A stretch of 64,000 nt of DNA, from the IMG/VR virus record IMGVR_UViG_3300024346_000006. One strand, written 5' to 3'. Position numbers and translations under genes: made by a program. This document shows positions 1 to 64,000 of the stretch, one piece after another; the first letter of the stretch is position 1, and the number at the start of each line of letters is the position of its first letter. The notes below the pieces were generated by a model. That model had not been told where the DNA came from. It did not search any database and saw only the letters and a list, made by a program, of their open reading frames with translations. This DNA is from a virus (Duplodnaviria > Caudoviricetes).

Positions 1-1
1 A

Positions 2-457
2 ACTCAAGTAAATAATTTAGTAGATGCAGCGCCGGGCGCATTAGATACTCTCAATGAACTTGCAGCAGCACTTGGAGATGATGCCAACTTCTCCACAACA
101 GTTACTAACTCAATAGCGAATATTACCAATGTTGTTGCCTTAACTCACACAGGAACATTAAGTGCATATACTGGTACTAAAAGATGGTATGCACCAAAAA
201 ATATTACAATTAGTAAAATTAAATCAAGAGTAGACACTGCACCAACAGGAGCTGGAGTAGTCATACAAATAAACAAAACAAGTTCAGGAGTCACCACAAA
301 CCAACAATTGACTGTTGCAAATGGAACTACACTGATATCTGATACATCTCCAATAATCTCTTCTATGTCAGAAGACGATTTCTTAACTATTGATATTGTT
401 TCAGTTGGGTCTACGGTTGCTGGAGAAAATTTAACAGTAGAAATAACATATAAATAG
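2..457 (+). CDS. Tail fibre/virion structural protein, 3' part (5'-truncated by window; missing from ORF track)
   Basis: Frame +2 is open from base 2 to TAG at 455-457. It reads TQVNNLVDAAPGALDTLNELAAALGDDANFSTTVTNS..., a typical phage tail-fibre coiled motif, and ends GENLTVEITYK. Confidence 0.8.
   Translation, partial: TQVNNLVDAAPGALDTLNELAAALGDDANFSTTVTNSIANITNVVALTHTGTLSAYTGTKRWYAPKNITISKIKSRVDTAPTGAGVVIQINKTSSGVTTNQQLTVANGTTLISDTSPIISSMSEDDFLTIDIVSVGSTVAGENLTVEITYK
449..456 (+). promoter_or_regulatory. T4-type late promoter TATAAATA
   Basis: Exact consensus ~22 nt upstream of ORF 479, followed by an AGGAG RBS; gp55 is encoded in this window. Confidence 0.65.
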
Positions 458-478
458 TTAAAAATTAGGAGATAACAA

Positions 479-1600
479 ATGTACATCAAATATGTCATCA
501 ATAGTACTGCACAGGACACTGCATGGGATTTGATGAGACTCATTACAGGACAAATCACAACCATTGGACAGTGTGTTGGTGCTGGATCGGGATCATCTAT
601 CACTGGAACAGGGCCAACTACTGGTACTTATCATACACCTGTGATTGGTACAGATTATTCAACCGCATTTACTACGCAAGGACAAGACGATTATTTTGCA
701 GTAACTAAAAAACATGTTCAATATGATGGAACAACTTTTGATGTAGAATGCCAATTAAAAATATTGGGTTCTTCTGGACATGGTGGATTTACTGCATACT
801 CAAGGGATGGACTTCAGAGTCCATTAGGGTCAACCGCCACTGTTGCCGGAATGAGCCAGCTGAGTATAACGCACACCACCAATAGAGAATATCATCTCAT
901 TGTAAATGATACAACACTGGCGTTTCAATCAATAGATACAACAACAGCAGATCCAACAAACCAAAAATATAAGTTAACTGTCTGGTCAGATTTTGTTAAA
1001 AATGACTACGATGTAGATGCTCTTAGTCAAAATAGTAATTATTATCCTGGCTGTTGGATGGAATGTGGTTCAGAAAACCCAACAGACAACTATCATACCG
1101 AAACGAATTGGAGTAACAATGGTTTCGTAATTGGCAGATTTGAGGCATGGAAACCAAATGGTACATTTTTCAACACACAAATGGATAGTACTTACGGAAG
1201 TTCATACAATATGTATATGTTCAGAACAGCGGAATCTTCACAAAATTATGAGAACTTTTGTACAATGGTTCCTTCGCCTGCCGCAAGAATTCCAGAAACA
1301 CCAACTTCTGCTGGACAACAACCCCCACTAATTCCTTGTCAATGGTTTCCAATGAACTGGGCAGGGTATGCATACAATGATACAAATCCAGATGTTGATA
1401 CAAGATATCATTCTGTGATGTTGAATACTTACAGAACTGCAGATTCGGTTGGATATATTGGAGATACTTTACAAACAGCAGATACAACGGAGTATGTCAT
1501 TTTTAGAGGACACAGAAGTTCGAGTTATATGAATAGCGCTACAAACAACGCATATCAACCAACATGTTGGGCATTTCCAACTAATAATGTTGGTGTCTAA
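479..1600 (+). CDS. Putative virion structural/receptor-binding protein (373 aa)
   Basis: T/G/S/N/Y-rich, beta-like composition; AGGAG RBS; located in fibre cluster. Confidence 0.55.
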   Translation: MYIKYVINSTAQDTAWDLMRLITGQITTIGQCVGAGSGSSITGTGPTTGTYHTPVIGTDYSTAFTTQGQDDYFAVTKKHVQYDGTTFDVECQLKILGSSGHGGFTAYSRDGLQSPLGSTATVAGMSQLSITHTTNREYHLIVNDTTLAFQSIDTTTADPTNQKYKLTVWSDFVKNDYDVDALSQNSNYYPGCWMECGSENPTDNYHTETNWSNNGFVIGRFEAWKPNGTFFNTQMDSTYGSSYNMYMFRTAESSQNYENFCTMVPSPAARIPETPTSAGQQPPLIPCQWFPMNWAGYAYNDTNPDVDTRYHSVMLNTYRTADSVGYIGDTLQTADTTEYVIFRGHRSSSYMNSATNNAYQPTCWAFPTNNVGV

Positions 1601-1857
1601 TGGCGTTAATTTCTCCATCAGCAGTATTATTTAAACTTGCTGCAGAACCAACTATGGTTACTGCTGCAAATATTATAATTCCAGTTAGTACTTCTGCAGT
1701 ATCATTTAAACTTGCTGCAGAACCAACTATGGTTACTGCTGCAAATATTATACTTCCAGTTAGTACTTCTGCAGTAAGTTTTATTCCTGCAGCTTCTGGT
1801 GGTGGTGGTGGTGGAGCTCCAACTCCAGTAGATCAACAAAACTGGTCAAATTATTAA
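1600..1857 (+). CDS. Small repeat-containing virion accessory protein (85 aa)
   Basis: TAATG coupling to the upstream gene; 25-aa tandem repeat, GGGGGG linker, C-terminal PVDQQNWSNY. Confidence 0.65.
   Translation: MALISPSAVLFKLAAEPTMVTAANIIIPVSTSAVSFKLAAEPTMVTAANIILPVSTSAVSFIPAASGGGGGGAPTPVDQQNWSNY
1621..1776 (+). repeat. 75-bp in-frame tandem repeat (2 copies plus 6 nt)
   Basis: gcagta...tagtacttct recurs at 1621, 1696 and 1771; the copies differ at only a few positions. Confidence 0.95.
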
Positions 1858-1873
1858 AAATAGGATTCTATAA

Positions 1874-3931
1874 ATGGCAGATAATAACTTAAACACATCA
1901 ATTGCATCACTAAAAACAGAATTACTAAGTGCAATTCCAACTGCAACTGCAAGTGGTTTGTTGGATCTTGCTCGTTCTGCAAAGGGTATAGGTTTATCTG
2001 AAGATGCCGATATTGAAAATGCAGTAAACTCCAGAGCAAACACACTTATTTCAACTGCAACTACTGACGAATTGATTAGAATTTCTTCTGCAGTAAAACA
2101 ACTTAGAAATCCAACAAATATCACAGTAACAAATATTACTTCTGTTACTGGTGATTTAATTCCAGATACTAACGAGGCATATGATTTAGGTAGTGTATCG
2201 AATAGATTTCGTGATCTTTACATCAGTGGAAACACACTAAACATTGGTGGTACTGAAATTTCGATTGATGCAGAAGGAAATGTTGTTCTACCATCTGGTT
2301 CTAAAGTAGGTACGGATGCAATTCCAAGGAATATAGACGATTTAGCAAATGTTGATACTGATGTACAACCAGAAACACTAGAAATTCAAGTTGCAGACCC
2401 AACTGCAGGACATGGAACTGCATGGCAATGGACTTGGACACAATCTGCACTACCATACGCAAGAACAACAATTACAAATCAAACTCAAACAAGTGTTCCG
2501 CTATACATGCAAGGTACATATCAAATCAATAACTTTGCAAATACTCAATATGGGTCAATGACACAGGCACATCAGTTTAAGTTGAAATGGATTGAAGGTG
2601 CAGGAGATGATAATTTAGTTTCTTGGGCGACCTCTTCGACAGTCAATCATTCCCATCCAGACATTAACAGTGGCAACACAACTAGTGTTCAAAGACTTGC
2701 TGTTTCTGTTCCATCTTCAATTACATTACCAACTCTTACTGCACCATCGGTTTCTTACACAGTAACAGCAGTAACTGGGGCATATGTGTTTAGTGGAACT
2801 GCAAGTGGTAATAATCCAGAGATTGGCCCATTCTATCGTGGTGGTACATATACTGTAGATATTAATGCTGTAGGACATCCATTCTATTTTACTACTGATA
2901 ACGGTACTGGATTTGTTGCAGGAGATTATATTGGTGAATGGACAAGTGGTGTTACAAACTCTAGAGCTGATAACGGCACAATCACATTTACTGTTCCTTT
3001 AAATGCACCAGACGAATTATATTATCAGTGTGGAAATCACGCAAACATGAGAGGAACAATTCGTGTAAAGGATTTGACAGTAGAACAGAATGAAAATGGA
3101 AACTACATCATTTATGGACAACACTCGCAAGAAAAACATGCTCAAAAAATAGAAATTCGTCCAATTCCAACTCTTACATCACAAATGTGTCTGGTATATG
3201 ATGCAACAACCTCTAAATTTGTACCACAAGACTTATCAACATATGTAGAAAACACTCCAGCATTTAAAAACAAGATTAAAGAAGTTGCTGGTACTGCAAC
3301 ATTAGTTGCACCAGATGGAACATCTTTAGTTGCATCTGTAGAAATTTATTCACTAGAATCATATCTACCTCTTGTTGGAAATACTAATGGAGACATTGCA
3401 TTTGCACAAGATACAAGTAAGTTGTATATTTGGGATGGTTCTCAATGGATCACTGCAGTCGCAGATGGTAGTGCAACTGGTTCTGGTGGGGCAGGAGTCA
3501 CAACATATGCACTTTTAGCAGATTTACCAACAACAGATAATACTCAAGGTGATCTTGGATTTGTTACCGCAACCAAAGCACTTTATGTATGGGATGGAAC
3601 GTCTTGGGTAAATTCAAATGCAAACACCACATTTTATATGTTACGAGCAGGAAACTTTGTCGCACCTTTGACTGGAACAAAAACATTCAGTCCAGATAGA
3701 ACTGTTTCATTACAAACATTAACTGCGACAATAGAACAATCAGTAAATGCTGCCGTAATTTTTTCAATAAATAAAAATGGAAGTGAATTGCAACAGTTTA
3801 CAATTCCAACTGGACAAAATACAGTCACAGCAAATTTCACAACAAATTCAATTTTAACTACAGATACACTAACCTTAGATGTAGATAGTGGTTCGGGAGA
3901 AAATTTAACAGTAAAAGTTGATTATGTATAA
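1874..3931 (+). CDS. Tail fibre/virion structural protein with internal cupredoxin-like domain (685 aa)
   Basis: GDLIPDTNEAYDLGS...FRDLYISG fibre motif; GHPF...YYQCGNHANM copper-ligand pattern; repeated LYxWDGxxW motifs; C-terminus GENLTVKVDYV resembles that of ORF 2-457. Confidence 0.7.
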   Translation: MADNNLNTSIASLKTELLSAIPTATASGLLDLARSAKGIGLSEDADIENAVNSRANTLISTATTDELIRISSAVKQLRNPTNITVTNITSVTGDLIPDTNEAYDLGSVSNRFRDLYISGNTLNIGGTEISIDAEGNVVLPSGSKVGTDAIPRNIDDLANVDTDVQPETLEIQVADPTAGHGTAWQWTWTQSALPYARTTITNQTQTSVPLYMQGTYQINNFANTQYGSMTQAHQFKLKWIEGAGDDNLVSWATSSTVNHSHPDINSGNTTSVQRLAVSVPSSITLPTLTAPSVSYTVTAVTGAYVFSGTASGNNPEIGPFYRGGTYTVDINAVGHPFYFTTDNGTGFVAGDYIGEWTSGVTNSRADNGTITFTVPLNAPDELYYQCGNHANMRGTIRVKDLTVEQNENGNYIIYGQHSQEKHAQKIEIRPIPTLTSQMCLVYDATTSKFVPQDLSTYVENTPAFKNKIKEVAGTATLVAPDGTSLVASVEIYSLESYLPLVGNTNGDIAFAQDTSKLYIWDGSQWITAVADGSATGSGGAGVTTYALLADLPTTDNTQGDLGFVTATKALYVWDGTSWVNSNANTTFYMLRAGNFVAPLTGTKTFSPDRTVSLQTLTATIEQSVNAAVIFSINKNGSELQQFTIPTGQNTVTANFTTNSILTTDTLTLDVDSGSGENLTVKVDYV

Positions 3932-3942
3932 AGGATAAAATA

Positions 3943-4623
3943 GTGAAAATTAAAAAATTTGATACCACATCTTTAGATGATGGTGTGTTTATTGGTAATG
4001 CAAATAATAGTTTTCCATTGAGAGGACACCATCATTATTCTGGGAGTGGTTATGTAAATGTTATAGAAATAGATTTCCCATATTCGAATATGATTAAAGA
4101 AAACTTTGAAGACGAAATTGTTCAAAGATATAATTCCGTAATAGATCAACAAATTGTAGATAATATGGGTTTTAACACTCCTTATAATAACCCCATTTTT
4201 TTAGAAAAAATCACTCCATTATATCACCAAACTATAAAACAGATTTTATGTTGTCTTGAAGGATACGGCATAGAATCTGCAGAACGCCGTAAAGTAATAG
4301 ATTTTCAATGGGAACCAGAAGTGTATATATATGTACAAACAGAAAAGAAAAGTTATAATTTCTGGCACCATCATCAAAGGAAAGGGCATTCCGTTTCTTC
4401 AACATTCTATATAAATATACCAGAAGATGGTGGAGAAATAAAATTTAAATTTGCCGAAGAAGAAATATCTATAAAAGTGCAAGAAGATAAACTCTATCTT
4501 TTTCCGTCTTGGTTATATCATGTTCCAGCAGAACATACAGGAGATAATACAAGAATTTGCATCAATGCAGACTTTTATACACCAAACAGACCATTTTTGA
4601 AAGGTCATAATCAATTTTGGTGA
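3943..4623 (+). CDS. 2OG-Fe(II) oxygenase-like protein
   Basis: WHHH...SSTFYINIPEDGGEIKF...LFPSWLYHVP...RICINADF double-stranded beta-helix pattern. Confidence 0.7.
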   Translation: MKIKKFDTTSLDDGVFIGNANNSFPLRGHHHYSGSGYVNVIEIDFPYSNMIKENFEDEIVQRYNSVIDQQIVDNMGFNTPYNNPIFLEKITPLYHQTIKQILCCLEGYGIESAERRKVIDFQWEPEVYIYVQTEKKSYNFWHHHQRKGHSVSSTFYINIPEDGGEIKFKFAEEEISIKVQEDKLYLFPSWLYHVPAEHTGDNTRICINADFYTPNRPFLKGHNQFW

Positions 4624-4629
4624 AGCTAT

Positions 4630-4643
4630 TATAAATATAAATA
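4630..4643 (+). promoter_or_regulatory. Two overlapping T4-type late promoters (TATAAATATAAATA)
   Basis: Exact consensus at 4630-4637 and 4636-4643, upstream of the AGGAG RBS of ORF 4684. Confidence 0.7.
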
Positions 4644-4683
4644 AGTATAGAATCGAACAACCGAATTAACATAGGAGAAAACC

Positions 4684-6225
4684 ATGGCAGTCACTATCAA
4701 TGGTGGTAATTTAAGTACCAATTGTAAATATCTATCATACGGAGCATCTACGGCTGCAGCAGATGCGAAAACATTTCTTGTTGATATTACAGAAACCCTC
4801 ATCACAATGGGATGGACAAGATTTGATACAGCAGGAGCAGGACTCGTTCTAGGTACAGATGATAACTGTACTAGAGTTATTAGAAGACCAACTGCAGACA
4901 ATGCAACTTCTGGAAACTATCAATATCTTGGTATCACAATCTCACAAGGTGGAACAGCAAACGGTGGTGCAAACTACAGATTGCAATTCAATTATGCAGC
5001 AGATTGGACAGATGCAGCATCCGCAACAGGATATTCTAACCCAATCAGACTTCCTCATGGAACCGAAAGTAGTTGGTGGAAAAATGATGCTGGAGGCCCA
5101 TATGTAGATACAATGATTGGATATACTGCAGCTGGAACCATTTGGTTGTTTAACAGTCCTTACGCAACATCAATAGTATTTACAAATGCCGCACAGGTTA
5201 ATGACGGAACAAATGTTTTCTTCTTTGGAGAATACAACAAATCATTTGGTGAAAACATGCCGAGTGCAGGACAATATATCCACAATGGAATCTCATTTAA
5301 CGGAAGAGAACTTTGCGACCATGCTGGTGCAAACAGAGGAAACTCACCACTAATCTGTCAGTTGACAAATGGATATTCTTATAGTTATTATAGAGTCGAT
5401 GGTTGGAACAGTAACACCTATGGTGGTGCAAAGTCGATGGACGAAGGAAATATGTCTACAACCCAAAACAACTTTTCGTACCAAATCAACCAAAGAGGAT
5501 ATTCAAGACCACAATTTGTTCTAACTGAATATCCGACACATACAAATGGTTCGACTGGTAGAAGTGCTGGTAGAGGTATTGAAGGAACCCCAGAGGCATG
5601 GAACAACTCATATATTGGTGGTTGGAATACTCAATCTCCAACTAGATTGCATATGGGATGGTTAGGATGGGTTGGCCACCAAGGCCCAATGGCATATTGT
5701 CTGAGTTCTTATGGTACAACTTCAGGGACTCAGAACTCATCGACCTATCTGAATGGCGTAGGTAAAGCTTTCAATTCACACTTCTTTAATGGATTGGATT
5801 ATACTTGGGCTGGTGCAAAGGGTTGGTTGTCGGAATTTGGAGGTAAATCTCTTGACAGTCAAGATGATGGATTTGTAATATACGAACCATCTGTTAGTGT
5901 GGGTTCTACAGGAAAAATGGCCGGTACTAATATTTCCACAGGATTGAGCTGGCAAACAGGTAACTACACAAACACTAATTATACTCTTTATTCCGCATTC
6001 AATACACAGTCCTATGCTGGTACAAATATTAAATTCTCAGTAATGGGTAAAATTGCTGGTTTGAAGTTGTCTATGGGATTTTCAGACAACTTCATTGCAT
6101 TCTTGGATGCTGCATCAATTCCTGTTGACGCTGGTGGATATTTCCAGACAGGTGGTACTGACACAGATCACTGGTGTATTCCACTCAATGAAGGTGGCCA
6201 GGTTGTAATGTGGATGCCAAAATAA
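4684..6225 (+). CDS. Putative virion structural/receptor-binding protein (513 aa)
   Basis: G/T/N/S/Y/W-rich; own late promoter; located in fibre cluster. Confidence 0.55.
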   Translation: MAVTINGGNLSTNCKYLSYGASTAAADAKTFLVDITETLITMGWTRFDTAGAGLVLGTDDNCTRVIRRPTADNATSGNYQYLGITISQGGTANGGANYRLQFNYAADWTDAASATGYSNPIRLPHGTESSWWKNDAGGPYVDTMIGYTAAGTIWLFNSPYATSIVFTNAAQVNDGTNVFFFGEYNKSFGENMPSAGQYIHNGISFNGRELCDHAGANRGNSPLICQLTNGYSYSYYRVDGWNSNTYGGAKSMDEGNMSTTQNNFSYQINQRGYSRPQFVLTEYPTHTNGSTGRSAGRGIEGTPEAWNNSYIGGWNTQSPTRLHMGWLGWVGHQGPMAYCLSSYGTTSGTQNSSTYLNGVGKAFNSHFFNGLDYTWAGAKGWLSEFGGKSLDSQDDGFVIYEPSVSVGSTGKMAGTNISTGLSWQTGNYTNTNYTLYSAFNTQSYAGTNIKFSVMGKIAGLKLSMGFSDNFIAFLDAASIPVDAGGYFQTGGTDTDHWCIPLNEGGQVVMWMPK

Positions 6226-6237
6226 AGAGTCGTATAA

Positions 6238-6756
6238 ATGGCAACGTTAACAGATACCATACCTAATATTACATATGCAGATGACCCTGTAATTACTGCA
6301 GTTACAGGATATACATTTGATACTCAGATGGAATCATATGATTCTTCTGCGGTAGAGTATAATGGAGAAGTCACATACTTACTAGAAAAAACTAGTAGTC
6401 AAATAAATTGGACTGCAGATGAAAATTTTGGTGGATTAGAGGCAAATAGTAATAATGTTCTGGATTCTTCTTTAGTAGAATATACAGGACAGTTAACTGG
6501 TTATCAAATTAAAACCAGTTCTCAGTCGAATTTGAATTTTAATAGTTATGCAATAATAGAAATAGAAAATAATACTTTAACACAAGAACCTTCGTTTACT
6601 GGACAATTACAGTTTACTATTGTAAAAGTGAGTTCTGCAATTCCATTCACTGGTTTTACACATGCATCAAGTTCATTTGGAGAAGGTACTGGAGCATCAA
6701 CAACCACAGGAACCGGCCCAACACAAGACGATAGTTACGAAATTTTAATACAATAG
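6238..6756 (+). CDS. Small acidic repeat-containing virion accessory protein (172 aa)
   Basis: Degenerate repeats DSSAVEYNGEVTYLLEKTSSQ / DSSLVEYTGQLTGYQIKTSSQ / EPSFTGQLQFTIVKVSS, then a G/T linker and short tail. Confidence 0.6.
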   Translation: MATLTDTIPNITYADDPVITAVTGYTFDTQMESYDSSAVEYNGEVTYLLEKTSSQINWTADENFGGLEANSNNVLDSSLVEYTGQLTGYQIKTSSQSNLNFNSYAIIEIENNTLTQEPSFTGQLQFTIVKVSSAIPFTGFTHASSSFGEGTGASTTTGTGPTQDDSYEILIQ

Positions 6757-6766
6757 GAGATAAAAA

Positions 6767-7117
6767 ATGGCAACAGCAGAAGAATGGACAAATTTTGTAG
6801 GGGGCAATCTCCCAACAGATATGGCCAAAGTTTATATTTACAAAACAGAACTCGCAGAAGGAGAGTTTCTAAGGAAACTTGCAGGCGAATGTATTAGTGG
6901 AATGATTCTAATTCTAAATCCAAATAATGATGAAGTGAACGAACCAATTGTTCTTACTAATGCCCAACCTCATACTAGTGCTGAAAGATGGACATTAGTA
7001 AAAGAATTTGACAATGTATCTAAACTGGATTTAGCTGTGGTAATTGAGGAGGAACCAGAAATGCCCCCACATGAAGATCCAAATTGGGAAGGCGAAGGCG
7101 AGGCATATAGTTACTAA
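6767..7117 (+). CDS. Hypothetical acidic protein (116 aa)
   Basis: AGGAG RBS; last gene before a terminator. Confidence 0.6.
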   Translation: MATAEEWTNFVGGNLPTDMAKVYIYKTELAEGEFLRKLAGECISGMILILNPNNDEVNEPIVLTNAQPHTSAERWTLVKEFDNVSKLDLAVVIEEEPEMPPHEDPNWEGEGEAYSY

Positions 7118-7134
7118 TACTACAATTAGAAGAT

Positions 7135-7166
7135 AAAAAATAGGGGATTTAATCCCCTATTTTTTT
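7135..7166. terminator. Bidirectional intrinsic terminator
   Basis: aaaaaataggggatt-t-aatcccctattttttt: perfect inverted repeat with A/T tails between convergent genes. Confidence 0.9.
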
Positions 7167-7864
7167 GGCAAATACCTTTCTGCAAGTGGAAACACTTCAG
7201 AAATCACTTTCGCACATTGATGTGCAATTTGCATATGTTCTTTTTGAGTTCCGTTTGCACCACGGAGTTCGATATAATGAATCCAGCTACGAATACTTCC
7301 CTTCATATACAGTCTGGTTTTTGTAAGGCCTTCTGGAAGTAGAGCTCTTGCCTGTTCTTTTGCGATACCATTTTCAATCGCCCAGTCATATGCCTTTCGT
7401 GCAGTTTCAATAACACCAGATTGTCTTCTATTCCATTCTGCAATTAATTCCTGATGGCTGATATTTTGCACAAGACTTGGGTCAGTTTCAATCTCAATAG
7501 AGTTTTGTCTGTTTTCATGATCTTGCAATCTACATTCTCTCTTTACAAACATGTCTCCCATTTCTTTGGGATTTGCATACCTTTGTGAAAATTCTTGAAA
7601 TGAAAAACTACGGTGTCTCACCATTTGATGGGCAATGTCTCTAGTAGTTTCAATTTCCAAACAAACATCAACCATCTCAAATGGACTCCAATGTTTGTGT
7701 TTGATAAGATAAGAAATCAATCTACTATTAGTTTTTTTATTTGACTGATTCGCAGGGTTTGATACTTTTGCAGCATAAGCAATCAAGTCGGTTATATTTT
7801 CTAACTTGACTTCAAAATCATCATTGGGTTGAGTATAACTCACCAATTTTACTATGTTTAACAT
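7157..7864 (-). CDS. thyX: Flavin-dependent thymidylate synthase
   Basis: HWSPFE, RHRSFSFQEFSQRY (RHRx7S motif), EQARALLP, RSWIHYIELR. Confidence 0.97.
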   Translation of the reverse strand: MLNIVKLVSYTQPNDDFEVKLENITDLIAYAAKVSNPANQSNKKTNSRLISYLIKHKHWSPFEMVDVCLEIETTRDIAHQMVRHRSFSFQEFSQRYANPKEMGDMFVKRECRLQDHENRQNSIEIETDPSLVQNISHQELIAEWNRRQSGVIETARKAYDWAIENGIAKEQARALLPEGLTKTRLYMKGSIRSWIHYIELRGANGTQKEHMQIAHQCAKVISEVFPLAERYLPKK

Positions 7865-7872
7865 GAATTCTC

Positions 7873-9117
7873 CTATTCTAAATTCTCGTGGTCTTTAAGT
7901 TTTTCTCTTGACCAGTTCTCAATTGTATCGTGGGCGGTCGGTTTTTTTTTAAAATCGATTTTCATATCGACTTCTGATTCTTTAAATTCTTCTTCTGAAA
8001 GATGCGTTATATTTTCGCCCTTTTTTAATCTTCTATAATATCGTATACTTTGAGAACTTGCAATAACCAATAAAACAGCAAGAGGGTCAAAAACGAATAT
8101 TAAACACAAAATAACAAATCTAACAGCGTCTTCTAAAACTGTTTCATTTACATCATCATATGCGACCTCTGCAACATAACGGATTGGGCCAACTTCTGCC
8201 TCCAACTCTCTATAACTCTTTTCCAGTTCAATTTTTTCTTCATTTAATACTTGAGTTTCTTCAGTAGAAGTTCTAATCTTATTTTTTAAGATTTCTATTT
8301 GTGAAAGTTGAGATACAGATAATTCTAGAACACCAATCTGCGACTTCAACCTATTAATTAACTCTGTACTTTTATTTCTTTCTTCTCTTTGGTTGTCTCT
8401 TAATTCATTGACTCTTTTTCTAGCAGAAGCAATCAATTCACCAACACGTTCTTCTTCTTGTGTTCTAAACTCATCTACTTTTTTTGCAGTCGCACGGCCA
8501 TACTTTCCATCTGGATTTGTCCCTACAAGAGATTGCATAGCAACTACATCATTTTCTGCAAGATATTTTTCTAATAAATCTAAGTTCTTTCTTGCACCAT
8601 TTATAATTTCATTTTGTTCATCAACAAGCAACTGATAATCAGCAACCGCCTGTCTGACTCTATCCTCTTCTCTTTTAATCTCTGCATTTATTTCATCGTT
8701 TCTTACAGAGACAGAGTTTTCAATCTTTGTAATTTCTGCCTGAGAATCTGCAATGATATTATCATTGTTCTCAATCTTAGTAATTACAGTTTCTATCTGT
8801 GCAACGTTCTCTTTTGCATTAGAGGTTTGTTGAATGTGAGCCTTTGAAAGAAACCCGAAGATACCCAAACTGGTTATTAACATTAACACAATTACGGCAA
8901 AAGTCAAGTAACTTTTTAGAAAAAAATTAACTTTTTTCCAGTTCTCAGCTAACCATGCAGCAGTTAATACTTTTGCGACTTCTAGAACAGAAGCCATGAT
9001 TGCAGTAGGCAATACCGCAGCTGCAAATATTGTAACTAAACCAATAATAGAATAATAAGCAGCGACCGTTGATATTGCTATTGCAACCATAAGAAGCAAT
9101 ATTGAAAGAAACATCAA
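7873..9117 (-). CDS. Multi-pass membrane protein with long coiled coil and possible peptidoglycan-binding hairpin
   Basis: About 3 N-terminal hydrophobic helices, ~250-aa coiled coil, C-terminal TM; internal MQSLVGTNPDGKYGRATAKKVDEF. Confidence 0.7.
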   Translation of the reverse strand: MMFLSILLLMVAIAISTVAAYYSIIGLVTIFAAAVLPTAIMASVLEVAKVLTAAWLAENWKKVNFFLKSYLTFAVIVLMLITSLGIFGFLSKAHIQQTSNAKENVAQIETVITKIENNDNIIADSQAEITKIENSVSVRNDEINAEIKREEDRVRQAVADYQLLVDEQNEIINGARKNLDLLEKYLAENDVVAMQSLVGTNPDGKYGRATAKKVDEFRTQEEERVGELIASARKRVNELRDNQREERNKSTELINRLKSQIGVLELSVSQLSQIEILKNKIRTSTEETQVLNEEKIELEKSYRELEAEVGPIRYVAEVAYDDVNETVLEDAVRFVILCLIFVFDPLAVLLVIASSQSIRYYRRLKKGENITHLSEEEFKESEVDMKIDFKKKPTAHDTIENWSREKLKDHENLE

Positions 9118-9145
9118 ATTCTCCGTTTTAAAAAAGTTATAATTA

Positions 9146-9159
9146 TATTTATATAAATA
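9146..9159. promoter_or_regulatory. Overlapping divergent T4-type late promoters
   Basis: tatttataTAAATA: TATAAATA on - (9146-9153) and on + (9152-9159) between divergent ORFs. Confidence 0.7.
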
Positions 9160-9220
9160 ATAGAAACGATATTCTCATATTAAAGGTTTAAAATGGCAAT
9201 TAGTTAAATAAGGTAAAAAA

Positions 9221-9661
9221 ATGGCATATGAATATAGTTGTAAAATTTTAAGAATTGTTGATGGAGATACAGTGGATGTAGACATTGACTTAGGCTTTGG
9301 AATTTGGATGCACAGAGAAAGAGTTCGAATCATGGGAATCGACACTCCAGAATCTAGAACAAGAGATAAAGTAGAAAAACAGTTTGGACTTGCTGCAAAA
9401 GCATACCTAAAAGAATTACTTCCGATTGGTTCTATTCAAACGATCAAAACACAAAAAGACAAAACAGGAAAGTTTGGAAGAATTCTTGGAGATTTTGAAA
9501 TCGAATATAAAGATTCTAAAAATAACTTTTCAAAAAGAACTATTACTTCACTGATGCTAGACAACCATCATGCAGTCCCATATAAAGGACAGAGTAAAGA
9601 AGAGTTGGTAGAGTTACATCTCATAAATAGAGAGAAACTAAGAGAAAAAGATCTTATCTAA
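9221..9661 (+). CDS. Staphylococcal nuclease-like (thermonuclease) protein
   Basis: RIVDGDTVDV, RVRIMGIDTPE, DKTGKFGRILG motifs. Confidence 0.9.
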   Translation: MAYEYSCKILRIVDGDTVDVDIDLGFGIWMHRERVRIMGIDTPESRTRDKVEKQFGLAAKAYLKELLPIGSIQTIKTQKDKTGKFGRILGDFEIEYKDSKNNFSKRTITSLMLDNHHAVPYKGQSKEELVELHLINREKLREKDLI

Positions 9662-9725
9662 TGCCTGCATCAAAAGCAAGAAAACTATCACAAATATTAC
9701 CCAAGGTAGTACTATTGCTGTTTAA

Positions 9726-10310
9726 TTAACCAGTAATCAAACCGTAAATTTCTTTCCAGTTTTGAACCCGAAGAGCGTTTCCGTTGTAACCGACATTGTG
9801 GTCATGGGCAATCAGAAGACTTTCCAATCCAACCCGAAGTCCGACATCTGCGTTCTCAGGTTTGTCTTCAACCCAGAAACAATCTGTACCAGCATACTCT
9901 AGAAGTGCTTCATCTTTGTCTGCACCAGTATCCAAATAAACATACCGTTCAAAGACACTATCTCCAAACAACTCCCGAAGGTTTTTAGTCCGTAGATGTT
10001 GTGCATACTGGTCGTTACTTAAACTAGTAATCGCATGGAAAATGTATCCATGTTCTTCGTGAAGTTTTTTCACATATTTGATTGCGTCCCGAAGAGGAGG
10101 CAACTTTCGAATCCAAGCACTTTCATTGAACATCCGACAAAGACGATTTGCTTCATTCTTAGTCAAACCGTACTTTAAATTCATTTTGTACTCGCCTTCA
10201 CAGACGGCTTCATAACCGTGACGAGTCATCCAACAGTCAAAGGCGTACTCCCAATCAAGGAGAACACCATCACAGTCAACTAATATTGTTTTTTCTTTTG
10301 TTGCTATCAT
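9726..10310 (-). CDS. HAD-family 5'(3')-deoxyribonucleotidase-like protein
   Basis: ILVDCDGVLLDW (DxD motif I), AITS, WVEDKPEN. Confidence 0.8.
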   Translation of the reverse strand: MIATKEKTILVDCDGVLLDWEYAFDCWMTRHGYEAVCEGEYKMNLKYGLTKNEANRLCRMFNESAWIRKLPPLRDAIKYVKKLHEEHGYIFHAITSLSNDQYAQHLRTKNLRELFGDSVFERYVYLDTGADKDEALLEYAGTDCFWVEDKPENADVGLRVGLESLLIAHDHNVGYNGNALRVQNWKEIYGLITG

Positions 10311-10341
10311 TCACACTCTTTCATAACTAACTTACATGTAT

Positions 10342-10370
10342 AATATAACCCTTTTCATCACAAATGTCAA
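10342..10370 (-). promoter_or_regulatory. Sigma70-type early promoter TTGACA-N17-TATATT
   Basis: Exact -35 and 17-nt spacer; downstream ATACATGTAAG is identical to the promoter at 12258-12286. Confidence 0.8.
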
Positions 10371-10398
10371 GCCTTTTGATGAAAAAATTTGATTTTTT

Positions 10399-10474
10399 TG
10401 GTGGGCCCAGTAGGATTTGAACCTACGGTCAATGCGTTATGAGCGCACGGCTTTAACCACTAAGCTATAGGCCC
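10399..10474 (-). tRNA. tRNA with CAT anticodon, probably tRNA-Ile2 (lysidine type) rather than Met
   Basis: GGGCCTATAGCTTAGTGG...GTGCG-CTCATAA-CGCAT...GGTTCAAATCC...GGGCCCACCA; C4:G69 and C5:G68 (TilS determinants); encoded CCA. Confidence 0.9.
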
Positions 10475-10483
10475 TATAAATCT

Positions 10484-10639
10484 TTACGCAGAGGTTTTCC
10501 CAGACTGAGATGCTGCTTCCATTCGTTTCTTGGCAAGCACCAAAGGTGAGTTTGGTTTACGTTTTGCACGATATGAACCATGCGAACTCATCTTTGCAGT
10601 TTTTCTTACCTTCCCACTAACTTTGATTGTCTTTGCCAT
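10484..10639 (-). CDS. Small basic protein (51 aa; below ORF-track cutoff)
   Basis: MAKTIKVSGKVRKTAKMSSHGSYRAKRKPNSPLVLAKKRMEAASQSGKTSA; TAATG-coupled to the upstream ORF. Confidence 0.6.
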   Translation of the reverse strand: MAKTIKVSGKVRKTAKMSSHGSYRAKRKPNSPLVLAKKRMEAASQSGKTSA

Positions 10640-10809
10640 TATTTTCCATCCCAATTCATTTTGGTAACTTGTTTTTGTTTGATAATTTGGTTCTTGTCAA
10701 GAAATGATTTGCTATCACTCTTTAAAGAGTGATTGATAACTTTATCAATTCTACCACACTTCAGAAACTTATTAATCTTTTTAAGTTTTTTGTTTTTTAA
10801 GAATTTCAT
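10639..10809 (-). CDS. Small Lys-rich hypothetical protein (56 aa)
   Basis: MKFLKNKKLKKINKFLKCGRIDKVINHSLKSDSKSFLDKNQIIKQKQVTKMNWDGK; weak RBS; overlaps three palindromes. Confidence 0.4.
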   Translation of the reverse strand: MKFLKNKKLKKINKFLKCGRIDKVINHSLKSDSKSFLDKNQIIKQKQVTKMNWDGK

Positions 10810-10857
10810 AAGGGTTATTTAGTAAATTTTTATGATTTTTTTGATCTTTTTAAATAT

Positions 10858-10931
10858 TGGCATCGGCGCACAGAGTCGAACTGCGGCTTCCAGTTTTGGA
10901 GACTGGCGTGCTACCGTAACACTTCCCCGAT
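10858..10931 (-). tRNA. tRNA-Trp (CCA)
   Basis: CCAGT-CTCCAAA-ACTGG anticodon arm, GTTCGACTC T-loop, G73, encoded CCA; atypical A8/U14 and G6:G67. Confidence 0.85.
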
Positions 10932-10935
10932 GTGA

Positions 10936-11040
10936 TTAAAAATATTCACACAACTGCCACAATATCCAAAAGATAGGTATTGAGGAAAGCATTGCAATTC
11001 CAATAATTGCCTTTCCTAATTCGTGTTCGTCATCATTCAT
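10936..11040 (-). CDS. Single-TM micro-protein (34 aa)
   Basis: MNDDEHELGKAIIGIAMLSSIPIFWILWQLCEYF; start overlaps the stop of ORF 11033-11236. Confidence 0.5.
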   Translation of the reverse strand: MNDDEHELGKAIIGIAMLSSIPIFWILWQLCEYF

Positions 11041-11236
11041 CTTCTTCAACCGTCACACGATAACGTTTACCATTCTTATCCCACATCAACAAAGTCTTTT
11101 TCGTTGACTTCATCCATCCAGCAGGCGCAAGGTCAAACTTAATAGGGCCGACTTCCTCAATCAGTCCTTCAAAGTCTCCATCTCCTGTGAGAGATGTTTT
11201 GATACGATTTGCGATGTAATCACAATATGCTAACAT
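11033..11236 (-). CDS. Hypothetical protein (67 aa)
   Basis: AGGAG RBS; early-gene cluster. Confidence 0.65.
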   Translation of the reverse strand: MLAYCDYIANRIKTSLTGDGDFEGLIEEVGPIKFDLAPAGWMKSTKKTLLMWDKNGKRYRVTVEEDE

Positions 11237-11244
11237 AAGTTCTC

Positions 11245-11481
11245 CTAGTGGAGTACAAACTCCAATTGTTCTGCAGTTTCTACCGAAGTGCGTTCTGAGT
11301 CAATGTCCTTTGCGATTTCATCAAACACTTCGTAGAATGCTTCTGAATCCTTAAAGAATTCTGAACATGTCCAATATGCATCTGCATCGACAAAATTCCA
11401 GTTAATAGAACCATCTTCGTTGATGTTCTCTTCTCGTTTAATTGCACAACGCATTGACGATTCTAACAATGAGTAAATCAT
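11245..11481 (-). CDS. Hypothetical acidic protein (78 aa; start revised to 11481)
   Basis: AAGGA RBS precedes ATG at 11481; the longer track ORF overlaps the upstream gene. Confidence 0.6.
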   Translation of the reverse strand: MIYSLLESSMRCAIKREENINEDGSINWNFVDADAYWTCSEFFKDSEAFYEVFDEIAKDIDSERTSVETAEQLEFVLH

Positions 11482-11494
11482 ATTAATCCTTTCC

Positions 11495-11845
11495 TTAATC
11501 CAACCGACTTCCAGCGTAGGCAACGAAACCATACTTTTGAAGAACCCCTGCGGCCGCACGAGCACCCGCTTCCAGAGTATCAACATTTTGCGTAGGAAAC
11601 TTTGAAGGATTCCATACTGAGAAAACTCGTTCCCAATTTTGATCGATACCAGCGGATTTCAACGCACGACCAATCTTGGTGTTACCTTTAAGTTTCTGTC
11701 CTTGGTATTCGTAAATATTTACCCAAGCAAAACCACACATACCCCAACCATTGTTTGGGAAGTATTTGTTTTCGAATTCCGAAGCTGCCTCATAAGCGGC
11801 GGTATGAGCTTCGGACATCATCTGAGAAATTTGAGAAACGTTCAT
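11495..11845 (-). CDS. Hypothetical phage protein (116 aa)
   Basis: AGGAG RBS; CGFAWV...YAGSRLD motifs typical of small early phage proteins. Confidence 0.7.
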   Translation of the reverse strand: MNVSQISQMMSEAHTAAYEAASEFENKYFPNNGWGMCGFAWVNIYEYQGQKLKGNTKIGRALKSAGIDQNWERVFSVWNPSKFPTQNVDTLEAGARAAAGVLQKYGFVAYAGSRLD

Positions 11846-11870
11846 AATGTATATCTCCTATTGGAAGTTA

Positions 11871-12224
11871 TTAAAGGTAAAGGGGGCCAGTCCATTGAAT
11901 AGTGTAACCACCATCCATGATGTTACCACGGGCAGCATTCCGAGCAGGAGCAGCCCAACCAGCAGCTTTCAAGATATCACCCTTGCGGAATTTTTTGTCA
12001 TTTTCAGTATTGACAATAAAACCCCAAACGGATTTACTAGAGAAAACTTTGATGTACTTGTTACCAACTTTGTAGTGAAGTTCATCATTAAACTCTGTAA
12101 TCATTTTTTTGTTGATGTCAGTAAGTTCACCATCAGTATCAAGTTTCCTACGAGCACAACGACTAGTCCACTCAAAGTAGTCTTTCTTGATGTTCTCTAA
12201 AAGGGTTTCTATCTGTTCGTTCAT
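11871..12224 (-). CDS. Conserved T4-like phage hypothetical protein (117 aa)
   Basis: KYIKV...VWGFI...GDILKAAGWAAPARNAARGNI...WTGPLYL; first gene after a strong promoter. Confidence 0.75.
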   Translation of the reverse strand: MNEQIETLLENIKKDYFEWTSRCARRKLDTDGELTDINKKMITEFNDELHYKVGNKYIKVFSSKSVWGFIVNTENDKKFRKGDILKAAGWAAPARNAARGNIMDGGYTIQWTGPLYL

Positions 12225-12257
12225 AATTTATCCTCTATCAATCAACCTTACATGTAT

Positions 12258-12286
12258 AATATAAGGTATTTGAACCCAAATGTCAA
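12258..12286 (-). promoter_or_regulatory. Sigma70-type early promoter TTGACA-N17-TATATT
   Basis: Exact -35, 17-nt spacer, A-tract upstream. Confidence 0.85.
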
Positions 12287-12304
12287 GCTTTTTCGAAAAA
12301 AAGA

Positions 12305-12372
12305 TTTCCTTTAAAATCAATAACTTATGATTTTTTTTGATCTTTTTTTTAAGTTATTGATTTTAAAGGAAA
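12305..12372. repeat. 23-bp perfect inverted repeat, each arm containing an IHF consensus (WATCAANNNNTTR)
   Basis: tttcctttaaaatcaataactta (12305-12327), 22-nt T-rich spacer, taagttattgattttaaaggaaa (12350-12372). Confidence 0.85.
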
Positions 12373-12419
12373 AAAAAGTCCTTGAAAACCAAAGACTTAT
12401 AATTTTTTTTATTTTTTTA

Positions 12420-13064
12420 TCAAATCCAGTCAATATTGACGTTAATTACCGCTCTCAAATGCGAATTTATTGGATTTTGTCCTGTATGAAGGATAGAACC
12501 ATCGAAGAAAACGATTCTGTTCTTTTTACTCTCAACTCTGTGTTCTATCTCTAGAGGAGAGTTCTTATCTTTACTTTCATCAGTAAAAAATATGGTATGG
12601 CCATCATTATCATTTATATAATAGATGAATGAAATATGTTTGGCCATAGTGTCTACATGAGGCACATTAAAATAGGTAGGTTTATTATTTGTCAATTGAG
12701 TTTGTAAGTTGCATTTTGCTCTTTGAACAGGGACTCTTTCGACACCAAAATGCGAATCCATTTTAAAAAGAATTTTGGATAGGTACTCTTTGTAAAAATT
12801 TTGAGAAACAACTTCTCTTTCTTTGACGATATGATGAACCGCTTGAACTCCATCATTTACCAGTGGATGGTTGTGAAGTCCAAACGGATCGCCTTTAATA
12901 ACTGTGGAAAAATTGTCTTTTCGTTTTGCTTCTGCATAACCAAAGTACCAAGGAAATTGATAATCTAGACAAAGGTCTTCCATGTCATTTGCGGTTCTTT
13001 CATCTAAAAAAGAATCAATTACTAGATATTTTTCCCCTCTGAGAATACTACTCGCATATGTCAT
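12420..13064 (-). CDS. 2OG-Fe(II) oxygenase
   Basis: PHVD (HxD)...FIYYINDNDGHTIFF...NRIVFFDGSILHTG...RAVINVNI. Confidence 0.85.
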   Translation of the reverse strand: MTYASSILRGEKYLVIDSFLDERTANDMEDLCLDYQFPWYFGYAEAKRKDNFSTVIKGDPFGLHNHPLVNDGVQAVHHIVKEREVVSQNFYKEYLSKILFKMDSHFGVERVPVQRAKCNLQTQLTNNKPTYFNVPHVDTMAKHISFIYYINDNDGHTIFFTDESKDKNSPLEIEHRVESKKNRIVFFDGSILHTGQNPINSHLRAVINVNIDWI

Positions 13065-13081
13065 TACAAAACTTTCTTTAA

Positions 13082-13645
13082 TTATCGAAGCTGATAGTTA
13101 GCGTATACTTCGATTGAATCACCGACATTATAACGTGTACCAGTTCTCTGACTAACTAAAGTGCCGTTCACATCTACTGTTACAAAATAATGTGTAATGA
13201 ATGTTTCTTGCTGGTGAGTATAGGTTGTATAACACCTGTTTTGAATCTGAGTTGAAACAACTCCGCCAGGCTGATATACATTACCATAAGTATTTGGCAT
13301 CTGTTGACTTCCTATAATTCCACCAATTACAGCACCAACATTACGATTATGTTTTCTGGAGTCGCCTCTACCAATCTGATGTCCAATAATACCACCAATG
13401 ATAGCGCCACCAAGAATATTACCAGTGTTGTTATTTACAATACCACCACCGTTATAAATGGTTCCACCATTATAGACAGGAACACGATGTTCACTACAAA
13501 CTTGTTGTGGTACTCTGTTTACATGTGTGCCGTAGATTGGATCCACTTGTACAACTGTACCAATAACACCCTGTGCATTGAGGGAAGGTGCAGTGAAAAC
13601 AGCAACTAGTGCAACAACTGCAGAGAAGATTTTAAACTTGTTCAT
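13082..13645 (-). CDS. Secreted glycine-zipper 2TM protein (YcfJ/UmoD-like)
   Basis: Signal peptide MNKFKIFSAVVALVAVFTAPSLNA; ILGGAIIGGIIGHQIG...VGAVIGGIIG; C-terminal beta domain. Confidence 0.75.
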   Translation of the reverse strand: MNKFKIFSAVVALVAVFTAPSLNAQGVIGTVVQVDPIYGTHVNRVPQQVCSEHRVPVYNGGTIYNGGGIVNNNTGNILGGAIIGGIIGHQIGRGDSRKHNRNVGAVIGGIIGSQQMPNTYGNVYQPGGVVSTQIQNRCYTTYTHQQETFITHYFVTVDVNGTLVSQRTGTRYNVGDSIEVYANYQLR

Positions 13646-13678
13646 ATATTTTTCCTCTAAAAGTTATCATTTATATAT

Positions 13679-13707
13679 ATGATACGACATTATACTATAT
13701 ATGTCAA
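13679..13707 (-). promoter_or_regulatory. Sigma70-type early promoter TTGACA-N17-TATCAT
   Basis: Exact -35, 17-nt spacer, AAAAAGTGC upstream. Confidence 0.75.
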
Positions 13708-13735
13708 GCACTTTTTACTTATTTAATCCCTTGAG

Positions 13736-13810
13736 AATCAATGAGTTACAACTTTTTTTAAAAAACCAATAGAATCAATAAGTTAGAGATCTATAAAAAT
13801 CAATAGGTTA
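13736..13810 (+). promoter_or_regulatory. Three direct IHF-consensus sites
   Basis: aatcaatgagtta (13736), aatcaataagtta (13773), aatcaataggtta (13798) all match WATCAANNNNTTR. Confidence 0.65.
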
Positions 13811-13813
13811 GCG

Positions 13814-14221
13814 TTAATCCCAGAGGCTCTCAAAGTACCTGCCAAAAAGTCTGAAACCATTTGATAACCTGTCTTGTACTTCCGACACATTTTCTTCCAA
13901 TATAGTATCAAAGTTATCACGTTTGTATGTAAACGCCCAAATCATTTCATCCAATATCCAATCCCATCGTATAAAGAAATATGGATCTGTTTCACCATCA
14001 TATTTGTATCGTTTAATCCATTCTTCACTTGGCCTAAGTTCTTCTGGAACATCATCACAGTCAACATTCGGTGCGCCATGCTTTGTATCTTTCAATTGAA
14101 TAAGCATAGGTACAATAATGTATGACAGAGTAATATCCATCGACCATGTATCCCATTCGTGTATTGTAATCTGAGTGCCCAGTTGATCTATTTCTTCTGG
14201 ATGGGGTATGTGAATTTTCAT
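13814..14221 (-). CDS. Conserved T4-like phage hypothetical protein (135 aa; start revised to 14221)
   Basis: WDTWSMDITLSYIIVPMLIQLKDTKHG...WDWILDEMIWAF; the track extension runs through tRNA-Tyr. Confidence 0.75.
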   Translation of the reverse strand: MKIHIPHPEEIDQLGTQITIHEWDTWSMDITLSYIIVPMLIQLKDTKHGAPNVDCDDVPEELRPSEEWIKRYKYDGETDPYFFIRWDWILDEMIWAFTYKRDNFDTILEENVSEVQDRLSNGFRLFGRYFESLWD

Positions 14222-14239
14222 TATGAGTTCTCTAAAAAT

Positions 14240-14324
14240 TGGTGGGTGGGGTTGGATTCGAACCAACTCAACTTTCGTGTCAGATTTACAGTCTGATGCG
14301 ACTCGCCATCTTCGCCGCCCACCC
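14240..14324 (-). tRNA. tRNA-Tyr (GTA)
   Basis: GGGTGGG/CCCACCC acceptor, TCAGA-CTGTAAA-TCTGA anticodon arm, long variable arm, encoded CCA; C at position 8. Confidence 0.9.
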
Positions 14325-14330
14325 ATTGTT

Positions 14331-14418
14331 TGGTAGCCGCAGCCGGACTTGAACCGGCAAGGCCATTACAGCCGAGGGATTTTAAGTCCCTTGTGTATAC
14401 CAATTCCACCATGCGGCC
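14331..14418 (-). tRNA. tRNA-Leu (TAA)
   Basis: GGCCGCATGGTGGAATTGG...AGGGA-CTTAAAA-TCCCT...GGTTCAAGTCC...ACCA, long variable arm. Confidence 0.95.
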
Positions 14419-14424
14419 AAACAA

Positions 14425-14622
14425 TCAAGTACGCATACTTTCTGCATACTCGGCTGCTTTCGTTTCGTCAATAAAAAACTTTTTAGTGACTACTGGTTTG
14501 CCATTTCGTGACCATTTACTATTAAATTCGGTCACTTTTACTTCAAAACCACAGACATGGGCGTGATGAACGATTGGGTTCACCTTTGAAATGGACTTAT
14601 AATCTTTTGAATACGTTTTCAT
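14425..14622 (-). CDS. Hypothetical protein (65 aa)
   Basis: Overlaps the rnh stop; same strand as neighbours. Confidence 0.55.
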   Translation of the reverse strand: MKTYSKDYKSISKVNPIVHHAHVCGFEVKVTEFNSKWSRNGKPVVTKKFFIDETKAAEYAESMRT

Positions 14623-15512
14623 AGCTCTACCATATTGTTATAAGTTTGATACTCTTTTTCTTTAAAGTTTTCAATTTCTTCCATAAGTAACATCATTCTG
14701 TTTTCGACAAAATAGTTGAAAACTTTATTCATATTACCTCTTGGGGGTTTAGTGAACTTGTTAAGAATTTTAGCCTTAAGTTCTTCTGGAACTTTAGACA
14801 AATCTACAAGCGCCTCGTTTCTTTTCCAATACTTAATCATGTTTGCATCGCAAAAATCCTCTGGTTCTCTACTCATATCTAACCAACCACTAAGATTCTT
14901 TTTGGTGATAGGTCGTTGACGGCGGTTTTCTACGAAAACCTCGTCTTCTGAAAGAAAGTTTGGAATGCCATCTGACTTATCTCCACGAATAATATGTTCA
15001 CGAAGATATTTTTTCGGATCGTACTCCTTAAGAAACTTCTTAAGAATAGGACTGTACTGAGAAACCTTTGGGTATTTCTGCAGTTGTTTAAAGTCCTTAT
15101 CACTTGATATAATCAAAATCTTTTCGCATGGAGCATACTTTTCTACAATCACTGCAATGATATCATCTGCCTCTGCACGTTCTTCTTCGATACACTTGTA
15201 AGGAAAATGTTCACGCAATTCACGTTTGACTTCATGCATTGTATTAAAGATCAATCCCCAATCAACACCAGAATCCTCTCGTTCTTTCTTTCTAGAAAAC
15301 TTATAAAATGGAAAAATATCCTTTCTCCAATAGTTTCTGTTGTCGCAACAAATAACTATATTACCATACTCTCCCGAAAACTTTTTCTTTATGTTCAATA
15401 TAGAATTCAAAATCATATGACGGATAAGCCCATCATCTATGTCATCAGTATTTTTTCCAACTTGTGTCATTAAATTGGAAATAATAACCTGACTTAAATC
15501 TATTAAAATCAT
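14619..15512 (-). CDS. rnh: RNase H / 5'-3' exonuclease (T4 Rnh family)
   Basis: MILIDLSQV, YWRKDIFPFYK..RKK, EADDIIA, SSDKDFKQL, GDKSDGIPN. Confidence 0.95.
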   Translation of the reverse strand: MILIDLSQVIISNLMTQVGKNTDDIDDGLIRHMILNSILNIKKKFSGEYGNIVICCDNRNYWRKDIFPFYKFSRKKEREDSGVDWGLIFNTMHEVKRELREHFPYKCIEEERAEADDIIAVIVEKYAPCEKILIISSDKDFKQLQKYPKVSQYSPILKKFLKEYDPKKYLREHIIRGDKSDGIPNFLSEDEVFVENRRQRPITKKNLSGWLDMSREPEDFCDANMIKYWKRNEALVDLSKVPEELKAKILNKFTKPPRGNMNKVFNYFVENRMMLLMEEIENFKEKEYQTYNNMVEL

Positions 15513-15544
15513 AGTTCTATAACCTGTTTTGTTTTATTACTCTT

Positions 15545-15573
15545 AATATACCATTACACTTGTTTAATGTCAA
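15545..15573 (-). promoter_or_regulatory. Sigma70-type promoter TTGACA-N17-TATATT
   Basis: Exact -35 and spacer upstream of rnh. Confidence 0.8.
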
Positions 15574-16130
15574 GCAGTTTTTAAAACAAACCATTCGGGA
15601 ATTGGTCTTTTACTCCACACCATCTTGAATCTATCTTGTTTAGTCTGATAGAATGCACGATATGATTCTACTACATCTGACATCATACATTCTGGATTAG
15701 ACTTCATAGCAAGAGGTTGTTGTGTTTTGTAACCAACAGGAATATTTTTGGGGGGTGATGCAAGAATTTCTCTCAGTCGCAAATCAGCACCATGTTTTCT
15801 TCCATATCTAAACTCATACTCATCGCACAATGCACAAAAGTGTACATAGTGCCAATTGTAATTATTGTTTGATTGCATAGTCCATAAAGTAGAAGGATGT
15901 TTGTGATGTACTGCCTTGTACAACACATTCTCCAAATTACTATCTGGATGCACCCAATAGTCAATCATTCTTTTACCAGACTTAGATGGGCGTTTTTCTA
16001 CATAACCATCTAATATTCTGTGTGTAGTTGATAACATCTGTGCAGATTCCGTAGGCATCTTTACAACATGTTTATCACACTGTTCGATTGCAGAAACTAT
16101 AGGGTCTTTATTGAGAACAAAAATATTCAT
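15570..16130 (-). CDS. Pyrimidine-dimer DNA glycosylase-like protein (186 aa; start revised to 16130)
   Basis: MNIFVL...CDKHVVKMPTESAQMLST, HHKHPSTLW, Y.FRYGRKH, YRAFY...K. Confidence 0.75.
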   Translation of the reverse strand: MNIFVLNKDPIVSAIEQCDKHVVKMPTESAQMLSTTHRILDGYVEKRPSKSGKRMIDYWVHPDSNLENVLYKAVHHKHPSTLWTMQSNNNYNWHYVHFCALCDEYEFRYGRKHGADLRLREILASPPKNIPVGYKTQQPLAMKSNPECMMSDVVESYRAFYQTKQDRFKMVWSKRPIPEWFVLKTA

Positions 16131-16158
16131 GAGTCCCTCATTTGTTTTAATAACTACT

Positions 16159-16187
16159 AATATATAGTAGCATCTAACAAATGTCAA
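16159..16187 (-). promoter_or_regulatory. Sigma70-type promoter TTGACA-N17-TATATT
   Basis: Exact -35 and spacer; supports the revised start at 16130. Confidence 0.8.
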
Positions 16188-16209
16188 TAGGTTTTTTAAA
16201 ATAAGTGAT

Positions 16210-16776
16210 TTATATTGAAGTAGAATATTTGCATATAAAATAAGAATCTACGACATCTGATATGGGGTTTCCTATTTTTTCTGATTTTTGTGAAAATTCT
16301 TCTATAAGATTTCTTGATGTTTCATCGAAAAATGATTGATACATCAATTCTTTTTTTGCATTTCCTTTACCAGTTGCAAATTTTTTTATTTGAGTTGGTG
16401 CAACCAAAGTAACCTTAATGTCTGCTTGCCACATTTTATATTTTAGAAGTCCACAGTTTTCTGCAATATGGAAAACCTTTCCAGTAGAACCATAACTATA
16501 ATCCTCAAGAAATACTTCTTCAACTTCGTGAGATATTAAAATGTCCATTGCCCAATCAGATATAAAATCATACCTTTCTTCGGCAGTGACAAAACTGGAC
16601 AAATTTTCTTGTCCATCTATATTTTTATAATTGTAGTCTGAAAATTTTTTTGTGTTTGATAAAAAATATACCTTACAACCATCAAACTTCATTTTTTCAA
16701 TCTCTCCCTCATATACACATACGGAAGGAGAGGTTAAACTATAATCAATTCCTGCTATTCTTCTAATTCTTCCCAT
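16210..16776 (-). CDS. RuvC-like (RNase H fold) Holliday-junction resolvase/nuclease
   Basis: IAGIDYSLTSP, FLEDYSYGS, VAPTQIKKFATGKGNAKKE, DVVDSYFI. Confidence 0.8.
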   Translation of the reverse strand: MGRIRRIAGIDYSLTSPSVCVYEGEIEKMKFDGCKVYFLSNTKKFSDYNYKNIDGQENLSSFVTAEERYDFISDWAMDILISHEVEEVFLEDYSYGSTGKVFHIAENCGLLKYKMWQADIKVTLVAPTQIKKFATGKGNAKKELMYQSFFDETSRNLIEEFSQKSEKIGNPISDVVDSYFICKYSTSI

Positions 16777-16922
16777 TCATCTTTATCCATATAGTCATCC
16801 TCTTCTATATTTATATAGTCTTCTAGAGGTTCACCACAGACTGGACAAAAACGAATTTGTTCAAAATTATGGGTTTCTATTGTATATTCCCCAGCACACA
16901 AATTACAGCCTATTTTTTGCAT
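16755..16922 (-). CDS. Small zinc-ribbon/rubredoxin-like protein with acidic tail (55 aa; below track cutoff)
   Basis: MQKIGCNLCAGEYTIETHNFEQIRFCPVCGEPLEDYINIEEDDYMDKDEWEELEE; AGGA RBS directly after nrdB. Confidence 0.75.
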   Translation of the reverse strand: MQKIGCNLCAGEYTIETHNFEQIRFCPVCGEPLEDYINIEEDDYMDKDEWEELEE

Positions 16923-16934
16923 TTTTTACATCCT

Positions 16935-18170
16935 TTATGCTGTGTAGGCTTCTTCCCATGATCCTTTCAACCCTGCTACTTCATATTCAGTCACACGATT
17001 CTCAAAGAAATTAGTGTGATCTGCACCATTAAGAATCCACTCTAACCAAGGGAGAGGATTTTCTTTTACTTTAAAATTGGTTTTGAGTCCCAACTGAAGA
17101 AGTCTTCTGTCTGTTATATATCTAATATAAGTTTTTACATCATCGGAACTGAGTCCATCTATATCACCAAGATTATATGCAAGATCAATAAACTTATCTT
17201 CAAGTTCTACTGACATTCGTGCCATTTCATAAATTTCTTTTTTAAAGGTGTCATCAACAATTCTAGAGTGTTCGTTGCAGTATGTTCTGAAAAGTTTTGA
17301 AACACCCTCAACATGCATAGATTCATCACGAATACTCCATTCGACAACTTTACCCATACCCTTCATCTTACCATAACGTTGAAAGTTTAACAACATTACA
17401 AATGAAGCAAATAGTGCAACACCTTCATTGAATACTGCCTTTGCAAGTGCCAAACCCAAACCTCTCACCGTAGATGGGTCAGAAGCTGTCATAAAATCAA
17501 CCTTATCCGTCATTTCATCATATTCTAAGAATGCATGATATTCACTATCTGGAAGTCCAAGAGTATCATTGAGCAAAGCATATGCACGTTGGTGGATTCC
17601 TTCTCTTGTTGCAAACGAACCCAACATGTTGCGAACTTCGTTATTTTTAAATTTTGGAATAAAATGTTCAAAATAATTTTTACCAACCTCAACATCAGAT
17701 TGTGTAAAAAGTCTTAAAATGTTTGTAATATAATCTTTTTCAACTTCTGTAACTCTACCAGTTTTCCAATCAGTCACATCTTCAGAAAGATCAACTTCAT
17801 CCTCAATCCAGTGAGCCTTTTCGTGTCTAGTAGTAATCTCTACTGCCCATGGATAAAAAAATGGTTTGTACGCAATAGATGGTTTCATCAATCCACCAGA
17901 CAATTTTTTCATCATCTTTTCTGCGTTATTCATCAAATCATCATAACCACCAAGACGTTTTCCATCCACAAAAATTTGTGGCATAGAATTTACAGGTCTC
18001 GCAGAATGTGCAATAGTTTCCTTTACACCATTTAATCTTTGGTAAAATTGCAAACGCTGTTCTTCATCATCTAAAACAATTTCTGAAAAACTAATACCAT
18101 GGTCATCAAACCAACTTTTTGCCTTTACACAAAAGGGACACCCCGATTTTGAATATAACTGAACTTCCAT
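16935..18170 (-). CDS. nrdB: Class Ia ribonucleotide reductase beta subunit with N-terminal glutaredoxin domain (start revised to 18170)
   Basis: N-terminal YSKSGCPFC...MPQIFVDG..LGGYDDL; then DVEV, EGIHQRAY, NEGVALFASF, RDESMH diiron ligands. Confidence 0.95.
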   Translation of the reverse strand: MEVQLYSKSGCPFCVKAKSWFDDHGISFSEIVLDDEEQRLQFYQRLNGVKETIAHSARPVNSMPQIFVDGKRLGGYDDLMNNAEKMMKKLSGGLMKPSIAYKPFFYPWAVEITTRHEKAHWIEDEVDLSEDVTDWKTGRVTEVEKDYITNILRLFTQSDVEVGKNYFEHFIPKFKNNEVRNMLGSFATREGIHQRAYALLNDTLGLPDSEYHAFLEYDEMTDKVDFMTASDPSTVRGLGLALAKAVFNEGVALFASFVMLLNFQRYGKMKGMGKVVEWSIRDESMHVEGVSKLFRTYCNEHSRIVDDTFKKEIYEMARMSVELEDKFIDLAYNLGDIDGLSSDDVKTYIRYITDRRLLQLGLKTNFKVKENPLPWLEWILNGADHTNFFENRVTEYEVAGLKGSWEEAYTA

Positions 18171-18181
18171 AATTATCCTCT

Positions 18182-19942
18182 TTATCCTTGACATGCAAGA
18201 CATTCATCTTGCGAATCTTCTGTTGTTTGTTGTACGGCAAAATCTTTTAATGCATCTCTCTCAATTTTTTGTGCAACATTTTCTGCACGATTCGATGTTT
18301 CGGTTCTCAAATAATAAAGTCCCTTACACCCCTGTTTCCATGCCTCATAATGAATTTTATGTAGGTATGCCTTTGTTGCGCCGGCGGGGAAGAATACATT
18401 CAATGACTGTCCTTGACAGAGATATTTTTGTCTGTCTCCAGCAAGTTCAATCACTTTTAGTTGGTCTATTTCAATTGCAGTCTTAAATACATTTTTAATA
18501 TGTTCATCCAAATTTAAATGTTGGACGGAACCACCATTTGTAATAATAGAAGACCAAATCTCATCTGTATTCATACCAACTTTTTCAAGTTCTTCTTCCA
18601 AATAAGAATTTTTAATCAAATGAGAACCAGCTCTAGTTCTATGAGTATATGCATTTGCCTTAGATGGTTCAATTGAAGGTGAAGTTCCTGCAATAATAGA
18701 ACTATTCGCATTTGGTGCAATGGCGAGAAGATGAGAATTTCTCACACCATATCCCTTCATATCTGGGCATTCGCCCTTTTCAATCGCAATTTCTTTAGTA
18801 GATTCCACAGCATGTTCTTTGATTCTTTTGAACATCTCTTCATTTATAATTTTTGCATCTTCTGATTCAAAAGGAACTCTATGTTTATGTAAATATGAAT
18901 GGAATCCCATTGCACCTAGTCCAAGCGATCTTTCCTGTTCTGCAGAATATTTTGCTCTACTAATTTCATCTGGTGCATTATCAATAAAATATTGAAGAAC
19001 ATTGTCTAAAAATTTAATTAAGTCTTTCACCAAAGACGTATCTTTCCACTCATCATATAATTCTAAATTCAGTGAAGAGAGACAACACACAGCAGTTCTG
19101 TCATCCGATGTTGGTAAATGGATTTCATTACAAAGATTTGAACCATGGATTTGTAAACCCTTATCTTTCATAGGAGATGGTAATGCACGATTTGCCGTAT
19201 CGATAAAGTTTAAATAGGGTTCTCCTGTTCTATATCTAACTTCTAATATTTGTTCCCAAAGTTTACGGGCTGATGTTGTCTCTCTTACTGATTTGTCAGC
19301 AGGGTCAATAAGATCCCATTTTTCATTATCTTTCACTGCCCTCATAAAATTATCTGTAATATTAACTGCATGATGAATATTAAAACATTTTCTATTCGCA
19401 TCTCCTGTCGGCACACGAATGTTAAGAAACTCTATAATATCTGGGTGATCGATGTCAATATAAGCGGCATAAGAACCCTTACGAGTGCGACCCTGACGAT
19501 ATGCAGTCATATCCGCATCAACAGTCCTAAGAAAAGGAATAGGGCCTGGCGCCTTATTAGAAACCGACCTAACATGCGACCAGTGTCCTCCGACACCACC
19601 ACCTTTGACTGACAACCATCTTAATTCAGATGAATGGTCAATAAGTCCCTCTAGGGTATCTGGCACATATGCCAAGAAACACGAAATGGGCAACGCCTTA
19701 GCCTTCTCTCTGTATTTTGGAGCGTTTGACAATACTGGAGAAGAATACATGAACCACCCTCTAGACACTGCATCATAAATCGACTGGGCGAGTTTTTTAT
19801 CGCCGTAACTATACGCAATTGCAGCTCTAGCAAAAGCGTCTTGTGGGGATTTTTCTTCTTCTGTGCAGTAGTAGTCTTTTAATAATTTTAGGGATTGTTC
19901 GGAAAAGTTGGCATCTCGTTCATAATCGATTTTTATTTTCAT
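18182..19942 (-). CDS. nrdA: Class Ia ribonucleotide reductase alpha subunit (no ATP-cone)
   Basis: LPISCF, GSNLCNEI, VCCLSSLN, APNANSS, GLYYLR, C-terminal CLACQG. Confidence 0.97.
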   Translation of the reverse strand: MKIKIDYERDANFSEQSLKLLKDYYCTEEEKSPQDAFARAAIAYSYGDKKLAQSIYDAVSRGWFMYSSPVLSNAPKYREKAKALPISCFLAYVPDTLEGLIDHSSELRWLSVKGGGVGGHWSHVRSVSNKAPGPIPFLRTVDADMTAYRQGRTRKGSYAAYIDIDHPDIIEFLNIRVPTGDANRKCFNIHHAVNITDNFMRAVKDNEKWDLIDPADKSVRETTSARKLWEQILEVRYRTGEPYLNFIDTANRALPSPMKDKGLQIHGSNLCNEIHLPTSDDRTAVCCLSSLNLELYDEWKDTSLVKDLIKFLDNVLQYFIDNAPDEISRAKYSAEQERSLGLGAMGFHSYLHKHRVPFESEDAKIINEEMFKRIKEHAVESTKEIAIEKGECPDMKGYGVRNSHLLAIAPNANSSIIAGTSPSIEPSKANAYTHRTRAGSHLIKNSYLEEELEKVGMNTDEIWSSIITNGGSVQHLNLDEHIKNVFKTAIEIDQLKVIELAGDRQKYLCQGQSLNVFFPAGATKAYLHKIHYEAWKQGCKGLYYLRTETSNRAENVAQKIERDALKDFAVQQTTEDSQDECLACQG

Positions 19943-19958
19943 TTTTTTCCTCTTTGTC

Positions 19959-20972
19959 CTAACATTTTTTCCACTGAGAATATCTTAATTTTGCTTCAAG
20001 ATCATCAACGGTATTTTTACTTATAATGTCCATTAATTCTAAAGTGTCTATTCCAGAGAGAATAATGTCATTAATATCTTTTTCTTTAATTTTTTCTGGC
20101 CACAGTACAACCTTAAAACCATCGTTGATAATATTTAACAGTTTATCCGCAATTTGTTGATTTCTTGGTTCGTTGTCAAGGATAAAGACTACATCAGAAA
20201 AGTCACTGAAATATGATTTATCTATATCACTTCCTGCCATGGCAAGTGTGTTTTCTACAAATAGAGAGTCTAATGGCCCCTCTACTATATAGACTGTTTT
20301 TTCTGGGTCAACACGTTCCAACCCATAAATTTTTGGTACTTCTTTGATTTTTATTGTTATATATCTCATCGAAGAATTTGGATTGAGACTTCTACCTTGT
20401 AAGGCAATCAACTCACATTTTTCATTGAAGAAAGGTATAACAATTCTTTTATCAAACTTCTGAAGATTATATCCTTCTTTACTAACTTTGTCAACAATTG
20501 ATTTGAAGTCATCTGTATAGTATAATAATTCTTGATTTGGTAATTTTCTTTCATCACAATACTTTTTTGCTGGATGTGATTGGTGTAAGTCAGAAACTTT
20601 CTCTCCATAATCAAAAGAACACTTGGTTTTAAAGGTAGGAGTAAAGTCAAATTTATAGTCTACATCTTTTTCAAAGTTACCTTTAGTTTTACCACTCTGC
20701 CCGTCTTTCCATTTTTCAATCGCATACTCTTCATATAAAGATGGATTTACCTCTTTCATAAACTGTGCAAGGCCCATACTCGCACCACAATTGTGACACA
20801 TGTATCTGAAGTTATTTTTCTTCTCGTAGAGAAATCCCCTCATCTTATAAGTTTTCTTTTTAGAGTCACCACAAATAGGACACCTAAAGTTATACAAGGT
20901 GTCTCTCTTTTTGGTAAAACCTTCTAATTGTGGGGAAAGCCTTTGGATAAAGGTTCGGTCAATGTAAAGCAT
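19959..20972 (-). CDS. gp61: DNA primase (T4 gp61)
   Basis: CPICGDS...CHNCG zinc finger; VEGPLDSLF and DNEPRN TOPRIM motifs. Confidence 0.95.
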   Translation of the reverse strand: MLYIDRTFIQRLSPQLEGFTKKRDTLYNFRCPICGDSKKKTYKMRGFLYEKKNNFRYMCHNCGASMGLAQFMKEVNPSLYEEYAIEKWKDGQSGKTKGNFEKDVDYKFDFTPTFKTKCSFDYGEKVSDLHQSHPAKKYCDERKLPNQELLYYTDDFKSIVDKVSKEGYNLQKFDKRIVIPFFNEKCELIALQGRSLNPNSSMRYITIKIKEVPKIYGLERVDPEKTVYIVEGPLDSLFVENTLAMAGSDIDKSYFSDFSDVVFILDNEPRNQQIADKLLNIINDGFKVVLWPEKIKEKDINDIILSGIDTLELMDIISKNTVDDLEAKLRYSQWKKC

Positions 20973-21047
20973 TAATCATTCCAAAATAAAAAAAAATAGT
21001 GTAGTTTTGTATACTACACTATTCTGAGCGGTAAGTCAAGTAGTTTT

Positions 21048-21338
21048 TTAACCCATCATATATATGTTGGCAACGATAGATGAGACTGCTGCAGCGAAAA
21101 TAACCCAAAAGGCCTTTTGAAAAATTGCAGTTGTTCTAGAATTTTCTTCTACTTTAAGTGTCAATGTGTCTAGTTTTTCAGAAAAACGATTTAGTCTCTC
21201 ATACTGATGGGAATACTTTGCTTCCATTGCTACCAGCTTTTCTTCTGCTCTAGCAATAGAAATCATCGCTTCGGACAACTTATCAATTTTTTCTTCAATT
21301 CTATCCAGTCTGTTTGCGGCTACAGTTTCTTGTACCAT
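21048..21338 (-). CDS. Coiled-coil protein with C-terminal TM (holin/XhlA-like candidate)
   Basis: RLDRIEEKIDKL...FWVIFAAAVSSIVANIY; directly follows the spanins. Confidence 0.5.
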   Translation of the reverse strand: MVQETVAANRLDRIEEKIDKLSEAMISIARAEEKLVAMEAKYSHQYERLNRFSEKLDTLTLKVEENSRTTAIFQKAFWVIFAAAVSSIVANIYMMG

Positions 21339-21366
21339 TTTTATTAAACCCTAAAAATTATTACTT

Positions 21367-21720
21367 CTATTTATTATTTTCATAATATTCTTTATATTCT
21401 ATAATTATTATTCTTTGTTCTCCGATATATCTCTTCATATCGTTTACAACCAATGATAAATTCTTATAAGATTCTTCATCGACTGCGAACAAGGCAACAC
21501 TTTTACCACCTTCTCTAAGTTTTTTTATTACATCTTCATAATTTTCTGGGGTCACAACTAAAAATTCAAAATCTACCCAATTTACAGGTTTTGGCATAGG
21601 AAGATTCAATGGAACCTTTTCTGTAAAAACCTGTTCTGTAACAACAACCTCTTTTGGCGTAAAGACAGAACATCCCGCCAATAAAAAAATCGAAGACATT
21701 AGTATATATTTATTCATCAT
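21367..21720 (-). CDS. Outer-membrane spanin (Rz1-like lipoprotein)
   Basis: Lipobox FLLAG-C, Pro-rich segment, 4-nt overlap with the upstream TM/coiled-coil gene. Confidence 0.7.
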   Translation of the reverse strand: MMNKYILMSSIFLLAGCSVFTPKEVVVTEQVFTEKVPLNLPMPKPVNWVDFEFLVVTPENYEDVIKKLREGGKSVALFAVDEESYKNLSLVVNDMKRYIGEQRIIIIEYKEYYENNK

Positions 21721-22121
21721 TCATTTTCCACTACAACGTCTGAAGTCAATTCTTCTATTCCTGCCCTTAAACTATTTTGAATGTCTTTATTAATTATTCG
21801 TTCTACTAGTCCAGGCTTGTTCTCAGCAAGATAACCAATGTCGTGTTTTGATAATTTGTTTCGTAGAACATCAACTTCATTATTTAATTTTCTACTTTCT
21901 TCCGTTACTCTATTATTTGCTTCTCTGACTTCTACAATTTCTTCATTCAATCTATTAATTTCTCGATCTTTCGAATTTACAGCTGTCTCTAACAATACAT
22001 TATTTTTAGCTAGTCTGTCAACATCTTTCTGTAAGTTTTTTACATACAAGTAACCACCACCAGCAACCGATAGTAGTACTAATACAAGTGCAATCTTTGC
22101 TCCACTGAAAATGCCCATCAT
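21717..22121 (-). CDS. Inner-membrane spanin (Rz-like)
   Basis: N-terminal TM IALVLVLLSVAGGGYLYV followed by a long coiled coil. Confidence 0.7.
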   Translation of the reverse strand: MMGIFSGAKIALVLVLLSVAGGGYLYVKNLQKDVDRLAKNNVLLETAVNSKDREINRLNEEIVEVREANNRVTEESRKLNNEVDVLRNKLSKHDIGYLAENKPGLVERIINKDIQNSLRAGIEELTSDVVVENE

Positions 22122-23023
22122 AAATCTCTGTGTAAAATTATCATTGTTCCGTGTTGTTGATCTTGCAAAACTATTCTCTTATTTGGGTTTGATTTTATGT
22201 ATTTTCTAATATCAACAGCATCATCTTTTTCGATGAAGTTCTCCCATCTACCATACTTCTTTTTACCTCTCATAAATTTGTTAAAAGAATCTGGTTTTAC
22301 CTTGAATATTTTCATTCCAGCAAATTGATATGGATCTTGAATAAATCCACCAATGTTGGAAGAATCACCTACTACATTTGCAATATCCTCAACAACAAAT
22401 TCTTCCGCTATTTCTGGATATGTTTGTTTCATGATCTTTGCAAGAGTTCTTCCATCTACTCCAGAATATGTTTTTGCAATCTGGTCAGAATAATAATTAA
22501 TACTGTGTCTTAGACCTCTTATACCACCTTCTTTTTTCTTTCTCTGCAAAACTTTTAACAAAGTATCAAGAGCATGGTCGTATACTTTCTTTTTACCAGT
22601 TTTTGATTTAATGACATTTATTACGTCATTAGACCACATTTCATTTAGAAGTTCAGACTCTTTGTTATGGTATTCTTCTTCTAAAATATTAATATAATCT
22701 AACAATGCAACTTCCAGTAGTTGCAGGTCGTCTTCTTTTAAATTTTCTTTATTCTCTTTAAGAAGTGCCATTGCAGCTGCATAAGTTGCAATTCTAGATC
22801 TACCGCCTGGAAACTTTTCTAAAATTCTTTTGAGGTTAAAAATAATCTTATGAAAAACTGTGAAAGATTTTTTTTCTGCGTCTGTTTTCAGTTCATTAGT
22901 TTTTTTTAACTTATTCCCTTTATCATCAATAACACCATTCTTAAACGCCTCAGTGTCGCTCCAAGGAGTTGTTAGAATTTTAATAAACTGATATGCAAGG
23001 TAGGCATTAAATACTGATGCCAT
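22118..23023 (-). CDS. Conserved T4-like hypothetical protein (301 aa)
   Basis: AYQFIKILTTPW...GVIDDKG...FHKIIFNLKR; internal LNE/EED sites. Confidence 0.7.
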   Translation of the reverse strand: MASVFNAYLAYQFIKILTTPWSDTEAFKNGVIDDKGNKLKKTNELKTDAEKKSFTVFHKIIFNLKRILEKFPGGRSRIATYAAAMALLKENKENLKEDDLQLLEVALLDYINILEEEYHNKESELLNEMWSNDVINVIKSKTGKKKVYDHALDTLLKVLQRKKKEGGIRGLRHSINYYSDQIAKTYSGVDGRTLAKIMKQTYPEIAEEFVVEDIANVVGDSSNIGGFIQDPYQFAGMKIFKVKPDSFNKFMRGKKKYGRWENFIEKDDAVDIRKYIKSNPNKRIVLQDQQHGTMIILHRDL

Positions 23024-23418
23024 TATATCTCTCCTAGAATTTGTACTATGTGGCTATCTCTTCCAATCATACTACTATCAATAGTCTTACCATTAACTCC
23101 TTCAATTTTATTTGGCAATCTATTTAAAAAGTCCAAAAAAGTTGCAAGAATATAATGTTGTTCTTCATCAATTTTCAAAAACAAAACTCTATTACAAGGC
23201 AATGTATTTAATACATTTAGTAATACTACTAAATGATTTATTATCAACCTTTCCTTCAAAACGCCTTTAGTATGATACTTATGGAAAAGTCTTTTGACAT
23301 ATTTTATTCTTTTCATGTCATCAAGAAACTCTTCCATATTATGACATTGAGGATTGTCATAATGTTTCATTTGATAATTGGCTACAGTTGTCTCCGTCAA
23401 ATTTTCAAAATTTTCCAT
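23023..23418 (-). CDS. Conserved T4-like hypothetical protein (131 aa)
   Basis: MKHYDNPQC...FLDDMKRIKYVKRLF...ERLIINH. Confidence 0.75.
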   Translation of the reverse strand: MENFENLTETTVANYQMKHYDNPQCHNMEEFLDDMKRIKYVKRLFHKYHTKGVLKERLIINHLVVLLNVLNTLPCNRVLFLKIDEEQHYILATFLDFLNRLPNKIEGVNGKTIDSSMIGRDSHIVQILGEI

Positions 23419-23439
23419 GTTATATTTCTTTTTATTTTA

Positions 23440-23802
23440 TTATTGTGGTAAAACCTCTGTCAATTCAGTGATCAAATCTTCTTTCTTTTTTCTTCTGTCC
23501 AACTCAAGTCCATGGTCTCTACCAAGGGACTCTAATTCGATTTTAGTTAAATCACTTAATTCAACAGGCCGGTCTGATTCCTCAGAATCAGATTCTTCAG
23601 AACCAGATTCTGGTGTTTCAACAACCTCTACATTTTTCTTCGCAGAAGATTTTTTCTTTGGTGGAGCAAGTTCATCAATCTTATCTTTTAATCCATTGAT
23701 TTTTTTGTATACTTCACCAGTATTTTCGTTTTCCCATCCACGATTGGTTGCTACTGCATTTTTCATCCACTTCGCTGGGGTTGCCCATTTAGGTAATGAC
23801 AT
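23440..23802 (-). CDS. Hypothetical protein with C-terminal Rho-N/HeH-like helical motif
   Basis: LSDLTKIELESLGRDHGLELDRRKKKEDLITEL. Confidence 0.6.
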   Translation of the reverse strand: MSLPKWATPAKWMKNAVATNRGWENENTGEVYKKINGLKDKIDELAPPKKKSSAKKNVEVVETPESGSEESDSEESDRPVELSDLTKIELESLGRDHGLELDRRKKKEDLITELTEVLPQ

Positions 23803-23814
23803 TTAAGTTCTCCT

Positions 23815-26800
23815 CTATTTTATATAACTTGCAATTTTTTTGGCTCTGGGTTTATTACCGTATTTTTCCATCGCCATTTGTTCTACTTCTTTTTTAACTT
23901 GGTTCGTATTATATTTAGGGTTCATTTCTCTAACGATTTCTTCCATTTCCTTTGCATCTTTTTTATCGGAATTTTCAATGATTATATTGATTTCGTTAAT
24001 CTCTTCCCTTTTCATAATTTTATATGCAAGATCAACTAACTTAGGCAATGGAAGTTTTTCCATCTTAGACTTATTAGAGTCGTTGACCTTATCGTATATT
24101 TGAACAACTGCAGATGCAGTAAACAAATCAACGATAGTCCCTTTAATTTTCTTTGCCTGTTTGTTATCAACGATATCTCTCATATCATCAATAATAGACT
24201 CTGCAAAAAGTTCGGCCTCTTCTTTTAGTCCAAGTTTTTTTGCAAGGTCTGCGGCATCTTTGCCCATTCCATAAGAGTTGTCTTTGATTCTCTGTTTAAA
24301 CCAATTTTTAATTACTGGACGAGCATCACCCTTTGGATTTTTCTTACCAGCATCCGCAAGATCGTCAAACAATTCATCGTCACCCAAAAGACTATAAAGT
24401 ACCTCTGTTGCATCATCTCCCTCTTTTCCGAGAGTAATTGGTTTAGACATCAATTTCTTTAATGCAGTCACTTCGGATGACTTGTCAGCAAATGCCCAAG
24501 TACCTTCTTGCAAATCTTCATTTGTTAATTGGATTGCTTTGGAAATTGCAGGATCATCAGAAAGTCCTTTTGCAATCTTTTCAATTGTTCCGATAATCTG
24601 TGTCATATTACCACCCTTCCAACGAGGGTCATTAAGAACACCAAATGCCATCTTGTACTGTTTCGTAGAATACTTTTTCTCACTAATAGTTTCTAATTCT
24701 TCGAAAATTCTTGCTGCCTGTCCAAGAGATATAGTGTTAATCGCACCCATATCATCTAAAGTTCTAAACTTAATACTTGTTCTGTCTAGTTGTAGTTCGA
24801 CATCATAAACTTTTCCGTTTTTACCACGAATACTATAGATAATTCCATTTTTCATTTTTGGGCTACTACCCTTAATTTTTGGAGCACGTTCTGTAATTTC
24901 TTCTTTTATATCTACAGGCGAAACTGCCATATCTCCGAAAGCCATTGTAACTCCTCCATCTCTTTTGTACAAATATCTTTTAGCACTAGTAGGACTATCT
25001 TTTCTTGCCAGAGTAATTTTTTCTACTGTGCCGTTACGAACCATGTTCTTAGACTTGACAATATACTCAATAAAATCTTTACCCTTCTCTAACGCAGAGT
25101 CATGTTTGATTTTAACAGTAGAACCCTTTTTTAGTTTATCAAAAACTCTAAGTAACTTAGGGTCGTTCATCTTCATACCTTCAACCATTTCTGCCTTTGA
25201 AGACGCCTCTTGGACTTCTTCCTGTTTATGTTTTGCTCTGATTGTTGCAAGAAGTTCTTCACCCATTCTCTTACCCTGAGATGCACTAACATTAGTTGGA
25301 AACTTATCCATATTTGATGGTAAAGGCCTTCCAATCATTTTTTCGGATTCTTTTTGGCTCTGTGGTTTTGTAAGAGTAACAATCTTTAGAGTATTCTTAT
25401 TCTTGATCGACATAGGCGGCAGTTCTGCAGAAGCTCTAGACTGTTTAACACCCTTTTCGCTAGATGCCATCGCAACAACTTTGTTACCGTTTGCAGTATC
25501 AATCAGTGCATGGGTGTTTTTCATTGCTTCATTCATTTCTGGGGTTTCGTGAGAATATCCTAGTTTTTTCATGCGTTCATGATCTTCTGGTTTTTCTGCT
25601 TTGTAACCTTTACCTGTCTTTGGATCATACATCATATGTGGTTTGAATTCGCCTTCACCAAGTTCTACTTCTTCTTTGTACATGTTCAGTTCATATCTCT
25701 TGTTGTCAAGATTTGCAACTTGAATTTGTACACCTCTAGATTTACCCTTCTTATCAGTACCCATCAAACGATACGAATTAGTTTTTCCATTAGATGGTTT
25801 TTTAGGGCCCATAGCAACTTTATCGTCAATTTCATCTGGGTCGATTTCAATTCCAAGTTTTTTCTTTGCATGGTCATATGCATGTTTCATTGCACTAGAA
25901 AAGTCTTTGTGATATAACTCGTAACCAGTCGCAGACTTTGCTTCATCGAACCGCATTGAGTGTTGCCCAGTACTTCGAACCTTCTCTGCATCCTTCATAG
26001 TCTTGTAAGGTTTACCTTGGTTTACAAATTTACCCTTAGTCATAACCTGTACTTGGAAACCTTTGTTTGGGAGTTTATCAACACCCAACTCTTTACGAAT
26101 TTTGTCTTGTGCTTTGTTACCCAAATCAATGATACGAACCGTACCTTCTTTAGATGCTTCATCAAGATCTTCTCCAACAAGTCTTTTTGCATACGCATTA
26201 AACGACTTTTGATCTTCTACAGAGTCTTTACCTTTACCTAGACCTTGGAAAATTTCTCTCCATGCCTTTCCGTCATTCGTCTTTTTGAAGTATGCCTGCA
26301 GTTTAGCAGCAGTTTTTTTGTCAACATTTATAATTTCTTTATCATCATAAGATAGACTCCCAATTGCATGTTTACCAGCTCTAACTTCCCAACGTTCTTC
26401 TAAAATTTTATTAAAAATTTCTTCGGTGGTGATATCTTCTTTTCTATATCCAAGTTTCTTCAATTTCTCTTTAAATGCAGATTGTCTACCATCAAATTGC
26501 TTTTCGTTAGAAAGGTCTTTTTTACCTTGATCTTTATACATCAATTTCTGGAGTTTTTCTTTAAAGGCCTTTGTTCTACCATCCAATTCTTGTTTTTTAA
26601 TTTCGATAGAATCTTTTACAGCGTTTTCTAAATTTCCCCTGTCGTTACACATATCACATCCTTTACCTTCACACTTAACGCAAGGCATCTTTCCTTCTTT
26701 TACCGCCTTCGCAACTTTGTCAGAAATAGTGACAGGATACTCCTTATCGCCGAATTTAAATTTTGTCTTGCCTGCTGATTTCGCAGCACTAGCAGCACCA

Positions 26801-26970
26801 ATAAAGTCAGCAACATCTTCTTCTCTTACTTTTTTTGCAACATCCTTACTGATAGTGACAGGATACTCTTTATCGCCAAGTTTAAATTTTTTCTCACCAG
26901 CGGCCTGCGCTGCAGACGCTGCACCAATAAAGGCGGCAATGTCTTCAATTGTCATATTCTTTTTAAACAT
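23815..26970 (-). CDS. Large modular putative internal head protein (1051 aa)
   Basis: K/E-rich; N-terminal 42-aa duplication; CxxC-CxxC; many xxE junctions (LDEA, FDEA, MNEA, VQEA, ITER, LQEG, LKEE). Confidence 0.65.
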   Translation of the reverse strand: MFKKNMTIEDIAAFIGAASAAQAAGEKKFKLGDKEYPVTISKDVAKKVREEDVADFIGAASAAKSAGKTKFKFGDKEYPVTISDKVAKAVKEGKMPCVKCEGKGCDMCNDRGNLENAVKDSIEIKKQELDGRTKAFKEKLQKLMYKDQGKKDLSNEKQFDGRQSAFKEKLKKLGYRKEDITTEEIFNKILEERWEVRAGKHAIGSLSYDDKEIINVDKKTAAKLQAYFKKTNDGKAWREIFQGLGKGKDSVEDQKSFNAYAKRLVGEDLDEASKEGTVRIIDLGNKAQDKIRKELGVDKLPNKGFQVQVMTKGKFVNQGKPYKTMKDAEKVRSTGQHSMRFDEAKSATGYELYHKDFSSAMKHAYDHAKKKLGIEIDPDEIDDKVAMGPKKPSNGKTNSYRLMGTDKKGKSRGVQIQVANLDNKRYELNMYKEEVELGEGEFKPHMMYDPKTGKGYKAEKPEDHERMKKLGYSHETPEMNEAMKNTHALIDTANGNKVVAMASSEKGVKQSRASAELPPMSIKNKNTLKIVTLTKPQSQKESEKMIGRPLPSNMDKFPTNVSASQGKRMGEELLATIRAKHKQEEVQEASSKAEMVEGMKMNDPKLLRVFDKLKKGSTVKIKHDSALEKGKDFIEYIVKSKNMVRNGTVEKITLARKDSPTSAKRYLYKRDGGVTMAFGDMAVSPVDIKEEITERAPKIKGSSPKMKNGIIYSIRGKNGKVYDVELQLDRTSIKFRTLDDMGAINTISLGQAARIFEELETISEKKYSTKQYKMAFGVLNDPRWKGGNMTQIIGTIEKIAKGLSDDPAISKAIQLTNEDLQEGTWAFADKSSEVTALKKLMSKPITLGKEGDDATEVLYSLLGDDELFDDLADAGKKNPKGDARPVIKNWFKQRIKDNSYGMGKDAADLAKKLGLKEEAELFAESIIDDMRDIVDNKQAKKIKGTIVDLFTASAVVQIYDKVNDSNKSKMEKLPLPKLVDLAYKIMKREEINEINIIIENSDKKDAKEMEEIVREMNPKYNTNQVKKEVEQMAMEKYGNKPRAKKIASYIK
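26700..26950 (-). repeat. 126-bp (42-aa) in-frame tandem duplication
   Basis: atagtgacaggatactc at 26726 and 26852; FIGAASAA...KFK.GDKEYPVTIS twice. Ends approximate. Confidence 0.9.
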
Positions 26971-26998
26971 GAAAAATCTCCGTTTTTTTACTATTTAT

Positions 26999-29125
26999 CT
27001 ATTTTTTAACCTTGGCCCACAAATCTGCATCACCAGTAGTTCTTGTTTTCCCACCTGTGATAAAAGAATTCACTCTCGCAAACGCCCATTGTTGTGGAGT
27101 AGTTCCCGGCCTGTGGCCACCCTTCCAGGCCGCCATACCTCTATCATATACCTTTTTTAGAATTTCATATGAAATACCAGATTTATCTGCCTTTTTAACT
27201 AATCCAGCAATCTTTGCTTCGTCTAATGTCTCTGTACTATCTTCGCCAAACATCTGCTTATATTTCTTAGTATATTGTGAAGGTTTCGTTTCTGCATCTG
27301 TATCTCCAGGCGCTGGTTTATAAGAAGAATCTTTTCTATCTGGTTTAGATGCCTGTTTTTTAAAATGAGCAGCTCTTTTATCTTTAGTAGACTTGGACAT
27401 CTCATCACCATCAGCATCTTTTGCATAATACTTTTTTGGTTGAGATCCCTCTTTGTCTTTGATATCTGGGTCTTGAGTTGTCTTTCTTTCGTAAATAAAT
27501 TGTGAAAAACTTTTTATATTCTCTTCTAAATCTTCCGCAGAATAACCAAGTTTCTTTTTTAGTATATTCATTGCAGTTGCCATCTTAACTTGCATCCACT
27601 CATCGCCGTATCTTTTCTTAAAATCATCATCTGGCAAATCTTTTGCAATCTTTTCTAAATCCTTTTCTCTTTCTGGATTCATCTTAAAATCTTCTAGTTT
27701 ATTTCCGTCCTTGTCGTACTTACCAGATTTCTTTTTCGCAATCGCAATCGCAGCCTGTTGAGCTCTAGATACACCTTCATCTTTTCCAGAAATCCTGTCA
27801 CGGAAATCTTTTTTAATTTCTCCATCTGTCACTTTCTCAACATCTTGAATAATCTTTGGATTTTTTAATAATTTGCGTAGGTTGTTTTTAACTTCCCCAG
27901 CACTACTTGCATCTATATAAAAAGTAGGTAATCCTTCAATATCTACTTGATAATTTGCTTCCTCAAGACTTTCATATTTTAATTCTTTACTTGATGTAGA
28001 AAAATTCTTTTTACGCATGATTGTTTTATGTACAACTTCAAACTCACCATTCTTGTAATTGATGACTACAGGCAGATTTAAATTAGTTGACATGTCTTTG
28101 AGAACTGCTTCGATATCAGGATTTGACTTAATCTGCGAACCTTTTTTCTTTTGAATCTTTTTGAAAAACTTTTGAAGTTCTGCAACTTTAATCTCTGGGT
28201 CATTTCTTTTATCATTCATTCTGTCAACAAAATGTCTTGTAAATGTAACATCAATATCATACTTTGCAAGCATTCTATCTGCAAACTTTTCTAAATCATC
28301 AATTTGTTTTTGAGACACTTCCTCATTATTGTATATTTTTTTATATACCGTATCATAATCATCATCAATACCAATTTTAAAATCTAACTCTTTATAAACA
28401 GATTCCATCAATATTTCATCTTCGATATCTTCTACAATCTCTACAAATTCTGTTTCAATAAAACGTGAAAAGTCTGCATTGGTTGCTTCAAGAAACTCTA
28501 ACAATTCTTCACTTATATTCATTGACTTTCTGAGAGTATCAAATAATTTTTTTCCATTAGACTTTTCAAAGTCAGAAGGCAAACCAGATTTAAATCCGTT
28601 GAGTATTTTACCAGTTTTCGGGTCTTTCTCATCTTCATATCTATTTGCAGCTGCTGCTGCTCTCATTTTAGATGCTGACATACCAGCAACACCCTCTGCA
28701 TCAGGATCTCTTTCCCCCGCAGAAACTACTTCAATACCATCTTTAAAATCATAGAAACCATGGCTTCCTTCTTTACCATTATATTTGTTAAGTGTAGTTT
28801 TAAATTCTGTAACTCTATCTCCACCGACAACCATAATACATCTCTTATAACCCATGTCATATAACATAGGAGCAATCATAAATGCAGTCTTTGCATTTCT
28901 ATTAGAGATGATATTGCGAGAATACTTTGGAAACATCTTTTTCATAAAACCAACTTTAGTTTTATGATCTAAAGGATCTTTTTTGTCATTTTGTGAATGA
29001 CTAGGAAATACCATAAAGTCGGCGCCTTCTTTTTTAGCAACCGATGCAAGTTTTTTTATTAATTTTTCGTGTCCTGTGGTTGGGGGATTAAACCTACCAA
29101 ATGTAAAAATTACTGTATCTTTCAT
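26999..29125 (-). CDS. Cytidyltransferase-like (HIGH-fold) nucleotidyltransferase fused to further modules (708 aa)
   Basis: FTFGRFNPPTTGHEKL, VVGGDR, MSASKMR; internal FTRHFVDR domain; C-terminal QWAFARVNSF module. Confidence 0.85.
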   Translation of the reverse strand: MKDTVIFTFGRFNPPTTGHEKLIKKLASVAKKEGADFMVFPSHSQNDKKDPLDHKTKVGFMKKMFPKYSRNIISNRNAKTAFMIAPMLYDMGYKRCIMVVGGDRVTEFKTTLNKYNGKEGSHGFYDFKDGIEVVSAGERDPDAEGVAGMSASKMRAAAAANRYEDEKDPKTGKILNGFKSGLPSDFEKSNGKKLFDTLRKSMNISEELLEFLEATNADFSRFIETEFVEIVEDIEDEILMESVYKELDFKIGIDDDYDTVYKKIYNNEEVSQKQIDDLEKFADRMLAKYDIDVTFTRHFVDRMNDKRNDPEIKVAELQKFFKKIQKKKGSQIKSNPDIEAVLKDMSTNLNLPVVINYKNGEFEVVHKTIMRKKNFSTSSKELKYESLEEANYQVDIEGLPTFYIDASSAGEVKNNLRKLLKNPKIIQDVEKVTDGEIKKDFRDRISGKDEGVSRAQQAAIAIAKKKSGKYDKDGNKLEDFKMNPEREKDLEKIAKDLPDDDFKKRYGDEWMQVKMATAMNILKKKLGYSAEDLEENIKSFSQFIYERKTTQDPDIKDKEGSQPKKYYAKDADGDEMSKSTKDKRAAHFKKQASKPDRKDSSYKPAPGDTDAETKPSQYTKKYKQMFGEDSTETLDEAKIAGLVKKADKSGISYEILKKVYDRGMAAWKGGHRPGTTPQQWAFARVNSFITGGKTRTTGDADLWAKVKK

Positions 29126-29508
29126 GACCCTGCTCTTGTGATTTTAGTGATTCTTTCAATCTGTTGATTGATAATAGCCTCTCTATTGGGCCAGTAAATA
29201 TACTCTTTTTCTTTATTCTTCATTAGATTATTTAGAAGAGGCATTATCAAGTTCTCCACCTCTTGTAATTTATTTGATACAATAACTTTCTCATTTTCAT
29301 AGTAATCTTTTACTATAGAAACTTCATCCAACATACTTCCAAGGCGGTCTGCAAGATTGTCCATTTTATATTCTAAAAGTTTTACGCTCTCGCCTGTAGT
29401 CTCCAACTGAGAAGACATCTCTTGAGTATGGGTAGATGTACCAGTTAATCCTTTAAGATCATCTTCATCTACTGCTGTAAAACCAAAATCTATATCGTCT
29501 TGTGTCAT
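29122..29508 (-). CDS. Hypothetical protein (128 aa)
   Basis: Coupled by overlaps on both sides; NKEKEYIYWPNR motif. Confidence 0.65.
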   Translation of the reverse strand: MTQDDIDFGFTAVDEDDLKGLTGTSTHTQEMSSQLETTGESVKLLEYKMDNLADRLGSMLDEVSIVKDYYENEKVIVSNKLQEVENLIMPLLNNLMKNKEKEYIYWPNREAIINQQIERITKITRAGS

Positions 29509-29786
29509 GTGTCAAACCTATGAATTTTTATTTCTAATTTTCCACAGTCATATCCTTTTATGACTCTGTGAAAAACTCCTTTTTTTATTTTCAACATCAT
29601 TCCTTCCAAAAGGAGAAAAGGAAATTCGTCATCATACTGAAAGTGCCATCCATCGGAGTATAATATTTCAACCAATCTAGTTTCATTGTCTCTGTGCCAC
29701 ACTAAATCATTTACATCAGAATCGCCAGAAAATGTTCTCTTTACTGTTCTTTCATTAATTACTGTTTCAATATATGGAACCATCAT
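29505..29786 (-). CDS. Small cupin-like protein (93 aa)
   Basis: LVWHRD..TR...WHFQYDD..P...IKKGVFHRVIKG cupin-like pattern. Confidence 0.6.
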   Translation of the reverse strand: MMVPYIETVINERTVKRTFSGDSDVNDLVWHRDNETRLVEILYSDGWHFQYDDEFPFLLLEGMMLKIKKGVFHRVIKGYDCGKLEIKIHRFDT

Positions 29787-29796
29787 AAATCACCTA

Positions 29797-30339
29797 TTAC
29801 CAGAAAAAATTACCACCACCACTTAATCCAAGTTGTTTTGCATACTTTGGAAGTCTACATGCCCAATAGCCTGGTTTTGTCTTATCGTTTTTCTGATCGC
29901 AATTATGTCTTGCAACAAAACTCTTTCTTGCCTCTGGGTCATTAATTTTTGCAGTCAATCCTGTTGTATCCCCAAATGAAATCTTAATTACATTTCCTTT
30001 ATCATTTTTAACATATACATAATACTTTTTCTTACCACCCCTCTTTGGGGAATTCAATTCTACATCTTCTTCCATCAAGGGGCAGTCTAAAGGAACATAT
30101 ACGGCATCAAATTCTTGTTTCTCAAACATCGCCCACTCACCAATATCTGTTTGTAACATTTCAATGTCGTAAAGGTCAAACTCGAGCTTACCTTCTTCAT
30201 ATAATTTTCTCGCCACTCTAAAGGTTTTGTAAAAATTATTTGAACCTAGACGAAAGACATTATCAATTAGTGGTATTTCATTCTGTCTATGATACAACAC
30301 CATTTCTTCTATATTTTGAAACTGTTTATAAGTTTTCAT
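29797..30339 (-). CDS. Putative internal head protein (180 aa; start revised to 30339)
   Basis: Starts MKTYKQFQNIEE (ATGA overlap with upstream stop); C-terminal KYYVYVKN...FGD...ARKSFVARHNC...GYWAC module. Confidence 0.7.
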   Translation of the reverse strand: MKTYKQFQNIEEMVLYHRQNEIPLIDNVFRLGSNNFYKTFRVARKLYEEGKLEFDLYDIEMLQTDIGEWAMFEKQEFDAVYVPLDCPLMEEDVELNSPKRGGKKKYYVYVKNDKGNVIKISFGDTTGLTAKINDPEARKSFVARHNCDQKNDKTKPGYWACRLPKYAKQLGLSGGGNFFW

Positions 30340-30839
30340 CTCAATAACTTCTCCAATTCTCTCATAGTCTTCGCTGGATTGATATGACGAATACCAATAC
30401 CACCTTTCGCTTCCCATTCTTTTATATTCTTAGGATAATCATCAATTAGAATATTTGGTTTATCATTTGTTGTAGCAAATTTCTGTTTATCTTCTCGTTG
30501 GACTAAATGTATTTTTCCATTCAATCTCAAATTTTTTGAAATCCAAGCTCTTTTACCTTTTTGCGAATTCGAATCTCTTTTGGAATATGCAGATAAAATG
30601 TTTGCATTGTACTTGTTTAACATTTTCCACATCTTTTCCGAGCCTGACATCCATGGTAGGGTGTGCCAAAAATCTTTCTTGGATTTAATATCTTCCCATC
30701 TTTCTTCTTTGTCGGTTGATGCAAAGTCTTTATTAAATGCGGTTGTATAACCGCCTGTGAAATTACAAAGAACTTCGTCCATATCACAATAAATTTCTGG
30801 CATTTCTTTTTCAAAAATATATTGATTGAAAGTTTTCAT
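30336..30839 (-). CDS. HAD-family phosphatase (NT5C-like) with CTS-like N-terminus
   Basis: MKTFNQYIFE then IYCDMDEVL, ILSA, ILIDDYPKNI...GGIGIRH. Confidence 0.8.
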   Translation of the reverse strand: MKTFNQYIFEKEMPEIYCDMDEVLCNFTGGYTTAFNKDFASTDKEERWEDIKSKKDFWHTLPWMSGSEKMWKMLNKYNANILSAYSKRDSNSQKGKRAWISKNLRLNGKIHLVQREDKQKFATTNDKPNILIDDYPKNIKEWEAKGGIGIRHINPAKTMRELEKLLR

Positions 30840-31129
30840 TTCATTAAACCTTTTATTACTTTTAGTGCCATCTTACCATCTGGGTGATGCGGATTAATAC
30901 TGACTTCATCCCCATTAACAAAATCAGAAATACTAGCTGACTTGCCAAGAGCAGTAATTGCTTTGTGTAGTGGATCTTTTGGATCGTATCTTCGTTCAAA
31001 ATTGGGTTTTCCTCTTAGTTCGACCCAGCTCTTTTCTTTAGTATCCCACATCTTAAGTACATCTTGATCTTTACCACGAACCAATTTGAGCTTAATACCT
31101 TCAGAAAGATATTGAGTAAAACCTAACAT
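30836..31129 (-). CDS. Hypothetical protein with CTS-like N-terminus (97 aa)
   Basis: MLGFTQYLSE-GIK...; overlaps both neighbours. Confidence 0.65.
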   Translation of the reverse strand: MLGFTQYLSEGIKLKLVRGKDQDVLKMWDTKEKSWVELRGKPNFERRYDPKDPLHKAITALGKSASISDFVNGDEVSINPHHPDGKMALKVIKGLMK

Positions 31130-32073
31130 CAGTCATCGTCCATTTCGTCCATGATACTGTAATCATAAACAGCGTCGATGTAATCCTTTGCCTTCGTCAC
31201 TTTAGAAACTACCCACGCCTCCATTTCATATTCATTATTTTGTGGATTATCGACTTCTTCCATAAGTGCCTCTGCAAGTTCTGTGGACTTATTAGAAAGA
31301 ATGATGAGTTGTCTCAACATCATCTCCAAACTATCCTGTGCAAACTCTGCGTCTTCTATAAATAGTTCTTCTTTAATTCCTCTTGCGGCCTTTTCTGCAG
31401 AAATCCACTTTTTAGCGACAGTTTTAGTTGGTGATTTCTTTGTCCACGCTCCAATAGTTCTATATGCCCTCATAACATCTCTTTCAAAGTCTGCGCCGTC
31501 AGAGTTATCAATTACAAACATTTTTTCCTTAAATGCAGACTGAAATTTACCAATGTTTCCTTGAACACCTTTCCACATAGATTCAACTTCATTGTCTGGA
31601 AGACTTCTCGCTCTTAATCTATTTCGGTTTAATGCGGTGTCTAAATCGGTATTGACAAAAATCATTGCGGTTTCGTAACCCATCGCCTCTAACTTGTCTT
31701 TTTGTTTTTTAATTTTATCATAATCTTTTCCAGTACCATCGACAACAAGTCCAAGTCTACCCCTCATATATCCCGCCTGTTGCGCCGCAGTAAGTGCTTT
31801 TGCTTTACCTCTTACTTGTTGTCCAAGGTCAGAGAAAATATCATCTGGATTTCCTTTGTCCAGTCCCGACTTATCCAACGCCCTTTCAAATGCAGGGTCG
31901 GAGTTTACAACTCTCAATCCAAAAGAAGTAAGTGCAGTTCTACCTACAATAAAAGATTTACCAGAACCTGGCCCACCGGCGAGGAACACCGCCTTAAAGA
32001 TGCCTGGGTCATTGATACCTTCTTCTAAAGTTTCTTCATTTCTAAGATTTTCGATTATATTTCTTATATCCAT
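31129..32073 (-). CDS. P-loop kinase (zeta-toxin/polynucleotide-kinase-like; start revised to 32073)
   Basis: AVFLAGGPGSGKS Walker A, VNSD, LVVDGT, ALNRNRLRAR lid; extra C-terminal module after IKEE. Confidence 0.8.
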   Translation of the reverse strand: MDIRNIIENLRNEETLEEGINDPGIFKAVFLAGGPGSGKSFIVGRTALTSFGLRVVNSDPAFERALDKSGLDKGNPDDIFSDLGQQVRGKAKALTAAQQAGYMRGRLGLVVDGTGKDYDKIKKQKDKLEAMGYETAMIFVNTDLDTALNRNRLRARSLPDNEVESMWKGVQGNIGKFQSAFKEKMFVIDNSDGADFERDVMRAYRTIGAWTKKSPTKTVAKKWISAEKAARGIKEELFIEDAEFAQDSLEMMLRQLIILSNKSTELAEALMEEVDNPQNNEYEMEAWVVSKVTKAKDYIDAVYDYSIMDEMDDD

Positions 32074-32074
32074 T

Positions 32075-33328
32075 TTACTTGTCCCATGCCTTTGCTGCAG
32101 TAAAGTTATTATAACTAAATTCCATTCGATCAACAATTTTCACGGCATTACCCTTTGTATCAATTGCAACATAACCTTCTGGATTTGTCACTTCATAACC
32201 GTTTTCTGTACGAACAAAAATCTGCGTTAACTGTTTAACACTATTTAGTTTATTTATAATAAGAGATTTAGCACCAATTAATTCTTCCATAAAATCAACA
32301 ATTGAATATGCAACACTGTCTAATTTAATTAATTGTTTTACTGCATCATCTCTAATTCTTTCTTTATCTTTTCTTGCACCTTCTGTTTTTAACTTTGCAA
32401 TAACTTTTTCGTCAAAAAACTTTTTAACATACATCGAATAGTCTAAATTTTTCATGTTCTTTGTAGAAATATTCTGTCCTTCACGAATATATGTGTTGAG
32501 ATAGGTTTTGAAACTTGCACCAGCAAGTCCTTTAATAAAAATTTTGTTTTGGAGTTGCATAAATGTTTTAAAATCGTTTGATCTGATTTTCTTAAATTTT
32601 CTACCAACTTGAGACATTTGCCCATCGAGTGTTTTTAGTTCGGACGAAGTAAATTTTGCAGAACCAGAAACATCTTTATATGTTGCATCATCCATCCACA
32701 CAGATGATGTTTTCTTTAATCCAGATATATTCACACCAAAAGAGGCCGTCATCGATGGTAAATCTTTTCCAGAATATGTTGTATGCCAAACAACACCAAT
32801 CTTTGCAGCGTTGATTGCCTTTCCTAAATCAGAATCTTTCTGAACTGCATACATCAATGTGTTTTGTTGGAATGTTAGATATGTCTCGCCATCAAGTGTT
32901 TTTTCTGACACATCATCAGTAAACATTAAGTCTCCTTGAATAACACCCTTAATTCCCAATTTAGAAAATTCTCGATATGCAACAGTAAATTTTGATTTTA
33001 ATGCGGGACTTAGTTTTATATCTGCATCGATCTCTGCAGTACTTTTATATAATAGTGGAGTCTCATTAAATACAGATTTTTTTGCGATAAAGAATTTTCC
33101 ATCACTTGGATCTATTCCAGCGAATATAGCAGGAGCACCGTCCCACTTAACTGTCATGTTTACTTTAGAATCTGAATTTCCTGCCAACATGTCTCTTAAA
33201 GATAAAAGAAATTGTACAGCGGCACGGCCACCATCGATTCCAAAGTTGAGAATTTCATCTTCAAGGTGTTCTAAGTGTAGATTTTTTCCACCTTTTGATT
33301 CAGTAAGATATTTTTTAAATGATTGCAT
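32075..33328 (-). CDS. Putative ATP-dependent ligase-superfamily nucleotidyltransferase with CTS-like N-terminus (417 aa)
   Basis: MQSFKKYLTE; TVKWDG (motif I, K61), IQGDL (III), PEGYVA (IV), AVKIVDR (V). Confidence 0.6.
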   Translation of the reverse strand: MQSFKKYLTESKGGKNLHLEHLEDEILNFGIDGGRAAVQFLLSLRDMLAGNSDSKVNMTVKWDGAPAIFAGIDPSDGKFFIAKKSVFNETPLLYKSTAEIDADIKLSPALKSKFTVAYREFSKLGIKGVIQGDLMFTDDVSEKTLDGETYLTFQQNTLMYAVQKDSDLGKAINAAKIGVVWHTTYSGKDLPSMTASFGVNISGLKKTSSVWMDDATYKDVSGSAKFTSSELKTLDGQMSQVGRKFKKIRSNDFKTFMQLQNKIFIKGLAGASFKTYLNTYIREGQNISTKNMKNLDYSMYVKKFFDEKVIAKLKTEGARKDKERIRDDAVKQLIKLDSVAYSIVDFMEELIGAKSLIINKLNSVKQLTQIFVRTENGYEVTNPEGYVAIDTKGNAVKIVDRMEFSYNNFTAAKAWDK

Positions 33329-34689
33329 TAGTAAAGTTTCCCGAATGGCCCAAATATTTTCCCCTTCTTTTGGGCAAGATATGTTAAAGTTGTTAGTAAA
33401 TCATCTCTTTTTTCATCATTTGTGATGGAGACAATTTCACACACCAAATGGAGTTGCATCAATTTACTATGAGCATAATCTGGTCTTGATGTGTTAAATG
33501 CCGATACCATATTTTTTTGAAACTGGTTTTCGGTTATTCCTGTATATTGTTTTACTTTGTTGAATTTATATAAGAATTTATTATAATCGTTCATGAATTC
33601 TTCTTCAGATGTAGGATAGTTTGTATTATCATTATCCCAATTAAGGCCTTCGTCTGTAAAAATTTTTCTGGCCATGTCTAAAGGAACTTTACCAAGTCTT
33701 GCGGAAGTTGCGCCCAAGTCTGTTCCTTCAATTTTTAAATTATTAAAACCAGCACTATTTTGTCTGATTTGAAATTTAATTCTTCCCTTTTTACCTGATA
33801 CAACAATTTTGGTATCTGAGTTAACAAACTCTCCATTTCCCTTTGTCTTAAGATTGATATCGATGTCTTGTAATTTAAAGTTATATTCTTTATCATCAAA
33901 GATGTCCATGTTTTCTAGATTTACAAGTTCCCATCTTGCAGTTGTACCTGACATCTTTTTTAGGGAAATACCAACTATTCTTCTTTCATGGAACATATCT
34001 CTTAGAATGGCGTTAAATTCTTCTAGGGAAGTTACATCATCTAATACTTTTTCTTTTAAGGTGTTTTTTACTTTATTAAGGTCAGATACCAACCATATGT
34101 CTGCAGGGTTCCAAGTATCTTTTTTTGCAATACCATATTTTTGTTTACAAATTCCAGTAATGTAATCCATAAATCCACGGTCTCTGGAATAGTGTTTATA
34201 ACTACTGTTTCCGACTTTATTATATGTTGTTAATTGTTGCTGAAAGAATGTATTTTCCCATTCTTCATTCATAGCTGGATAAATCTTTTTTAGATCATCA
34301 CGGTATAGTTTCATAAACTTGCCTTGATCTGTGTATCCATTATTTTCAATACCCATTTTTATCGCAAAAAGGGAGGCGAGTTCTTGCATCTGGGTAGTTT
34401 TCCCATCAGAACCGCCTCCCATTCCACTAAAGGGTGCTTTATCTATTTGTGTCCACTTGTATCCATTAAAAATTGGAAGGTATTTACCACTTTTTGTCAA
34501 AGAACTCATAACTCTAGGTTGCGACTTGTCCTTCACTGCCCCAAGAAACTTCTTTACTTCTGGAGTCAATTGAACCATAGCCTTTGATCTATCCGCAAAC
34601 TTTAGTTCTTTTTTACTATTAATCACATCTGCAACCATATTCAAGTATGGTTTTTCAAACTTTGTTTCTTTTGCTCCAAGGTTTGCCAA
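33328..34689 (-). CDS. PD-(D/E)XK-like nuclease (453 aa)
   Basis: TQMQE...KDTWNPADIWLV...IVGISLKK pattern. Confidence 0.55.
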   Translation of the reverse strand: MANLGAKETKFEKPYLNMVADVINSKKELKFADRSKAMVQLTPEVKKFLGAVKDKSQPRVMSSLTKSGKYLPIFNGYKWTQIDKAPFSGMGGGSDGKTTQMQELASLFAIKMGIENNGYTDQGKFMKLYRDDLKKIYPAMNEEWENTFFQQQLTTYNKVGNSSYKHYSRDRGFMDYITGICKQKYGIAKKDTWNPADIWLVSDLNKVKNTLKEKVLDDVTSLEEFNAILRDMFHERRIVGISLKKMSGTTARWELVNLENMDIFDDKEYNFKLQDIDINLKTKGNGEFVNSDTKIVVSGKKGRIKFQIRQNSAGFNNLKIEGTDLGATSARLGKVPLDMARKIFTDEGLNWDNDNTNYPTSEEEFMNDYNKFLYKFNKVKQYTGITENQFQKNMVSAFNTSRPDYAHSKLMQLHLVCEIVSITNDEKRDDLLTTLTYLAQKKGKIFGPFGKLY

Positions 34690-34720
34690 TGGAATTCCCT
34701 TTTTGTTGAGTTAATACCAT

Positions 34721-34728
34721 TATTTATA
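34721..34728 (-). promoter_or_regulatory. T4-type late promoter TATAAATA
   Basis: Exact consensus 32 nt upstream of ORF 34689, heading the 13.6-kb coupled operon. Confidence 0.75.
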
Positions 34729-34731
34729 ATT

Positions 34732-35382
34732 TTACATATAATGTAGATAAGTGCCGACTACATACTTATCATCAGACTTTGCAGACATACACTGATGTGG
34801 ATGTGTCCAGAAAGGTGGCCAGATTGCGAGCCTCCCCCTAACTGGATTCACACTTAGGTTATAATCTGGAAAGACTGTTTCGCCACCCTCTTCAACATCA
34901 TTCAAATAGAAAAAACATGCAACAAATCTTTTTGCAGATAAGTGGTCTCCAACATCCGCATGATATTTAAAATCATCATCAGAACCCTTAGTGTATTTTT
35001 TCATCTTAATTTCTTCATTGACACACTGGCCAGGAAAAAACATAATATTATTATGTCTCCGATACATTTCAGTATACTCAGAAATAATACCTAAAAGTTT
35101 CATAGACCATTCTTCAAATTCTGGGAACTTTTCACATAGTTCTGGGTCAAAGAAATTTACCTCAGTATATGTTCTTGCTTCGGTATTTAATTTTCTCTGA
35201 TGGTCAGTTGCCGATTCGAATAACTCGATCATCTTATTACAATCTTCATCTGATAAAACATTATCCCAAACCGAAATGAATGCTCGTTGACCATCGGGTG
35301 GTCGCATATCAAATTGTTCTTCATCTACTTCAAAATGAATTGTTGTTTCTGCAGTAGTAGCAGTATTTGTTTCTTGTGTCAT
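34732..35382 (-). CDS. 2OG-Fe(II) oxygenase (prolyl-4-hydroxylase-like)
   Basis: YHADVG (HxD), FFYLNDVEEGGETVF, PFWTHPH, KYVVGTY. Confidence 0.9.
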   Translation of the reverse strand: MTQETNTATTAETTIHFEVDEEQFDMRPPDGQRAFISVWDNVLSDEDCNKMIELFESATDHQRKLNTEARTYTEVNFFDPELCEKFPEFEEWSMKLLGIISEYTEMYRRHNNIMFFPGQCVNEEIKMKKYTKGSDDDFKYHADVGDHLSAKRFVACFFYLNDVEEGGETVFPDYNLSVNPVRGRLAIWPPFWTHPHQCMSAKSDDKYVVGTYLHYM

Positions 35383-36755
35383 ATTTTTATCTCCACACTT
35401 CCGATTTTTTTCTTTCCTTCGTTTTGAAAATTCTTATAGGATGATGTACTCACTTCTGATACAATATCATTTTGTGCAGAATTTTCTGCATCGTAAAGAC
35501 GCATCTTTGGCCTATCGATTCCAACAACAAAGCGTTTATTATTGTTAATATCATTATATCTATTCTTCAACTGTTTAACCAAAATCTGATTCATGTCTTC
35601 CAACTCTTCAGTAGATATTAACGCAAACATCAAGTCTGCAGTCGCAGGAAGTCCAAATGACTCTGAAGTATCTGTTAATTCAACATCTGTATTTGAGTAA
35701 CCAGAACGAGTAGTCTGTGTTGCGGTGATGATAGGTACATCATTCTCAACAGCAAGTCCTCTCAGTTCTTCTGCGATTGATTTTACAAGTGTATAAGAGT
35801 TTATACCAGCACCATAACGTATTCTTGCAGAACTACAAATATTCAAATAGTCAATGAATATAACATCTGGTGTAAAGTTCTTTTTGATTTGTAATTCATT
35901 CAACAAATGTCTAAAGTGATTTGCATTAGCAACTGCAGTTGGATACTCTTTAATAATCAACTTACCAGTAGTTTTATTTTTAATCTTTTCTATTTTCTTT
36001 TCGAATGCAGATTTGGAAATACTTGAAACATCTGCGATAGAAATGTTAAGTAAGTTGGCATCAATTCTTTCTGCAATTTTTTCTTCAGACATTTCTAATG
36101 TAATGTATAAAACGTTTTTCCCCATCATATAATGGTTTGCAGCGAGATCACACATAAACAAAGATTTACCAACACCAGTACCAGCAAGAGCAACATTTAA
36201 TGTTTTGTTTGATAGTCCACCTTTGGTAATTTCGTTGAACAAGTCCAAATGAAAAGGTATCTTCTCTTCTACTCTATTGTAAAACTCAAATCTATCTTCA
36301 AAGTTATCGACAAAATCATGGCCAATATGTGTATCAAACGATACCGCAAGTGCATCTTGTAATATTTTTGGTAAGTCACCTTTTTGGTCTTGATGGTCGT
36401 TCAATATACCAATCGATTTCATGACTGCATTATATAATGCACGTTCTTGACACCACTTTTCGGTATGATCTACTTGCCAGTCAGTTTCTTTCTCATCTGT
36501 TTCTTTTAATTTCTCAATGAGGATAAGTGACTCTTTAAAATTATTTTCACTTAAACTAACATCATCTAATGATATCATCAAAGAGTCTTTGGTTGGCGTA
36601 GTATTGTATTTTTCGACATGACTACGAATCAACTCAAATATAACTTTATTTGACTCACTAGTAAAATAGTCTTTTTCTAGGTATGGTAATGTTCTTCGCA
36701 CATAATCTTCATTAGAATATAATGCACTTAGAATTACACTTTCACTTAATTCCAT
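35379..36755 (-). CDS. gp41: Replicative DNA helicase (T4 gp41)
   Basis: LAGTGVGKS, YITLEMSE, IFIDYLNI, ATQTTRSG, TSESFGLPATAD, QLKNRY. Confidence 0.97.
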   Translation of the reverse strand: MELSESVILSALYSNEDYVRRTLPYLEKDYFTSESNKVIFELIRSHVEKYNTTPTKDSLMISLDDVSLSENNFKESLILIEKLKETDEKETDWQVDHTEKWCQERALYNAVMKSIGILNDHQDQKGDLPKILQDALAVSFDTHIGHDFVDNFEDRFEFYNRVEEKIPFHLDLFNEITKGGLSNKTLNVALAGTGVGKSLFMCDLAANHYMMGKNVLYITLEMSEEKIAERIDANLLNISIADVSSISKSAFEKKIEKIKNKTTGKLIIKEYPTAVANANHFRHLLNELQIKKNFTPDVIFIDYLNICSSARIRYGAGINSYTLVKSIAEELRGLAVENDVPIITATQTTRSGYSNTDVELTDTSESFGLPATADLMFALISTEELEDMNQILVKQLKNRYNDINNNKRFVVGIDRPKMRLYDAENSAQNDIVSEVSTSSYKNFQNEGKKKIGSVEIKI

Positions 36756-37074
36756 TCAATTTATCCGCTTCATTATAAAGTTTTTTTGCTTCGGACTCTA
36801 AGGTCTTCGCTCTATTATGTAGTTCTAAAATCTTTTCTTCTTTAGTTAAAGTTTTTTTTTGATCGATCAAAGTAATTGTTTCTGGTTCTTTATCTTCAGT
36901 ACCATAAACTTCTTTCCACTTATCTGCAGGACATCTTAGATTTGCAATCTTTGCTTTTGCAGGCATAAAACATCCACACTTTTTACATACGAGGGCCAAA
37001 CCTTGAAAGTGTTCGCACCCTCTACAAGTATTGAGTCTTTGTTTATACACATGTTTAGAAGCAAAGATTTTCAT
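36742..37074 (-). CDS. Small Cys-rich protein (110 aa)
   Basis: CRGC...CKKCGCFM..K......CPADKW followed by a coiled coil. Confidence 0.65.
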   Translation of the reverse strand: MKIFASKHVYKQRLNTCRGCEHFQGLALVCKKCGCFMPAKAKIANLRCPADKWKEVYGTEDKEPETITLIDQKKTLTKEEKILELHNRAKTLESEAKKLYNEADKLNGIK

Positions 37075-38090
37075 CTAATACCAACTCTATATTTCTTTTT
37101 CAAGAAGTCATTGAACTTAGAGTCCGCCAGTAGGGTTTCCCAAAACTCCATGGAATGAGTTTCTTTTTCACGAAACTTCTTATCATCAACCGCACCAGTT
37201 TCTGGATCAACCATTTGATACCATCCACCAGATCTAGATATTACACCATAATCTAGTGCCATGTCAAGAAGACCTGATGAATTATCTACACCATTTTCCC
37301 AAGAAACTGAAATGGGGATTTTAGACTTCTCTCTGACAAACCTAGACTTCTCCACATTGATTACAAAATGATAACCTTGGATTTCGGCACCAACTTTATC
37401 CTGCTGTCTACCTACAATCCAAATTGTATCTGCACTATAGTACATACCTGTTCCACCAGAAACTACCTTCGTTGGATACAGACCCTGTGAGTCATATGTA
37501 TGATTAATTGCAACCATTGGAATATCTTTCATTGTTAGATGTGGAGTTATCATTCTAAACAAAGATTTAAATTGTTTTGCTCTTGTCATATCAGCGGCAG
37601 ACTTTTGATTCTCTGCATCGTCTACTTCTTTTTTGGATGCAAGGTTTCCTACAGAATCAACCATGATGAAAAGTTTATCTTCTGTTTGAATTTCTTTTAA
37701 TTGCGAAACCATATCAAATTTTAATTCTTCCAGATCAGTAACTGGAATGTGAACTACTCTTGAAGTGTCAATTTCAAACACATCAAAATAATTCTGCGGC
37801 GTGCCAAACTCACTATCATAAAAAAGTGCAACACCTTCTGGATACTTGTCAAGATATGCCTTCATCATAATCAATCCAAACGCAGTCTTGAAGTGTTTAC
37901 TTGGGCCTGCAACCATAGTCAACCCAGATGTGTATCCTTTATCTAACGAACCAGAAAACGCAACATTCATTGCAGGAATGTTTGTAGGAATATTATCCTT
38001 TTCGTGTAGAAATGGAGACTCAGAAAGAGTGTTTACTCTTCCATCTTTGAAAGAACTATTCTTTCTCAATTTACTCATTAATCCCGACAT
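37071..38090 (-). CDS. uvsX: RecA-like recombinase
   Basis: AGPSKHFKT, YDSEFGTP, DSVGNLAS, VSGGTGMYYS. Confidence 0.97.
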   Translation of the reverse strand: MSGLMSKLRKNSSFKDGRVNTLSESPFLHEKDNIPTNIPAMNVAFSGSLDKGYTSGLTMVAGPSKHFKTAFGLIMMKAYLDKYPEGVALFYDSEFGTPQNYFDVFEIDTSRVVHIPVTDLEELKFDMVSQLKEIQTEDKLFIMVDSVGNLASKKEVDDAENQKSAADMTRAKQFKSLFRMITPHLTMKDIPMVAINHTYDSQGLYPTKVVSGGTGMYYSADTIWIVGRQQDKVGAEIQGYHFVINVEKSRFVREKSKIPISVSWENGVDNSSGLLDMALDYGVISRSGGWYQMVDPETGAVDDKKFREKETHSMEFWETLLADSKFNDFLKKKYRVGIR

Positions 38091-38102
38091 ATTATTCTCC
38101 TA

Positions 38103-40631
38103 TTAAAAAAAATCGTCTATTGTGAATATTTTTTCAACCTTCCATCCAATCGCATCGGTGATGGTTTTAATTGGATCAAGGAAGGCCTTTTCGAATTGTT
38201 TTGTATAATCAATGTAATCATTTAATCCAAACTCATCTGGAATAATTGATGCCATTGCAATGGTATTATTACCGATTGGATTTGGTTCTTTAAGGTAAAC
38301 AAACTTAATCTTTTCGCCCTCCTTAATAATTGGATAAGTCATATCCAATTTATGTTTCTTAACCAAATTATTGAAATGAATAACTCCTTTTACATGGATG
38401 GGCGTTCCCTTCTTGAATAGTGATACAGAATCGAAATACTTTCGTAATCCGTTAACACTTCTAGGAAATGCAACTTCGTCTACAGGAAAAGTTTTAAAGT
38501 CTTCTCTAAAAGTGTCGATAAACTCAATAAGTTCATCATTATCACCACCCATAATAACCTTAAAGGATTCTTTTAACTTGTCCCGACATGCGGCCGGAGT
38601 AGATGATCGAACCGCCTCAATACCCATGATTTTTAGGTCTGGTTTTTTGAATCGAACACCTTCACTATCATGAACATTTAGAATATATCTTTTCTTTGCA
38701 GTCCACAATCCTTTTGATGCAATCACTTCTCTTTTCATGAACATCTTCTGTTCATATGCATTCATATACGAAGCAAGTTCTTGATAACTGCGATCAATAA
38801 AAGGTTCAAATTTCTCCTGAGCGACTCTATCAAGAAAGTTAACAATTCGTTCCGTTTGTACACCACCCTCAATCGTCTCTCCTGCAGTTCCTTGGTCAAA
38901 CACTTTATGTACCAAGTCACCAAGAGTGACGTATATCGAATCCGTATCGCTTGCAATAACATAATTCTTTTCTTGTTCATTTTGTAGAATTTTGTTAACA
39001 TATTGATTTACCTTTTTTTCAATCCATCTGATAGATAACTGTCCAGATAGAGTGATAGACTCCGCCTGTCTAATGTCGAAATACCTAAAGTACTGATTCC
39101 CCAACGCACCATAGGCGGAGTTGAGAAGAATCTTTGCGGCCATCTGTTTGTTGTTAAGTGCGGCAATTTTTTGATCTAGTTCTTTGAGGTCGCCGATACC
39201 ATCAATTTTCTTTTGTTTTGTCTTCAACATTTCCTTCTTGTACAAAACTCTGTCATCATACATCTTTTGCATAAGTTTTGGGAGGAAACCTTTCTTGTCA
39301 TTATTATATAGAACACCATTGGGGGTAAGTGACAAGTTACTCTTAGAAATAATTTCTGTATTTGTTTTCATTTCTAATAGATCATCAACGGACGTATCTA
39401 CTCTATCAGTTTCAACCAAAGTTTCAGGCGAAATGTTGTACTGCATAATAAGGTGCGGATATAGACTGTTCAAGTCAAACGAAAGAATCCAGTCATGCAT
39501 TCCGACAGTTGGTTCCTTTACATATGCACCGGCGTATGCAGCAGTTTTACTGTTATGTCTTTTTGGGGGGATTACAATATTATCTTTTTTAAGATGATTA
39601 AATGCAATCGAGTCCCAAGTTTTGATGGGGGAAAATACCTCATCATAGTTTACTCTCGCCTCGTATGCAATTGTAATCAACAGTTCCAAAAGTTTAAGTT
39701 TATCGTCAAGTTTATCGACAAGTTCAACGTCTTTGATATTATAGTCAATATACTTTTGATAATCCTCTTTGTAGAACAAGTGCATGTGTGAGAACTCTGA
39801 GTGATCTAACTTTCTTTCACCCAACTCGACAAAGGCAATATGATCGAGGCGATAACTTTCTCTTGTCACATAGGTAAACTTTCGATATAAGTCAAGATAA
39901 TCGACAATAGTAATACCAAGCACATTAACTTGTTCTTGCAATTGTCCACGAATATTTTTTTGCATTCTATCTACAATGCCCCAAGGAGAAAGTCTTTTAG
40001 TGTTACTTTCTCCAAGAATTTTTGTGATACGATTTACAAGATAACTCATATCAAACTGATTAACATTCCAACCAGTCACAACATCAATATCTGCGGCCTC
40101 CCACAAATTTAAGAAAGACTTAAGAAGTTCAATCTCACTGGTACATTTGTAATACTTAATATTAAGATGGGACAATGACTCATTAGTGTTTTCCCAATCA
40201 CCCAAACCAAGAACAGTGTACATATCATCATACTTAAGAGTAATGGCGTTAACACGTTCTATTGCCTCTAGAGGATTGGGGAAACCGTTTTCACACTCAA
40301 CTTCAATGTCAAGTGTTGCAATTCGAATCTTCTCCAAGTCAAATTCTAAATCTGAATAGTTATCTGCAATGTATGGATAAACAAACTGAGTCATTCCATA
40401 GAATGAAAGAATACCATCATTTTCTTTTATCTTTGCTCTTGCGGAAGATATATCTGGGAACTTTACCTTCCTCAAATACTTACCGTCAAGAGAACGATGT
40501 GATGTTTTTTCTTTTACTTCATAAAAAAGAGATGGCGAGTAAGAAGTGCGATACCTCTTACGCTCACCATCAACAGTTTCTTTGACAAGAATTTTATTTC
40601 CAAGATTTTGGATATTAGTATAAAATCGCAT
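38103..40631 (-). CDS. gp43: Family B DNA polymerase (T4 gp43)
   Basis: DIEVE exonuclease, SFDLNSLYPH, KILLNSAYG, ASDTDS. Confidence 0.98.
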   Translation of the reverse strand: MRFYTNIQNLGNKILVKETVDGERKRYRTSYSPSLFYEVKEKTSHRSLDGKYLRKVKFPDISSARAKIKENDGILSFYGMTQFVYPYIADNYSDLEFDLEKIRIATLDIEVECENGFPNPLEAIERVNAITLKYDDMYTVLGLGDWENTNESLSHLNIKYYKCTSEIELLKSFLNLWEAADIDVVTGWNVNQFDMSYLVNRITKILGESNTKRLSPWGIVDRMQKNIRGQLQEQVNVLGITIVDYLDLYRKFTYVTRESYRLDHIAFVELGERKLDHSEFSHMHLFYKEDYQKYIDYNIKDVELVDKLDDKLKLLELLITIAYEARVNYDEVFSPIKTWDSIAFNHLKKDNIVIPPKRHNSKTAAYAGAYVKEPTVGMHDWILSFDLNSLYPHLIMQYNISPETLVETDRVDTSVDDLLEMKTNTEIISKSNLSLTPNGVLYNNDKKGFLPKLMQKMYDDRVLYKKEMLKTKQKKIDGIGDLKELDQKIAALNNKQMAAKILLNSAYGALGNQYFRYFDIRQAESITLSGQLSIRWIEKKVNQYVNKILQNEQEKNYVIASDTDSIYVTLGDLVHKVFDQGTAGETIEGGVQTERIVNFLDRVAQEKFEPFIDRSYQELASYMNAYEQKMFMKREVIASKGLWTAKKRYILNVHDSEGVRFKKPDLKIMGIEAVRSSTPAACRDKLKESFKVIMGGDNDELIEFIDTFREDFKTFPVDEVAFPRSVNGLRKYFDSVSLFKKGTPIHVKGVIHFNNLVKKHKLDMTYPIIKEGEKIKFVYLKEPNPIGNNTIAMASIIPDEFGLNDYIDYTKQFEKAFLDPIKTITDAIGWKVEKIFTIDDFF

Positions 40632-40660
40632 GATTCCTCATTATGTAAATTACTAGGTGT

Positions 40661-40689
40661 ATTATATCACACAACGCACAATAAGTCAA
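40661..40689 (-). promoter_or_regulatory. Sigma70-type promoter TTGACT-N17-TATAAT
   Basis: Near-consensus directly upstream of gp43. Confidence 0.8.
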
Positions 40690-40692
40690 TCA

Positions 40693-41037
40693 CTAAACTT
40701 TAACAAATCCGTGATTTCCGCCTTTTGGTGTTTTGAGTGTTGGCGTGCTTGGTGGAAGAACCAATCCACTTCCAAATATTTTATTGTATTCATTAGTCAA
40801 CTCATTTACAGGGTCGACAATAAATCCAACATATGATTTGGCAACTGTAATTCCATCTGAAGATTTTGTATATGGCATAAAGGGTGCCAGTCCTACTCTT
40901 GCAGTAGCGGTTGTTGTATCAGCATAAGAAGTGGCAATCTGACATACATCTTTTATGTAGATAGTGCCATCTTCTTTTTCTGATACATCACCCATAATCT
41001 CTTCACCAGAAATTAGCCGAAGAACCTTAACTGCCAT
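40693..41037 (-). CDS. Sm-like fold hypothetical protein (114 aa)
   Basis: VKVLRLISGEEIMGDV...GLAPFMPY...EYNKIFGSGLVLP. Confidence 0.6.
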   Translation of the reverse strand: MAVKVLRLISGEEIMGDVSEKEDGTIYIKDVCQIATSYADTTTATARVGLAPFMPYTKSSDGITVAKSYVGFIVDPVNELTNEYNKIFGSGLVLPPSTPTLKTPKGGNHGFVKV

Positions 41038-41329
41038 CAGTTGTTTCTGTAGGTTCAGTTGTTTCTACAGGTTCTGGGGTTTCCACTGTTTGTGGGACTG
41101 GTTGCTGTTGAATATTTGCAAAATACTGAATTACAGTTTTCAATTTGTCTTCTGCCATTGCAAGGCGACAAAGCTGTTCATCCATTGCTTCAATCAAATC
41201 ACTATGTTCACCAACACCTACAGAATTTTCAAAATATGTTTGAAGATTTGCAATTGCCATATCTCTTTCATATTCATATTTTCTAATAAGTGCTCTCAGT
41301 TTCATACTATTGGAATAATCGAACTTCAT
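41027..41329 (-). CDS. Hypothetical protein (100 aa)
   Basis: Y...MAIANLQTYFENSVGVGEHSDLIE motif; PVET repeats at C-terminus. Confidence 0.65.
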   Translation of the reverse strand: MKFDYSNSMKLRALIRKYEYERDMAIANLQTYFENSVGVGEHSDLIEAMDEQLCRLAMAEDKLKTVIQYFANIQQQPVPQTVETPEPVETTEPTETTDGS

Positions 41330-41654
41330 CCGCTTTCGCTCCTTTTTTTATCCATTTTTTTTCATTTTTAATGTGTGTTCTTAAACGTTTTTGTAACTCT
41401 CTACTTTCTTGAGTGTCACCTAACCATTTAATAACTCTTCTTTCGAACCATGCCCATTCCATGTTTAATATTTTCTGTACAACAGCGGGATGGGCAACTA
41501 CGATTTTTTTGTTATTCAATAAGTCTTGAATTAAAAGGTCATTTGGCAATCCTGGCGAGAATTCAATATCTCCCATTTCTCCAGAATTTTTAGAAACCTT
41601 ATAAACCTTATCATCACTCATCTCAATTTCGGTTTCTTGTTTTGTTAATTTCAT
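41307..41654 (-). CDS. Hypothetical protein (115 aa)
   Basis: Coupled ORF on the coding strand; start uncertain. Confidence 0.55.
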   Translation of the reverse strand: MKLTKQETEIEMSDDKVYKVSKNSGEMGDIEFSPGLPNDLLIQDLLNNKKIVVAHPAVVQKILNMEWAWFERRVIKWLGDTQESRELQKRLRTHIKNEKKWIKKGAKADEVRLFQ

Positions 41655-41842
41655 TAACTATCGCCTTTAACAATCCATTCTTTTTCGTCTTGAATTTCTG
41701 CACGGCGTGTTTTGCACAACTTCATCAATTCATTAAGGTGTTTTCTTGCACGAATTCCTGCAGACTTATTACCTTTCAGAAATTTTTCATTTTCTAATTT
41801 ATATTGTTCTAACTCAATTGTTAGTTGGTCATGTGTTTCCAT
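41654..41842 (-). CDS. Histone H1-like Hc1-family small protein
   Basis: EKFLKGNKSAGIRARKHLNELMKLCKTRRAEIQ. Confidence 0.65.
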   Translation of the reverse strand: METHDQLTIELEQYKLENEKFLKGNKSAGIRARKHLNELMKLCKTRRAEIQDEKEWIVKGDS

Positions 41843-41863
41843 TTTTAATCCTCATCAAATGAT

Positions 41864-41883
41864 GGGGGGAATGGTTCCCCCCC
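41864..41883. terminator. GC hairpin downstream of hsp20 (terminator-like)
   Basis: ggggggaa-tgg-ttccccccc; the T-run lies on the + side and the U-tract on - is weak. Confidence 0.55.
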
Positions 41884-41889
41884 AATTTT

Positions 41890-42357
41890 TTACTCTACCA
41901 AAAATTTTTTCTTTTTATTTGGCAGTGTTTTAGAACCACCGATATCAATTCGGCGAGGTTTCTTTTCCTCTGGGATTACATGTTCTAATTCAATAACAAG
42001 CAATCCATTAACTAATTCAGCACCCACTACAATAATATCGGCATTTAGTGTAAAGGTTCTTTCAAAGTCCTTTCCAGAAATACCTCTATGTAGGAATGCA
42101 GAATCATTTTGTTTTTCTTGGACAGAACCTTTTACTAGTAGAATACTTTCTTTTACTTCTACTTCAAGTTCGTCTTCCGAAAATCCAGAAACTGCGAGTT
42201 CGATACGATATTTCGAATCTGTTTCTTTAATTACATTGTATGGGGGATAGTTTTGCGTTGTTGCTTGAGTCATTGCCTCAAGTTCATTAAACAATCTATC
42301 AAACCCGACACTGTAACGCATAAATGGGTCTAAACTTCTTAATCTTGTACTAACCAT
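41890..42357 (-). CDS. hsp20: Small heat-shock protein (IbpA/Hsp20; start revised to 42357)
   Basis: YSVGFDRLF, NYPPYNV, IELAVSGF, FLHRGIS, FERTF, NGLLVIEL; AGGAGG RBS. Confidence 0.95.
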   Translation of the reverse strand: MVSTRLRSLDPFMRYSVGFDRLFNELEAMTQATTQNYPPYNVIKETDSKYRIELAVSGFSEDELEVEVKESILLVKGSVQEKQNDSAFLHRGISGKDFERTFTLNADIIVVGAELVNGLLVIELEHVIPEEKKPRRIDIGGSKTLPNKKKKFLVE

Positions 42358-42443
42358 GTTTTTCCTCCTATATTTAGCAAGGTTTATGTACTGTCCCTTT
42401 CGGTAACATATGGATTTTACTGCGATTGCACGATGGAATCCAT
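42358..42443 (-). promoter_or_regulatory. ROSE-like RNA thermometer in hsp20 5' UTR
   Basis: Three hairpins; the last, CC-UUGCU-A-AAUA-U-AGGAGG, pairs UUGCU with the SD leaving a bulged G. Confidence 0.75.
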
Positions 42444-42463
42444 GATCCATATACTATATATAA

Positions 42464-42850
42464 TCAATATATAATATTATTCAAGTCTGGTTGAAAAAAA
42501 TTTGGGCCTTTTAGAACTTTTCCATCATCTCTATAGATAGGTTTGCCGTCAAGTCCTAATTTAGACATATTAGAACGATGAACTTCATCGAAACATTTAT
42601 CTAAGTCTATACCGTAGGCATGTCCAGCGCCATAGACAACATACAACAGATCAGTTAATGCATCTGCTACTTCTACTAAATCGTTGTCTAGGATTGATGC
42701 TGCCTTAAGTTCTTGCAACTCTTCTTCAATCAATTCATTTCTCAAATTAACAATTTCTTTACTTGGAAATTTTGCCTCTTTTACAACTTCTTGTTCAAAA
42801 GTTTCCATAAATTGTTTTACTTTTTCAAAATTAGTCATCAAGTAATTCAC
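42464..42850 (-). CDS. MazG-like NTP pyrophosphohydrolase (PRA-PH-like)
   Basis: ELIEEELQEL, EVADALTDLLYVVYG, EVHRSNMSK, DGKVLKG. Confidence 0.85.
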   Translation of the reverse strand: MNYLMTNFEKVKQFMETFEQEVVKEAKFPSKEIVNLRNELIEEELQELKAASILDNDLVEVADALTDLLYVVYGAGHAYGIDLDKCFDEVHRSNMSKLGLDGKPIYRDDGKVLKGPNFFQPDLNNIIY

Positions 42851-42859
42851 CCTTTCAAA

Positions 42860-43249
42860 TTATTTTTTTCTACCAATATTATACTTTGGTACTAACTCCC
42901 AATTATCTTTTTCTTTATGAGAAATGATTTTAATTTGAGAGATCGGGGCACTTTCAAATTCGTCTGTTTTAACAACATCGATTAATCCCCACTCTTTTAA
43001 TAAATTTACAATTGTATTTCTTCTTGCCCTATCATTTTCAGAAAAGTCAGATGTTTTTCCATCAAGTTTAAACAACTCTTTGAAATGAACGATGTAATAT
43101 TTTCCTTGTTTATGAAGAATATGGCAAGACTGAAAAAGTTTTCTATCTTTTTTTGATGCAACACCAATTCTAGTTAGTGTCTCTCTTATTTTTAAGAAGT
43201 CTTCTTGATCACCAAGTGCAACTTCCACTAAAGTTTCTAGTACTGACAT
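42860..43249 (-). CDS. regA: Translational repressor RegA
   Basis: DFLKIRETLTRIG, LFQSCHILHKQGKYYIVHFKEL. Confidence 0.97.
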   Translation of the reverse strand: MSVLETLVEVALGDQEDFLKIRETLTRIGVASKKDRKLFQSCHILHKQGKYYIVHFKELFKLDGKTSDFSENDRARRNTIVNLLKEWGLIDVVKTDEFESAPISQIKIISHKEKDNWELVPKYNIGRKK

Positions 43250-43251
43250 AA

Positions 43252-43638
43252 TTATCCGCCTTTATTCAGCAGACTCTTTATATCCTCTATTTGTTCTTTT
43301 GTTAGGATATTAAGAACCTGTTCTGTTTTTTTATTATTATATCCATAATATTCTTTTACATAATCAAAGTCATTATGAATAGTCTTCTTATGCCAAGGAG
43401 AAAACCTTTTCCTTGGACGTATACTATTTAGTAAATAATCGAATTGTAACTTATTATCAAGATTATGATATTTGTTCATTTCGTTGGCGTATAATATAGT
43501 GTCTTGGAAATTGGAATAGTTCTTGTTTACAAGATATGACTGATAGTTTTTCTCCCATTGTTCATCATTACTATCCATTAATCTCTTTTTTGTATGAGAG
43601 ATTGCAGGAATGTAATCTTTAAATAAATCGTAACTCAT
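43252..43638 (-). CDS. gp62: Clamp-loader small subunit (gp62)
   Basis: YANEMN, QFDYLLNSIRPRKRFSPW; position after gp44. Confidence 0.9.
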   Translation of the reverse strand: MSYDLFKDYIPAISHTKKRLMDSNDEQWEKNYQSYLVNKNYSNFQDTILYANEMNKYHNLDNKLQFDYLLNSIRPRKRFSPWHKKTIHNDFDYVKEYYGYNNKKTEQVLNILTKEQIEDIKSLLNKGG

Positions 43639-44597
43639 TTCCAGTCACACTCTACCATTAGTTCAGTAAGACATGCAACTAGATTGATTTCCTGATCTGC
43701 AACAAAGGCAGACTTATACGAATACTCTGCAATCGTTACAACTGCCTGAGGTATGGAAGATGGTTCCATATGATCGTATAATCCATCGTAGATACTTCTA
43801 AACAAAGTATTAGGGTCATTATCTAAATTTTGATTTACCCATCCACGCATATCAGTAAACTTTTTATCTTTTAGAGCGGATACCAATTTACCAAGATTGA
43901 TTTCGCCAACACTAGTCAGAAGGCCTTCATCAATCTCTCCACCTATAGAGTAACGTTGTAACTCATTTAAAACTCTTCGCCAATCTGGGAAGTGTTTCAT
44001 TACAAGTTGTTGGATAACTTTTTCTTTATACTTGATATTCTCGTTATCAAGAATCTTAAGAACCCTGTTATAAAAACCAGAAGCAAGTTTTGGTTTATCT
44101 TTTTTTGCAATCTTAAACTCTACTAGAGAACACCTACTATGAAGTGGTTCGATGATGCGATTTTTAAAATTACAAGTGAGAATAAATCTGCAATTGCCTG
44201 AGAATTCTTCGATAAACCCACGCAAAGCAGGCTGAGTCGATTGCGGATTGAGATAGTCTGCCTCATCTAAAATAATAACCTTTCCAAATTCTGCATCATC
44301 ACTGGCGCTAAAACTTACAGTCGATGCATAGTTTCTAATCTTAGTTCTAAGAGTGTCGATGTTTCCATCTTCAGAACCATTCACTAATATGTAGTCAACA
44401 TTAAGTTCTTCACACAACGCCCTTGCAACAGTCGTTTTACCGATGCCAGGCCCTCCTGCAAGGAGTAGGTTAGGAAGACTACCGTTTTCTATAAACTCTT
44501 TGAAGGACGCCTTTAGGTCGTCCGGCAAGATACATTCGTCAATGGTTTTAGGGCGATATGACTCTACCCATAGATAATTCTCAGAACCCATTATCAC
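43635..44597 (-). CDS. gp44: Clamp-loader large subunit (gp44)
   Basis: LWVESYRPKTIDECILP, GPGIGKT, IILDEAD, SRC. Confidence 0.97.
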   Translation of the reverse strand: MIMGSENYLWVESYRPKTIDECILPDDLKASFKEFIENGSLPNLLLAGGPGIGKTTVARALCEELNVDYILVNGSEDGNIDTLRTKIRNYASTVSFSASDDAEFGKVIILDEADYLNPQSTQPALRGFIEEFSGNCRFILTCNFKNRIIEPLHSRCSLVEFKIAKKDKPKLASGFYNRVLKILDNENIKYKEKVIQQLVMKHFPDWRRVLNELQRYSIGGEIDEGLLTSVGEINLGKLVSALKDKKFTDMRGWVNQNLDNDPNTLFRSIYDGLYDHMEPSSIPQAVVTIAEYSYKSAFVADQEINLVACLTELMVECDWK

Positions 44598-45292
44598 TCT
44601 CCGTAAACAGAATCTTGTTCAAGTGTAATCCAATACTGAATGGGAAGTTTCTGATGACGGAAAGTAGAGATTTTATTCTTAGAAATACTTACAGAATAAT
44701 CACCTTCGATAAGTTTCAAGTTCTCAGACTTGAAAAACATTCTAAAGTTTTTATCGCTCACACCAACTGGTTCTTTTGCAACATTAGAGGTGTCATCTTT
44801 CTTGTCTAATGCACACAAGAATACCTTTTCATCATCACCAGTTTCCAAAGAAAAATCTGGAAGTCCACTTATAGATGCAACTTTATTGATTGTAGAAAGT
44901 GTTGCACTAGGAATACTAACATCAATATCCCATGTTGGAGATGGTTTAGAGCCTGATGGATTGTTTTCTGACCCATCTAGTTCAAATGTATTTTCTGTAT
45001 ATACAATAATAGACGGTTCTGCAGCATAGAACTTATAACTCTTTTCGCCATTATACATCATCACTTGCTTTTCTTGAAATTCAATTTCTGGGTATACTGA
45101 CAACAGATTTAAAAACTTCGTCAAATCATAGATACAAAAATCTACTGGAAATTCTTCAGTCACATCTGCAGCTGCAAGGATATTTCGCATCACGGAAATA
45201 GTCGAAATTCGATTACCTTTTTTAAGATAAACCGACTGATTAATAGTAGAATAATTTTTTAGAATATTCTGGGTTGTTTCACTCAATCTCAT
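44594..45292 (-). CDS. gp45: Sliding clamp (gp45; start revised to 45292)
   Basis: MRLSETTQNILKNYSTINQS...IYDLTKFL...YWITLE. Confidence 0.92.
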   Translation of the reverse strand: MRLSETTQNILKNYSTINQSVYLKKGNRISTISVMRNILAAADVTEEFPVDFCIYDLTKFLNLLSVYPEIEFQEKQVMMYNGEKSYKFYAAEPSIIVYTENTFELDGSENNPSGSKPSPTWDIDVSIPSATLSTINKVASISGLPDFSLETGDDEKVFLCALDKKDDTSNVAKEPVGVSDKNFRMFFKSENLKLIEGDYSVSISKNKISTFRHQKLPIQYWITLEQDSVYGE

Positions 45293-45578
45293 TTTTAGTT
45301 TCTCCATATGTTTTATCATGATTAAATAAAGCTAGTATACCATAATGAATGATTTTCATCAAGTCTTTTCTGTAATCTTCTGGCGTTTCGCCTTTTTTTC
45401 CATATCGATTGGAATATTTGTCAATATTTCCCATACAGAATCCTTCACCATGACCACGGGCCATGATTACTTCTGTAGACTGGAAAGTATTTTCAGAATA
45501 ATGTCCTTCATATGTTTTGTCAATGTATGCCCGAATTTCTTCGAGCAATACATCTTCGTTGAATTTATAATCTATCAA
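45279..45578 (-). CDS. Conserved phage protein (SaV-like, 99 aa)
   Basis: TYEGHY, GFCMGNIDKYSNRYGKKG, DLMKIIHY. Confidence 0.7.
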   Translation of the reverse strand: MIDYKFNEDVLLEEIRAYIDKTYEGHYSENTFQSTEVIMARGHGEGFCMGNIDKYSNRYGKKGETPEDYRKDLMKIIHYGILALFNHDKTYGETKNEIE

Positions 45579-46717
45579 AATGGTTCCTCATTGAATAGTT
45601 CATCATCATTAGTTCCCATGTTTGCGACATCTTCACCACCGTTAATCTTGGTGAATAGGTCAACAAAGGATGACTTTGTATCTTCATCAAAACGATTTGT
45701 ACAAAGTTCTACTGCCTTGAACACATCACCAAAGATTGAATATGTCTCGACAATGTGGACTAGACGGCGAGTAGAAATAATTTCATCGATACCACCTTCT
45801 TCAAAGGTTCGGCGAATTGCAGAAGCCCAAGTAGTAAGGTCTTCGATAATTTTTGTTTCTTCAGAACCTACCTTACCAAAGGAAGTAAGATGGTTTGTAA
45901 GAATTTTCTTCTCTACTGGTTGAGTAGGATACTCCTGTTCAAAGGTCACTTTGAATCGTTCCAAGAACGCCTCATTCAGAACGTTAGTACCGATAAACCG
46001 ACCATCATCAGAACCTTTACCTTTTGTGTTTGCAGTTGCGATAACTGTAAACCCAGGCGCAGGGCGAACCATGCGGTTATCTTTCTTTAGGTAAACTCCC
46101 TTACCATCAATGATAGATTGTAGACACATAATCTTGTTTGATGCAAGGTCAATTTCATCAAGAATAAGAACAGCACCACGTTCCATTGCATCAACAACAG
46201 GGCCTTGCGAAAAGACTACATTACCATCAACAAGGGTTTTATCCCCCAACAAATCTGATTCATCAGTTTCGATAGTAATTGGAACAGTAATACATTCACG
46301 TTTCAGTTGGGCGCAAAGTTGTTGAGAACCGTAGGTTTTACCATTTCCAGAAAGTCCAGTAATGAAAACAGGATAAAAGATTTGTGATGAAAGAATCTTT
46401 TTCATATCATTGTAGAACCCAAACTTAACAAAGTTTGGATCTTTTTCTGGAACCAATGATTCTGTATGACGTTCTGGCATCGATACTGCCGACTTTTTTG
46501 TTTTTGTAATAGGGACAACGTTGCCTGTAATCATGTTGAACACATTACTTACATTATAGGAACCATGTCCTTGACGGTTTTGTGTTTTGCATAGCCATTG
46601 GGGAGTTGCCTCACCAAAACCTTCTGCTTCTGCAAGGATGTCTTTTTTACGGACAACACTACCATACTTGGTTTGGAGTTTTGAAAGGAACTCTACCTTT
46701 TTGTCTTTATTCCACAT
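45575..46717 (-). CDS. cobS: CobS/MoxR-like AAA+ ATPase
   Basis: GLSGNGKT, LILDEID, ATANTKG, LNEAFLERF. Confidence 0.85.
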   Translation of the reverse strand: MWNKDKKVEFLSKLQTKYGSVVRKKDILAEAEGFGEATPQWLCKTQNRQGHGSYNVSNVFNMITGNVVPITKTKKSAVSMPERHTESLVPEKDPNFVKFGFYNDMKKILSSQIFYPVFITGLSGNGKTYGSQQLCAQLKRECITVPITIETDESDLLGDKTLVDGNVVFSQGPVVDAMERGAVLILDEIDLASNKIMCLQSIIDGKGVYLKKDNRMVRPAPGFTVIATANTKGKGSDDGRFIGTNVLNEAFLERFKVTFEQEYPTQPVEKKILTNHLTSFGKVGSEETKIIEDLTTWASAIRRTFEEGGIDEIISTRRLVHIVETYSIFGDVFKAVELCTNRFDEDTKSSFVDLFTKINGGEDVANMGTNDDELFNEEPF

Positions 46718-46764
46718 TATATATTCTCCACAGGGAAGGTTTCACAAATCATCATTTCAAGTAT

Positions 46765-46793
46765 ATAATACCAAAAACTACTAGGGTTGTCAA
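46765..46793 (-). promoter_or_regulatory. Sigma70-type promoter TTGACA-N17-TATTAT
   Basis: Exact -35 and spacer upstream of the cobS-like gene. Confidence 0.8.
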
Positions 46794-46806
46794 TAGTTTT
46801 TGGCAT

Positions 46807-49056
46807 TTATTTCACCAAATCAACAAATTTATTTAAAAGTTGGCGACTGGTTTTTTTCTTGGATTGGAATTTTGCAAACTGTTTTGCAATTTTTGCGTTA
46901 GTCATATCATCACGAACTTCCAATTCATCTTCACTGCCTTGATTACGCATATCAAGAATGTAATACTCATCATATCCGCACTTAGTAGCTGTCAAGAAAC
47001 CCTTGGTACGAGACTCTTTTAAGTATGATGAAACAGCAGTCCAATCATTTTGTTTATCCATATAGTTATAGATAGCGCTTTTCAAATCTCGAATATTGTT
47101 CACAACATAAAACCCAATAGAAGCGGCACTATGTTTCTTTTTCATATAATCCAAATATGCATCAGTCTGACTATGTTTTTTTGTATCATAAGAAAAGAAT
47201 GTTCCTGTATTCTTATCCTTTACAAAAACTAAGGTGGATTTGTGAGTGCGGCGCCAGCTGAATATATTATGAGAGATATATCTATGTCCGTCAGAAGATT
47301 CGGCGACTTGTTCAAAATGATCTCCTGCCTCACCATCTGTCAAAACTACAAAACTCATTTTTTGCACCGAGTTTTCTTTACGAAACCGTTCTACTACTCT
47401 ATCCAGAATAATTAAAGAATCGTTAAGAGGAGTTCCCCCCATACGGTATTGTTCCAGTTCATAAGTCACGCCGTATATACAGTATACATTCGCATATGCA
47501 AGATTGATATATTGGCGACATGCCTCATAGAAATCTGATTTTTTCATTTTATGAGACAACATGCAGTGAAGTTTTACATTTTGGGATAAAACATGATCTC
47601 CTACTTCTAGAGAATCCAAGATTGCATGTTTATCACCTCTAGAACGATTTTGATCACTGAAGTTGTAAACCTCAAAAGGAATTCCAACTCGGCGACAGAA
47701 TGTTGCAAGAATAATTGTCTGTTCTACTGTTTTAACCAATTGACGATGCATAGAACCTGACCAGTCAACAAGCATAACCATACCATGGTTTTTACCTTCT
47801 GGAATGACACTTTTCTTTTTAAAGATATCGTCATTCAGTTGGAAACTCCAGAGTTTGTTAGAGTTGATATTACCAGACTTTGCAATATAACTTTTCGCAT
47901 ACTCATCAGCAGATTTCTTCATTTCAAATTCTTTTACAAGATAAGAAATTGTTTTATTATGTTTTGCAAGAAGATTAGTGTACGAGTTTGTCCAATGGTT
48001 CTTCATTTTTTCAGTTGCAATCAAACTCATATCTAACTTCTTTGCAAGATCATCACGAACTTCAGTCCACTGAATAATATAATCATTTACATTGAATTTT
48101 GGAATATCAAGATATGTGATAGTTGCTTCATGATCTATCAATTCTTTAAGTGCATCTGCAAGGTCGGTTGCTGTCTTAGAAACAAACTCACTATCATTAA
48201 GTCCAGAACCACCTTCCTTACCACCAATAGATGTTTTGGAAGTTTTTTCACTGGCTGATGGAGAACCACTGTTTGCAGAAACTTTCTCTTCTGAAGAAGA
48301 GTCAGAACCCTCATCATCACTTTCATTTTCTGAATTTTTTTCTTGACTAGCATCACCACTACCGTCAGTATCTTCAATCTCTTCAGAACTATCAGAAGAA
48401 GTATCAATACTTTGTTCATCTGGATTTTCTTCTGCATCAGATGGTGCAAAAGAACTTTGCATCTGATTTTCTTTTTCTTTTTTTACTTTTTCAGAAATGA
48501 AATTAAAGATTTCTTCTGAAACATCAGCAACTTCCGCAAATGTTTCGGTTTCGGCAACCATCTTTACATATGAGAGTTCTTCTGCAGTAAAGTAACCTTT
48601 TAGGTCATACTGGTTCGAAGGATACTTAAAGAACACATTGATTTTATCGATAAATGACATATTACCGAAATCAGTGATTCCGAAAAAGTCTTTATCATGA
48701 AGTTCATCATAACCTTTAAAGAAAGATGAACGCAAGCCGGGAAACTTTCGTTTCATTAATTTTTCAATTCGAGCATCTTCTACAACATTAACAAACGCTT
48801 TATTAGAACGTTTAATTGCATTTTCTAAAACACCTTCATCTGCGGGGGTATATAAAGCATGTCCCACCTCATGTCCTACCAGTAGGTCATAAAGTGTACC
48901 AGACATATCTTTCCAAAGAGGGAGGGCAAGAACACGATTTCTTACATCAAAGTAAGCAGTCTCAATATTCTTGTGTTGAACCGAAATGTTTTCTTCTGCC
49001 ATTAGTTTGGCAAGAAGACTTTTCGAATTCTTTGTAAACATCACAACATCATTCAT
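46807..49056 (-). CDS. cobT: CobT-like protein: HExxH metallopeptidase-like domain, acidic linker, vWA domain
   Basis: LLVGHEVGHALYT...NVVEDARIE; D/E/S linker; LVDWSGSM MIDAS, GGTPL, VVLTDGE. Confidence 0.75.
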   Translation of the reverse strand: MNDVVMFTKNSKSLLAKLMAEENISVQHKNIETAYFDVRNRVLALPLWKDMSGTLYDLLVGHEVGHALYTPADEGVLENAIKRSNKAFVNVVEDARIEKLMKRKFPGLRSSFFKGYDELHDKDFFGITDFGNMSFIDKINVFFKYPSNQYDLKGYFTAEELSYVKMVAETETFAEVADVSEEIFNFISEKVKKEKENQMQSSFAPSDAEENPDEQSIDTSSDSSEEIEDTDGSGDASQEKNSENESDDEGSDSSSEEKVSANSGSPSASEKTSKTSIGGKEGGSGLNDSEFVSKTATDLADALKELIDHEATITYLDIPKFNVNDYIIQWTEVRDDLAKKLDMSLIATEKMKNHWTNSYTNLLAKHNKTISYLVKEFEMKKSADEYAKSYIAKSGNINSNKLWSFQLNDDIFKKKSVIPEGKNHGMVMLVDWSGSMHRQLVKTVEQTIILATFCRRVGIPFEVYNFSDQNRSRGDKHAILDSLEVGDHVLSQNVKLHCMLSHKMKKSDFYEACRQYINLAYANVYCIYGVTYELEQYRMGGTPLNDSLIILDRVVERFRKENSVQKMSFVVLTDGEAGDHFEQVAESSDGHRYISHNIFSWRRTHKSTLVFVKDKNTGTFFSYDTKKHSQTDAYLDYMKKKHSAASIGFYVVNNIRDLKSAIYNYMDKQNDWTAVSSYLKESRTKGFLTATKCGYDEYYILDMRNQGSEDELEVRDDMTNAKIAKQFAKFQSKKKTSRQLLNKFVDLVK

Positions 49057-49093
49057 ATCAAAAATCCCATATAGAGAACCAAATCACTATATG

Positions 49094-49122
49094 ATGATCT
49101 CATATTATAGGGGGTTTGTCAA
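49094..49122 (-). promoter_or_regulatory. Probable sigma70-type promoter TTGACA-N17-GATCAT
   Basis: Exact -35 with the same AAAAAGTGC flank as the 13679 promoter; weak -10. Confidence 0.45.
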
Positions 49123-49129
49123 GCACTTT

Positions 49130-50464
49130 TTAGAAAAAATTATCTAAACTTATCACTCTTTTGTGTCGAAACATGTCAAAATCGTCTTTATCCTTTTGAA
49201 AACACCAGACATTTTCCATATAAATTTTATTCATAAAAGTATTCATTTTTTCTTTATCAAAATTACCATCTTCATCAGAAAATACCGCCTTTCCTTGGGG
49301 TCGTTGCATAATTCGCATACCAACCTGGCCAGTAAACGAATCACTCAACATATCGACAAGTTCATCACCAGAACGATATCTTTTACCTTTAATCTTGGGA
49401 TCCATGATGTTTATCATCATATGTCCACCACTTCTAAGAGAATCGAATGTGTTTTGAGATACTGGTAAATAAAAATCATCTCTCCACGATTCATATTCAT
49501 TAAACTTTGCCCAAGATTGATCTTCAGAGTGTTCACCACCTTCATTATACCTTTCTGTTGAAAAATATGGAGGCGAAGTAAATGCACAATCAATATCCCC
49601 AATATCATGCCATGGCAAATTTTCTGCACCGCAGCGATAAAATATACAAGTCTTCTTGTCACCATAAAGTGCAAAATAATCTTCCTTGTCTACAATTTCA
49701 TAGGAGTTACCTATTAACTTAGAGTATTCTTGTGCCTGTATTTTATAATTCTTGAATGTGTTTGGATTTGGGTCACAACCAATATAAAGTGTTGCATTCG
49801 AACAAAAGAATCCTGCAAGTCTATCACCCCAACCCATCGAAGTATCCAAAACTCTCTTTGCGGCAGTCATTTCATATATACACTTTGCAACTAACGGTTT
49901 AAACTGCGTGGCGATGTATGTACCAAGTCTAAACGCCATCATGTACTGTTTGTTGGTTAATTCCCAACTATCGTTCACACCTCGCCAGATGGGGCCTAGC
50001 ACCCCCCAAATGTTATCACCCTCATTCCATCTATCTACTGGCGACTTGTATCCATAAGAACCACAGGACATTCTCTGTTTATTTTGAAAATAATCACTCA
50101 CTTCATTGAAAACAGATGGGGCATCAATCAATCCAATACCATATTCTTTAAAGGAATATTTGTAATCATCGTATTTTTCAATAACCTCTTTTTGTATATT
50201 TTCTACTGGAGAGATATAGTCTGAATAATCTACAGACTTTAATTTTCTAAATTTAGAAACAAGTTCATCATATGAAAAATCTTTATATGGAAATAGAGGT
50301 TTCTCGTTTGTTATGTACTCTGCAACCGTTGATCTAAAAACATCACGACCATATTTTTCTGTTGCAATCTGAAACATTGTACTATCCATAACGGGCAATC
50401 TATTTTCATTTGTAATCTTAAATAAAAAATTATAAAGTTCTTTGTCACTATCTGTTTTCATCAA
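49130..50464 (-). CDS. DNA amino-methyltransferase-like protein (motif I before IV)
   Basis: VLDTSMGWGDRLAG, YIGCDPN, AFTSPPYFSTERY. Confidence 0.8.
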   Translation of the reverse strand: MMKTDSDKELYNFLFKITNENRLPVMDSTMFQIATEKYGRDVFRSTVAEYITNEKPLFPYKDFSYDELVSKFRKLKSVDYSDYISPVENIQKEVIEKYDDYKYSFKEYGIGLIDAPSVFNEVSDYFQNKQRMSCGSYGYKSPVDRWNEGDNIWGVLGPIWRGVNDSWELTNKQYMMAFRLGTYIATQFKPLVAKCIYEMTAAKRVLDTSMGWGDRLAGFFCSNATLYIGCDPNPNTFKNYKIQAQEYSKLIGNSYEIVDKEDYFALYGDKKTCIFYRCGAENLPWHDIGDIDCAFTSPPYFSTERYNEGGEHSEDQSWAKFNEYESWRDDFYLPVSQNTFDSLRSGGHMMINIMDPKIKGKRYRSGDELVDMLSDSFTGQVGMRIMQRPQGKAVFSDEDGNFDKEKMNTFMNKIYMENVWCFQKDKDDFDMFRHKRVISLDNFF

Positions 50465-51114
50465 AAATGTCCAATCAATGTGTTGTTTTCGTCTGCAATT
50501 CTTTCAAGAGATAAAAGATATGTCTCTCGTAAAAGTTCCGAACCATAATATTGTCTATTACTTCTAATACAAGCAACTGCAGTTGTGCCACTACCCATAA
50601 AAGGATCATAAACTATATCATTCTCTTTAGTATAATTCAAAATGCATCTTTTTGCAATAGATATTGGCATCCCATATGAATATTTTTTATATTTCTCGCC
50701 ATATCCATCGAACCATACATCTGGTTTAAATTCTTTTGACATGTACTGTTTTACTTTACCTTTACCAAAAGTCATTACATTGCCATACGTTAATCTATAT
50801 AAATCGACTTTATCGGTTTTAACCCATATCTTATGAGTCAATAAGTTATATCCTAAACAACTCATCGAATGTTTCAGAATACTAGATTTTGGGACGATAG
50901 TACCATTGTATTTTCTGTCGGTAAAGGCAATGGTAAATGCACTACTTTTTGGCCTTGCTGCACGAAAAACCTCAATTAAAAAATCTTGATAAAGTTCTGG
51001 TTTGGATGGGTCTATACCTATTTCTTCAAAGTCTGGTGGACTTGTAAAAAGATAATCATATTCCAATTCACTAATACAGTCCTTATAATCACCCAATATT
51101 AATTTACTTTTCAT
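50461..51114 (-). CDS. Beta-class DNA amino-methyltransferase-like protein
   Basis: LFTSPPDF (variant motif IV), VYDPFMGSGTT, YGSEL. Confidence 0.8.
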   Translation of the reverse strand: MKSKLILGDYKDCISELEYDYLFTSPPDFEEIGIDPSKPELYQDFLIEVFRAARPKSSAFTIAFTDRKYNGTIVPKSSILKHSMSCLGYNLLTHKIWVKTDKVDLYRLTYGNVMTFGKGKVKQYMSKEFKPDVWFDGYGEKYKKYSYGMPISIAKRCILNYTKENDIVYDPFMGSGTTAVACIRSNRQYYGSELLRETYLLSLERIADENNTLIGHF

Positions 51115-52832
51115 TATGTATTTTGTCCAATCCTACTAAATCCTTTTACCTTTTCGAATCTAACAACACTATGAAACTTGTCATATAGTATATCACCCTT
51201 ATGACTGATAACAAAAACGTTATTACCACCTAAAGTATTTAGCAGTTTTAAAAACTCATCTGTTCCAGTTGCATCCAAAGAACTATCAAACACCTCATCA
51301 AGAATAAGTAAGTTGGTATTAACACTATTCTTCATCCGAGCGATTTCTCTCCAAGTAAAAAGAAGTGCAAGGTCGATACGCATTTTTTCACCTTCAGAGA
51401 AAGAAGGATATGTGAAGTTTTCCCTTGCTCTAGACTTAATATTCTCAGAGAATTTTTCATCTAAGGTAAAATTAATATAAAAATCCATCTCTTGCAAATG
51501 CTTGTTTATCAACTTATTCATAATTGGTAAGTAGTATTTTACAATAGAAGTTTTTACTCCAGTATCCTTTAGGAACTGAGATGCAACGTTATAATAATTT
51601 CTAGTATCTACGAATTCTCTTCTCTTAGAATCTAAATCCTTTGCCAGTTTTCTAAGTTCTTTTAGTTCCTCTTCTAAAGAATTCATATTGTCATTATTGT
51701 TTTCTGCATCCTCAATTTCTTTTTCAATTTCATCGATACTATCTTGGATAAACGAAAAGGTGTTCATGTTAGAACTCTTCTTATTGTTTAACTCTAGTAT
51801 TTCCTTTTTAATAGTCTCAATTTCTTGTATTCTTTCTTGTGTTGTATCTAACTCTTTTTTAAGATCCAACAAGGCACTTTCGATTTCTTCTTTCTTAGTA
51901 TTTTTAGAAGAGATTATTTCGTGTTTATGTTCATCTTCAATATCTTGTTGACATGAAGGACAAACATCTTTACTCTCAAACCAATTAATATCCCCATCTA
52001 TTTTGGAAATATTATTATGCAGTTGAGTATCTAACTTTTCTAATTTTTTATTTTTTGTTACTGACTTTACTTCATCTCCAATAGAAAGGGCCAGTGCAGA
52101 TACTTTACTATCATACTCTTCATTTTCAGATAATATTTTTTTCTGTTGAAGTTTCTTATCTTTAATTTTTGTTTTGTTTTGTTTGATGGAGGCAGACTTA
52201 TCTTCATTTAACTGTTGAATATTTCTTTCCTGCAAATCAATCTTATAATCTTGCAATTCTCTTTCTTTTTCATTCTCAAACAATTCGTCTTTCAGTACTG
52301 TAGATCTTGTTTTAAGAATTTCATTCATTGCCGAAAATATTTTGATGTCAAGAATATCTTCAATAATATCTCTTCGATCATTGGCATTTAATTGCATGAA
52401 AGGAACAAAGGTTGCACTACCTAAAATAACTGTTTGAGTAAAAGATTTGAAATTGAGTTTAAGAATGTTTTCTTCTAGATAGATTTGACTGTCCCTAATC
52501 TTAGAGTCTTGATCTAACATCTTACCATCGATATAAACTTCGAATATATTTGGTTTGATCGCTCGTCTTACCAAATACTCTCGTTTACCTATCGAAAACT
52601 CAATTTCGATTACACAATCTTTTTCATTTACAGTATTAACAAGTTGGGGTTTGTTAATTTTACGGAAAGGTTTGCCGAATAGTCCAAATGTGAGTGCATC
52701 CAGTATGGTAGATTTTCCTGCACCATTCTCTCCAACAATTAAAGTTGATGCAGTCCTGTTTAGTTGTATCTCTGTAAAATTGTCACCTGTTGATAAAAAG
52801 TTTTTCCATCTAATCTTTTTAAATTCAATCAT
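51114..52832 (-). CDS. gp46: Recombination exonuclease ATPase subunit (gp46, SbcC-like)
   Basis: GENGAGKST, CPSC hook, FSEGEKMRIDLAL, LILDEVFD. Confidence 0.97.
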   Translation of the reverse strand: MIEFKKIRWKNFLSTGDNFTEIQLNRTASTLIVGENGAGKSTILDALTFGLFGKPFRKINKPQLVNTVNEKDCVIEIEFSIGKREYLVRRAIKPNIFEVYIDGKMLDQDSKIRDSQIYLEENILKLNFKSFTQTVILGSATFVPFMQLNANDRRDIIEDILDIKIFSAMNEILKTRSTVLKDELFENEKERELQDYKIDLQERNIQQLNEDKSASIKQNKTKIKDKKLQQKKILSENEEYDSKVSALALSIGDEVKSVTKNKKLEKLDTQLHNNISKIDGDINWFESKDVCPSCQQDIEDEHKHEIISSKNTKKEEIESALLDLKKELDTTQERIQEIETIKKEILELNNKKSSNMNTFSFIQDSIDEIEKEIEDAENNNDNMNSLEEELKELRKLAKDLDSKRREFVDTRNYYNVASQFLKDTGVKTSIVKYYLPIMNKLINKHLQEMDFYINFTLDEKFSENIKSRARENFTYPSFSEGEKMRIDLALLFTWREIARMKNSVNTNLLILDEVFDSSLDATGTDEFLKLLNTLGGNNVFVISHKGDILYDKFHSVVRFEKVKGFSRIGQNT

Positions 52833-53858
52833 CTACACACCTCTCAATGCAGAAACATACAAGTCTTGCATGATACCTTTTAACTTGTTTTTATCTACAT
52901 CGATTTCGTAATTATCAATATAATTTGTCAATAGTGACATTGTATCTTCGGTTGCATCAATATCAGAGGCCTCTTCAAAATCCCATTCAGTCGAATCATC
53001 AACAATGGATAAATCAGCAACTTCATTCTTATAAAGTTCATCCACAAAAACATCAAACTTATAAGAGTCTGTTCTGTTTTTTACGATTAACTTAACATAT
53101 TTGTCTTTGTATTTACTTGCAGAAACTTTTTTATCTTCATCATAATAAACTTTATGAAACATTTTATATGGGTTTATAATATGTTCTAGTTCTGTTGTTT
53201 CAGTGTCAAAAATATGAAAACCTCTTTTGTCATTACAATCAACCCATGTAATTTCATATGGATTTCCTAAGTAATGAATGTTTCCGTTATGGGATTTATG
53301 ATGGAAGTGGCCAGACATCACAATATCAAAATTATTGAACAATTTCTTATCCATTCCGTCATGACACATCAATCCAGCACCCATTTCAAATCCTGCGATT
53401 TCAAGATGACCCATTGCAATCTTTGCTTTGGTTTTCTTTAAATGAGATATTGTGTTATCATAATTTTCTGAATTAATCCAAGGAATAAAACATACATCTG
53501 TTCCGTCAAAATTTAGAGTTGTAGTTTCGGTGTAAATTTTTAATTCGTCACCAAATAATTGTTCCATTGAGTTGATTCGATTTGTATTCTTATAATACAC
53601 ATCATGATTACCAATGATGAAATAGGTATCGTATTCCTTTAAACGCTCAATAAATCTACTCTTAAACCCATCTAAAATATTATAGTTGATAAACTTTCTT
53701 CTGTCGGTTACATCACCTAAATGAATAACCGTGTCAATTCCATTCTTTTCAAGATAGGGGAAAAAGACATTATCATAAAATTCCAAAAAATAATTATGAA
53801 ATAGGATAGAGTCACCTCGGGCTCCAAAATGAGTGTCAGTAATCAATGCAATTTTCAT
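52833..53858 (-). CDS. gp47: Recombination nuclease subunit (gp47, SbcD-like)
   Basis: ITDTHFG, HLGDVTD, IGNHD, GHLE, SGHFHH. Confidence 0.97.
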   Translation of the reverse strand: MKIALITDTHFGARGDSILFHNYFLEFYDNVFFPYLEKNGIDTVIHLGDVTDRRKFINYNILDGFKSRFIERLKEYDTYFIIGNHDVYYKNTNRINSMEQLFGDELKIYTETTTLNFDGTDVCFIPWINSENYDNTISHLKKTKAKIAMGHLEIAGFEMGAGLMCHDGMDKKLFNNFDIVMSGHFHHKSHNGNIHYLGNPYEITWVDCNDKRGFHIFDTETTELEHIINPYKMFHKVYYDEDKKVSASKYKDKYVKLIVKNRTDSYKFDVFVDELYKNEVADLSIVDDSTEWDFEEASDIDATEDTMSLLTNYIDNYEIDVDKNKLKGIMQDLYVSALRGV

Positions 53859-53864
53859 TATAAA

Positions 53865-54413
53865 TTATGCTTCCTTTTTCTGTCTTTTCTCTTTTGCCTT
53901 CTCTTTCTTTTTCCTCTGAGTTTCTTCAAATTCTGCAAGAAATTCATCCATGTTGCTGTGTATGAAATCCATGACGCCTCTTTTTATCGGGCCAGCTGGG
54001 CCGGACATTACCTCATCAAGAAGTTCTTGATTCTCCATAGACTTATACTTAACATAAGATTGTTTCTTTTCCTTCTGAATTCTTCGAATAAACGCATAGT
54101 AAATAATTTGAGTAAAATACGCAAAAGGATTTGATGATTTTGCTGGATCGAAGTTATCAATATACAACAAACAATTTTCTATCCCATCAGAGATCATTTC
54201 ATCTTTGTATGTGTAGTTGATAAAGTTTGGTTTATAGGACAAATGTTGTGCAATTTTCATAATGCACTCGCCTATATAGTTGGGGACTCTTGGACGTTCT
54301 GACCCGTCTTCCTTCGATTGTTTGACCGCATCCTTATACTTTCGCATCTCTTGAAGAAGGAGCTTGTTGTCAACATAATGATTTCTCTTAGTTTTATCTT
54401 TAGTTTTTGGCAT
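53865..54413 (-). CDS. gp55: Late-transcription sigma factor (gp55)
   Basis: NHYVDNK, YIGECIMKIA, NFINYTYKDEMISDGIE, NPFAYFTQI. Confidence 0.97.
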   Translation of the reverse strand: MPKTKDKTKRNHYVDNKLLLQEMRKYKDAVKQSKEDGSERPRVPNYIGECIMKIAQHLSYKPNFINYTYKDEMISDGIENCLLYIDNFDPAKSSNPFAYFTQIIYYAFIRRIQKEKKQSYVKYKSMENQELLDEVMSGPAGPIKRGVMDFIHSNMDEFLAEFEETQRKKKEKAKEKRQKKEA

Positions 54414-54440
54414 AATATTTTTCCTAATAAAGTTATGTTC

Positions 54441-54469
54441 ATACTAACACAAAATAATTGGAGTGTCAA
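54441..54469 (-). promoter_or_regulatory. Sigma70-type promoter TTGACA-N17-TAGTAT for gp55
   Basis: Exact -35 and spacer, A-tract upstream. Confidence 0.75.
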
Positions 54470-54492
54470 TCAATTTTTTTTTTATTTTTCTC

Positions 54493-54521
54493 TTGACAAC
54501 CTCTTGAAAAACGTGTATTAT
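54493..54521 (+). promoter_or_regulatory. Orphan sigma70-type promoter TTGACA-N17-TATTAT, antisense to upstream late genes
   Basis: Exact -35 and spacer, T-tract upstream; no credible + strand gene follows. Confidence 0.65.
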
Positions 54522-54554
54522 CCACTATGTGGATGCTTAAGGATATTAATGTAT

Positions 54555-54995
54555 TTAATGTATTGTCTTATTAGAGTGATTTACTAACATCTCTAAGAAG
54601 TCATCTTGAGAGTGTTCTTCTGTTTCATCTAGACTTACACTGTCCTCATCGGAAGCAGTTTCAACATTTTCATCAATCTGTTCATTGAATCTTTTATTGT
54701 CTAAAATCATTTGGTAATGGTCAACTAAATCTTTATTGGGTTCATTGACAGTAATTATATCATTAACTGATATCTTTGTAAAGGTTTCCGTTGAAAAATT
54801 TAACCAATCAACGAGTGTAGTGCTGAACTGTCCATTCTGGGGGTTAAGAAACGACTTTATCTCGTATGGATCGTGAATTGTTATATAACCTCTACTCCCA
54901 GAATCTTGAGGATTGATTTGAGTGATTATATTTTCTTTTGTTACGAGTTTAATTAGTTTATACTCAATATTCATTTCAGAAATAATCCTTTTCAA
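54555..54995 (-). CDS. Conserved T4-like hypothetical (Sm-like) protein between uvsW and gp55
   Basis: YKLIKLVTKENII...LVDWLNFS; acidic tail. Confidence 0.7.
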   Translation of the reverse strand: MKRIISEMNIEYKLIKLVTKENIITQINPQDSGSRGYITIHDPYEIKSFLNPQNGQFSTTLVDWLNFSTETFTKISVNDIITVNEPNKDLVDHYQMILDNKRFNEQIDENVETASDEDSVSLDETEEHSQDDFLEMLVNHSNKTIH

Positions 54996-56486
54996 CTACT
55001 CAGAAATCTTAACTTCATGAATTTTGAAGTCAAATTTTTCTTCGTTATAAATATTTAGTCTTTCATAAAAGTGCCTCAGCGCAAAATTCATATGAGATTT
55101 GTATTTCATATCATCAGCGATATCATATAAAACTGCACTTTCTTTATTGTTTCCTTTTCTTAACCCTCTTCCTATTGACTGAAGATTTCGAACACGACTT
55201 TTCGATGGGGATGTAAAAATTACGTTATGTAGATTACGAATATTGACACCAGTAGAAAATGTACCATAAGAAGCAACGATAATTGCGTTTTTCTCTTTTT
55301 CTGTAATTCTTCGTATTTCTTCTCTAATTTCTGCGTTAACTCCTCCATGTACGAAAAAGACTCTTCTGTTTTCATCTGCACTATCCTTCAACAAATTATG
55401 TAGTGGGATTCCATGTTTTTCCACAAAATTAAATAAGACAAGTGTATTGCCATTTAGATCTAGAACCAGATTCTTGATGAATTCATTTCTGCGATTATTT
55501 GTGACAATCCACTCCACTTCATCTGCGTATTTGACTCCCTTCATTTCCTTGCATATGTTCTCTGGATATTTTAGTACGATACACTTAATACTGAAGTCTG
55601 CAAGGGTTTTACTGTCGATTAGTTTTCTTGTGGTGGTAACTTGTTTTACATCACCAAACAATCCAGTCAGAACTAATTTATGCGTCTTACTTCCATCCAA
55701 AGTTCCAGTAGTTCCAAATCTATATTTACAATCAGTGAGCCTGTCCATAATTTTGTTTAAAGAATTCGCCTTAAATAAGTGACACTCATCACCTATTACA
55801 ACATTAAACTGATCCCAATAATCCCTAGGCATTTTGTAAATAGATTGCCATGTAGATATTACAACTTTCTTGTCGGTTTCTTTACTTTGTCCTTGGAATA
55901 TTTTGTGGCAATATTTTTCTGCATTCCACCCATAGTCTGCAAAGTCAGAATACATCTGGGAAACCAGAGATGTTGTTGGCACAATTATCAATATTTTCTT
56001 TCCTTTTACATTAGGATGCATATTATAAAATCTTACTAATGTGTATATAATCAGAGATTTTCCTGATGCAGTAGGAGAAAGAAGTAGTGCTCGATTGTAA
56101 TCGATTGCATGTTTTATAGCATCAAGTTGATAGTCCCTATATTCAATCTTTTTCCCTTGACTATATGGGTCGATGTACTTACACAACTCTTGTAAATTGT
56201 TATCCGTAAAATTTGTGTCTGTTAAGTCATTTTCAAAAGAAAGTTCATATCCATTTTTATCACAGAAAAATTTCAACTGATTTAATAACCCAACATACAA
56301 CTTACAATTAGTTGGATTAAACAACCTGATTTTACCGTCCCAATACTTATTTTTGTATGCAGGCATAAATTCAGCGCCAGGAACTTTAAATGTGAAATAT
56401 TCCACAAGTTCCTTTAACATGTGAAGTTCATCTGCGTCTACTTGTAAGTAAACTTCATTCAATTTGGCAGCATAAAATTTAGACAT
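54996..56486 (-). CDS. uvsW: SF2 RNA-DNA/DNA helicase (start revised to 56486)
   Basis: SPTASGKS, VPTTSLV.QM, GDECH, GTTGT, QSIGRGLR; TAATG coupling with uvsY. Confidence 0.97.
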   Translation of the reverse strand: MSKFYAAKLNEVYLQVDADELHMLKELVEYFTFKVPGAEFMPAYKNKYWDGKIRLFNPTNCKLYVGLLNQLKFFCDKNGYELSFENDLTDTNFTDNNLQELCKYIDPYSQGKKIEYRDYQLDAIKHAIDYNRALLLSPTASGKSLIIYTLVRFYNMHPNVKGKKILIIVPTTSLVSQMYSDFADYGWNAEKYCHKIFQGQSKETDKKVVISTWQSIYKMPRDYWDQFNVVIGDECHLFKANSLNKIMDRLTDCKYRFGTTGTLDGSKTHKLVLTGLFGDVKQVTTTRKLIDSKTLADFSIKCIVLKYPENICKEMKGVKYADEVEWIVTNNRRNEFIKNLVLDLNGNTLVLFNFVEKHGIPLHNLLKDSADENRRVFFVHGGVNAEIREEIRRITEKEKNAIIVASYGTFSTGVNIRNLHNVIFTSPSKSRVRNLQSIGRGLRKGNNKESAVLYDIADDMKYKSHMNFALRHFYERLNIYNEEKFDFKIHEVKISE

Positions 56487-56947
56487 TAATTGCCTTCTAA
56501 CCACTTCTTCCAGTCGATATAATTTTTTATAGTCCACTTTTTCTGGTCTATTAATATGTCTAGTGTCTTACTAATTAAGTCTAAAATCTGATTTTGAAGT
56601 AAGACATTCTTTTTTAATTTTAAAACGTCTGGATCACTATCCATCCAAGAACCTACATCAGATTTAAGGATTTTTGTTCCCTCTATCTGCCATCCTTTGG
56701 ATATAATTTCGTCTTCAGACAGTTTACCTGTATAGTACTTCATTTTATCTCCGACTAATTTTTTATAGTCGAGCTCGATAAACTGAAGTTTTGTCTGATT
56801 TACTTGTTGATAGGTCATCCACTTACCGATTAGATTTTGATTGTGAACTAATTCATCTTCTAGTTTTAAAAAATCAATTTTAACGTCCTTTTCGGACTCT
56901 TTGGTAAGTTCTGCTATTTTTGATAATAAGTTAGAGTATTCACTCAT
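56486..56947 (-). CDS. uvsY: Recombination mediator UvsY
   Basis: KMKYYTGK, ILKSDVGSWMDSD, WTIKNYIDWKKW; position. Confidence 0.85.
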   Translation of the reverse strand: MSEYSNLLSKIAELTKESEKDVKIDFLKLEDELVHNQNLIGKWMTYQQVNQTKLQFIELDYKKLVGDKMKYYTGKLSEDEIISKGWQIEGTKILKSDVGSWMDSDPDVLKLKKNVLLQNQILDLISKTLDILIDQKKWTIKNYIDWKKWLEGN

Positions 56948-56972
56948 AATAAAAATCCATTCAATTAATAGT

Positions 56973-56980
56973 TATTTATA
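56973..56980 (-). promoter_or_regulatory. T4-type late promoter TATAAATA
   Basis: Exact consensus upstream of uvsY, overlapping the gp3 stop. Confidence 0.65.
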
Positions 56981-57488
56981 ATCGTTCCACCACATAGTTT
57001 CTGTATTGAAAATCTGCCTGAGCGACTGGTGGGGCAGCTTCTGTTGCAGATGTTGTTAATGGTATGTCACCAATAGAAATTGGAAATGCGTCTTTGAATG
57101 TAACCTTAATGATTGGACGTTCTTGATTATTGTTTACAAGAATTGTAAGGTCATCAAATACAGATTTCAAGTTGATTCTTTTTGCATTTTGGAAACTTCC
57201 ATATTGTTGAAAATTTTCTGGGAAACCAAGTGCAGTAATCCAATCGTAAACTTCTAACCAGTTTTTCATATCTTCGTCTACTGTAAATGAAATACCCAAT
57301 GGAGAAAATATCAACTTATCTCCGGGCTCTTTTCTTGCAACGAATGGAGTTTCAGCAATCGCCTCACCCAACTGTATGCCTGGCAAAGTTAATTCTTGTA
57401 CATATGGGCCTAATGATGGACACATATTACTATTAAATGTAAAGTTTTGTGTATTTAAAAAATTTACAGAATTTGTTACAAGATCCAT
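56976..57488 (-). CDS. gp3: Tail completion/sheath stabiliser (gp3)
   Basis: NFL...F...TLPGIQLG...PGDKLIF..L...FTVDEDMKNW.EVYDW. Confidence 0.9.
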   Translation of the reverse strand: MDLVTNSVNFLNTQNFTFNSNMCPSLGPYVQELTLPGIQLGEAIAETPFVARKEPGDKLIFSPLGISFTVDEDMKNWLEVYDWITALGFPENFQQYGSFQNAKRINLKSVFDDLTILVNNNQERPIIKVTFKDAFPISIGDIPLTTSATEAAPPVAQADFQYRNYVVERL

Positions 57489-57519
57489 TATAATCTCCTC
57501 TTTACATAATATTTATGCC

Positions 57520-57546
57520 AAAAAAAAGGGGGAGTTAAACTCCCCC
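57520..57546 (-). terminator. Intrinsic terminator after gp23
   Basis: On -: gggggagt-tta-actccccc-tttttttt. Confidence 0.9.
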
Positions 57547-57577
57547 TAAGTTCTATCAATCTAGTTTATAATTATTA

Positions 57578-58957
57578 TTATACAGAATTGATATTGTCTA
57601 CACGGAAGATTCTGTAGTAGGTATTTGAACGAGCTGTAAGAGCACCGTTACCAACTGTTGTACCTTCTGCATATGGGTTAGCAACCAATCCATAACGAGT
57701 CTTGAACCCGATTTTTGGTTGGAAACTGTTCTCACCAACTGCACGAACCATCTGCAATGGAACGTATGGGCAATAGAAGAATCCAGCATCATATGGAGAT
57801 GTACCTCTGAATCCAACCATTACGAAGTCGGTATTGTTGGCAGACGAGAAGTATGGGTCAATGTATACTTTGAAACGTCCGTTAAGTATTCCAGCAAATG
57901 TCGAACCAGTGTCATCAACATTCAAACCTGTTGACATTTGTGGGTTGTACTCAAGAAGACCTGCCATTGCAAGTGCGGAAGCAACGTCTGAAGAACAAAC
58001 GATTACGTTACCCTTACCACGGCGAGTTTCTTTAGCAATTGTGTTTGCTTCTCTCTCAATGTGGAACATAAGTCCTTTGAACTTCTCAACACTCCAACGT
58101 CCGTCAGCGTCTGTTGCAAGGTCATATACACCTGTGTTAGTTACTTGAGTTTGAGCACCAAGTTTTGCGATACCGTACATTGTGCGAAGAACTTCACGGT
58201 TAATTTCTGCAGTAATTTCTGTAGAAAGAATTGTTGAAAGTTCTGCTTCTGCGTCAAGTCCATGAACCGCTTTCAAGTCTTGTGAAAGTTCAGTTGTGTA
58301 CTCAGCTTTCAATGCTCTTGTTTTTGCGGTTACTGATACTCTCTCAATTGAGAATGCCATTTGGTTGAAGTGACCGTCTGCAGTCATTGTAGAACCGTTA
58401 CCTAACAATTCACCCTGTGCAGTTGAGCCAGGAATACCAGTTGTTACTGTTGAACCAGTTTCATCCAATGAACCAGTAGCAATAACAGCACCAGCGAATG
58501 GATCTGTACCTGAGTGATTTGGTCCTGCAACATCACCAGAAAACTCTGTGTTTGCTTCATTGAATGATGCTTCTGCACCAGCCTGATTGGTATAACGTGA
58601 ACGCATCGCAAAGATAAGTCCAGTTGGTCCTGTCATTGGTTGTACACCACAAAGGTCATATGCCATTAGGTTTGGCACGGTTCTACGAAGCATAGAAATG
58701 ATGACTGGGTCTGCATACTGGATATTACCAGCAGAAGAACCTGTTGGTGCAACACTTGTTGGTGATTCGTTAAGTTGATCCAAAGAAGAACGTCCTAAGG
58801 CGTTTTCTTTGATTGTGGCTTGTTCTGTATTCTCAAGAAGAATAGCAGTTACTGCCTTTCTGTATGGGTCTGTGATCTCGGCATGTTCACCATGGTCAAG
58901 AACGGGTGCCCACTTTTCTTTTAATTGTTGAACAAAGTTCTCGTTATAGTCGTGCAT
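57578..58957 (-). CDS. gp23: Major capsid protein (gp23)
   Basis: EKWAPVL, CGVQPMTGPTGLIFAMR, RALKAEYT.EL.QDL.AVHGLDAE, GFKTRYG. Confidence 0.99.
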   Translation of the reverse strand: MHDYNENFVQQLKEKWAPVLDHGEHAEITDPYRKAVTAILLENTEQATIKENALGRSSLDQLNESPTSVAPTGSSAGNIQYADPVIISMLRRTVPNLMAYDLCGVQPMTGPTGLIFAMRSRYTNQAGAEASFNEANTEFSGDVAGPNHSGTDPFAGAVIATGSLDETGSTVTTGIPGSTAQGELLGNGSTMTADGHFNQMAFSIERVSVTAKTRALKAEYTTELSQDLKAVHGLDAEAELSTILSTEITAEINREVLRTMYGIAKLGAQTQVTNTGVYDLATDADGRWSVEKFKGLMFHIEREANTIAKETRRGKGNVIVCSSDVASALAMAGLLEYNPQMSTGLNVDDTGSTFAGILNGRFKVYIDPYFSSANNTDFVMVGFRGTSPYDAGFFYCPYVPLQMVRAVGENSFQPKIGFKTRYGLVANPYAEGTTVGNGALTARSNTYYRIFRVDNINSV

Positions 58958-58996
58958 TTTTTTCTCCTTAAATAGATAATGTTGTTTCTATAATAT

Positions 58997-59004
58997 TATT
59001 TATA
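58997..59004 (-). promoter_or_regulatory. T4-type late promoter for gp23
   Basis: Exact TATAAATA. Confidence 0.8.
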
Positions 59005-59009
59005 AAATT

Positions 59010-60131
59010 TTAATCTTTAGGTTTATTTAGTGCTTTCGCATAAATATCCATAACCGATTGAAATTTATTTTCCTCTTTAACCACTGGCGAATCCTCTACA
59101 GAAGTTTCTAATGCACTCTCAGCGAGAATACTTTCGCTTTCCACACTTGTTCCAGATGGAAAATAATTATCTCTGATCAATGTAATCTTATTTCTCATAT
59201 CGCCGGCGTCCACGAAATCGACACTTTCAGTAAGTGTTCTTACTTTTTCAGATTGTGAAACTGTAAGTCCTTCTGTCACTTCCTTTAGAATGATTTCGGT
59301 CTCTAGAGATTCAATTTTCTGTACCAATTCAATATTCCTTTGAATTGACTCATCCAATTTTGTCTCTTTTTCGTCAAGAGAAGATAATGCATCCCCATAA
59401 AGGTCAATTTTATCTTCTGGTACATCAACATAGTTTTCCTCAAACAGAGTTTTGAGTCCTGACATGAAGTTTTCCATAACTTCTAATTTCAGTTTGTTTT
59501 CAACGGCGAGTTTATTTTCTTCAACCCACTCTTTAGCGACATAAGTAAGATACTCATTCACTTTTTCAGAAATATCTTCACGGATATGAGAAACTTCTTC
59601 ATGAAGTTCTTTTTCATAATCTTCATACATTTTTTCCAACTGTTCGTTTACTTTAGCAACTACAGCTGCTTCGAAAATGGTTTTAACTTGTGACTGGAAT
59701 TCTTCAGTTAGTTCTTGTCCAGCAAGCATAGCATCAACATCTTCTTTGACATCGATATCTTCTTTAGCAACCTTATAAGAAGCATTCATTTTTTTCTTAG
59801 GAGATTCTTTGACTTCTTCTTCGTCATCTTCCTCTTCATCACCATGCATATCTTCTTTCTTAGATGACTCGGATTTTTCATCTTCTTCGTCATCTTCGTC
59901 ATCTGCCATTTCTTTCTTAGAAGATTTGGACTCTTTCTTTACTGATTCTTCAGCTTCGTCCTCTTCTTCTTCGTCTTCATGGGCATCTTCCTTTTTAGAA
60001 GCTTTTGCCTCAACGACAGTTTCTTGATCTTCTTGAAGTTCGTTAATTACTTCTTCTACCTGAGAATCAATCTCTTCGGTTTCTGAAGCAACAACTTCTT
60101 CAATCATATCTTCGTTTTTTAAATCTTCCAT
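59010..60131 (-). CDS. gp22: Prohead core scaffold (gp22)
   Basis: Acidic N-terminus, VKTIFEAAV, YLTYVAKEW..EN, FMSGLKTLFEENY. Confidence 0.93.
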   Translation of the reverse strand: MEDLKNEDMIEEVVASETEEIDSQVEEVINELQEDQETVVEAKASKKEDAHEDEEEEDEAEESVKKESKSSKKEMADDEDDEEDEKSESSKKEDMHGDEEEDDEEEVKESPKKKMNASYKVAKEDIDVKEDVDAMLAGQELTEEFQSQVKTIFEAAVVAKVNEQLEKMYEDYEKELHEEVSHIREDISEKVNEYLTYVAKEWVEENKLAVENKLKLEVMENFMSGLKTLFEENYVDVPEDKIDLYGDALSSLDEKETKLDESIQRNIELVQKIESLETEIILKEVTEGLTVSQSEKVRTLTESVDFVDAGDMRNKITLIRDNYFPSGTSVESESILAESALETSVEDSPVVKEENKFQSVMDIYAKALNKPKD

Positions 60132-60162
60132 TTTATTTCTCCTTAGAGTTTTAATTTATATT

Positions 60163-60170
60163 TATTTATA
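60163..60170 (-). promoter_or_regulatory. T4-type late promoter for gp22
   Basis: Exact TATAAATA. Confidence 0.75.
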
Positions 60171-60174
60171 ATAT

Positions 60175-60810
60175 TTAAAGTTTTGACACAAAATTTTTGA
60201 AAACTCTCAGTTTTGTTTCTTCTAATTGTTGCCTTTTGGCCTTTTTAAGAGAGTCTTGGTATTCTGCAATTTGAGCTTCTTTAATAATACCGTTGTCCCA
60301 AACCCACTCTCTACCTTCCATAATACCTTCTACAAATGCATTGGGTGCGGAAGGGTCTGCAACAATGTCAGCAGCAGTTGCAAGATAAAAGTCATCTTGA
60401 ACAACATTTGCACCACCTGACTGTTTTACACTACCCATACCTCTAGAAGAAACACCTAAAGATGCACCTTCTTTGATGAGGTTGCTAACGATAGCACCAT
60501 AAGGAGTATCAGTCATAATTTTTGCTTTACCAACAAAGTTATCACCATCTCTCTTAAGTTCTTTAATCATATGGGAAACTCTTTCCAGATTGATAGTTGG
60601 GCCTTCTGGGTGTCCAAGTTCTCCAAATGCTCTATTTTTTTGAATGTAGTTTTCATTATATCTTTGAACTTCTCTTTCGAGAACTTCTGTAGGATACACT
60701 CTACCATTTCTATTTTTGACATTTGATTGTAAGAAAATGCCTTCAATGAAAAGGTCTTTTCCTTTGGATTCTACCAGAATGTCTTCAACTACTTCCGTAA
60801 TTAGTTTCAT
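60175..60810 (-). CDS. gp21: Prohead protease (gp21)
   Basis: MKLITE, NRNGRVYP, GELGHP, GVSSRGMGS, DIVADPSAP. Confidence 0.97.
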   Translation of the reverse strand: MKLITEVVEDILVESKGKDLFIEGIFLQSNVKNRNGRVYPTEVLEREVQRYNENYIQKNRAFGELGHPEGPTINLERVSHMIKELKRDGDNFVGKAKIMTDTPYGAIVSNLIKEGASLGVSSRGMGSVKQSGGANVVQDDFYLATAADIVADPSAPNAFVEGIMEGREWVWDNGIIKEAQIAEYQDSLKKAKRQQLEETKLRVFKNFVSKL

Positions 60811-61073
60811 ATTCCTGTCCTTCTTTGAAGTGATCTTCTTCTACGGAGATTTGCAATATTAACCTTGCCTTTTCTTTTCCTTGCGGAACGAGTGTTTCTA
60901 ATACTCATTTTTCGCAGAGCGCCTGGATTAATCTTGACCTCTCTCTTGTTAATTACTTTATAACCGGCCTTATCAGACACATATTTAATTTTTCTTTTAC
61001 CTTTTCTGATGACTATTTTTCTTTTGACTGCTTCGTCAAGGTCATCTTCCAAGAATTCTAAAAAAGAATGCAT
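60807..61073 (-). CDS. gp68: Prohead core protein (gp68-like)
   Basis: Position between gp67 and gp21; acidic N-terminus ending LDE, Arg/Lys-rich remainder. Confidence 0.7.
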   Translation of the reverse strand: MHSFLEFLEDDLDEAVKRKIVIRKGKRKIKYVSDKAGYKVINKREVKINPGALRKMSIRNTRSARKRKGKVNIANLRRRRSLQRRTGI

Positions 61074-61092
61074 CTTTTAAACCCTTTAATAT

Positions 61093-61296
61093 TTATTCTT
61101 CACCATCAACATCACTATATGCAGGATTGTTAAACATTGTTTTTGCAAAATCCTGCTTATAACTATTGATTGCTTCCTGTCTCTTTACGTTAAGTACTGA
61201 TTTAATATCATCAGTAACAACGGACGCTTTTCCTAAAACAGAATTATCTACAATGTCTATTGTTATATTATTTATATTATCTTCATTCTCTGTCAT
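61093..61296 (-). CDS. gp67: Prohead core protein (gp67-like)
   Basis: Small protein directly after the portal gene. Confidence 0.6.
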   Translation of the reverse strand: MTENEDNINNITIDIVDNSVLGKASVVTDDIKSVLNVKRQEAINSYKQDFAKTMFNNPAYSDVDGEE

Positions 61297-62799
61297 TTAA
61301 AAACCCTCATCTTCTTTTGGTTTACTGTAAAACGGATCATCCGCCTCTTTCGTAATTTCATCTTTCATATTTTTAATTTCTTCGTCACTGAGTTTTAAAA
61401 CATTTCTTTGTACCCAAGTGTTAGAATAGTATTTACCAATTTGATCTGCCATCTCACCAGCAAGTGCAATTCTATCTCTAATCATTTCAGAATTTTTAAT
61501 TTCTGAATAATACGAATCTTGTGTAAAATCAAAAATCAATTCTTGTGATATTGATTTCCACTCTTCTGATGTAATAACACCCTTCAAAATCAATTGTGTC
61601 TTAAGTAAATCGAAAAATAAATTACTAAACTGATTTCTAATTCTAACAATAAATCTATTAAATTTATATTCATCTCTAGAAATTTCTGTCGCTCTTCCCA
61701 ATGCAAGAGACTGATCTGATTCTAATCTAGATGCAGGAACATTTAAAGATTTATATAACTTTTTCTGGAAGTATAGTACATCTTCCATTTCCCCCAGATT
61801 TGTTCCGCCAGGCAGAGTCTCAATTTCTGTCCCTCTACCACCTTCTCTTCTAGGGAACCAAAAATCTTCTAACATAGACATATGTTTGCGTTCATCTTTG
61901 ATTTCACCAGTAGATGAATCATATGCAACTTTATTTTTATATCTATTCATAATGTCGGAGATATATTGTTCTGCCTTCAATTTAGGAAGATTACCTACAT
62001 CAATATAGAAAACTCTTCTTTCTGGCGCTCTTGTCCATCTATATATTACTACGGAATCTTCCACCATTTTCAGTTGATTCAATGCCTTGATTGCTTTATG
62101 TAGATATCCAATTGTATAATTTCTTTTGGCATCTTTTAGTCCAGAACTCACATATGCAATCGCATCAGGAGAAATGGGAATACCTGAAGTTTTATCTGCA
62201 CCATTAATGATACCCTTATCATTATACAAATAAAATTCTTTTACTGATTTGATTAATGTTGGCCCACCAGGCTTTTCGTCTTTTTCTATTTCTTTGACTT
62301 TTTTGATAGTGCGTGGGTCTATTTTTCTGAGTTCTTTAATACCTTCTTTTGGTTTATTCTCATCAATAATAATGTGAAAATAAAGTCTTCCATCTACATA
62401 CCAAGAACGAAAGATATCGTATCCTTGATTTTTAAAATCAAGAATATTTAGAATGTTAGTGAATTCTTCTGTGATTTTGGTTTTTACAGTTTCTGATTGC
62501 TTAAGATTTTTAGTTAATAATTTGACTGGATAATCATCCGTTTCATTAACTATTGCTTCAGAAACAATATCGTCAATTGCAACCTCAACTTCTGGATAGA
62601 TTGACATATCTCTATATCTATCAATAAGTTCTTGATCGCTTCTTGCGGTATTTTCTAAATTTAAAAATGTACTGTAAAAATTTGAAGAAACCTCTAGGGC
62701 GTCTTCATCATTCGTCCCACTTGGTGGGACGAATGATTTAAGATTTTTGTTTTCATCTCCTGTTTTTAGAAGAGTGAAGCCAAATAATTTAATTTCCAT
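61297..62799 (-). CDS. gp20: Portal protein (gp20)
   Basis: WYVDGR, YLHKAIK..NQL.M.ED..VIYR..RAPERRVFYIDVGNLP, MLEDFW.PRREGGRGTEI. Confidence 0.98.
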   Translation of the reverse strand: MEIKLFGFTLLKTGDENKNLKSFVPPSGTNDEDALEVSSNFYSTFLNLENTARSDQELIDRYRDMSIYPEVEVAIDDIVSEAIVNETDDYPVKLLTKNLKQSETVKTKITEEFTNILNILDFKNQGYDIFRSWYVDGRLYFHIIIDENKPKEGIKELRKIDPRTIKKVKEIEKDEKPGGPTLIKSVKEFYLYNDKGIINGADKTSGIPISPDAIAYVSSGLKDAKRNYTIGYLHKAIKALNQLKMVEDSVVIYRWTRAPERRVFYIDVGNLPKLKAEQYISDIMNRYKNKVAYDSSTGEIKDERKHMSMLEDFWFPRREGGRGTEIETLPGGTNLGEMEDVLYFQKKLYKSLNVPASRLESDQSLALGRATEISRDEYKFNRFIVRIRNQFSNLFFDLLKTQLILKGVITSEEWKSISQELIFDFTQDSYYSEIKNSEMIRDRIALAGEMADQIGKYYSNTWVQRNVLKLSDEEIKNMKDEITKEADDPFYSKPKEDEGF

Positions 62800-62827
62800 A
62801 CTATATCCAACTCTTTAATTATTTAAA

Positions 62828-63376
62828 TTAAGAAGTTACAACGTTATCGTGCTGCCAATAGTCATATGCGAATGTTGCTGTAAATTCTTCCAACTGATCG
62901 TTTGCGTCCCAAGAAAGTTCTACTGCACCAAGTTCGGTTGGGAATAACCCTCTAAACTCGTAACGAGCAATAATGCTTCCTTGTCCATCTTTACCGTAGT
63001 GTTCTACAAATGCGTTTGATTTGTATGCGGCAAGAGAATTTGATGCAAACTGTTGTGTATTCAAGTTATGTTGATTGATTGCGTTCATCCACTGTTCCAG
63101 AGAATTTCTTACACCAAACTCTTCAGTATTGATGACAGTAACAGTCCATGGTTCAAATGTTCTATTACCAGCAACCCTTACCTGTCTACCAAAGTAAGGA
63201 ACATCAATCTGAGCGATTGTTGAAGAAGGAATCTGAGCAGCTCTTACAACGAATGCAAGTTCTGTTGGGGCGGCAGCGCCTACCCCAGCAGGAAAATTCA
63301 TTCTAACTCTAAATAAGTTAGGACGAGCGCCACCATCTGCAAAGTTTGACTTAAATTGTTCTATGTTGAATGCCAT
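62828..63376 (-). CDS. gp19: Tail tube protein (gp19)
   Basis: GGARPNLF, AQIPSS, AGNRTFEPWTVTVIN, IEF-like F.YDYW. Confidence 0.95.
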   Translation of the reverse strand: MAFNIEQFKSNFADGGARPNLFRVRMNFPAGVGAAAPTELAFVVRAAQIPSSTIAQIDVPYFGRQVRVAGNRTFEPWTVTVINTEEFGVRNSLEQWMNAINQHNLNTQQFASNSLAAYKSNAFVEHYGKDGQGSIIARYEFRGLFPTELGAVELSWDANDQLEEFTATFAYDYWQHDNVVTS

Positions 63377-63402
63377 TGTTTATTTTCTCCTGTTTTCTGA
63401 TC

Positions 63403-63410
63403 TATTTATA
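63403..63410 (-). promoter_or_regulatory. T4-type late promoter for gp19
   Basis: Exact TATAAATA immediately after the gp18 stop. Confidence 0.75.
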
Positions 63411-64000
63411 TTAAACTGCACCAACAATTTCATCAAAATCAACACCAGTTCTAACTGCAACAAAGTTGAGTTGAATGAAGTTGATCGATCTTGCAGGTTT
63501 GATGTAGATATCACCCACGAATTGATTCTGATCAATCACTTCGGCAGTGTTGTTTGTTTCATCACAAACTACTCTGAAGTCGTAAATACCTCTTCTTCCT
63601 TGCACTTCACGCAAGAATGGTTCAATAAGAGAAGTAAACTGTGATCTAGTGAACTCATCATTGAACTCAAACAGAGTGAACTTGGCAGCGGCAGCAATAG
63701 ACTTTTCAAGTACAATAAACAATCTTCTAACATTGATTCTACTAAATGCAGAACTCTTGGTAGTGAATGTCTTATCACCAAATAATACTGTTCCCTGTCC
63801 AGAGAAGTTAACGACTGGATTAATTGCATTTTTATACAATGAATCTCTGTCTGCTTTGTCTTGTGTTTGAAGTGTTTTAACAACATTCTTGATATTACCA
63901 CGGTTAAATCCAGCAGGAGAATACCATGCATCTCTTTCTTGTTCACTTCTAACCATCAAACCAGCAACATCCCCGTTGAATGGAACCCAACGGAACTTGT
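63411..64000 (-). CDS. gp18: Tail sheath protein (gp18), 3' part; continues beyond window
   Basis: KFRWVPFNGDVAGL...WYSPAGFNRG, INPV, FGDKT, RINVRRLF, KPARSINFI. Confidence 0.97.
   Translation of the reverse strand, partial: KFRWVPFNGDVAGLMVRSEQERDAWYSPAGFNRGNIKNVVKTLQTQDKADRDSLYKNAINPVVNFSGQGTVLFGDKTFTTKSSAFSRINVRRLFIVLEKSIAAAAKFTLFEFNDEFTRSQFTSLIEPFLREVQGRRGIYDFRVVCDETNNTAEVIDQNQFVGDIYIKPARSINFIQLNFVAVRTGVDFDEIVGAV

Follow-up and report, generated by a model that had tools for sequence, protein, structure and literature searches.

A late-promoter-headed operon of a marine T4-like phage encoding an RNA-ligase-like protein and likely capsid cargo

Organization of the operon and its late promoter

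We analyzed a 64,000-nt stretch of phage DNA (the window), from a phage of the Melnitz/HTVC008M-like marine T4-like type. The operon and the further features of the window that bear on it are as follows:

34721..34728, minus strand: T4-type late promoter motif TATAAATA, 32 nt 5' of the first gene
33328..34689, minus strand: 453-aa conserved phage protein (phrog_1462); the Melnitz orthologue starts MQGFKTFLSE
32075..33328, minus strand: DUF6267 protein, RNA-ligase-like, leader MQSFKKYLTE
31129..32073, minus strand: P-loop kinase (Zeta_toxin/AAA_33 type), C-terminal tail acidic, without a clear leader
30836..31129, minus strand: 97-aa protein, leader MLGFTQYLSE, no family
30336..30839, minus strand: NT5C-type HAD phosphatase, leader MKTFNQYIFE
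29797..30339, minus strand: 180-aa protein starting MKTYKQFQNIEE (phrog_7595)
29505..29786, minus strand: 93-aa small cupin-fold protein, homologue of Melnitz_19
29122..29508, minus strand: 128-aa acidic coiled-coil-like protein, no family
26999..29125, minus strand: 708-aa mosaic protein with HIGH nucleotidyltransferase and DUF5824
20993..21025, minus strand: terminator-like hairpin (13-bp stem, T run) before the primase gene
60807..61073, minus strand: 88-aa very basic ORF that begins with the leader MHSFLEFLED and overlaps the prohead protease gene at its start (gp67/gp68 position)
60175..60810, minus strand: gp21-type prohead protease (phrog_207, 2e-79), the enzyme expected to remove leaders

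The promoter motif TATAAATA is located in the 42-nt gap between the stop codon of a 2OG-Fe(II) oxygenase gene (34732) and the TTG start (34689) of the 453-aa gene. It occurs 16 times in the window compared to 6.5 expected copies, a number reached by none of 100 shuffles. Several further minus-strand copies directly precede the genes for UvsY, the major head protein, the scaffold and the tail tube, and one is found upstream of an endo VII-like gene. The sole copy within 14.4 kb of Melnitz occupies the orthologous intergenic position. From 34689 to 26999, the genes are joined by junctions of -1, +1, -1, -4, -4, +10, -4 and -4 nt. One late promoter motif heading a chain of tightly coupled genes, as proposed in the initial annotation, is confirmed, but the end of the chain had to be corrected: the co-directional genes, among them those for Rz-like spanins, run on beyond 26999 up to the hairpin at 20993-21025, which may end the transcription unit ahead of the primase gene. 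The most likely start of the kinase gene is the ATG at 32073 (314 aa) instead of the TTG at 32136, and that of the sixth gene is 30339 (180 aa).

The 453-aa protein had initially been read as a PD-(D/E)XK-like nuclease. Its confident structural model (pLDDT 87.6) retrieved no nuclease from PDB, AFDB or Atlas; this assignment is not supported. The cupin call for the 93-aa protein holds at the fold level only (Atlas model, TM 0.75-0.80 to Cupin_2 clusters), and in Melnitz the module of the 180-aa protein forms the C-terminal part of the nucleotidyltransferase protein. The HAD phosphatase carries the DMDEV motif and, as first suggested, is NT5C-like (PF06941, 8.2e-9; phrog_2643, 7.3e-34); a Pfam scan did not reveal a polynucleotide-phosphatase family.

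A likely conserved set of three enzymes

The second gene encodes a protein with the motifs KWDG, EGYV and VKIVDR, in which K61, D63, G64, E384, G385 and K397 are invariant among 83 diverse DUF6267 homologues. Its fold is ligase-like, and RNA ligases outscore DNA ligases in the structure comparison, whereas Pfam, NCBIfam and PDB sequence searches gave no sequence-level match to ligase families. These results substantiate the earlier ligase-like call and support placing DUF6267 in the ligase superfamily, nearest to RNA ligases, as a new, previously unassigned RNA-ligase-like protein and putative lysyl-nucleotidyl transferase. We compared it with the ATP-dependent RNA ligases Naegleria NgrRnl/Rnl5, T. 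brucei REL1, T4 Rnl1, Rnl2 and the fungal Trl1 ligase domain. Several features set DUF6267 apart from these: between motifs IIIa and IV it has a helical insertion of ∼135 residues (about 228-362); N-terminal to motif I there is an invariant HLEH motif; motif V has a single lysine, where ligases usually have two; and an OB domain, any other DNA-binding domain and an Rnl-type C-terminal domain are lacking. It is also habitually fused to, or adjoins, a HIGH nucleotidyltransferase.

The kinase contains the P-loop GGPGSGKS and matches PF06414 (38.2 bits) and PF13671 (28.5 bits); its top profile score is to Zeta_toxin, a resemblance already noted initially. It matched neither T4 proteins nor the NadR kinase family in Pfam. 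The 708-aa protein consists of an NMNAT/cytidylyltransferase-like HIGH nucleotidyltransferase (residues 1-220), a module standing alone in Melnitz (270-385), an internal leader-like segment IKSFSQFIYE (537-546) and a C-terminal DUF5824. FGRFNPPTTGH, PF01467 and phrog_3041 (1.8e-77) leave the original assignment of the HIGH fold in place. Homologous HIGH domains (33-41% identity) are found in the cyanophage 'cytidyltransferases' of S-PM2, Syn9, S-SZBM1 (ORF140) and S-CREM2 (ORF154), which are encoded downstream of gp41 except in S-CREM2. In contrast to these, the domain in the window lacks a leader at its N-terminus and forms one polypeptide with two further modules. The literature treats the cyanophage enzyme as an auxiliary metabolic gene, and the publications that we searched describe neither its leader nor the ligase nature of its partner.

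Of 16 diverged kinase loci of uncultured relatives, 11 have DUF6267 no more than a few kb away, with varying gene order and mostly with the nucleotidyltransferase as well; at a 12th, on a short contig, the nucleotidyltransferase adjoins the kinase. All three pairwise fusions among the ligase-like protein, the kinase and the nucleotidyltransferase occur: DUF6267 with CTP_transf_like in both domain orders, kinase with DUF6267 (the kinase part being 56% identical to that of the window), and CTP_transf_like with kinase and DUF5824. The fusions may represent cleavable cargo polyproteins rather than a shared pathway. The linkage is not strict. In Melnitz the kinase gene lies 50 kb away, and more than 330 DUF6267-bearing cyanophage records lack it; in cyanophages, DUF6267 and the nucleotidyltransferase are retained, but kinase and HAD are missing. 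The HAD is present in the same block of HTVC008M, Melnitz and L007; of the isolate phage records, 57 have it, most of them lacking DUF6267, whereas none of the diverged kinase loci does. Of the co-occurrence anticipated initially, the part concerning kinase and ligase-like gene stands in the uncultured relatives; the HAD is not linked to them. The conserved unit likely comprises the ligase-like protein and the HIGH nucleotidyltransferase, with or without the kinase, and not ligase, kinase and phosphatase.

Leader sequences and virion proteomes

[quoted passage not shown] IPII and IPIII both begin with MKTYQEFIAE; T4 genetics assigned targeting to residues 4 and 7 and processing to residues 8 and 10 (PMC9026906). 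Three genes of our operon begin with M-x-x-F-x-x-Y-[IL]-x-E, and MKTYKQFQNIEE is a variant of this leader, so that the capsid-targeting-like N-termini reported initially are real. At the sequence level, the match to T4 at the functionally mapped positions is supported. A regular expression for the leader matched four of the window's 1246 possible starts, all of them real gene starts, with the basic ORF beside the protease gene as an internal control, and in 12 kb of T4 it matched only ipII and ipIII. The majority consensus of DUF6267 includes the leader (MxxFxxxLxE), which is matched by 39 of 83 representatives with a short N-terminus, many others being near variants. The nucleotidyltransferase family consensus begins MKxF....E, and diverged kinases start with MIRFKRFLEE or MLTFKSYLDE. 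Counting against a cargo function, the kinase and the 453-aa protein of the window are without a clear leader, as previously stated, and so is the nucleotidyltransferase.

Mass spectrometry of CsCl-purified virions detected S-SZBM1 ORF140 and S-CREM2 ORF154, alongside neighboring gene products (PMC9146016, PMC10665884). According to these publications, the nucleotidyltransferase homologue is virion-associated in two cyanophages, although the S-CREM2 authors concede possible contamination by abundant late proteins. Both homologues carry leaders (MRFRQFIIEA and MKNFSSFLTE, respectively), and in S-CREM2 a copy of TATAAATA is located 23 nt 5' of the gene. The S-SZBM1 DUF6267 homologue, which has no leader, is absent among the 30 virion proteins detected.

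Probable capsid cargo and alternative functions

As the best explanation, at a probability of roughly 0.45, we propose a late-transcribed capsid-cargo operon with a three-enzyme core. A capsid-cargo operon as such is likely, and the leader-bearing enzymes are, by analogy to T4, probably injected with the DNA. As in the case of IPII and IPIII, the leader (positions 4 and 7 aromatic, position 8 I/L, position 10 E) would bind the prohead scaffolding core and be trimmed after Glu10 by the gp21-type protease; the mature enzyme would remain in the head and pass into the cell along with the DNA. The core would consist of DUF6267, the NMNAT/cytidylyltransferase-like HIGH enzyme and the zeta/PNK-type P-loop kinase, which most likely share one substrate class, phosphorylated and adenylylated ends. 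Early in infection, broken RNA or DNA would be phosphorylated at its 5' ends, and adenylyl transfer and sealing would follow; such end repair is plausible and might serve anti-defence. The NT5C-type HAD, the cupin and the small proteins would be lineage-specific co-cargo rather than fixed members of the set.

Alternatively, DUF6267 could be the missing nick-sealing ligase of Kyanoviridae rather than cargo, standing in for T4 gp30 and acting together with its neighbors in replication/recombination, with the N-terminal segment being part of the enzyme. Melnitz, HTVC008M, S-SZBM1 and S-PM2, all examined as complete genomes, have no PF01068 ligase, and the first three also lack PF01653 and PF09414 ligases; each of these three has one DUF6267 match, and S-PM2 has DUF6267, too. 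T4, the positive control for PF01068 and PF09414, is without DUF6267. The position of the DUF6267 gene is constant, between the gp41 helicase and gp61 primase genes and beside gp43 and UvsX. Moreover, in fusion proteins with an internal DUF6267 domain, the core of this domain is likewise preceded by an [ILV]-x-E segment, which therefore could belong to the fold and not to a signal. But the operon is headed by a late and not an early promoter motif, the leader is also found on unrelated proteins and the basic ORF, a DNA-binding domain is lacking, RNA ligases score higher, and the fused partner enzyme occurs in virions. Because T4 UvsY and gene 49 combine a late promoter with a role in DNA metabolism, we grant this function a minor but real chance.

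The initial annotation had seen the three activities of T4 Pnkp and Rnl1 in separate genes, that is, a pre-loaded RNA kit mending defence-cut tRNA or other RNA from injection onwards: the kinase would act on 5'-OH, the HAD on 2',3'-cyclic or 3'-phosphate, and DUF6267 would seal. The structural rank of RNA ligases, the leaders (including that of the HAD) and the published virion proteomes are in line with this idea. As in T4 Pnkp (PseT), bacterial Pnkp/Hen1 and fungal Trl1, a P-loop kinase is joined to a domain of the ligase superfamily, by linkage or fusion, here with a HAD phosphatase nearby. In contrast to these systems, however, profile scores place the kinase closer to zeta toxins, the HAD belongs to the NT5C and not the Pnkp phosphatase type and is distributed independently, cyanophages dispense with both, and the most constant partner, the HIGH nucleotidyltransferase, has no role in such a kit. 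We therefore regard it as improbable.

Less probable still is an NAD+/nucleotide-pool module, in which the HIGH enzyme would be an NMN adenylyltransferase supplied with substrate by the kinase in a NadR-like NMNAT-kinase arrangement, the HAD would interconvert mononucleotides, DUF6267 would take the product, e.g., NAD+, as adenylyl donor, and the enzymes together would replenish NAD+, or exploit it, under depletion by host defence; to our knowledge, no phage NAD+ pathway has this composition. Weak NCBIfam matches to NadR- and NadD-type NMNAT (E 0.0015 and 0.013), the label 'NMNAT homologue' in the S-CREM2 paper, the mononucleotidase type of the HAD and CTP_transf_like-kinase fusions mirroring the NadR domain order speak for it, but all NMNAT matches are far below the curated cut-offs, no NMNAT emerged from a profile search of PDB sequences, and the kinase does not match the NadR kinase family in Pfam.

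A capsid-cargo operon would share with T4 IPs and Alt the 10-residue leader, the late promoter, the gp21 homologue and the presence of one leader on unrelated proteins, with an enzyme among the cargo, like Alt. The T4 IPs are small basic proteins, whereas the putative cargo described here comprises enzymes for nucleotides or nucleic acids, 20-80 kDa in size. Their locus is inside the replication module, and the modules have been shuffled and fused into large mosaic proteins.

Genomic setting and transcription of the gene block

The window comes from a marine myophage of the T4-like type. Among isolates, it is closest to Methylophilales phage Melnitz (about 72% identical at the nucleotide level in parts of the region) and to Pelagibacter phage HTVC008M. 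The block under study (26999-34728) lies on the minus strand within the replication module. From 34689 down to 26999, it encodes a 453-aa protein, a 417-aa ligase-like protein of family DUF6267, a 314-aa kinase, a 97-aa protein, a HAD protein (167 aa), a 180-aa protein, a cupin-like protein (93 aa), a 128-aa protein, and a 708-aa protein called cytidylyltransferase in cyanophages, which consists of a HIGH nucleotidyltransferase domain (residues 1-220), a middle module and, at its C-terminal end, DUF5824. The following genes are located upstream of the block:

38103-40631, gp43 polymerase
37071-38090, UvsX
35379-36755, gp41 helicase
34732-35382, 2OG-Fe(II) oxygenase

Downstream follow a 1051-aa ORF, several small genes, two Rz-like spanins, and then the gp61 primase gene and NrdAB. 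The layout gp43, UvsX, gp41, 453-aa-like gene, DUF6267, cytidylyltransferase and, further on, gp61 and NrdAB is common to Melnitz, HTVC008M, S-PM2, and S-SZBM1.

The initial annotation had placed a late promoter at the head of a chain of translationally coupled genes, and this description was borne out. The chain has the following features:

34721-34728, minus strand, late promoter motif TATAAATA, 32 nt ahead of the TTG start codon (34689)
21367-22121, minus strand, neighbouring genes for two Rz-like spanins (phrog_812, phrog_739), located within the replication module where the co-directional chain ends
20993-21025, minus strand, strong terminator-like hairpin (13-bp stem and T run) separating the chain of small genes from the gp61 primase gene

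The motif occurs 16 times in the window compared to 6.5 expected copies, a number reached by no shuffle. Several of the other minus-strand copies precede the genes for the major head protein, scaffold, tail tube, UvsY, and an endo VII-like protein, which is the placement expected of a late promoter. In Melnitz, the sole copy in 14.4 kb is found at the orthologous intergenic site, and S-SZBM1 carries AATAAATA at this position; in HTVC008M, a clear copy was not found there. The gene junctions within the block range from -4 to +10 nt, and the chain continues past 26999 with short gaps up to the hairpin just before the primase gene, which suggests one transcription unit of ~13.7 kb starting from the promoter at 34728. 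The presence of the spanin genes in this chain fits late expression. Within the DUF6267 gene, a second copy of TATAAATA (32251-32258, minus strand) precedes the kinase start by about 180 nt and could be an internal late promoter or due to chance.

Leader peptides and published virion proteomes

In T4, a capsid-targeting sequence (CTS) of ten N-terminal residues is enough to direct a protein to the head. Targeting depends on residues 4 and 7 and processing on residues 8 and 10, and Asp at position 10 stops cleavage but not targeting (reviewed in PMC9026906). The T4 internal proteins IPII and IPIII both begin with MKTYQEFIAE. Similar starts had been noted for several proteins of the block. Using aromatic residues at positions 4 and 7, I or L at position 8, and E at position 10 as criterion, we found such a leader on the 417-aa, 97-aa, and 167-aa proteins and a variant on the 180-aa protein, but none on the kinase, the 453-aa, and the 708-aa protein of the window phage.

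Leader peptides encoded in the window
DUF6267 protein, 417 aa: MQSFKKYLTE
97-aa protein: MLGFTQYLSE
HAD protein, 167 aa: MKTFNQYIFE
180-aa protein: MKTYKQFQNIEE (variant)
60807-61073, minus strand, very basic 88-aa ORF overlapping the prohead protease start by ATGA: MHSFLEFLED, followed by LDE-A

The window has 1246 candidate starts. A regular expression for the leader matched four of these, and each of the four is a true gene start. Its only matches in 12 kb of T4 were ipII and ipIII, and a false internal match came up once in 23 kb of S-CREM2. These leader counts cover the window and the loci of relatives, not the whole source genome. The 88-aa ORF, which carries Asp instead of Glu at position 10 (the residue that blocks cleavage in T4), looks like an internal or core protein; in T4, the core proteins gp67 and gp68 occupy the position beside the prohead protease gene. 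The window also encodes a gp21-type prohead protease (phrog_207, 2e-79) and a scaffold protein (phrog_237, 1.7e-65), and an LNE site is present in the N-terminal region of gp23.

The leader is part of the majority consensus of DUF6267 and was found in about half of its diverse representatives, with near variants in many more. It is likewise present in the consensus of the nucleotidyltransferase family and on the Melnitz orthologue of the 453-aa protein, and diverged kinases start with MIRFKRFLEE, MLTFKSYLDE, or MKSLHSFLTE. Judged by this distribution, the leader appears to be old and portable. A leader-like heptad within the 708-aa protein was dismissed as insignificant alone, given a background of 0.43 per 1000 residues.

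Two published proteomes provide indirect evidence on the packaging of these proteins. The S-SZBM1 virion contains the cytidylyltransferase ORF140 together with its neighbours ORF139 and ORF136 (PMC9146016), and S-CREM2 virions contain the cytidylyltransferase ORF154 as well as ORFs 155, 156, and 160 (PMC10665884). ORF140 starts with MRFRQFIIEA and ORF154 with MKNFSSFLTE, the latter with a terminator hairpin and TATAAATA 23 nt upstream. ORF141 of S-SZBM1, the DUF6267 homologue adjoining ORF140, starts directly at the conserved core without a leader and is absent from the 30 virion proteins detected (PMC9146016). The authors of the S-CREM2 study stated that cytidyltransferases are often detected in cyanophage virions and cautioned about contamination (PMC10665884). 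A capsid-targeting leader would explain this puzzling virion protein, and would extend T4 capsid targeting from coliphages to the dominant ocean myoviruses. In the literature, we found no paper that ties these proteins or cyanophages to a capsid-targeting sequence, or that names or assigns DUF6267; Sullivan 2010 contains nothing on these genes. Two further S-SZBM1 proteins, ORF191 and ORF192 (locus L004, 27312-28126), which are encoded beside a gene for a 'virion structural protein', start with MKSFKSFLSE and MKTFKQYITE, and the leader may thus mark additional cargo loci.

The ligase-like protein DUF6267

DUF6267 was the sole family match of the 417-aa product (5.5e-98). The family is large: a 90% search gave at least 8000 matches, and a search at 50% identity gave at least 2567 clusters, of which 661 lie below 1e-30. 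The ligase-like KxDG/EGxV signature proposed for this protein held up at the level of both sequence and structure. Eleven residues (H18, H21, K61, D63, G64, Q131, D133, Y160, E384, G385, and K397) are invariant in 83 representatives of 34-64% identity and match ligase motifs I, III, IIIa, IV, and V in this order. They include the KxDG of motif I with the lysine K61 as well as D63 and G64, and motifs III, IIIa, IV (EG), and V (K) likewise follow in order on a nucleotidyltransferase fold. In the AF2 model (pLDDT 91.8, pTM 0.89), residues 1-13 are disordered, the nucleotidyltransferase domain is interrupted by a helical insertion (residues about 228-362), and an OB domain is absent. Re-alignment of the top 1000 Foldseek matches with this model gave ligases in all 50 rows listed.

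Scores of ligases re-aligned with the DUF6267 model
NgrRnl: 9.2 (185 residues aligned, rmsd 3.8)
REL1: 8.9
T4 Rnl1: 8.2
Trl1: 7.9
T4 Rnl2: 7.9
DNA ligases: 6.2-6.9

No ligase family, including the Rnl1 and Rnl2 profiles, was matched in Pfam or NCBIfam scans of this protein. Among PDB chains, neither the single sequence nor the 83-sequence profile retrieved more than chance matches, and no ligase. PF09414 was not found in relatives with complete genomes, T4 serving as positive control. Based on motifs and model, DUF6267 is a predicted member of the covalent nucleotidyltransferase superfamily, nearest to RNA ligases. It makes up a sequence family of its own, in which motif V unusually has a single lysine. 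DUF6267 is present in most marine T4-like phages, and its placement in the ligase superfamily opens a direct biochemical test.

Alternatively, DUF6267 may seal nicks during replication or recombination in these phages, a rival reading kept alive by their ligase complement. An ATP-dependent DNA ligase domain was not found in any of four complete genomes (Melnitz, HTVC008M, S-SZBM1, and S-PM2), and neither an NAD-dependent ligase nor an Rnl2-type RNA ligase was found in the first three. In the T4 control, the ATP-dependent DNA ligase and the Rnl2-type ligase both gave the expected scores. Exactly one DUF6267 match was obtained in each of Melnitz, HTVC008M, and S-SZBM1. S-PM2 also has a DUF6267 gene, and T4 has none. 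Since a canonical ligase is absent, DUF6267 is the only candidate for the nick-sealing activity of these phages.

Other proteins of the block and their linkage

The kinase (Walker A GGPGSGKS) passes the cut-offs for PF06414 (38.2 bits, cut-off 22.3) and PF13671 (28.5 bits, cut-off 27), and all of its Atlas neighbours are viral Zeta_toxin/AAA_33 clusters. This P-loop class fits a polynucleotide or a small-molecule substrate alike. The match to phrog_505 'polynucleotide kinase' is weak (6.8e-5), and a comparison with the whole T4 genome gave an empty result, which is not evidence either way. By its matches to PF06941 (36 bits, cut-off 24.8) and phrog_2643 (7.3e-34), with DMDEV as motif I and IDDYP providing the DD of motif IV, the HAD protein is a clear predicted member of the NT5C 5'(3')-deoxyribonucleotidase family; no polynucleotide-phosphatase family was matched. 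The 93-aa protein has no Pfam match and a predicted cupin fold, its Atlas model (pLDDT 0.86) aligning to Cupin_2 clusters with TM 0.75-0.80. In the 708-aa protein, the N-terminal domain matches PF01467 (22.3 bits, cut-off 21) and phrog_3041 (1.8e-77), and FGRFNPPTTGH, which contains the (H/T)xGH motif, and GMSASKMR, the ISSTxxR-like motif, are invariant in this HIGH nucleotidyltransferase family. Hints towards NMNAT are weak only, and a profile of the domain gave no usable match among PDB sequences (best E 0.034, MJ0951). The 453-aa protein is conserved and invariantly contains D197 and S242-L-K244, but the topology of its model (pLDDT 87.6) does not fit PD-(D/E)XK. No nuclease was found among its matches in four structure libraries (Foldseek PDB, VIA wide, AFDB-cluster, and Atlas); the single PDB match, an FF-like three-helix subdomain (residues 92-162), is uninformative. 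Overall, the observations of the initial annotation are real, except for the nuclease call for this protein, which is unsupported.

That the ligase-like protein, the kinase, and the phosphatase belong together looks negative in isolate phages: DUF6267 has 341 records, mostly in cyanophages, the kinase has nine and is located 50 kb away from the block in Melnitz, and the HAD protein has 57, mostly in rhizobial, Xanthomonas, and other phages without DUF6267. Uncultured relatives gave a different picture for the kinase. Among 16 IMG/VR loci with kinases of 54-62% identity, 11 encode DUF6267 within a few kb, most of them also with the nucleotidyltransferase (orders kinase-DUF6267 and DUF6267-nucleotidyltransferase-kinase), and a 12th, on a short contig, has the nucleotidyltransferase beside the kinase. 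Moreover, all three enzyme pairs occur as single polypeptides: DUF6267 is fused to CTP_transf_like in both orders, protein P0163 joins DUF6267 to a kinase 56% identical to that of the window, and a 799-aa ORF combines CTP_transf_like, kinase, and DUF5824. The HAD protein was absent from all of these diverged loci. This pattern indicates that the conserved unit consists of the ligase-like protein and the HIGH nucleotidyltransferase, often with the kinase, and that the phosphatase is a local addition outside of it.

The best reading is therefore a late operon of putative capsid-targeted cargo around a unit of ligase-like protein, nucleotidyltransferase, and kinase. We put the probability that at least some of the predicted cargo proteins are packaged at about 0.6, and rate the prediction that the three enzymes form one functional unit just as highly. 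If they are injected, catalytic activities would be delivered ahead of gene expression, which would matter for the arms races between these phages and their SAR11, OM43, and picocyanobacterial hosts. That the putative unit heals and seals nucleic-acid ends is a tentative and rather doubtful idea. The packaged kit originally proposed, used against defence nucleases and including the HAD protein, is improbable. Slightly less probable still is a complete, capsid-loaded and injected machine for nucleic-acid end repair in Kyanoviridae and the SAR11- and OM43-infecting relatives, which would undo host RNA- or DNA-cutting defences ahead of all phage gene expression. Here, the T4-type targeting peptide would provide the route into the capsid, DUF6267 would act as a new family of RNA ligases next to a polynucleotide kinase, and the HIGH nucleotidyltransferase would supply or recycle the adenylyl donor. 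If true, this would be one of the ocean's most abundant counter-defence systems.

Because modules shuffle and fuse freely at this locus, a fusion may be a cleavable polyprotein of cargo just as well as a sign of a common pathway. Both the 708-aa and the 1051-aa protein are mosaics, and Melnitz encodes their parts as separate genes:

27971-28318, minus strand, middle module of the 708-aa protein (residues 270-385), matching phrog_23027 and a stand-alone Melnitz gene beginning LKTFLQFEQ
23815-26970, minus strand, 1051-aa ORF without family match, segments of which are the separate Melnitz genes _20, _21, and _30

The 1051-aa ORF may itself encode such a cleavable cargo polyprotein.

Follow-up and report, generated by a model that had tools for sequence, protein, structure and literature searches.

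The capsid targeting sequence (CTS) of the internal proteins IPII and IPIII of bacteriophage T4 was reportedly described by Mullaney and Black in 1996. The T4 head also carries Alt, an ADP-ribosyltransferase that is processed by gp21 and ejected. The CTS of IPII and IPIII, MKTYQEFIAE, is removed by gp21 (reviewed in PMC9026906, PMC3012670), and we verified that T4 ipII and ipIII both open with it. Mutagenesis has assigned targeting to residues 4 and 7 (Tyr4, Phe7) and the direction of processing to residues 8 and 10; gp21 cuts after L/I-x-E, and the T4 internal proteins co-purify with gp22 (PMC9026906). The tag mechanism discussed here is already known from T4. In the giant phages phiKZ, 201phi2-1 and SPN3US, a protease related to gp21 processes many of the proteins inside the head, cleaving on the C-terminal side of Glu (PMC9026906). 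Among T4-like cyanophages, 52 of the 221 ORFs of S-CREM2 were detected in CsCl-purified virions (PMC10665884), and the NMNAT ORF91 is a virion-detected protein of S-SCSM1 (PMC9602691); neither paper mentions a targeting tag or CTS for its virion-detected proteins, and the authors of both warn that non-structural proteins present in abundance might be purified along with virions.

A CTS-like tag in a marine T4-like phage

The window (the whole stretch of DNA analysed, 64,000 nucleotides) belongs to an uncultured marine T4-like myophage of the marine Melnitz/pelagimyophage branch, which is placed with Kyanoviridae; among isolates, it comes closest to Methylophilales phage Melnitz and Pelagibacter phage HTVC008M. 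Four late genes on its minus strand open with the tag M-x-x-F/Y-x-x-Y/F-I/L-x-E, three of them exactly and the fourth, encoding a 180-aa protein, in a 12-residue variant:

32075 to 33328, minus strand: 417-aa DUF6267 protein, tag MQSFKKYLTE (codons 33299 to 33328)
30836 to 31129, minus strand: 97-aa protein, tag MLGFTQYLSE
30336 to 30839, minus strand: 167-aa NT5C-type 5'(3')-deoxyribonucleotidase with a HAD fold, tag MKTFNQYIFE
29797 to 30339, minus strand: 180-aa protein with a phrog_7595 C-terminal domain, tag variant MKTYKQFQNIEE

In all four, position 4 is F or Y, and so is position 7. L/I8 and E10 are exact in three genes, and are offset by two residues in the 180-aa protein and by four in an 88-aa protein encoded beside gp21. 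The N-termini reported in an earlier note are all present on the minus strand, at 33328, 31129, 30839, 30339 and 61073. From the sequences and by analogy with T4, we consider it quite probable that M-x-x-F/Y-x-x-(Y/F/hydrophobic)-(L/I)-x-E serves this lineage as its own form of the T4 CTS and that the proteins tagged with this decapeptide are gp21-processed head cargo.

The head-assembly genes that this reading calls for lie in the same window:

60175 to 60810, minus strand: gp21 prohead serine protease, the presumed tag-removing enzyme
59010 to 60131, minus strand: gp22 scaffolding core protein (Pfam T4_CASP, 1e-60)
58766 to 58774, minus strand: L-N-E, residues 62-64 of gp23, a predicted maturation cleavage site

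The presence of gp21, claimed in the earlier note, is borne out by a Pfam Peptidase_S77 match (E 4.8e-37), and so is the LNE site of gp23, which aligns with L-T-E65/A of T4 gp23 (a slash marks the cleavage junction). L/I-x-E is itself a short motif. In alignment, gp21 is 35% identical to that of T4, with the GELGHP and GVSSRG motifs retained; the protease of cyanophage S-CREM2 shares 58% identity with it, and that of cyanophage S-SCSM1 55%. By analogy with T4, gp22 is the likely docking platform for the tags.

The locus resembles the IPII/IPIII system in having a tag of ten residues at the extreme N-terminus with aromatic residues at 4 and 7, I/L8 and Glu10, in encoding an S77-type gp21, a gp22 scaffold and a gp23 with an aligned L-x-E site, and in placing the tag on unrelated, predicted basic mature proteins behind an upstream late promoter. 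It differs in that the phage lies in the Melnitz/pelagimyophage branch with a gp21 only distantly like that of T4, and in that tag positions 2-3, 5-6 and 9 are free and length variants of 9 and 12-14 residues occur. Unlike the three small, non-enzymatic internal proteins of T4, the cargo predicted from the genes here comprises enzymes of 18-45 kDa and multi-module proteins with internal tag copies. Alt offers a precedent for an enzyme in a T4-type head that gp21 trims and that enters the host together with the DNA, but it has its own propeptides at both ends and lacks an IPII/IPIII-type decapeptide, and its enzyme family is unrelated to those found here. The giant-phage ejection proteins differ from the window in their S/A-x-E sites, long propeptides, lack of an IPIII-type decapeptide and far larger cargo mass.

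Late promoters and operon structure

The cluster belongs to an operon whose first gene is untagged, and further late promoters lie on the same strand:

34721 to 34728, minus strand: T4-type late promoter TATAAATA, 32 nt upstream of the cluster's first gene
33328 to 34689, minus strand: 453-aa protein (phrog_1462), first gene of the late operon, untagged
26992 to 26999: late promoter GATAAATA
23815 to 26970, minus strand: 1051-aa late protein preceded by GATAAATA, in the same late cargo-like region

The 453-aa gene shows a promoter, a Shine-Dalgarno sequence and a TTG start codon in succession; searches of the Pfam/PHROG type gave no family match for the 1051-aa protein. The late promoter motif has 16 matches in the window against 6.5 expected, and 12 of 15 minus-strand copies of NATAAATA sit 17-40 nt upstream of a gene start, including those of gp19, gp22, gp23 and the cluster's first gene. 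This arrangement suggests late expression of the tagged cluster.

Tagged proteins and their neighbors

The DUF6267 protein matches its Pfam family over residues 16-413 (E 5.5e-98, 329 bits, above the gathering score), leaving the tag outside the domain, and its predicted mature form is of 45 kDa and pI 9.2. Orthologues of cyanophage S-PM2 and a Vibrio phage are untagged and open directly at the HLEHLED core. Motif I of the covalent nucleotidyltransferases (ATP-dependent RNA/DNA ligases), KxDG with its catalytic Lys, is represented by K61-W-D63-G64, which is invariant in 14 orthologues of 57-75% identity. Neither Foldseek on the PDB nor a profile search of PDB sequences returned a match. With an AF2 model (pLDDT 73.5), a VIA-align wide search placed eight ligases in the top 50 (Z 5.3-6.5), led by REL1 1xdn (Z 6.5, rmsd 3.1, 129 residues aligned) with the seven others at Z 5.3-5.6. 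A putative ligase-like activity of DUF6267, whose likeness to ligases is weak, has only moderate support.

The 167-aa protein is solidly predicted to be an NT5C nucleotidase from its matches to Pfam NT5C PF06941 (8.2e-9, 36 bits against a cut-off of 24.8) and phrog_2643 (7.3e-34), and the HAD motif I, DxDx[TV], is present as D-M-D-E-V immediately following the tag. The 97-aa protein, with a predicted mature form of 9.9 kDa and pI 9.7, is modelled as a compact alpha/beta domain that matches no known fold. For the 180-aa protein, the revised start proposed in the earlier note, ATG 30339, overlaps the stop codon of the upstream gene as ATGA; it is upheld by the orthologues of relatives L009, L022, L045 and L024, which open MK[TS][YF][KR]QFQN[IL][EK]E, and the upstream ATG is unconserved. 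All predicted mature cargo is basic (pI 8.3-12).

Two neighbors of the cluster lack an intact N-terminal tag:

31129 to 32073, minus strand: 314-aa P-loop kinase (Zeta_toxin/AAA_33; PHROG polynucleotide-kinase-like)
26999 to 29125, minus strand: 708-aa protein of several modules, cytidylyltransferase/NMNAT-like at the N-terminus and DUF5824 at the C-terminus

The kinase had been called as a 335-aa TTG ORF at 31129-32136, and its start is most likely ATG 32073. Its N-terminus is degenerate, MDIRNIIENLRNEETLEE/G, yet the L-x-E/G junction is retained, and orthologues carry a clear tag before that junction (MKTFAELQE/GVYDP in Melnitz, MKSFHELQE/G in relative L030). The 708-aa protein is untagged at its N-terminus; the internal copy reported earlier is confirmed as IKSFSQFIYE at residues 537-546 (nt 27488-27517). 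Tagged orthologues of its N-terminal domain are found in Melnitz, IMG/VR contigs, S-CREM2 and S-SCSM1, and its C-terminal module is a stand-alone gene in relatives L023 and L029, opening MKDYKEIFL.

A further tag-like start is found in the head gene block:

61090 to 61097: late promoter AATAAATA
60807 to 61073, minus strand: 88-aa protein at the gp68 position, opening MHSFLEFLEDDLDE/A

The earlier note had called this protein gp68-like, starting MHSFLEFLE. The likeness is positional only, the gene lying between the portal/gp67-like genes and gp21; no similarity to T4 gp68, which opens MLLIPETHE, was seen (BLASTP E 3.9; no Pfam match). Its predicted mature form has 74 aa, 8.7 kDa and pI 12.0 and therefore resembles a basic internal protein, one encoded where gp68 would be. 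Genes at this position in relatives open MKSFSEYLDE, MQSFGEYLDE, MRTFKEFKNSIAE and MKTFKQLFE, and the gene adjoining gp21 is tagged across relatives whose gp21 is 63-98% identical.

Enrichment and conservation of the tag

When the expression ^M..[FYW]..[FYWL][ILVMF].E was run on all start codons in six frames of the 64 kb, it matched only the 417-, 97- and 167-aa genes and one spurious 36-aa ORF. Without the position constraint, the core motif is found 18 times in 20,672 aa, and shuffles give 10.2 +/- 3.2. The number of tags expected at position 4 of some 80 proteins is therefore about 0.04, against three exact tags observed among these N-termini. A PSSM trained on the tags of other contigs and applied to the 80 N-termini of the window ranked the 417-, 97-, 167- and 88-aa proteins first to fourth and the 180-aa protein fifth; the fraction of internal windows reaching the fourth-ranked score is just 1e-4. 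The profile scan for enrichment that the earlier note had suggested scores only the late cluster and the basic 88-aa gene adjoining gp21. Across 81 related sequences, the tag matches at 106 of 2603 start-proximal ATGs and at 3 of 5581 internal ones. As a positive control, the tag DNA pattern was run over the 169 kb of T4, where its sole matches were ipII, ipIII and gene 61.1; reversing the pattern gave none.

The tag of the DUF6267 protein is kept in 77 orthologues at positions 4, 7, 8 and 10, while other residues and codons drift. Among 45 distinct orthologue sequences, entropy is at most 0.43 bits at F4, L/I8 and E10 and 2.4-3.3 bits at positions 2, 3, 5, 6 and 9, and Leu8 is encoded by six codons. 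In the tag-matching orthologues, F4, L/I8 and E10 never vary, and only F, Y, L, I, H or M stands at position 7. Judged from such sequence comparisons, the tag is under protein-level selection. It is also, by the same kind of evidence, a portable N-terminal add-on: at least 14 unrelated families bear it, and for DUF6267, the cytidylyltransferase, the kinase and NT5C, some orthologues have it and others lack it. The 30-nt tags inside the window agree at just 15-22 of 30 bases, with dissimilar flanks.

Tagged genes in cyanophage virions

In S-CREM2 and S-SCSM1, four of five tag-bearing genes encode virion proteins detected by MS (a SAM hydrolase, cytidylyltransferase/NMNAT and one hypothetical protein), which is a new observation here. 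All three S-CREM2 genes starting with the tag are virion-detected (ORF6 SAM hydrolase, ORF136 and ORF154 cytidylyltransferase), an outcome with a chance of about 0.012 given the detected share of its ORFs; the MS-positive ORF14 (GTG start) and ORF13 are likewise tagged. In S-SCSM1, ORF91 opens MKSFLQFLKE, and ORF30 (106 aa) is tagged but absent from the virion protein list. ORF154 and ORF91 are homologous to the N-terminal domain of the window's 708-aa protein.

These virion proteins (the SAM hydrolase, an APH-like kinase and the cytidylyltransferase of S-CREM2, and the NMNAT of S-SCSM1) share with the window the N-terminal tag, the late-promoter context and a related gp21. They differ in that the cargo set of the window (DUF6267, NT5C and the 97- and 180-aa proteins) is another one and its cytidylyltransferase is untagged at the N-terminus. 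The earlier proposal of internal head cargo that includes enzymes gains support from the T4 CTS match, the restriction to the late cluster and these virion proteins.

Alternative explanations

The tags could be propeptides of prohead-core components, the proteins being gp21-processed assembly aids or DNA-condensing filler that is degraded or retained and not delivered active into the host. In T4, gp22, gp67 and gp68 are core proteins cut to fragments that are mostly lost (PMC9026906), the gene of the 88-aa protein is embedded among the head genes, and the predicted mature forms are all basic, as DNA-binding filler would be. We nevertheless regard this as unlikely: the cargo has recognizable enzymes without an obvious assembly role (NT5C; the SAM hydrolase, kinase and NMNAT of the cyanophages), the variable presence of the tag among orthologues fits accessory cargo better than essential core parts, and T4 IPI and Alt are precedents for ejected CTS-type cargo.

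Less probable still is that the tag has nothing to do with the capsid and serves as a docking peptide or degron, recruiting several enzymes, for example, to a shared cytoplasmic hub, or to a host protease or chaperone. The modelled short amphipathic N-terminal helix could bind many partners, and ligase-like, kinase and phosphatase enzymes could plausibly act as one complex, but this would leave unexplained the identity with the T4 CTS at mutagenesis-defined positions, the invariant Glu with L/I two residues earlier, the tag on the basic protein adjoining gp21 in many relatives, the late promoters and the tag-bearing proteins that MS detected in purified virions of cyanophages. Chance, codon-composition bias or a DNA-level recombination cassette junction with no peptide function is barely credible. 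The genome is AT-rich, so that it abounds in codons for Lys, Phe, Tyr, Ile and Glu, and the region is clearly shuffled between relatives; against this, it is the N-terminus specifically where the tag is enriched, several synonymous codons encode each conserved position with free variation in between, and the T4 control shows the pattern to be specific. The ATG comparison, the codon and entropy pattern and the low identity of the 30-nt tags effectively refute it. The capsid-targeting reading is supported in that each in-silico prediction put to the test held. Points that weigh against it are the merely internal tag copy of the window's cytidylyltransferase protein, the degenerate N-terminus of its kinase, the degenerate tags of HTVC008M, the absence of S-SCSM1 ORF30 from the virion list, the possible co-purification of non-structural proteins, the shortness of L/I-x-E and the need for a 45-kDa enzyme to pass out through the tail.

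Proposed route and enzyme kit

Under capsid targeting, the tagged proteins would be made late from T4-type late promoters, and in the window phage a short N-terminal helix, through its aromatic or hydrophobic residues 4 and 7, would dock them on the gp22-based scaffolding core during prohead assembly. The gp21 prohead protease would then cleave after the Glu of L/I-x-E at positions 8-10, and the basic mature proteins would remain beside the DNA inside the head, from which they would probably be ejected into the next host. Candidate cargo comprises the DUF6267 (ligase-like) protein, the NT5C-type nucleotidase, the 97- and 180-aa proteins and the very basic, IP-like 74-aa protein beside gp21, with the neighboring kinase and the multi-module 708-aa protein as probable additions. 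A near-T4 tag on several late proteins, including enzymes, probably makes the set of packed proteins partly readable from sequence.

It can be speculated, quite tentatively, that an ancient capsid-address tag, compatible with that of T4, is common to the marine T4-like phages of Kyanoviridae and the Melnitz/pelagimyophage branch, and that they use it to stock their heads with an exchangeable enzyme kit, which would enter the host with the DNA and act before phage gene expression. The kit would here consist of the ligase-like DUF6267, the P-loop polynucleotide-kinase-like kinase, the HAD phosphatase/nucleotidase and the NMNAT-like nucleotidyltransferase. If so, it could, for instance, mend cleaved RNA or restore nucleotide/NAD pools against abortive-infection defences, and sequence could directly reveal which proteins uncultured ocean phages inject. 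Among the relatives, the cluster genes of HTVC008M have degenerate tags only, the strict pattern giving one match in the whole genome, and in Melnitz and a complete 204-kb relative the tag is limited genome-wide to the late cluster.

Tagged N-termini of the late cluster

The head genes of a T4-like myophage are found within the 64-kb window, namely gp23 (Pfam Gp23, 8e-140), the gp20 portal, the gp22 scaffold (Pfam T4_CASP, 1e-60) and, as the earlier note had stated, the gp21 protease (Pfam Peptidase_S77, 4.8e-37), together with a gp43-type polymerase, UvsX, a gp41-type helicase and a gp55-like late sigma factor. The nearest isolates at the DNA level are Methylophilales phage Melnitz, which can be grown on OM43 strain H5P1 and shares ~71% identity across parts of the region, and Pelagibacter phage HTVC008M; both phages are placed in Kyanoviridae. 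Every window gene treated below is encoded on the minus strand. Two long ORFs of the mechanical ORF list are spurious, as they overlap the tRNA Tyr and Leu genes. The tRNA genes are:

10399-10474, minus strand, tRNA Met-CAT
10858-10931, minus strand, tRNA Trp-CCA
14240-14324, minus strand, tRNA Tyr-GTA
14331-14418, minus strand, tRNA Leu-TAA

Each of the N-termini quoted in the earlier note, which resemble the decapeptide M-x-x-F/Y-x-x-Y/F-I/L-x-E (here the tag), was located in the window:

start 33328, minus strand, MQSFKKYLTE, 417-aa protein
start 31129, minus strand, MLGFTQYLSE, 97-aa protein
start 30839, minus strand, MKTFNQYIFE, 167-aa protein
start 30339, minus strand, MKTYKQFQNIEE, 180-aa protein
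start 61073, minus strand, MHSFLEFLE.., 88-aa protein
residues 537-546 of the 708-aa protein, minus strand, IKSFSQFIYE, internal copy

The genes of the cluster are tightly packed, with overlaps of 1-4 nt. The revised start at 30339 is borne out by the orthologues, which open MK[TS][YF][KR]QFQN.. and have no ATG at the upstream position. The ORF list starts the kinase gene (31129-32136) at a TTG at 32136, which creates a 62-nt overlap with the upstream gene. A start at ATG 32073, one base beyond the stop of that gene, is likely and agrees with the orthologues. The 453-aa protein occupies the position of the tagged 362-aa gene of Melnitz, and orthology between them was ruled out given that the two share no similarity. 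A 131-aa DUF7207 protein (23023-23418) starts with MENFENLTE, like the 9-residue variant M-x-x-F-x-x-L-x-E seen in kinase orthologues. This resemblance may be due to chance, since the start is missing from the homologues in Melnitz and in cyanophage S-CREM2, and the S-CREM2 homologue, ORF159, is not among the proteins detected by mass spectrometry (MS).

Conservation and portability of the tag

An unselected listing of N-termini was made for 77 IMG/VR orthologues of the 417-aa gene (57-96% identity). About 60 of them open with M-x-x-F-x-x-(F/Y/L/I/H/M)-(L/I)-x-E followed by the start of the conserved domain, and the remainder carry shortened versions. Among 45 distinct tag-matching sequences, entropy is at most 0.43 bits at positions 4, 8 and 10 and 2.4-3.3 bits at positions 2, 3, 5, 6 and 9, and Leu8 is spelled with six different codons; selection therefore acts on the peptide and not on DNA or RNA.

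The tag is found on at least 14 unrelated families, including DUF6267, the 97-aa family, NT5C, cytidylyltransferase, HAD phosphatase and families of 131, 131-145 and 360-504 aa. It behaves as an add-on: in cyanophage S-PM2 and in a Vibrio jumbo phage, the orthologous DUF6267 proteins open directly at the ..HLEHLED.. core. The cytidylyltransferase is tagged in Melnitz and many contigs and untagged at its N-terminus in the window, and the kinase starts MKTFAELQE/G in Melnitz, with a degenerate version in the window that retains the L-E-E/G junction. The C-terminal module of the 708-aa protein occurs as a free-standing gene opening MKDYKEIFL.. (loci L023 and L029), and the internal IKSFSQFIYE thus marks a module junction.

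Domain shuffling is also observed among the polyproteins (26999-29125 in the window; loci L069, L072, L054, L076, L061 and L051). In Melnitz-like contigs the cytidylyltransferase protein ends in a fused domain that corresponds to the C-terminal domain of the 180-aa protein, and the DUF5824 module forms a gene of its own in L023 and L029.

In both Melnitz and a complete 204-kb relative, the tag is restricted genome-wide to the late cluster. In HTVC008M the strict pattern has only one match, which is unrelated, and the cluster genes have degenerate N-termini; a clean tag is therefore not universal in the group. The Melnitz DUF6267 gene (MZ577097, 13272-14528) is annotated to start with MLTLINFSKYITE, which, judging from the sequence, is probably three codons too far upstream. 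The TTG at 13281, which three IMG/VR orthologues also use as their start, yields M-INFSKYITE, an exact tag.

Chance or signal

When all start codons in the six frames of the window were scanned with the strict tag expression, only the three exact genes and one spurious 36-aa ORF matched. Without a positional requirement the core motif is close to background (18 observed against 10.2 +/- 3.2 in shuffles), so that only ~0.04 tags are expected at position 4 of the ~80 window proteins, where 3 are seen. The profile scan proposed in the earlier note was performed with a position-specific matrix trained only on tags of other contigs. Among 80 N-termini, it ranked the 417-, 97-, 167- and 88-aa proteins 1-4 and the 180-aa protein fifth, and the score of the fourth is reached by only 1e-4 of internal windows.

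Chance, base composition or a DNA-level cassette might produce such N-termini in place of a functional peptide, an explanation that we reject as highly improbable. The tag is strictly N-terminal, being present at 106 of 2603 start-proximal ATGs but at only 3 of 5581 internal ATGs in the loci of DUF6267 orthologues; peptide positions are kept despite the codon variety at Leu8; and the 30-nt tag sequences of the window have only 15-22 bases in common.

Head genes and late promoters

The gene immediately upstream of gp21, which encodes the 88-aa protein (60807-61073) in the window, is likewise tagged in relatives whose gp21 is 63-98% identical, with starts such as MKSFSEYLDE.., MQSFGEYLDE.., MKSFIEYTLLE.., MRTFKEFKNSIAE.. 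and MKTFKQLFE... The label gp68-like given to it earlier agrees with the gene position and is positional only, because no similarity to T4 gp68 was found. A predicted cut at L-D-E14 would leave 74 residues with a pI of 12, similar to the T4 internal proteins. The gp21 of the window retains the GELGHP and GVSSRG motifs of T4 gp21, and the proposed processing site of gp23, L-N-E64/S, aligns exactly with L-T-E65/A of T4 gp23.

The T4 late promoter TATAAATA occurs 16 times in the window against 6.5 expected. On the minus strand, 12 of 15 copies of NATAAATA are positioned 17-40 nt upstream of a gene start, and the genes behind them include gp19, gp22, gp23 and those of the 88-aa, 1051-aa and 453-aa proteins, the last heading the tagged operon.

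The N-terminus of gp21 itself (60175-60810; loci L095-L174) is conserved as MKLI[TC]E.., which places an L/I-x-E at residues 4-6. This recalls the LIE-9 site of T4 gp21, for which a role in autocleavage or targeting has been considered.

Comparison with the T4 capsid targeting sequence

The capsid targeting sequence (CTS) of T4 has so far been regarded mainly as a curiosity of the T-even phages and a handle for engineering. Both ipII and ipIII open with MKTYQEFIAE. The first ten residues of IPIII are enough for packaging, with residues 4 and 7 responsible for targeting and residues 8 and 10 for processing, and gp21 cleaves after L/I-x-E (PMC9026906). These four functional positions are exactly those conserved in the lineage of the window. 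The same four-position code persists in very distant, ecologically dominant marine T4 relatives, on enzymes rather than on small filler proteins. As a positive control, the complete genome of T4 was scanned with a degenerate DNA pattern of the tag, which matched ipII, ipIII and the 54-aa gene 61.1 only; the reversed control pattern had no matches there. Gene 61.1 (NC_000866, 18966-19130) encodes the hypothetical gp61.1, which starts MKTFKEFIKE and could be an unrecognised CTS-bearing protein.

Cyanophage virion proteomes

Tag-bearing proteins have been detected in virions of related cyanophages. The gp21 of the T4-like cyanophage S-CREM2 (OR473000) is 58% identical to that of the window, and a whole-genome pattern scan gave three matches at annotated gene starts:

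ORF6, SAM hydrolase, MKDFDSFLEE
ORF136, hypothetical, MQTFSMFFSE
ORF154, cytidylyltransferase, MKNFSSFLTE

In CsCl-purified S-CREM2 virions, 52 of 221 ORFs were detected by MS (Table 3 of PMC10665884). All three tagged ORFs belong to this set, for which the probability by chance is ~0.012. Two further MS-positive proteins carry tags, ORF14 (APH-like kinase, GTG start; ..KRFDAFLTE) and ORF13 (MKDLHSFLTE). The late promoter lies just upstream of ORF6 and ORF154, and ORF154 is homologous to the N-terminal domain of the 708-aa protein (6e-27). The MS-positive ORF12 (7704-10313), whose annotation reads CRISPR-Cas9 nuclease, contains a tag-like ..LRFASFMAE/A at residues 17-27; the position of this tag, at about residue 17, suggests a longer propeptide or a mis-set start.

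In S-SCSM1 (MK867354; gp21 55% identical to that of the window), the virion-detected NMNAT, ORF91, starts MKSFLQFLKE, has AATAAATA upstream and is 49% identical to the cytidylyltransferase domain of the window. The only other genuine tag-bearing gene, ORF30 (106 aa), lies between two virion proteins and adjoins the terminase; it is not among the listed virion proteins of that phage.

Neither proteome paper brings up a targeting tag, and both are undecided as to whether the enzymes in virions are true cargo or contaminants (PMC10665884, PMC9602691). Our literature search found no paper connecting the CTS with cyanophages or pelagimyophages. Given that they bear the address tag, the NMNAT/cytidylyltransferase, kinase and SAM hydrolase of cyanophage virions are probably true cargo, and the tag offers a simple explanation for their recurrence in these proteomes.

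Mechanism and alternatives

We contend that the tags are very probably the CTS of this lineage, in agreement with the earlier proposal of internal head cargo that includes enzymes. Late proteins would dock via the tag on the scaffolding core, gp21 would remove it after L/I-x-E, and the mature basic proteins, some of them enzymes, would remain in the head; we infer that injection may follow. The mechanism is already known from T4; the present analysis adds enzyme cargo in the Melnitz/pelagimyophage branch and connects the tag with virion proteomes published for cyanophages.

As the main alternative, the tagged proteins might belong to the core or act as filler and never be delivered to a host as active proteins, which we consider unlikely. 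A docking role of the tag outside the capsid is poorly supported and more doubtful still; tagged proteins are recovered from purified cyanophage virions. As a CTS, the tag would allow packaged, possibly injected, proteins of uncultured phages to be predicted from sequence alone, and it singles out enzymes of SAR11, OM43 and picocyanobacterial phages as candidates for an early role in counter-defence or host takeover.

Cargo proteins

On sequence grounds, the 167-aa protein is an NT5C-type HAD nucleotidase and the 314-aa protein a Zeta-toxin/PNK-like P-loop kinase. The 417-aa protein belongs to Pfam DUF6267, with the tag outside the domain and an invariant K-W-D-G, and no paper naming DUF6267 was found in the literature search. 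A profile of 14 orthologues had nothing below E 0.1 against PDB sequences, and Foldseek gave no PDB match for the AF2 model (pLDDT 73.5). A wide VIA-align search with the same model returned a ligase signal that was coherent but modest (REL1 at Z 6.5; T4 Rnl2, Trl1 and other ligases at Z 5.3-5.6), on which the protein may plausibly, though not firmly, be read as a ligase-like nucleotidyltransferase. The 97-aa and 180-aa proteins had no known relatives or folds in our searches, with only unnamed viral clusters in the ESM Atlas and, for the 97-aa model, no fold match above Z 4.4. All tagged proteins are computed to be basic after tag removal (pI 8.3-12).

Follow-up and report, generated by a model that had tools for sequence, protein, structure and literature searches.

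What is the function of the protein of 417 amino acids encoded at 32075..33328, on the minus strand (like all features given below), of the 64,000-nt stretch of Caudoviricetes DNA, from a marine T4-like phage, analysed here (the window)? The open reading frame was borne out, starts with ATG and specifies a candidate ligase-type covalent nucleotidyltransferase. The preliminary description, made from the letters alone, had called the protein unannotated. It does belong to families, matching Pfam PF19782 (DUF6267) over the full length (E 5.5e-98; score 329.2 bits, gathering cut-off 27; profile positions 1-376 covered by residues 16-413) and also phrog_455, but both of these are labelled “unknown function”. 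In the literature searched, no paper names DUF6267, and papers on cyanophages and RNA ligase contain no description of the family.

Clustered at 50% identity, the family falls into at least 2,567 groups. Virtually all T4-like cyanophage records have it: it was matched in 371 named Synechococcus and 61 named “Cyanophage”, as compared to 366 and 61 for UvsX. A first tblastn search appeared to limit it to about 100 cyanophages; this was rejected, the remainder carrying a 298-aa version in which all motifs are kept and the helical insert is shorter (~80 residues). DUF6267 was not found in T4 nor in 14 control cellular genomes, and there are no enterobacterial T4-like phages among its matches.

The motif set of the ligase/capping superfamily had been recognised by eye, with a long helical insertion between motifs IIIa and IV and no evident OB domain. 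A string check on the 417-aa protein found all the quoted motifs in the order given: motif I (TVKWDG, residues 59-64; 33137..33154), in the loop after strand 57-61; FFIAKKS (residues 79-85); motif III (GVIQGDLMF, residues 128-136; 32921..32947), on strand 129-136; motif IIIa (IGVVWHTTY, residues 177-185; 32774..32800), on strand 177-186; motif IV (NPEGYVAID, residues 382-390; 32159..32185); and motif V (AVKIVDRMEF, residues 395-404; 32117..32146). The insertion is equally real, since the segment from residue 228 to 362 is all-helical in the AlphaFold model (DSSP; 135 residues, 32243..32647). Behind motif V, only 13 residues remain, and the model shows no beta-barrel or OB domain there.

We aligned 59 homologues, 34-64% identical to the query. 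Invariant in all of them are H18, H21, K61, D63, G64, P66, G71, P74 and K84 in the N-terminal part, Q131, D133, N156, T157, Y160, G178, H182, T183 and N278 in the middle and E384, G385, V387, K397, R401 and F404 in the C-terminal part, while G132, Y185 and D400 are conserved in at least 90%. The motif set is thus more than a chance assembly, the proposed motif residues being invariant columns in diverged sequences; the lysine and aspartate of motif I and the glutamate of the EGxV motif, on whose conservation the initial proposal hinged, are among them. K61 is predicted to be the nucleotidyl-accepting lysine, and the structural alignment with the Chlorella virus ligase sets in just two positions ahead of K61 and, on the ligase side, two ahead of chain residue 27. 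Two motifs deviate from the consensus: motif III reads Q-G-D where D-G-E is usual, such that the usual Glu is missing, and motif V reads K-x-x-D-R instead of K-x-K, lacking the second Lys. The invariant histidines H18 and H21 belong to a family-specific HLEHLED motif (HxEHxED; 33257..33277), which precedes a long helix (residues 22-48) and within which the structural alignments to T4 Rnl2 and REL1 start.

The AF2 model is confident (pLDDT 91.9, pTM 0.89), except at residues 1-12, where pLDDT falls under 50. In it, motifs I, III, IIIa, IV and V lie on beta-strands that follow one another as in ligases. We searched 48,161 PDB chains with VIA-align, independently of Foldseek. For the whole model, the first four ranks are taken by REL1 (Z 8.1 over 190 aligned residues), NgrRnl (8.1 over 183 residues) and Trl1 (7.7 and 7.5), followed by T4 Rnl2 (7.3), T4 Rnl1 (7.2), Rnl3 and the DNA ligases III, IV, T7 and Chlorella virus. 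With a model of the N-terminal domain against the same chains, every one of the first 16 ranks goes to an RNA or DNA ligase, and ligases or capping enzymes make up about 35 of the top 50; only 235 chains reach a Z of 2 or more. REL1 scores 6.2 there, Rnl2 5.3 and DNA ligases at most 4.6; T4 DNA ligase, NAD+-dependent LigA (adenylation domain, Z 3.1), capping enzymes and the Pnkp ligase appear lower in the list, as does snurportin, an inactive derivative of the ligase fold. Values such as 8.1 and 6.2 fall in a range that VIA-align warns may come from a common arrangement; the Z values being modest, the argument for a ligase draws on how uniformly ligases fill the top of the list and on motif conservation. 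The nucleotidyltransferase fold expected of a ligase is, by these ranks, present in the predicted structure, but Foldseek itself did not return it with significance. The whole model matched nothing at E <= 0.001 in the PDB or among Swiss-Prot models (its best rows by “probability”, not significant, are a Thermococcus DNA ligase and REL2), and the N-terminal domain gave nothing significant against the PDB, where a few DNA ligases and one capping enzyme occur amid noise. Among AFDB clusters, an “RNA ligase domain-containing protein” was matched at E 2e-4. A fold search of the ESM Atlas found other DUF6267 clusters only.

At the level of primary structure, no link to any ligase family reaches significance. 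Neither phmmer with the 417-aa protein nor hmmsearch with the 59-sequence profile gave a relevant match among all PDB sequences. The protein matches neither PF09414 (RNA_ligase, Rnl2 family; at E <= 1) nor PF09511 (RNA_lig_T4_1) nor PF01068 (DNA_ligase_A_M). None of the 59 homologues matches PF09414, and four of them match PF09511 weakly (best E 6e-4, below the cut-off). Aligned by hhalign with T4 Rnl2, the family profile gave noise (probability 0.2); against T4 Rnl1 or a 35-sequence Rnl1 alignment, motifs IV and V only were aligned at E 0.02-0.1, low-mact and global modes included, pairing E384 with Rnl1 E227 and K397 with Rnl1 K240 (EGYVA...K). The window contains no gp30-type ligase, as had been stated: tblastn with T4 gp30, the S-CRM01 DNA ligase, T4 Rnl1 and T4 Rnl2 found nothing below E = 1. 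Genome-wide comparisons used the phages Melnitz, S-PM2, S-CRM01 and S-RIM2, the query phage being covered by the 64-kb window. Six-frame searches of Melnitz and S-PM2, both carriers of DUF6267, found no match to PF01068, PF01653, PF09414 or PF09511; the controls with T4 were positive.

Compared with characterised enzymes, DUF6267 finds its best structural matches in T4 Rnl2 (gp24.1; 1S68, 2HVQ) and Trypanosoma brucei REL1 (1XDN). It shares with the Rnl2 type the EGYV motif IV and a helical module in place of an OB domain, but this module follows motif V in Rnl2, whereas it lies between motifs IIIa and IV in DUF6267. Motif I is KxHG in Rnl2 and KxDG in DUF6267, which differs further by its QGD motif III, its K-x-x-D-R motif V and the invariant N-terminal HxEHxED. 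T4 Rnl1 (gp63; 9DO4) and fungal Trl1 (6N0T, 9R3W, 9QW7), at Z 7.2-7.7, form the only family with any sequence signal, EGYVA(x6-7)K aligning with E227...K240 of Rnl1. Trl1 and the T4 Pnkp/Rnl1 pair are, like DUF6267, associated with a kinase of the PNK type; DUF6267 nevertheless lacks the essential upstream residues of Rnl1 and its K-x-K motif V, and has its domains in another order. Naegleria gruberi NgrRnl (Rnl5; 5COT), tied for the best whole-model match, has no sequence similarity to DUF6267. NgrRnl seals nicks and has an OB-like domain at the N-terminus, with no OB domain at the C-terminus; DUF6267 has instead the long helix and the inserted helical bundle. ATP-dependent DNA ligases (T4 gp30, T7, Chlorella virus, LigI/III/IV) have the nucleotidyltransferase fold and the KxDG motif I in common with DUF6267, whose Q-G-D-L-M resembles their D-G-E-L-V with conservative changes and whose phyletic pattern is complementary to that of gp30. 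They are set apart by the OB domain absent from DUF6267, by lower scores and by the lack of a PF01068 match. As for NAD+-dependent LigA, the phage records searched contain no PF01653 match and its structural score is the low one given above.

The DUF6267 gene is part of a late operon. A T4-type late promoter (TATAAATA; 34721..34728) lies 32 nt upstream of the first gene; the window holds 16 late-promoter sites where 6.5 are expected, and (T/A)ATAAATA boxes are also found upstream of the equivalent unit in Melnitz, S-CRM01, S-PM2 and S-SZBM1. The first gene (33328..34689) specifies a 453-aa protein of unknown function (phrog_1462), and its stop overlaps the DUF6267 start (TAATG). We rejected it as a conserved partner: it recurs in nine of 80 loci, and the upstream genes in S-SZBM1 and Melnitz are unrelated. 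Immediately downstream of DUF6267 is a gene for a P-loop kinase of the Zeta-toxin/AAA_33/polynucleotide-kinase type (31129..32073; Pfam Zeta_toxin 1e-9, AAA_33 1.9e-6; phrog_505 polynucleotide kinase 5.6e-5), a kinase type that is fused to DUF6267 in homologue P0165. There follow genes for a 97-aa protein (30836..31129; leader MLGFTQYLSE), a HAD-type NT5C-like phosphatase (30336..30839; leader MKTFNQYIFE; Pfam NT5C 8.2e-9, phrog_2643 7.3e-34) and a 708-aa protein (26999..29125) with an N-terminal, NMNAT-like HIGH-motif (GRFNPPTxGH) nucleotidyltransferase, further modules and DUF5824.

The HIGH-motif transferase is the most constant partner of DUF6267: 60 of 80 related loci have a homologue of it, in most cases as the next gene downstream, and fusions of the two exist in both orders. 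When the N-terminal extensions of 28 fusion proteins were searched for Pol-beta signatures and Pfam matches, only HIGH-motif transferases and one P-loop kinase came up. The transferase is often fused to a P-loop kinase in a NadR-like architecture, with NMNAT signals that are all sub-threshold (TIGR01526, E 0.0015; NadR and MJ0541, E 0.5-0.8). One further fusion partner is a Cu/Zn superoxide dismutase, suggesting that fusion partners may reflect shared packaging as a polyprotein rather than a shared pathway. In all loci compared, the DUF6267 gene comes after gp43-uvsX-gp41.

The protein begins with a leader, MQSFKKYLTE (residues 1-10; 33299..33328), that resembles the capsid-targeting sequence of T4, with predicted cleavage after E10. 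In the T4 sequence, targeting depends on positions 4 and 7 and processing on positions 8 and 10 (PMC9026906). The leader has an aromatic residue at 4 and 7, an aliphatic one at 8 and Glu at 10, the functional positions shared with T4 ipII and ipIII, which both start MKTYQEFIAE. By a strict regular expression the pattern is present in 31 of the 59 homologues, and a six-frame scan of the 64 kb gave only three matches, all at starts of genes in the DUF6267 operon. In Melnitz, a cultured relative, the homologue is 58.7% identical and has a leader of similar type, xINFSKYITE. Fusion proteins retain an [LIV]-x-E site just ahead of the DUF6267 domain. A gp21-type prohead core serine protease (60175..60810; PF03420 Peptidase_S77, 4.8e-37), the enzyme expected to remove the leader, is encoded next to gp22 scaffold (T4_CASP, 1e-60), gp23 and gp20.

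The leader positions, the late gene and gp21/gp22 are shared with the head-packaged, gp21-processed internal proteins IPII and IPIII (and Alt) of T4. Unlike in these, the cargo behind the leader would be a ligase-fold enzyme in the query phage, should the leader act as it appears to. We know of no ligase among the T4 head-internal proteins. The HIGH-motif partner has been detected in purified virions of S-SZBM1 and S-CREM2 (PMC9146016, PMC10665884), and the S-SZBM1 virion list includes a leader-bearing neighbour of the DUF6267 homologue. In the cyanophages, the DUF6267 homologues are leaderless and begin directly at HLEHLED; one of them, S-SZBM1_141, is missing from the 30-protein virion list of its phage, in which genes 140 and 139 are both listed. 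The packaging via this leader that the preliminary description had proposed is favoured indirectly by the four leader positions, the gp21-type protease and the late promoter, and opposed by the leaderless cyanophage homologues. We put the presence of the DUF6267 protein in the virion of the query phage at slightly better than even.

We consider it very likely that DUF6267 is a ligase-fold enzyme with an intact active site, and probable that it is a true strand-joining ligase. The earlier idea of a divergent ligase of the covalent nucleotidyltransferase superfamily is supported by the fold ranks together with the invariant motif residues. Its preference for an RNA-ligase-like over a DNA-ligase-like protein gains mildly from the higher ranks of RNA ligases and the absent OB domain, but the Z gap between RNA and DNA ligases is small, and RNA rather than DNA as the main substrate is a possibility that falls a little short of an even chance.

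Taken together, the account towards which we lean, on a modest balance of probability, is that of a ligase-type covalent nucleotidyltransferase with broken RNA as its likeliest substrate, made late, probably packaged in the head and injected with the DNA. K61 of KxDG would attack the alpha-phosphate of ATP (or of another NTP, or NAD+) to form a lysyl-NMP enzyme, with D133 of motif III, H182 and T183 of IIIa, E384 of IV and K397 and R401 of V holding nucleotide and metal. The NMP would then move to a 5′-phosphate end, upon which the 3′-OH would seal the break. The helical module (residues 228-362) may serve as a substrate clamp in place of the C-terminal helical domains of T4 Rnl1 and Rnl2 or the OB domain of DNA ligases, and by likeness to Rnl2 and REL1 the substrate would most readily be broken RNA. 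With the adjacent PNK-like kinase and the HAD phosphatase, DUF6267 could form a set for end healing and sealing. Made late, the protein would probably enter the prohead by means of its leader, lose its first ten residues to the gp21-type protease (cut after E10) and be delivered along with the phage DNA.

Alternatively, DUF6267 might be the missing DNA ligase of the cyanophage and pelagiphage T4-likes, standing in for gp30 without being its orthologue and closing nicks in DNA that has been replicated or recombined, among them those to be repaired before packaging. A DNA role fits equally well insofar as DUF6267 is universal in a phage group without a DNA ligase: it occurs in essentially all T4-like cyanophage records and is absent from T4, and gp30 is listed as a core protein of the non-cyanophage T4-likes only (PMC5349666; PMC2993671). 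The lack of any ligase-family Pfam match in Melnitz and S-PM2 and the constant position after gp43-uvsX-gp41 point the same way. The T4 ligase is reportedly needed late too, for encapsidation (Zachary and Black, 1981). However, every characterised DNA ligase has, to our knowledge, an OB domain, of which the DUF6267 model is devoid, and RNA ligases outrank DNA ligases structurally. S-CRM01 encodes an ATP-dependent DNA ligase alongside DUF6267; a gp30-type ligase is known from Stenotrophomonas phage DLP6 (PMC5349666), and one Stenotrophomonas phage record, not necessarily that of DLP6, matches DUF6267. Moreover, the unit is transcribed separately and late (in S-CRM01, a terminator precedes it), the query protein has a head-targeting leader, and the enzymes that constantly accompany it (a kinase, a phosphatase and an NMNAT-like one) are no parts of the replisome. 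We regard a DNA ligase of this kind as unlikely.

Less probable still is that the enzyme only attaches a nucleotide to some target, be it a protein, a small molecule or the 5′ end of RNA or DNA, without joining strands, possibly using NAD+ made by its neighbour. The constancy of the HIGH-motif transferase as a neighbour and its fusions in both orders would be explained, as would the NadR-like transferase-kinase fusions with their weak NMNAT signals and the deviant motifs III and V; yet the nearest structures are all true ligases, the NMNAT assignment stays below every significance threshold and the fusions may mean polyprotein packaging only, as the superoxide dismutase fusion and the cleavage-like junction sites suggest. 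Finally, the leader and late expression would also suit a catalytically dead ligase fold with a structural or scaffolding role inside the head, and inactive derivatives of the fold exist, snurportin among them. A dead enzyme is not expected to keep every catalytic position invariant, as is the case here over 2,567 clusters at 50% identity with members down to 34% identical, and we hold this to be highly improbable.

Our preferred reading, a strand-sealing enzyme that probably travels in the head, bears on a group of phages that matters in the sea: few viruses there are more abundant than T4-like cyanophages and the related phages of SAR11 and methylotrophs. As has long been noted, neither the DNA ligase of T4 nor either of its RNA ligases is known from these phages. 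A family of “unknown function” hereby gains a concrete, testable biochemical identity and becomes a candidate for the missing sealing activity. Its architecture is new for the superfamily, in that the catalytic domain harbours a helical module, motifs III and V are altered and a pair of histidines stands near the N-terminus, and could extend what is known of how ligases grip their substrates; it might also yield a laboratory enzyme. A more far-reaching proposal, which we find rather doubtful as a whole, would make DUF6267 a new polynucleotide ligase family and the sole ligase of the dominant oceanic T4-likes (cyanophages, pelagiphages and methylophages). In the branch to which the query phage belongs, it would be loaded into the head by its T4-type leader, with the kinase, the phosphatase and the NMNAT-like enzyme, and injected as a complete set for healing and sealing ends, to mend phage or host nucleic acid cut by host defence systems at the start of infection. 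We know of no virion-delivered ligase, and DUF6267 would be the first if this were true. To judge by the leaders that the DUF6267 protein and its neighbours carry, marine phages may inject a set of enzymes acting on nucleic acids and nucleotides together with their DNA.

The 417-residue protein P0001 is encoded from an ATG at 32075–33328 on the minus strand, where the stop of the upstream gene overlaps its start as TAATG, and every motif string quoted for it in the preliminary description is found in it, in the order given. It is a full-length match to Pfam DUF6267 (PF19782; E = 5.5e-98) and also a member of phrog_455, both labelled "unknown function", and a literature search found the name DUF6267 in no paper. 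The window (G+C approximately 35%) is a portion of a marine T4-like myovirus genome. Directly upstream of the DUF6267 unit, on the same strand, lie the genes for DNA polymerase, UvsX, gp41 helicase and a 2OG-Fe(II) oxygenase; further along are those for UvsW, a gp46-like protein, gp20 portal, gp21 protease, gp22 scaffold and gp23 capsid. A small DUF6171 protein (36742–37074, minus strand) is encoded between uvsX and gp41. Among isolates, Methylophilales phage Melnitz is the closest: its homologue is 58.7% identical to P0001, and its gene order is the same.

The DUF6267 family is large: over 8,000 of the 90%-identity clusters got past the word filter, and 2,567 representatives at 50% identity matched with E ≤ 0.001. 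It is viral, and was not found in T4 or in any of 14 control cellular genomes, while Melnitz, S-PM2, S-CRM01 and S-RIM2 carry one copy each. A first tblastn search had limited the full-length copy to about 100 phage records, a limit that we rejected as an artefact of divergence. S-RIM2-type cyanophages specify a version of 298 residues, in which the helical insert is shorter and all the motifs are kept (HLEHLED, TKWDG, QAD, HTSY, HEGFV and KLVDR). With this version as the query, matches occurred in 371 Synechococcus-phage and 61 "Cyanophage" records, as compared to 366 and 61, respectively, for UvsX, and DUF6267 is thus effectively universal in T4-like cyanophages. Enterobacterial T4-like phages were absent from the matches to both query versions.

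In an alignment of 59 single-domain homologues (34–64% identical to P0001), the invariant residues are H18, H21, K61, D63, G64, P66, G71, P74 and K84 in the N-terminal part; Q131, D133, N156, T157, Y160, G178, H182, T183 and N278 in the middle; and E384, G385, V387, K397, R401 and F404 in the C-terminal part. These columns identify motifs I (TVKWDG), III (GVIQGDLMF), IIIa (IGVVWHTTY), IV (NPEGYVAID) and V (AVKIVDRMEF), as originally proposed, as precisely the conserved core of DUF6267, with K61, D63 and the glutamate of EGYV (E384) unchanged in all 59 sequences. The family nevertheless departs from the ligase consensus: motif III, D-G-E-L-V in DNA ligases and capping enzymes, is Q-G-D-L-M; motif V reads K-x-x-D-R instead of K-x-K; and an invariant H-x-E-H-x-E-D, followed by a long helix, precedes motif I.

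The AlphaFold2 model of P0001, with the 59-sequence alignment as input, has a pLDDT of 91.9 and a pTM of 0.89. Strands 57–61 (K61 at the end), 129–136, 177–186, 385–389 and 395–398 correspond to motifs I, III, IIIa, IV and V, and residues 228–362 are purely helical, in agreement with the long insertion predicted between IIIa and IV. All that comes after motif V is a single helix, so P0001 lacks an OB domain. Foldseek returned nothing significant with this model, probably because of the helical insert. Independently of Foldseek, we ran VIA-align on the model against 48,161 PDB representatives one by one. The whole model matched Trypanosoma brucei REL1 (Z 8.1; 190 residues aligned, rmsd 4.0), Naegleria NgrRnl (8.1), fungal Trl1 (7.7 and 7.5), T4 Rnl2 (7.3), T4 Rnl1 (7.2), archaeal Rnl3 (6.5) and the DNA ligases III, IV, T7, Chlorella virus and archaeal (6.3–5.5), the remaining rows being helical bundles matched to the insert.

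Because VIA-align Z values around 8 can come from an arrangement that is simply common, residues 13–226 were folded separately (pLDDT 88.7) and the search was repeated. Only 235 chains of the 48,161 representatives reached Z 2; ranks 1–16 were all RNA or DNA ligases (REL1 6.2, Rnl2 5.3 and 5.2, Trl1 5.0), and, within the first 50 ranks, about 35 chains belonged to ligases, capping enzymes, the Pnkp ligase domain or snurportin. Though the Z values are modest, the purity of the list obtained with this predicted structure cannot be chance, and the ligase NTase fold expected of the protein is recovered in the model. The Chlorella virus ligase alignment begins at model residue 47 and chain residue 25; provided that no gap falls among the first residues, K61 (model residue 49) would stand opposite residue 27, the lysine at which that ligase is adenylated, a placement consistent with the assignment and not proof of it.

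The sequence-level bridges to ligases are weak. Searches of the PDB with P0001 (phmmer) and with the family profile found nothing, and Pfam RNA_lig_T4_1 gave sub-threshold matches in 4 of the 59 members. With T4 Rnl1, or with an alignment of Rnl1 sequences, the only segments that hhalign paired were PEGYVAxxxxGxxVK and IEGYVAxxxxGxxFK (E384 with E227 and K397 with K240; E 0.02–0.1). The AFDB clusters yielded a match to an "RNA ligase domain-containing protein" (E 2e-4). We predict from motifs and model that DUF6267 functions in the manner of the ligases in the covalent nucleotidyltransferase superfamily. Family HMMs or domain order place P0001 outside the Rnl1, Rnl2, Rnl3, Rnl5 and DNA-ligase families; the likeness to RNA ligases favoured in the preliminary description is mildly supported.

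As the possible substrate of the predicted enzyme, we place RNA slightly ahead of DNA. The closest structures to the model are RNA ligases, P0001 has no OB domain, and the neighbouring kinase and phosphatase recall the T4 Pnkp/Rnl1 pair and Trl1. Two points suggest DNA: DUF6267 is universal exactly where gp30, the T4 DNA ligase, is missing, and searches of Melnitz and S-PM2, in which the T4 controls were positive, recognised no DNA ligase of the ATP- or NAD-dependent kind and no Rnl1 or Rnl2. S-CRM01, on the other hand, carries a separate DNA ligase besides DUF6267, which again favours RNA.

A T4 late promoter box, TATAAATA, is located at 34721–34728; the tightly packed run of genes containing DUF6267 begins 32 nt further on. 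TATAAATA or the cyanophage form AATAAATA precedes the unit in Melnitz, S-CRM01, S-PM2 and S-SZBM1. In S-CRM01 (L004, 5963–6019), AATAAATA and the start of DUF6267 lie no more than 30 nt past an annotated rho-independent terminator, a clean boundary between replication genes and the late unit. From the box here and in the four isolates, we conclude that the DUF6267 unit is a late operon after, not among, the replication genes. The window has 16 copies of TATAAATA against 6.5 expected (none of 100 shuffles reached 16). Several of these stand closely ahead of genes for structural proteins (56973, 58997, 60163, 61269 and 63403, minus strand) and are consistent with putative T4-type late promoters.

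DUF6267 is followed by genes for a P-loop kinase (Zeta-toxin/AAA_33/polynucleotide-kinase type), a 97-residue protein and an NT5C-like HAD phosphatase, then by further small genes and one for a 708-residue protein, of which the N-terminus is a HIGH-motif nucleotidyltransferase (GRFNPPTxGH ... SGMSASKMR). In a set of 80 related loci from IMG/VR, of which many are short, this transferase is found in 60, mostly 0–450 nt downstream of DUF6267, and gp41 lies upstream in 45. The transferase is often fused to the kinase, in the domain order of NadR (NMN adenylyltransferase and ribosylnicotinamide kinase); in L046, L050, L052, L057, L058, L064, L065, L072, L073 and L075, the two make up one protein (~430 aa) encoded immediately after DUF6267. 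DUF6267 is itself fused to the transferase, in either order, to the kinase (P0165) and, in one ESM Atlas cluster, which has 65 members, all viral, to a Cu/Zn superoxide dismutase domain; the latter suggests that DUF6267 fusions may mirror co-packaged cargo polyproteins, not one pathway.

The 708-aa protein (26999–29125, minus strand) looks like a polyprotein: the transferase (residues 1–215) is followed by a phrog_23027 module (270–378; FTRHFVDRMNDKRN...), an internal leader-like NIKSFSQFIYE preceded by LEE (536–546; window ~27488–27520, minus strand) and a C-terminal DUF5824. The phrog_23027 module also sits directly before DUF6267, fused, in P0183. The C-terminal part of a 206-aa protein (phrog_7595; 29797–30417, minus strand) recurs in 30 of the 80 loci, often inside large transferase polyproteins (914–1269 aa).

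T4 IPII and IPIII begin with MKTYQEFIAE; in the T4 capsid-targeting sequence, residues 4 and 7 serve targeting and residues 8 and 10 gp21 cleavage (PMC9026906). P0001 begins with MQSFKKYLTE, offering F4, Y7, L8 and E10 at the functional positions. When the window was translated in all six frames and searched for M-x-x-[FYW]-x-x-[FYW]-[LIVM]-x-E with 50 or more codons after it, only three matches emerged: the starts of the DUF6267, 97-residue protein and phosphatase genes. The leader recurs in many DUF6267 homologues, and the fusion proteins have an [LIV]-x-E site three to six residues ahead of the HxEH motif, which fits polyproteins that the head protease would cleave; a gp21-type protease (PF03420, 4.8e-37) and the scaffold are both encoded in the window.

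Cyanophage DUF6267 copies are leaderless (MAKNxHLEHLED), which counts against their packaging, and the S-SZBM1 homologue, S-SZBM1_141, is absent from the virion list of that phage, which has genes 140 and 139. The partner transferases S-SZBM1_140 (PMC9146016) and S-CREM2 ORF154 (PMC10665884) are in their virion proteomes, and cytidyltransferases are frequently detected in cyanophage virions, according to the S-CREM2 paper (PMC10665884). In 40 of the 43 loci with both N-termini readable, DUF6267 and/or the transferase start leader-like. The distribution is complementary: in S-SZBM1 (L091), S-CRM01 (L004) and S-PM2 (L003), the leader is on the adjacent transferase or kinase (MRFRQFIIE, the start of S-SZBM1_140; MKLFNQFFKE; MISFDQFLSE) and not on DUF6267, whereas in the window, it is on DUF6267 (33299–33328) and not on the transferase, which starts at MKDTVIFTFGRF (29100–29125). 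It is tempting to speculate that one member of the DUF6267/transferase pair may carry the other into the head.
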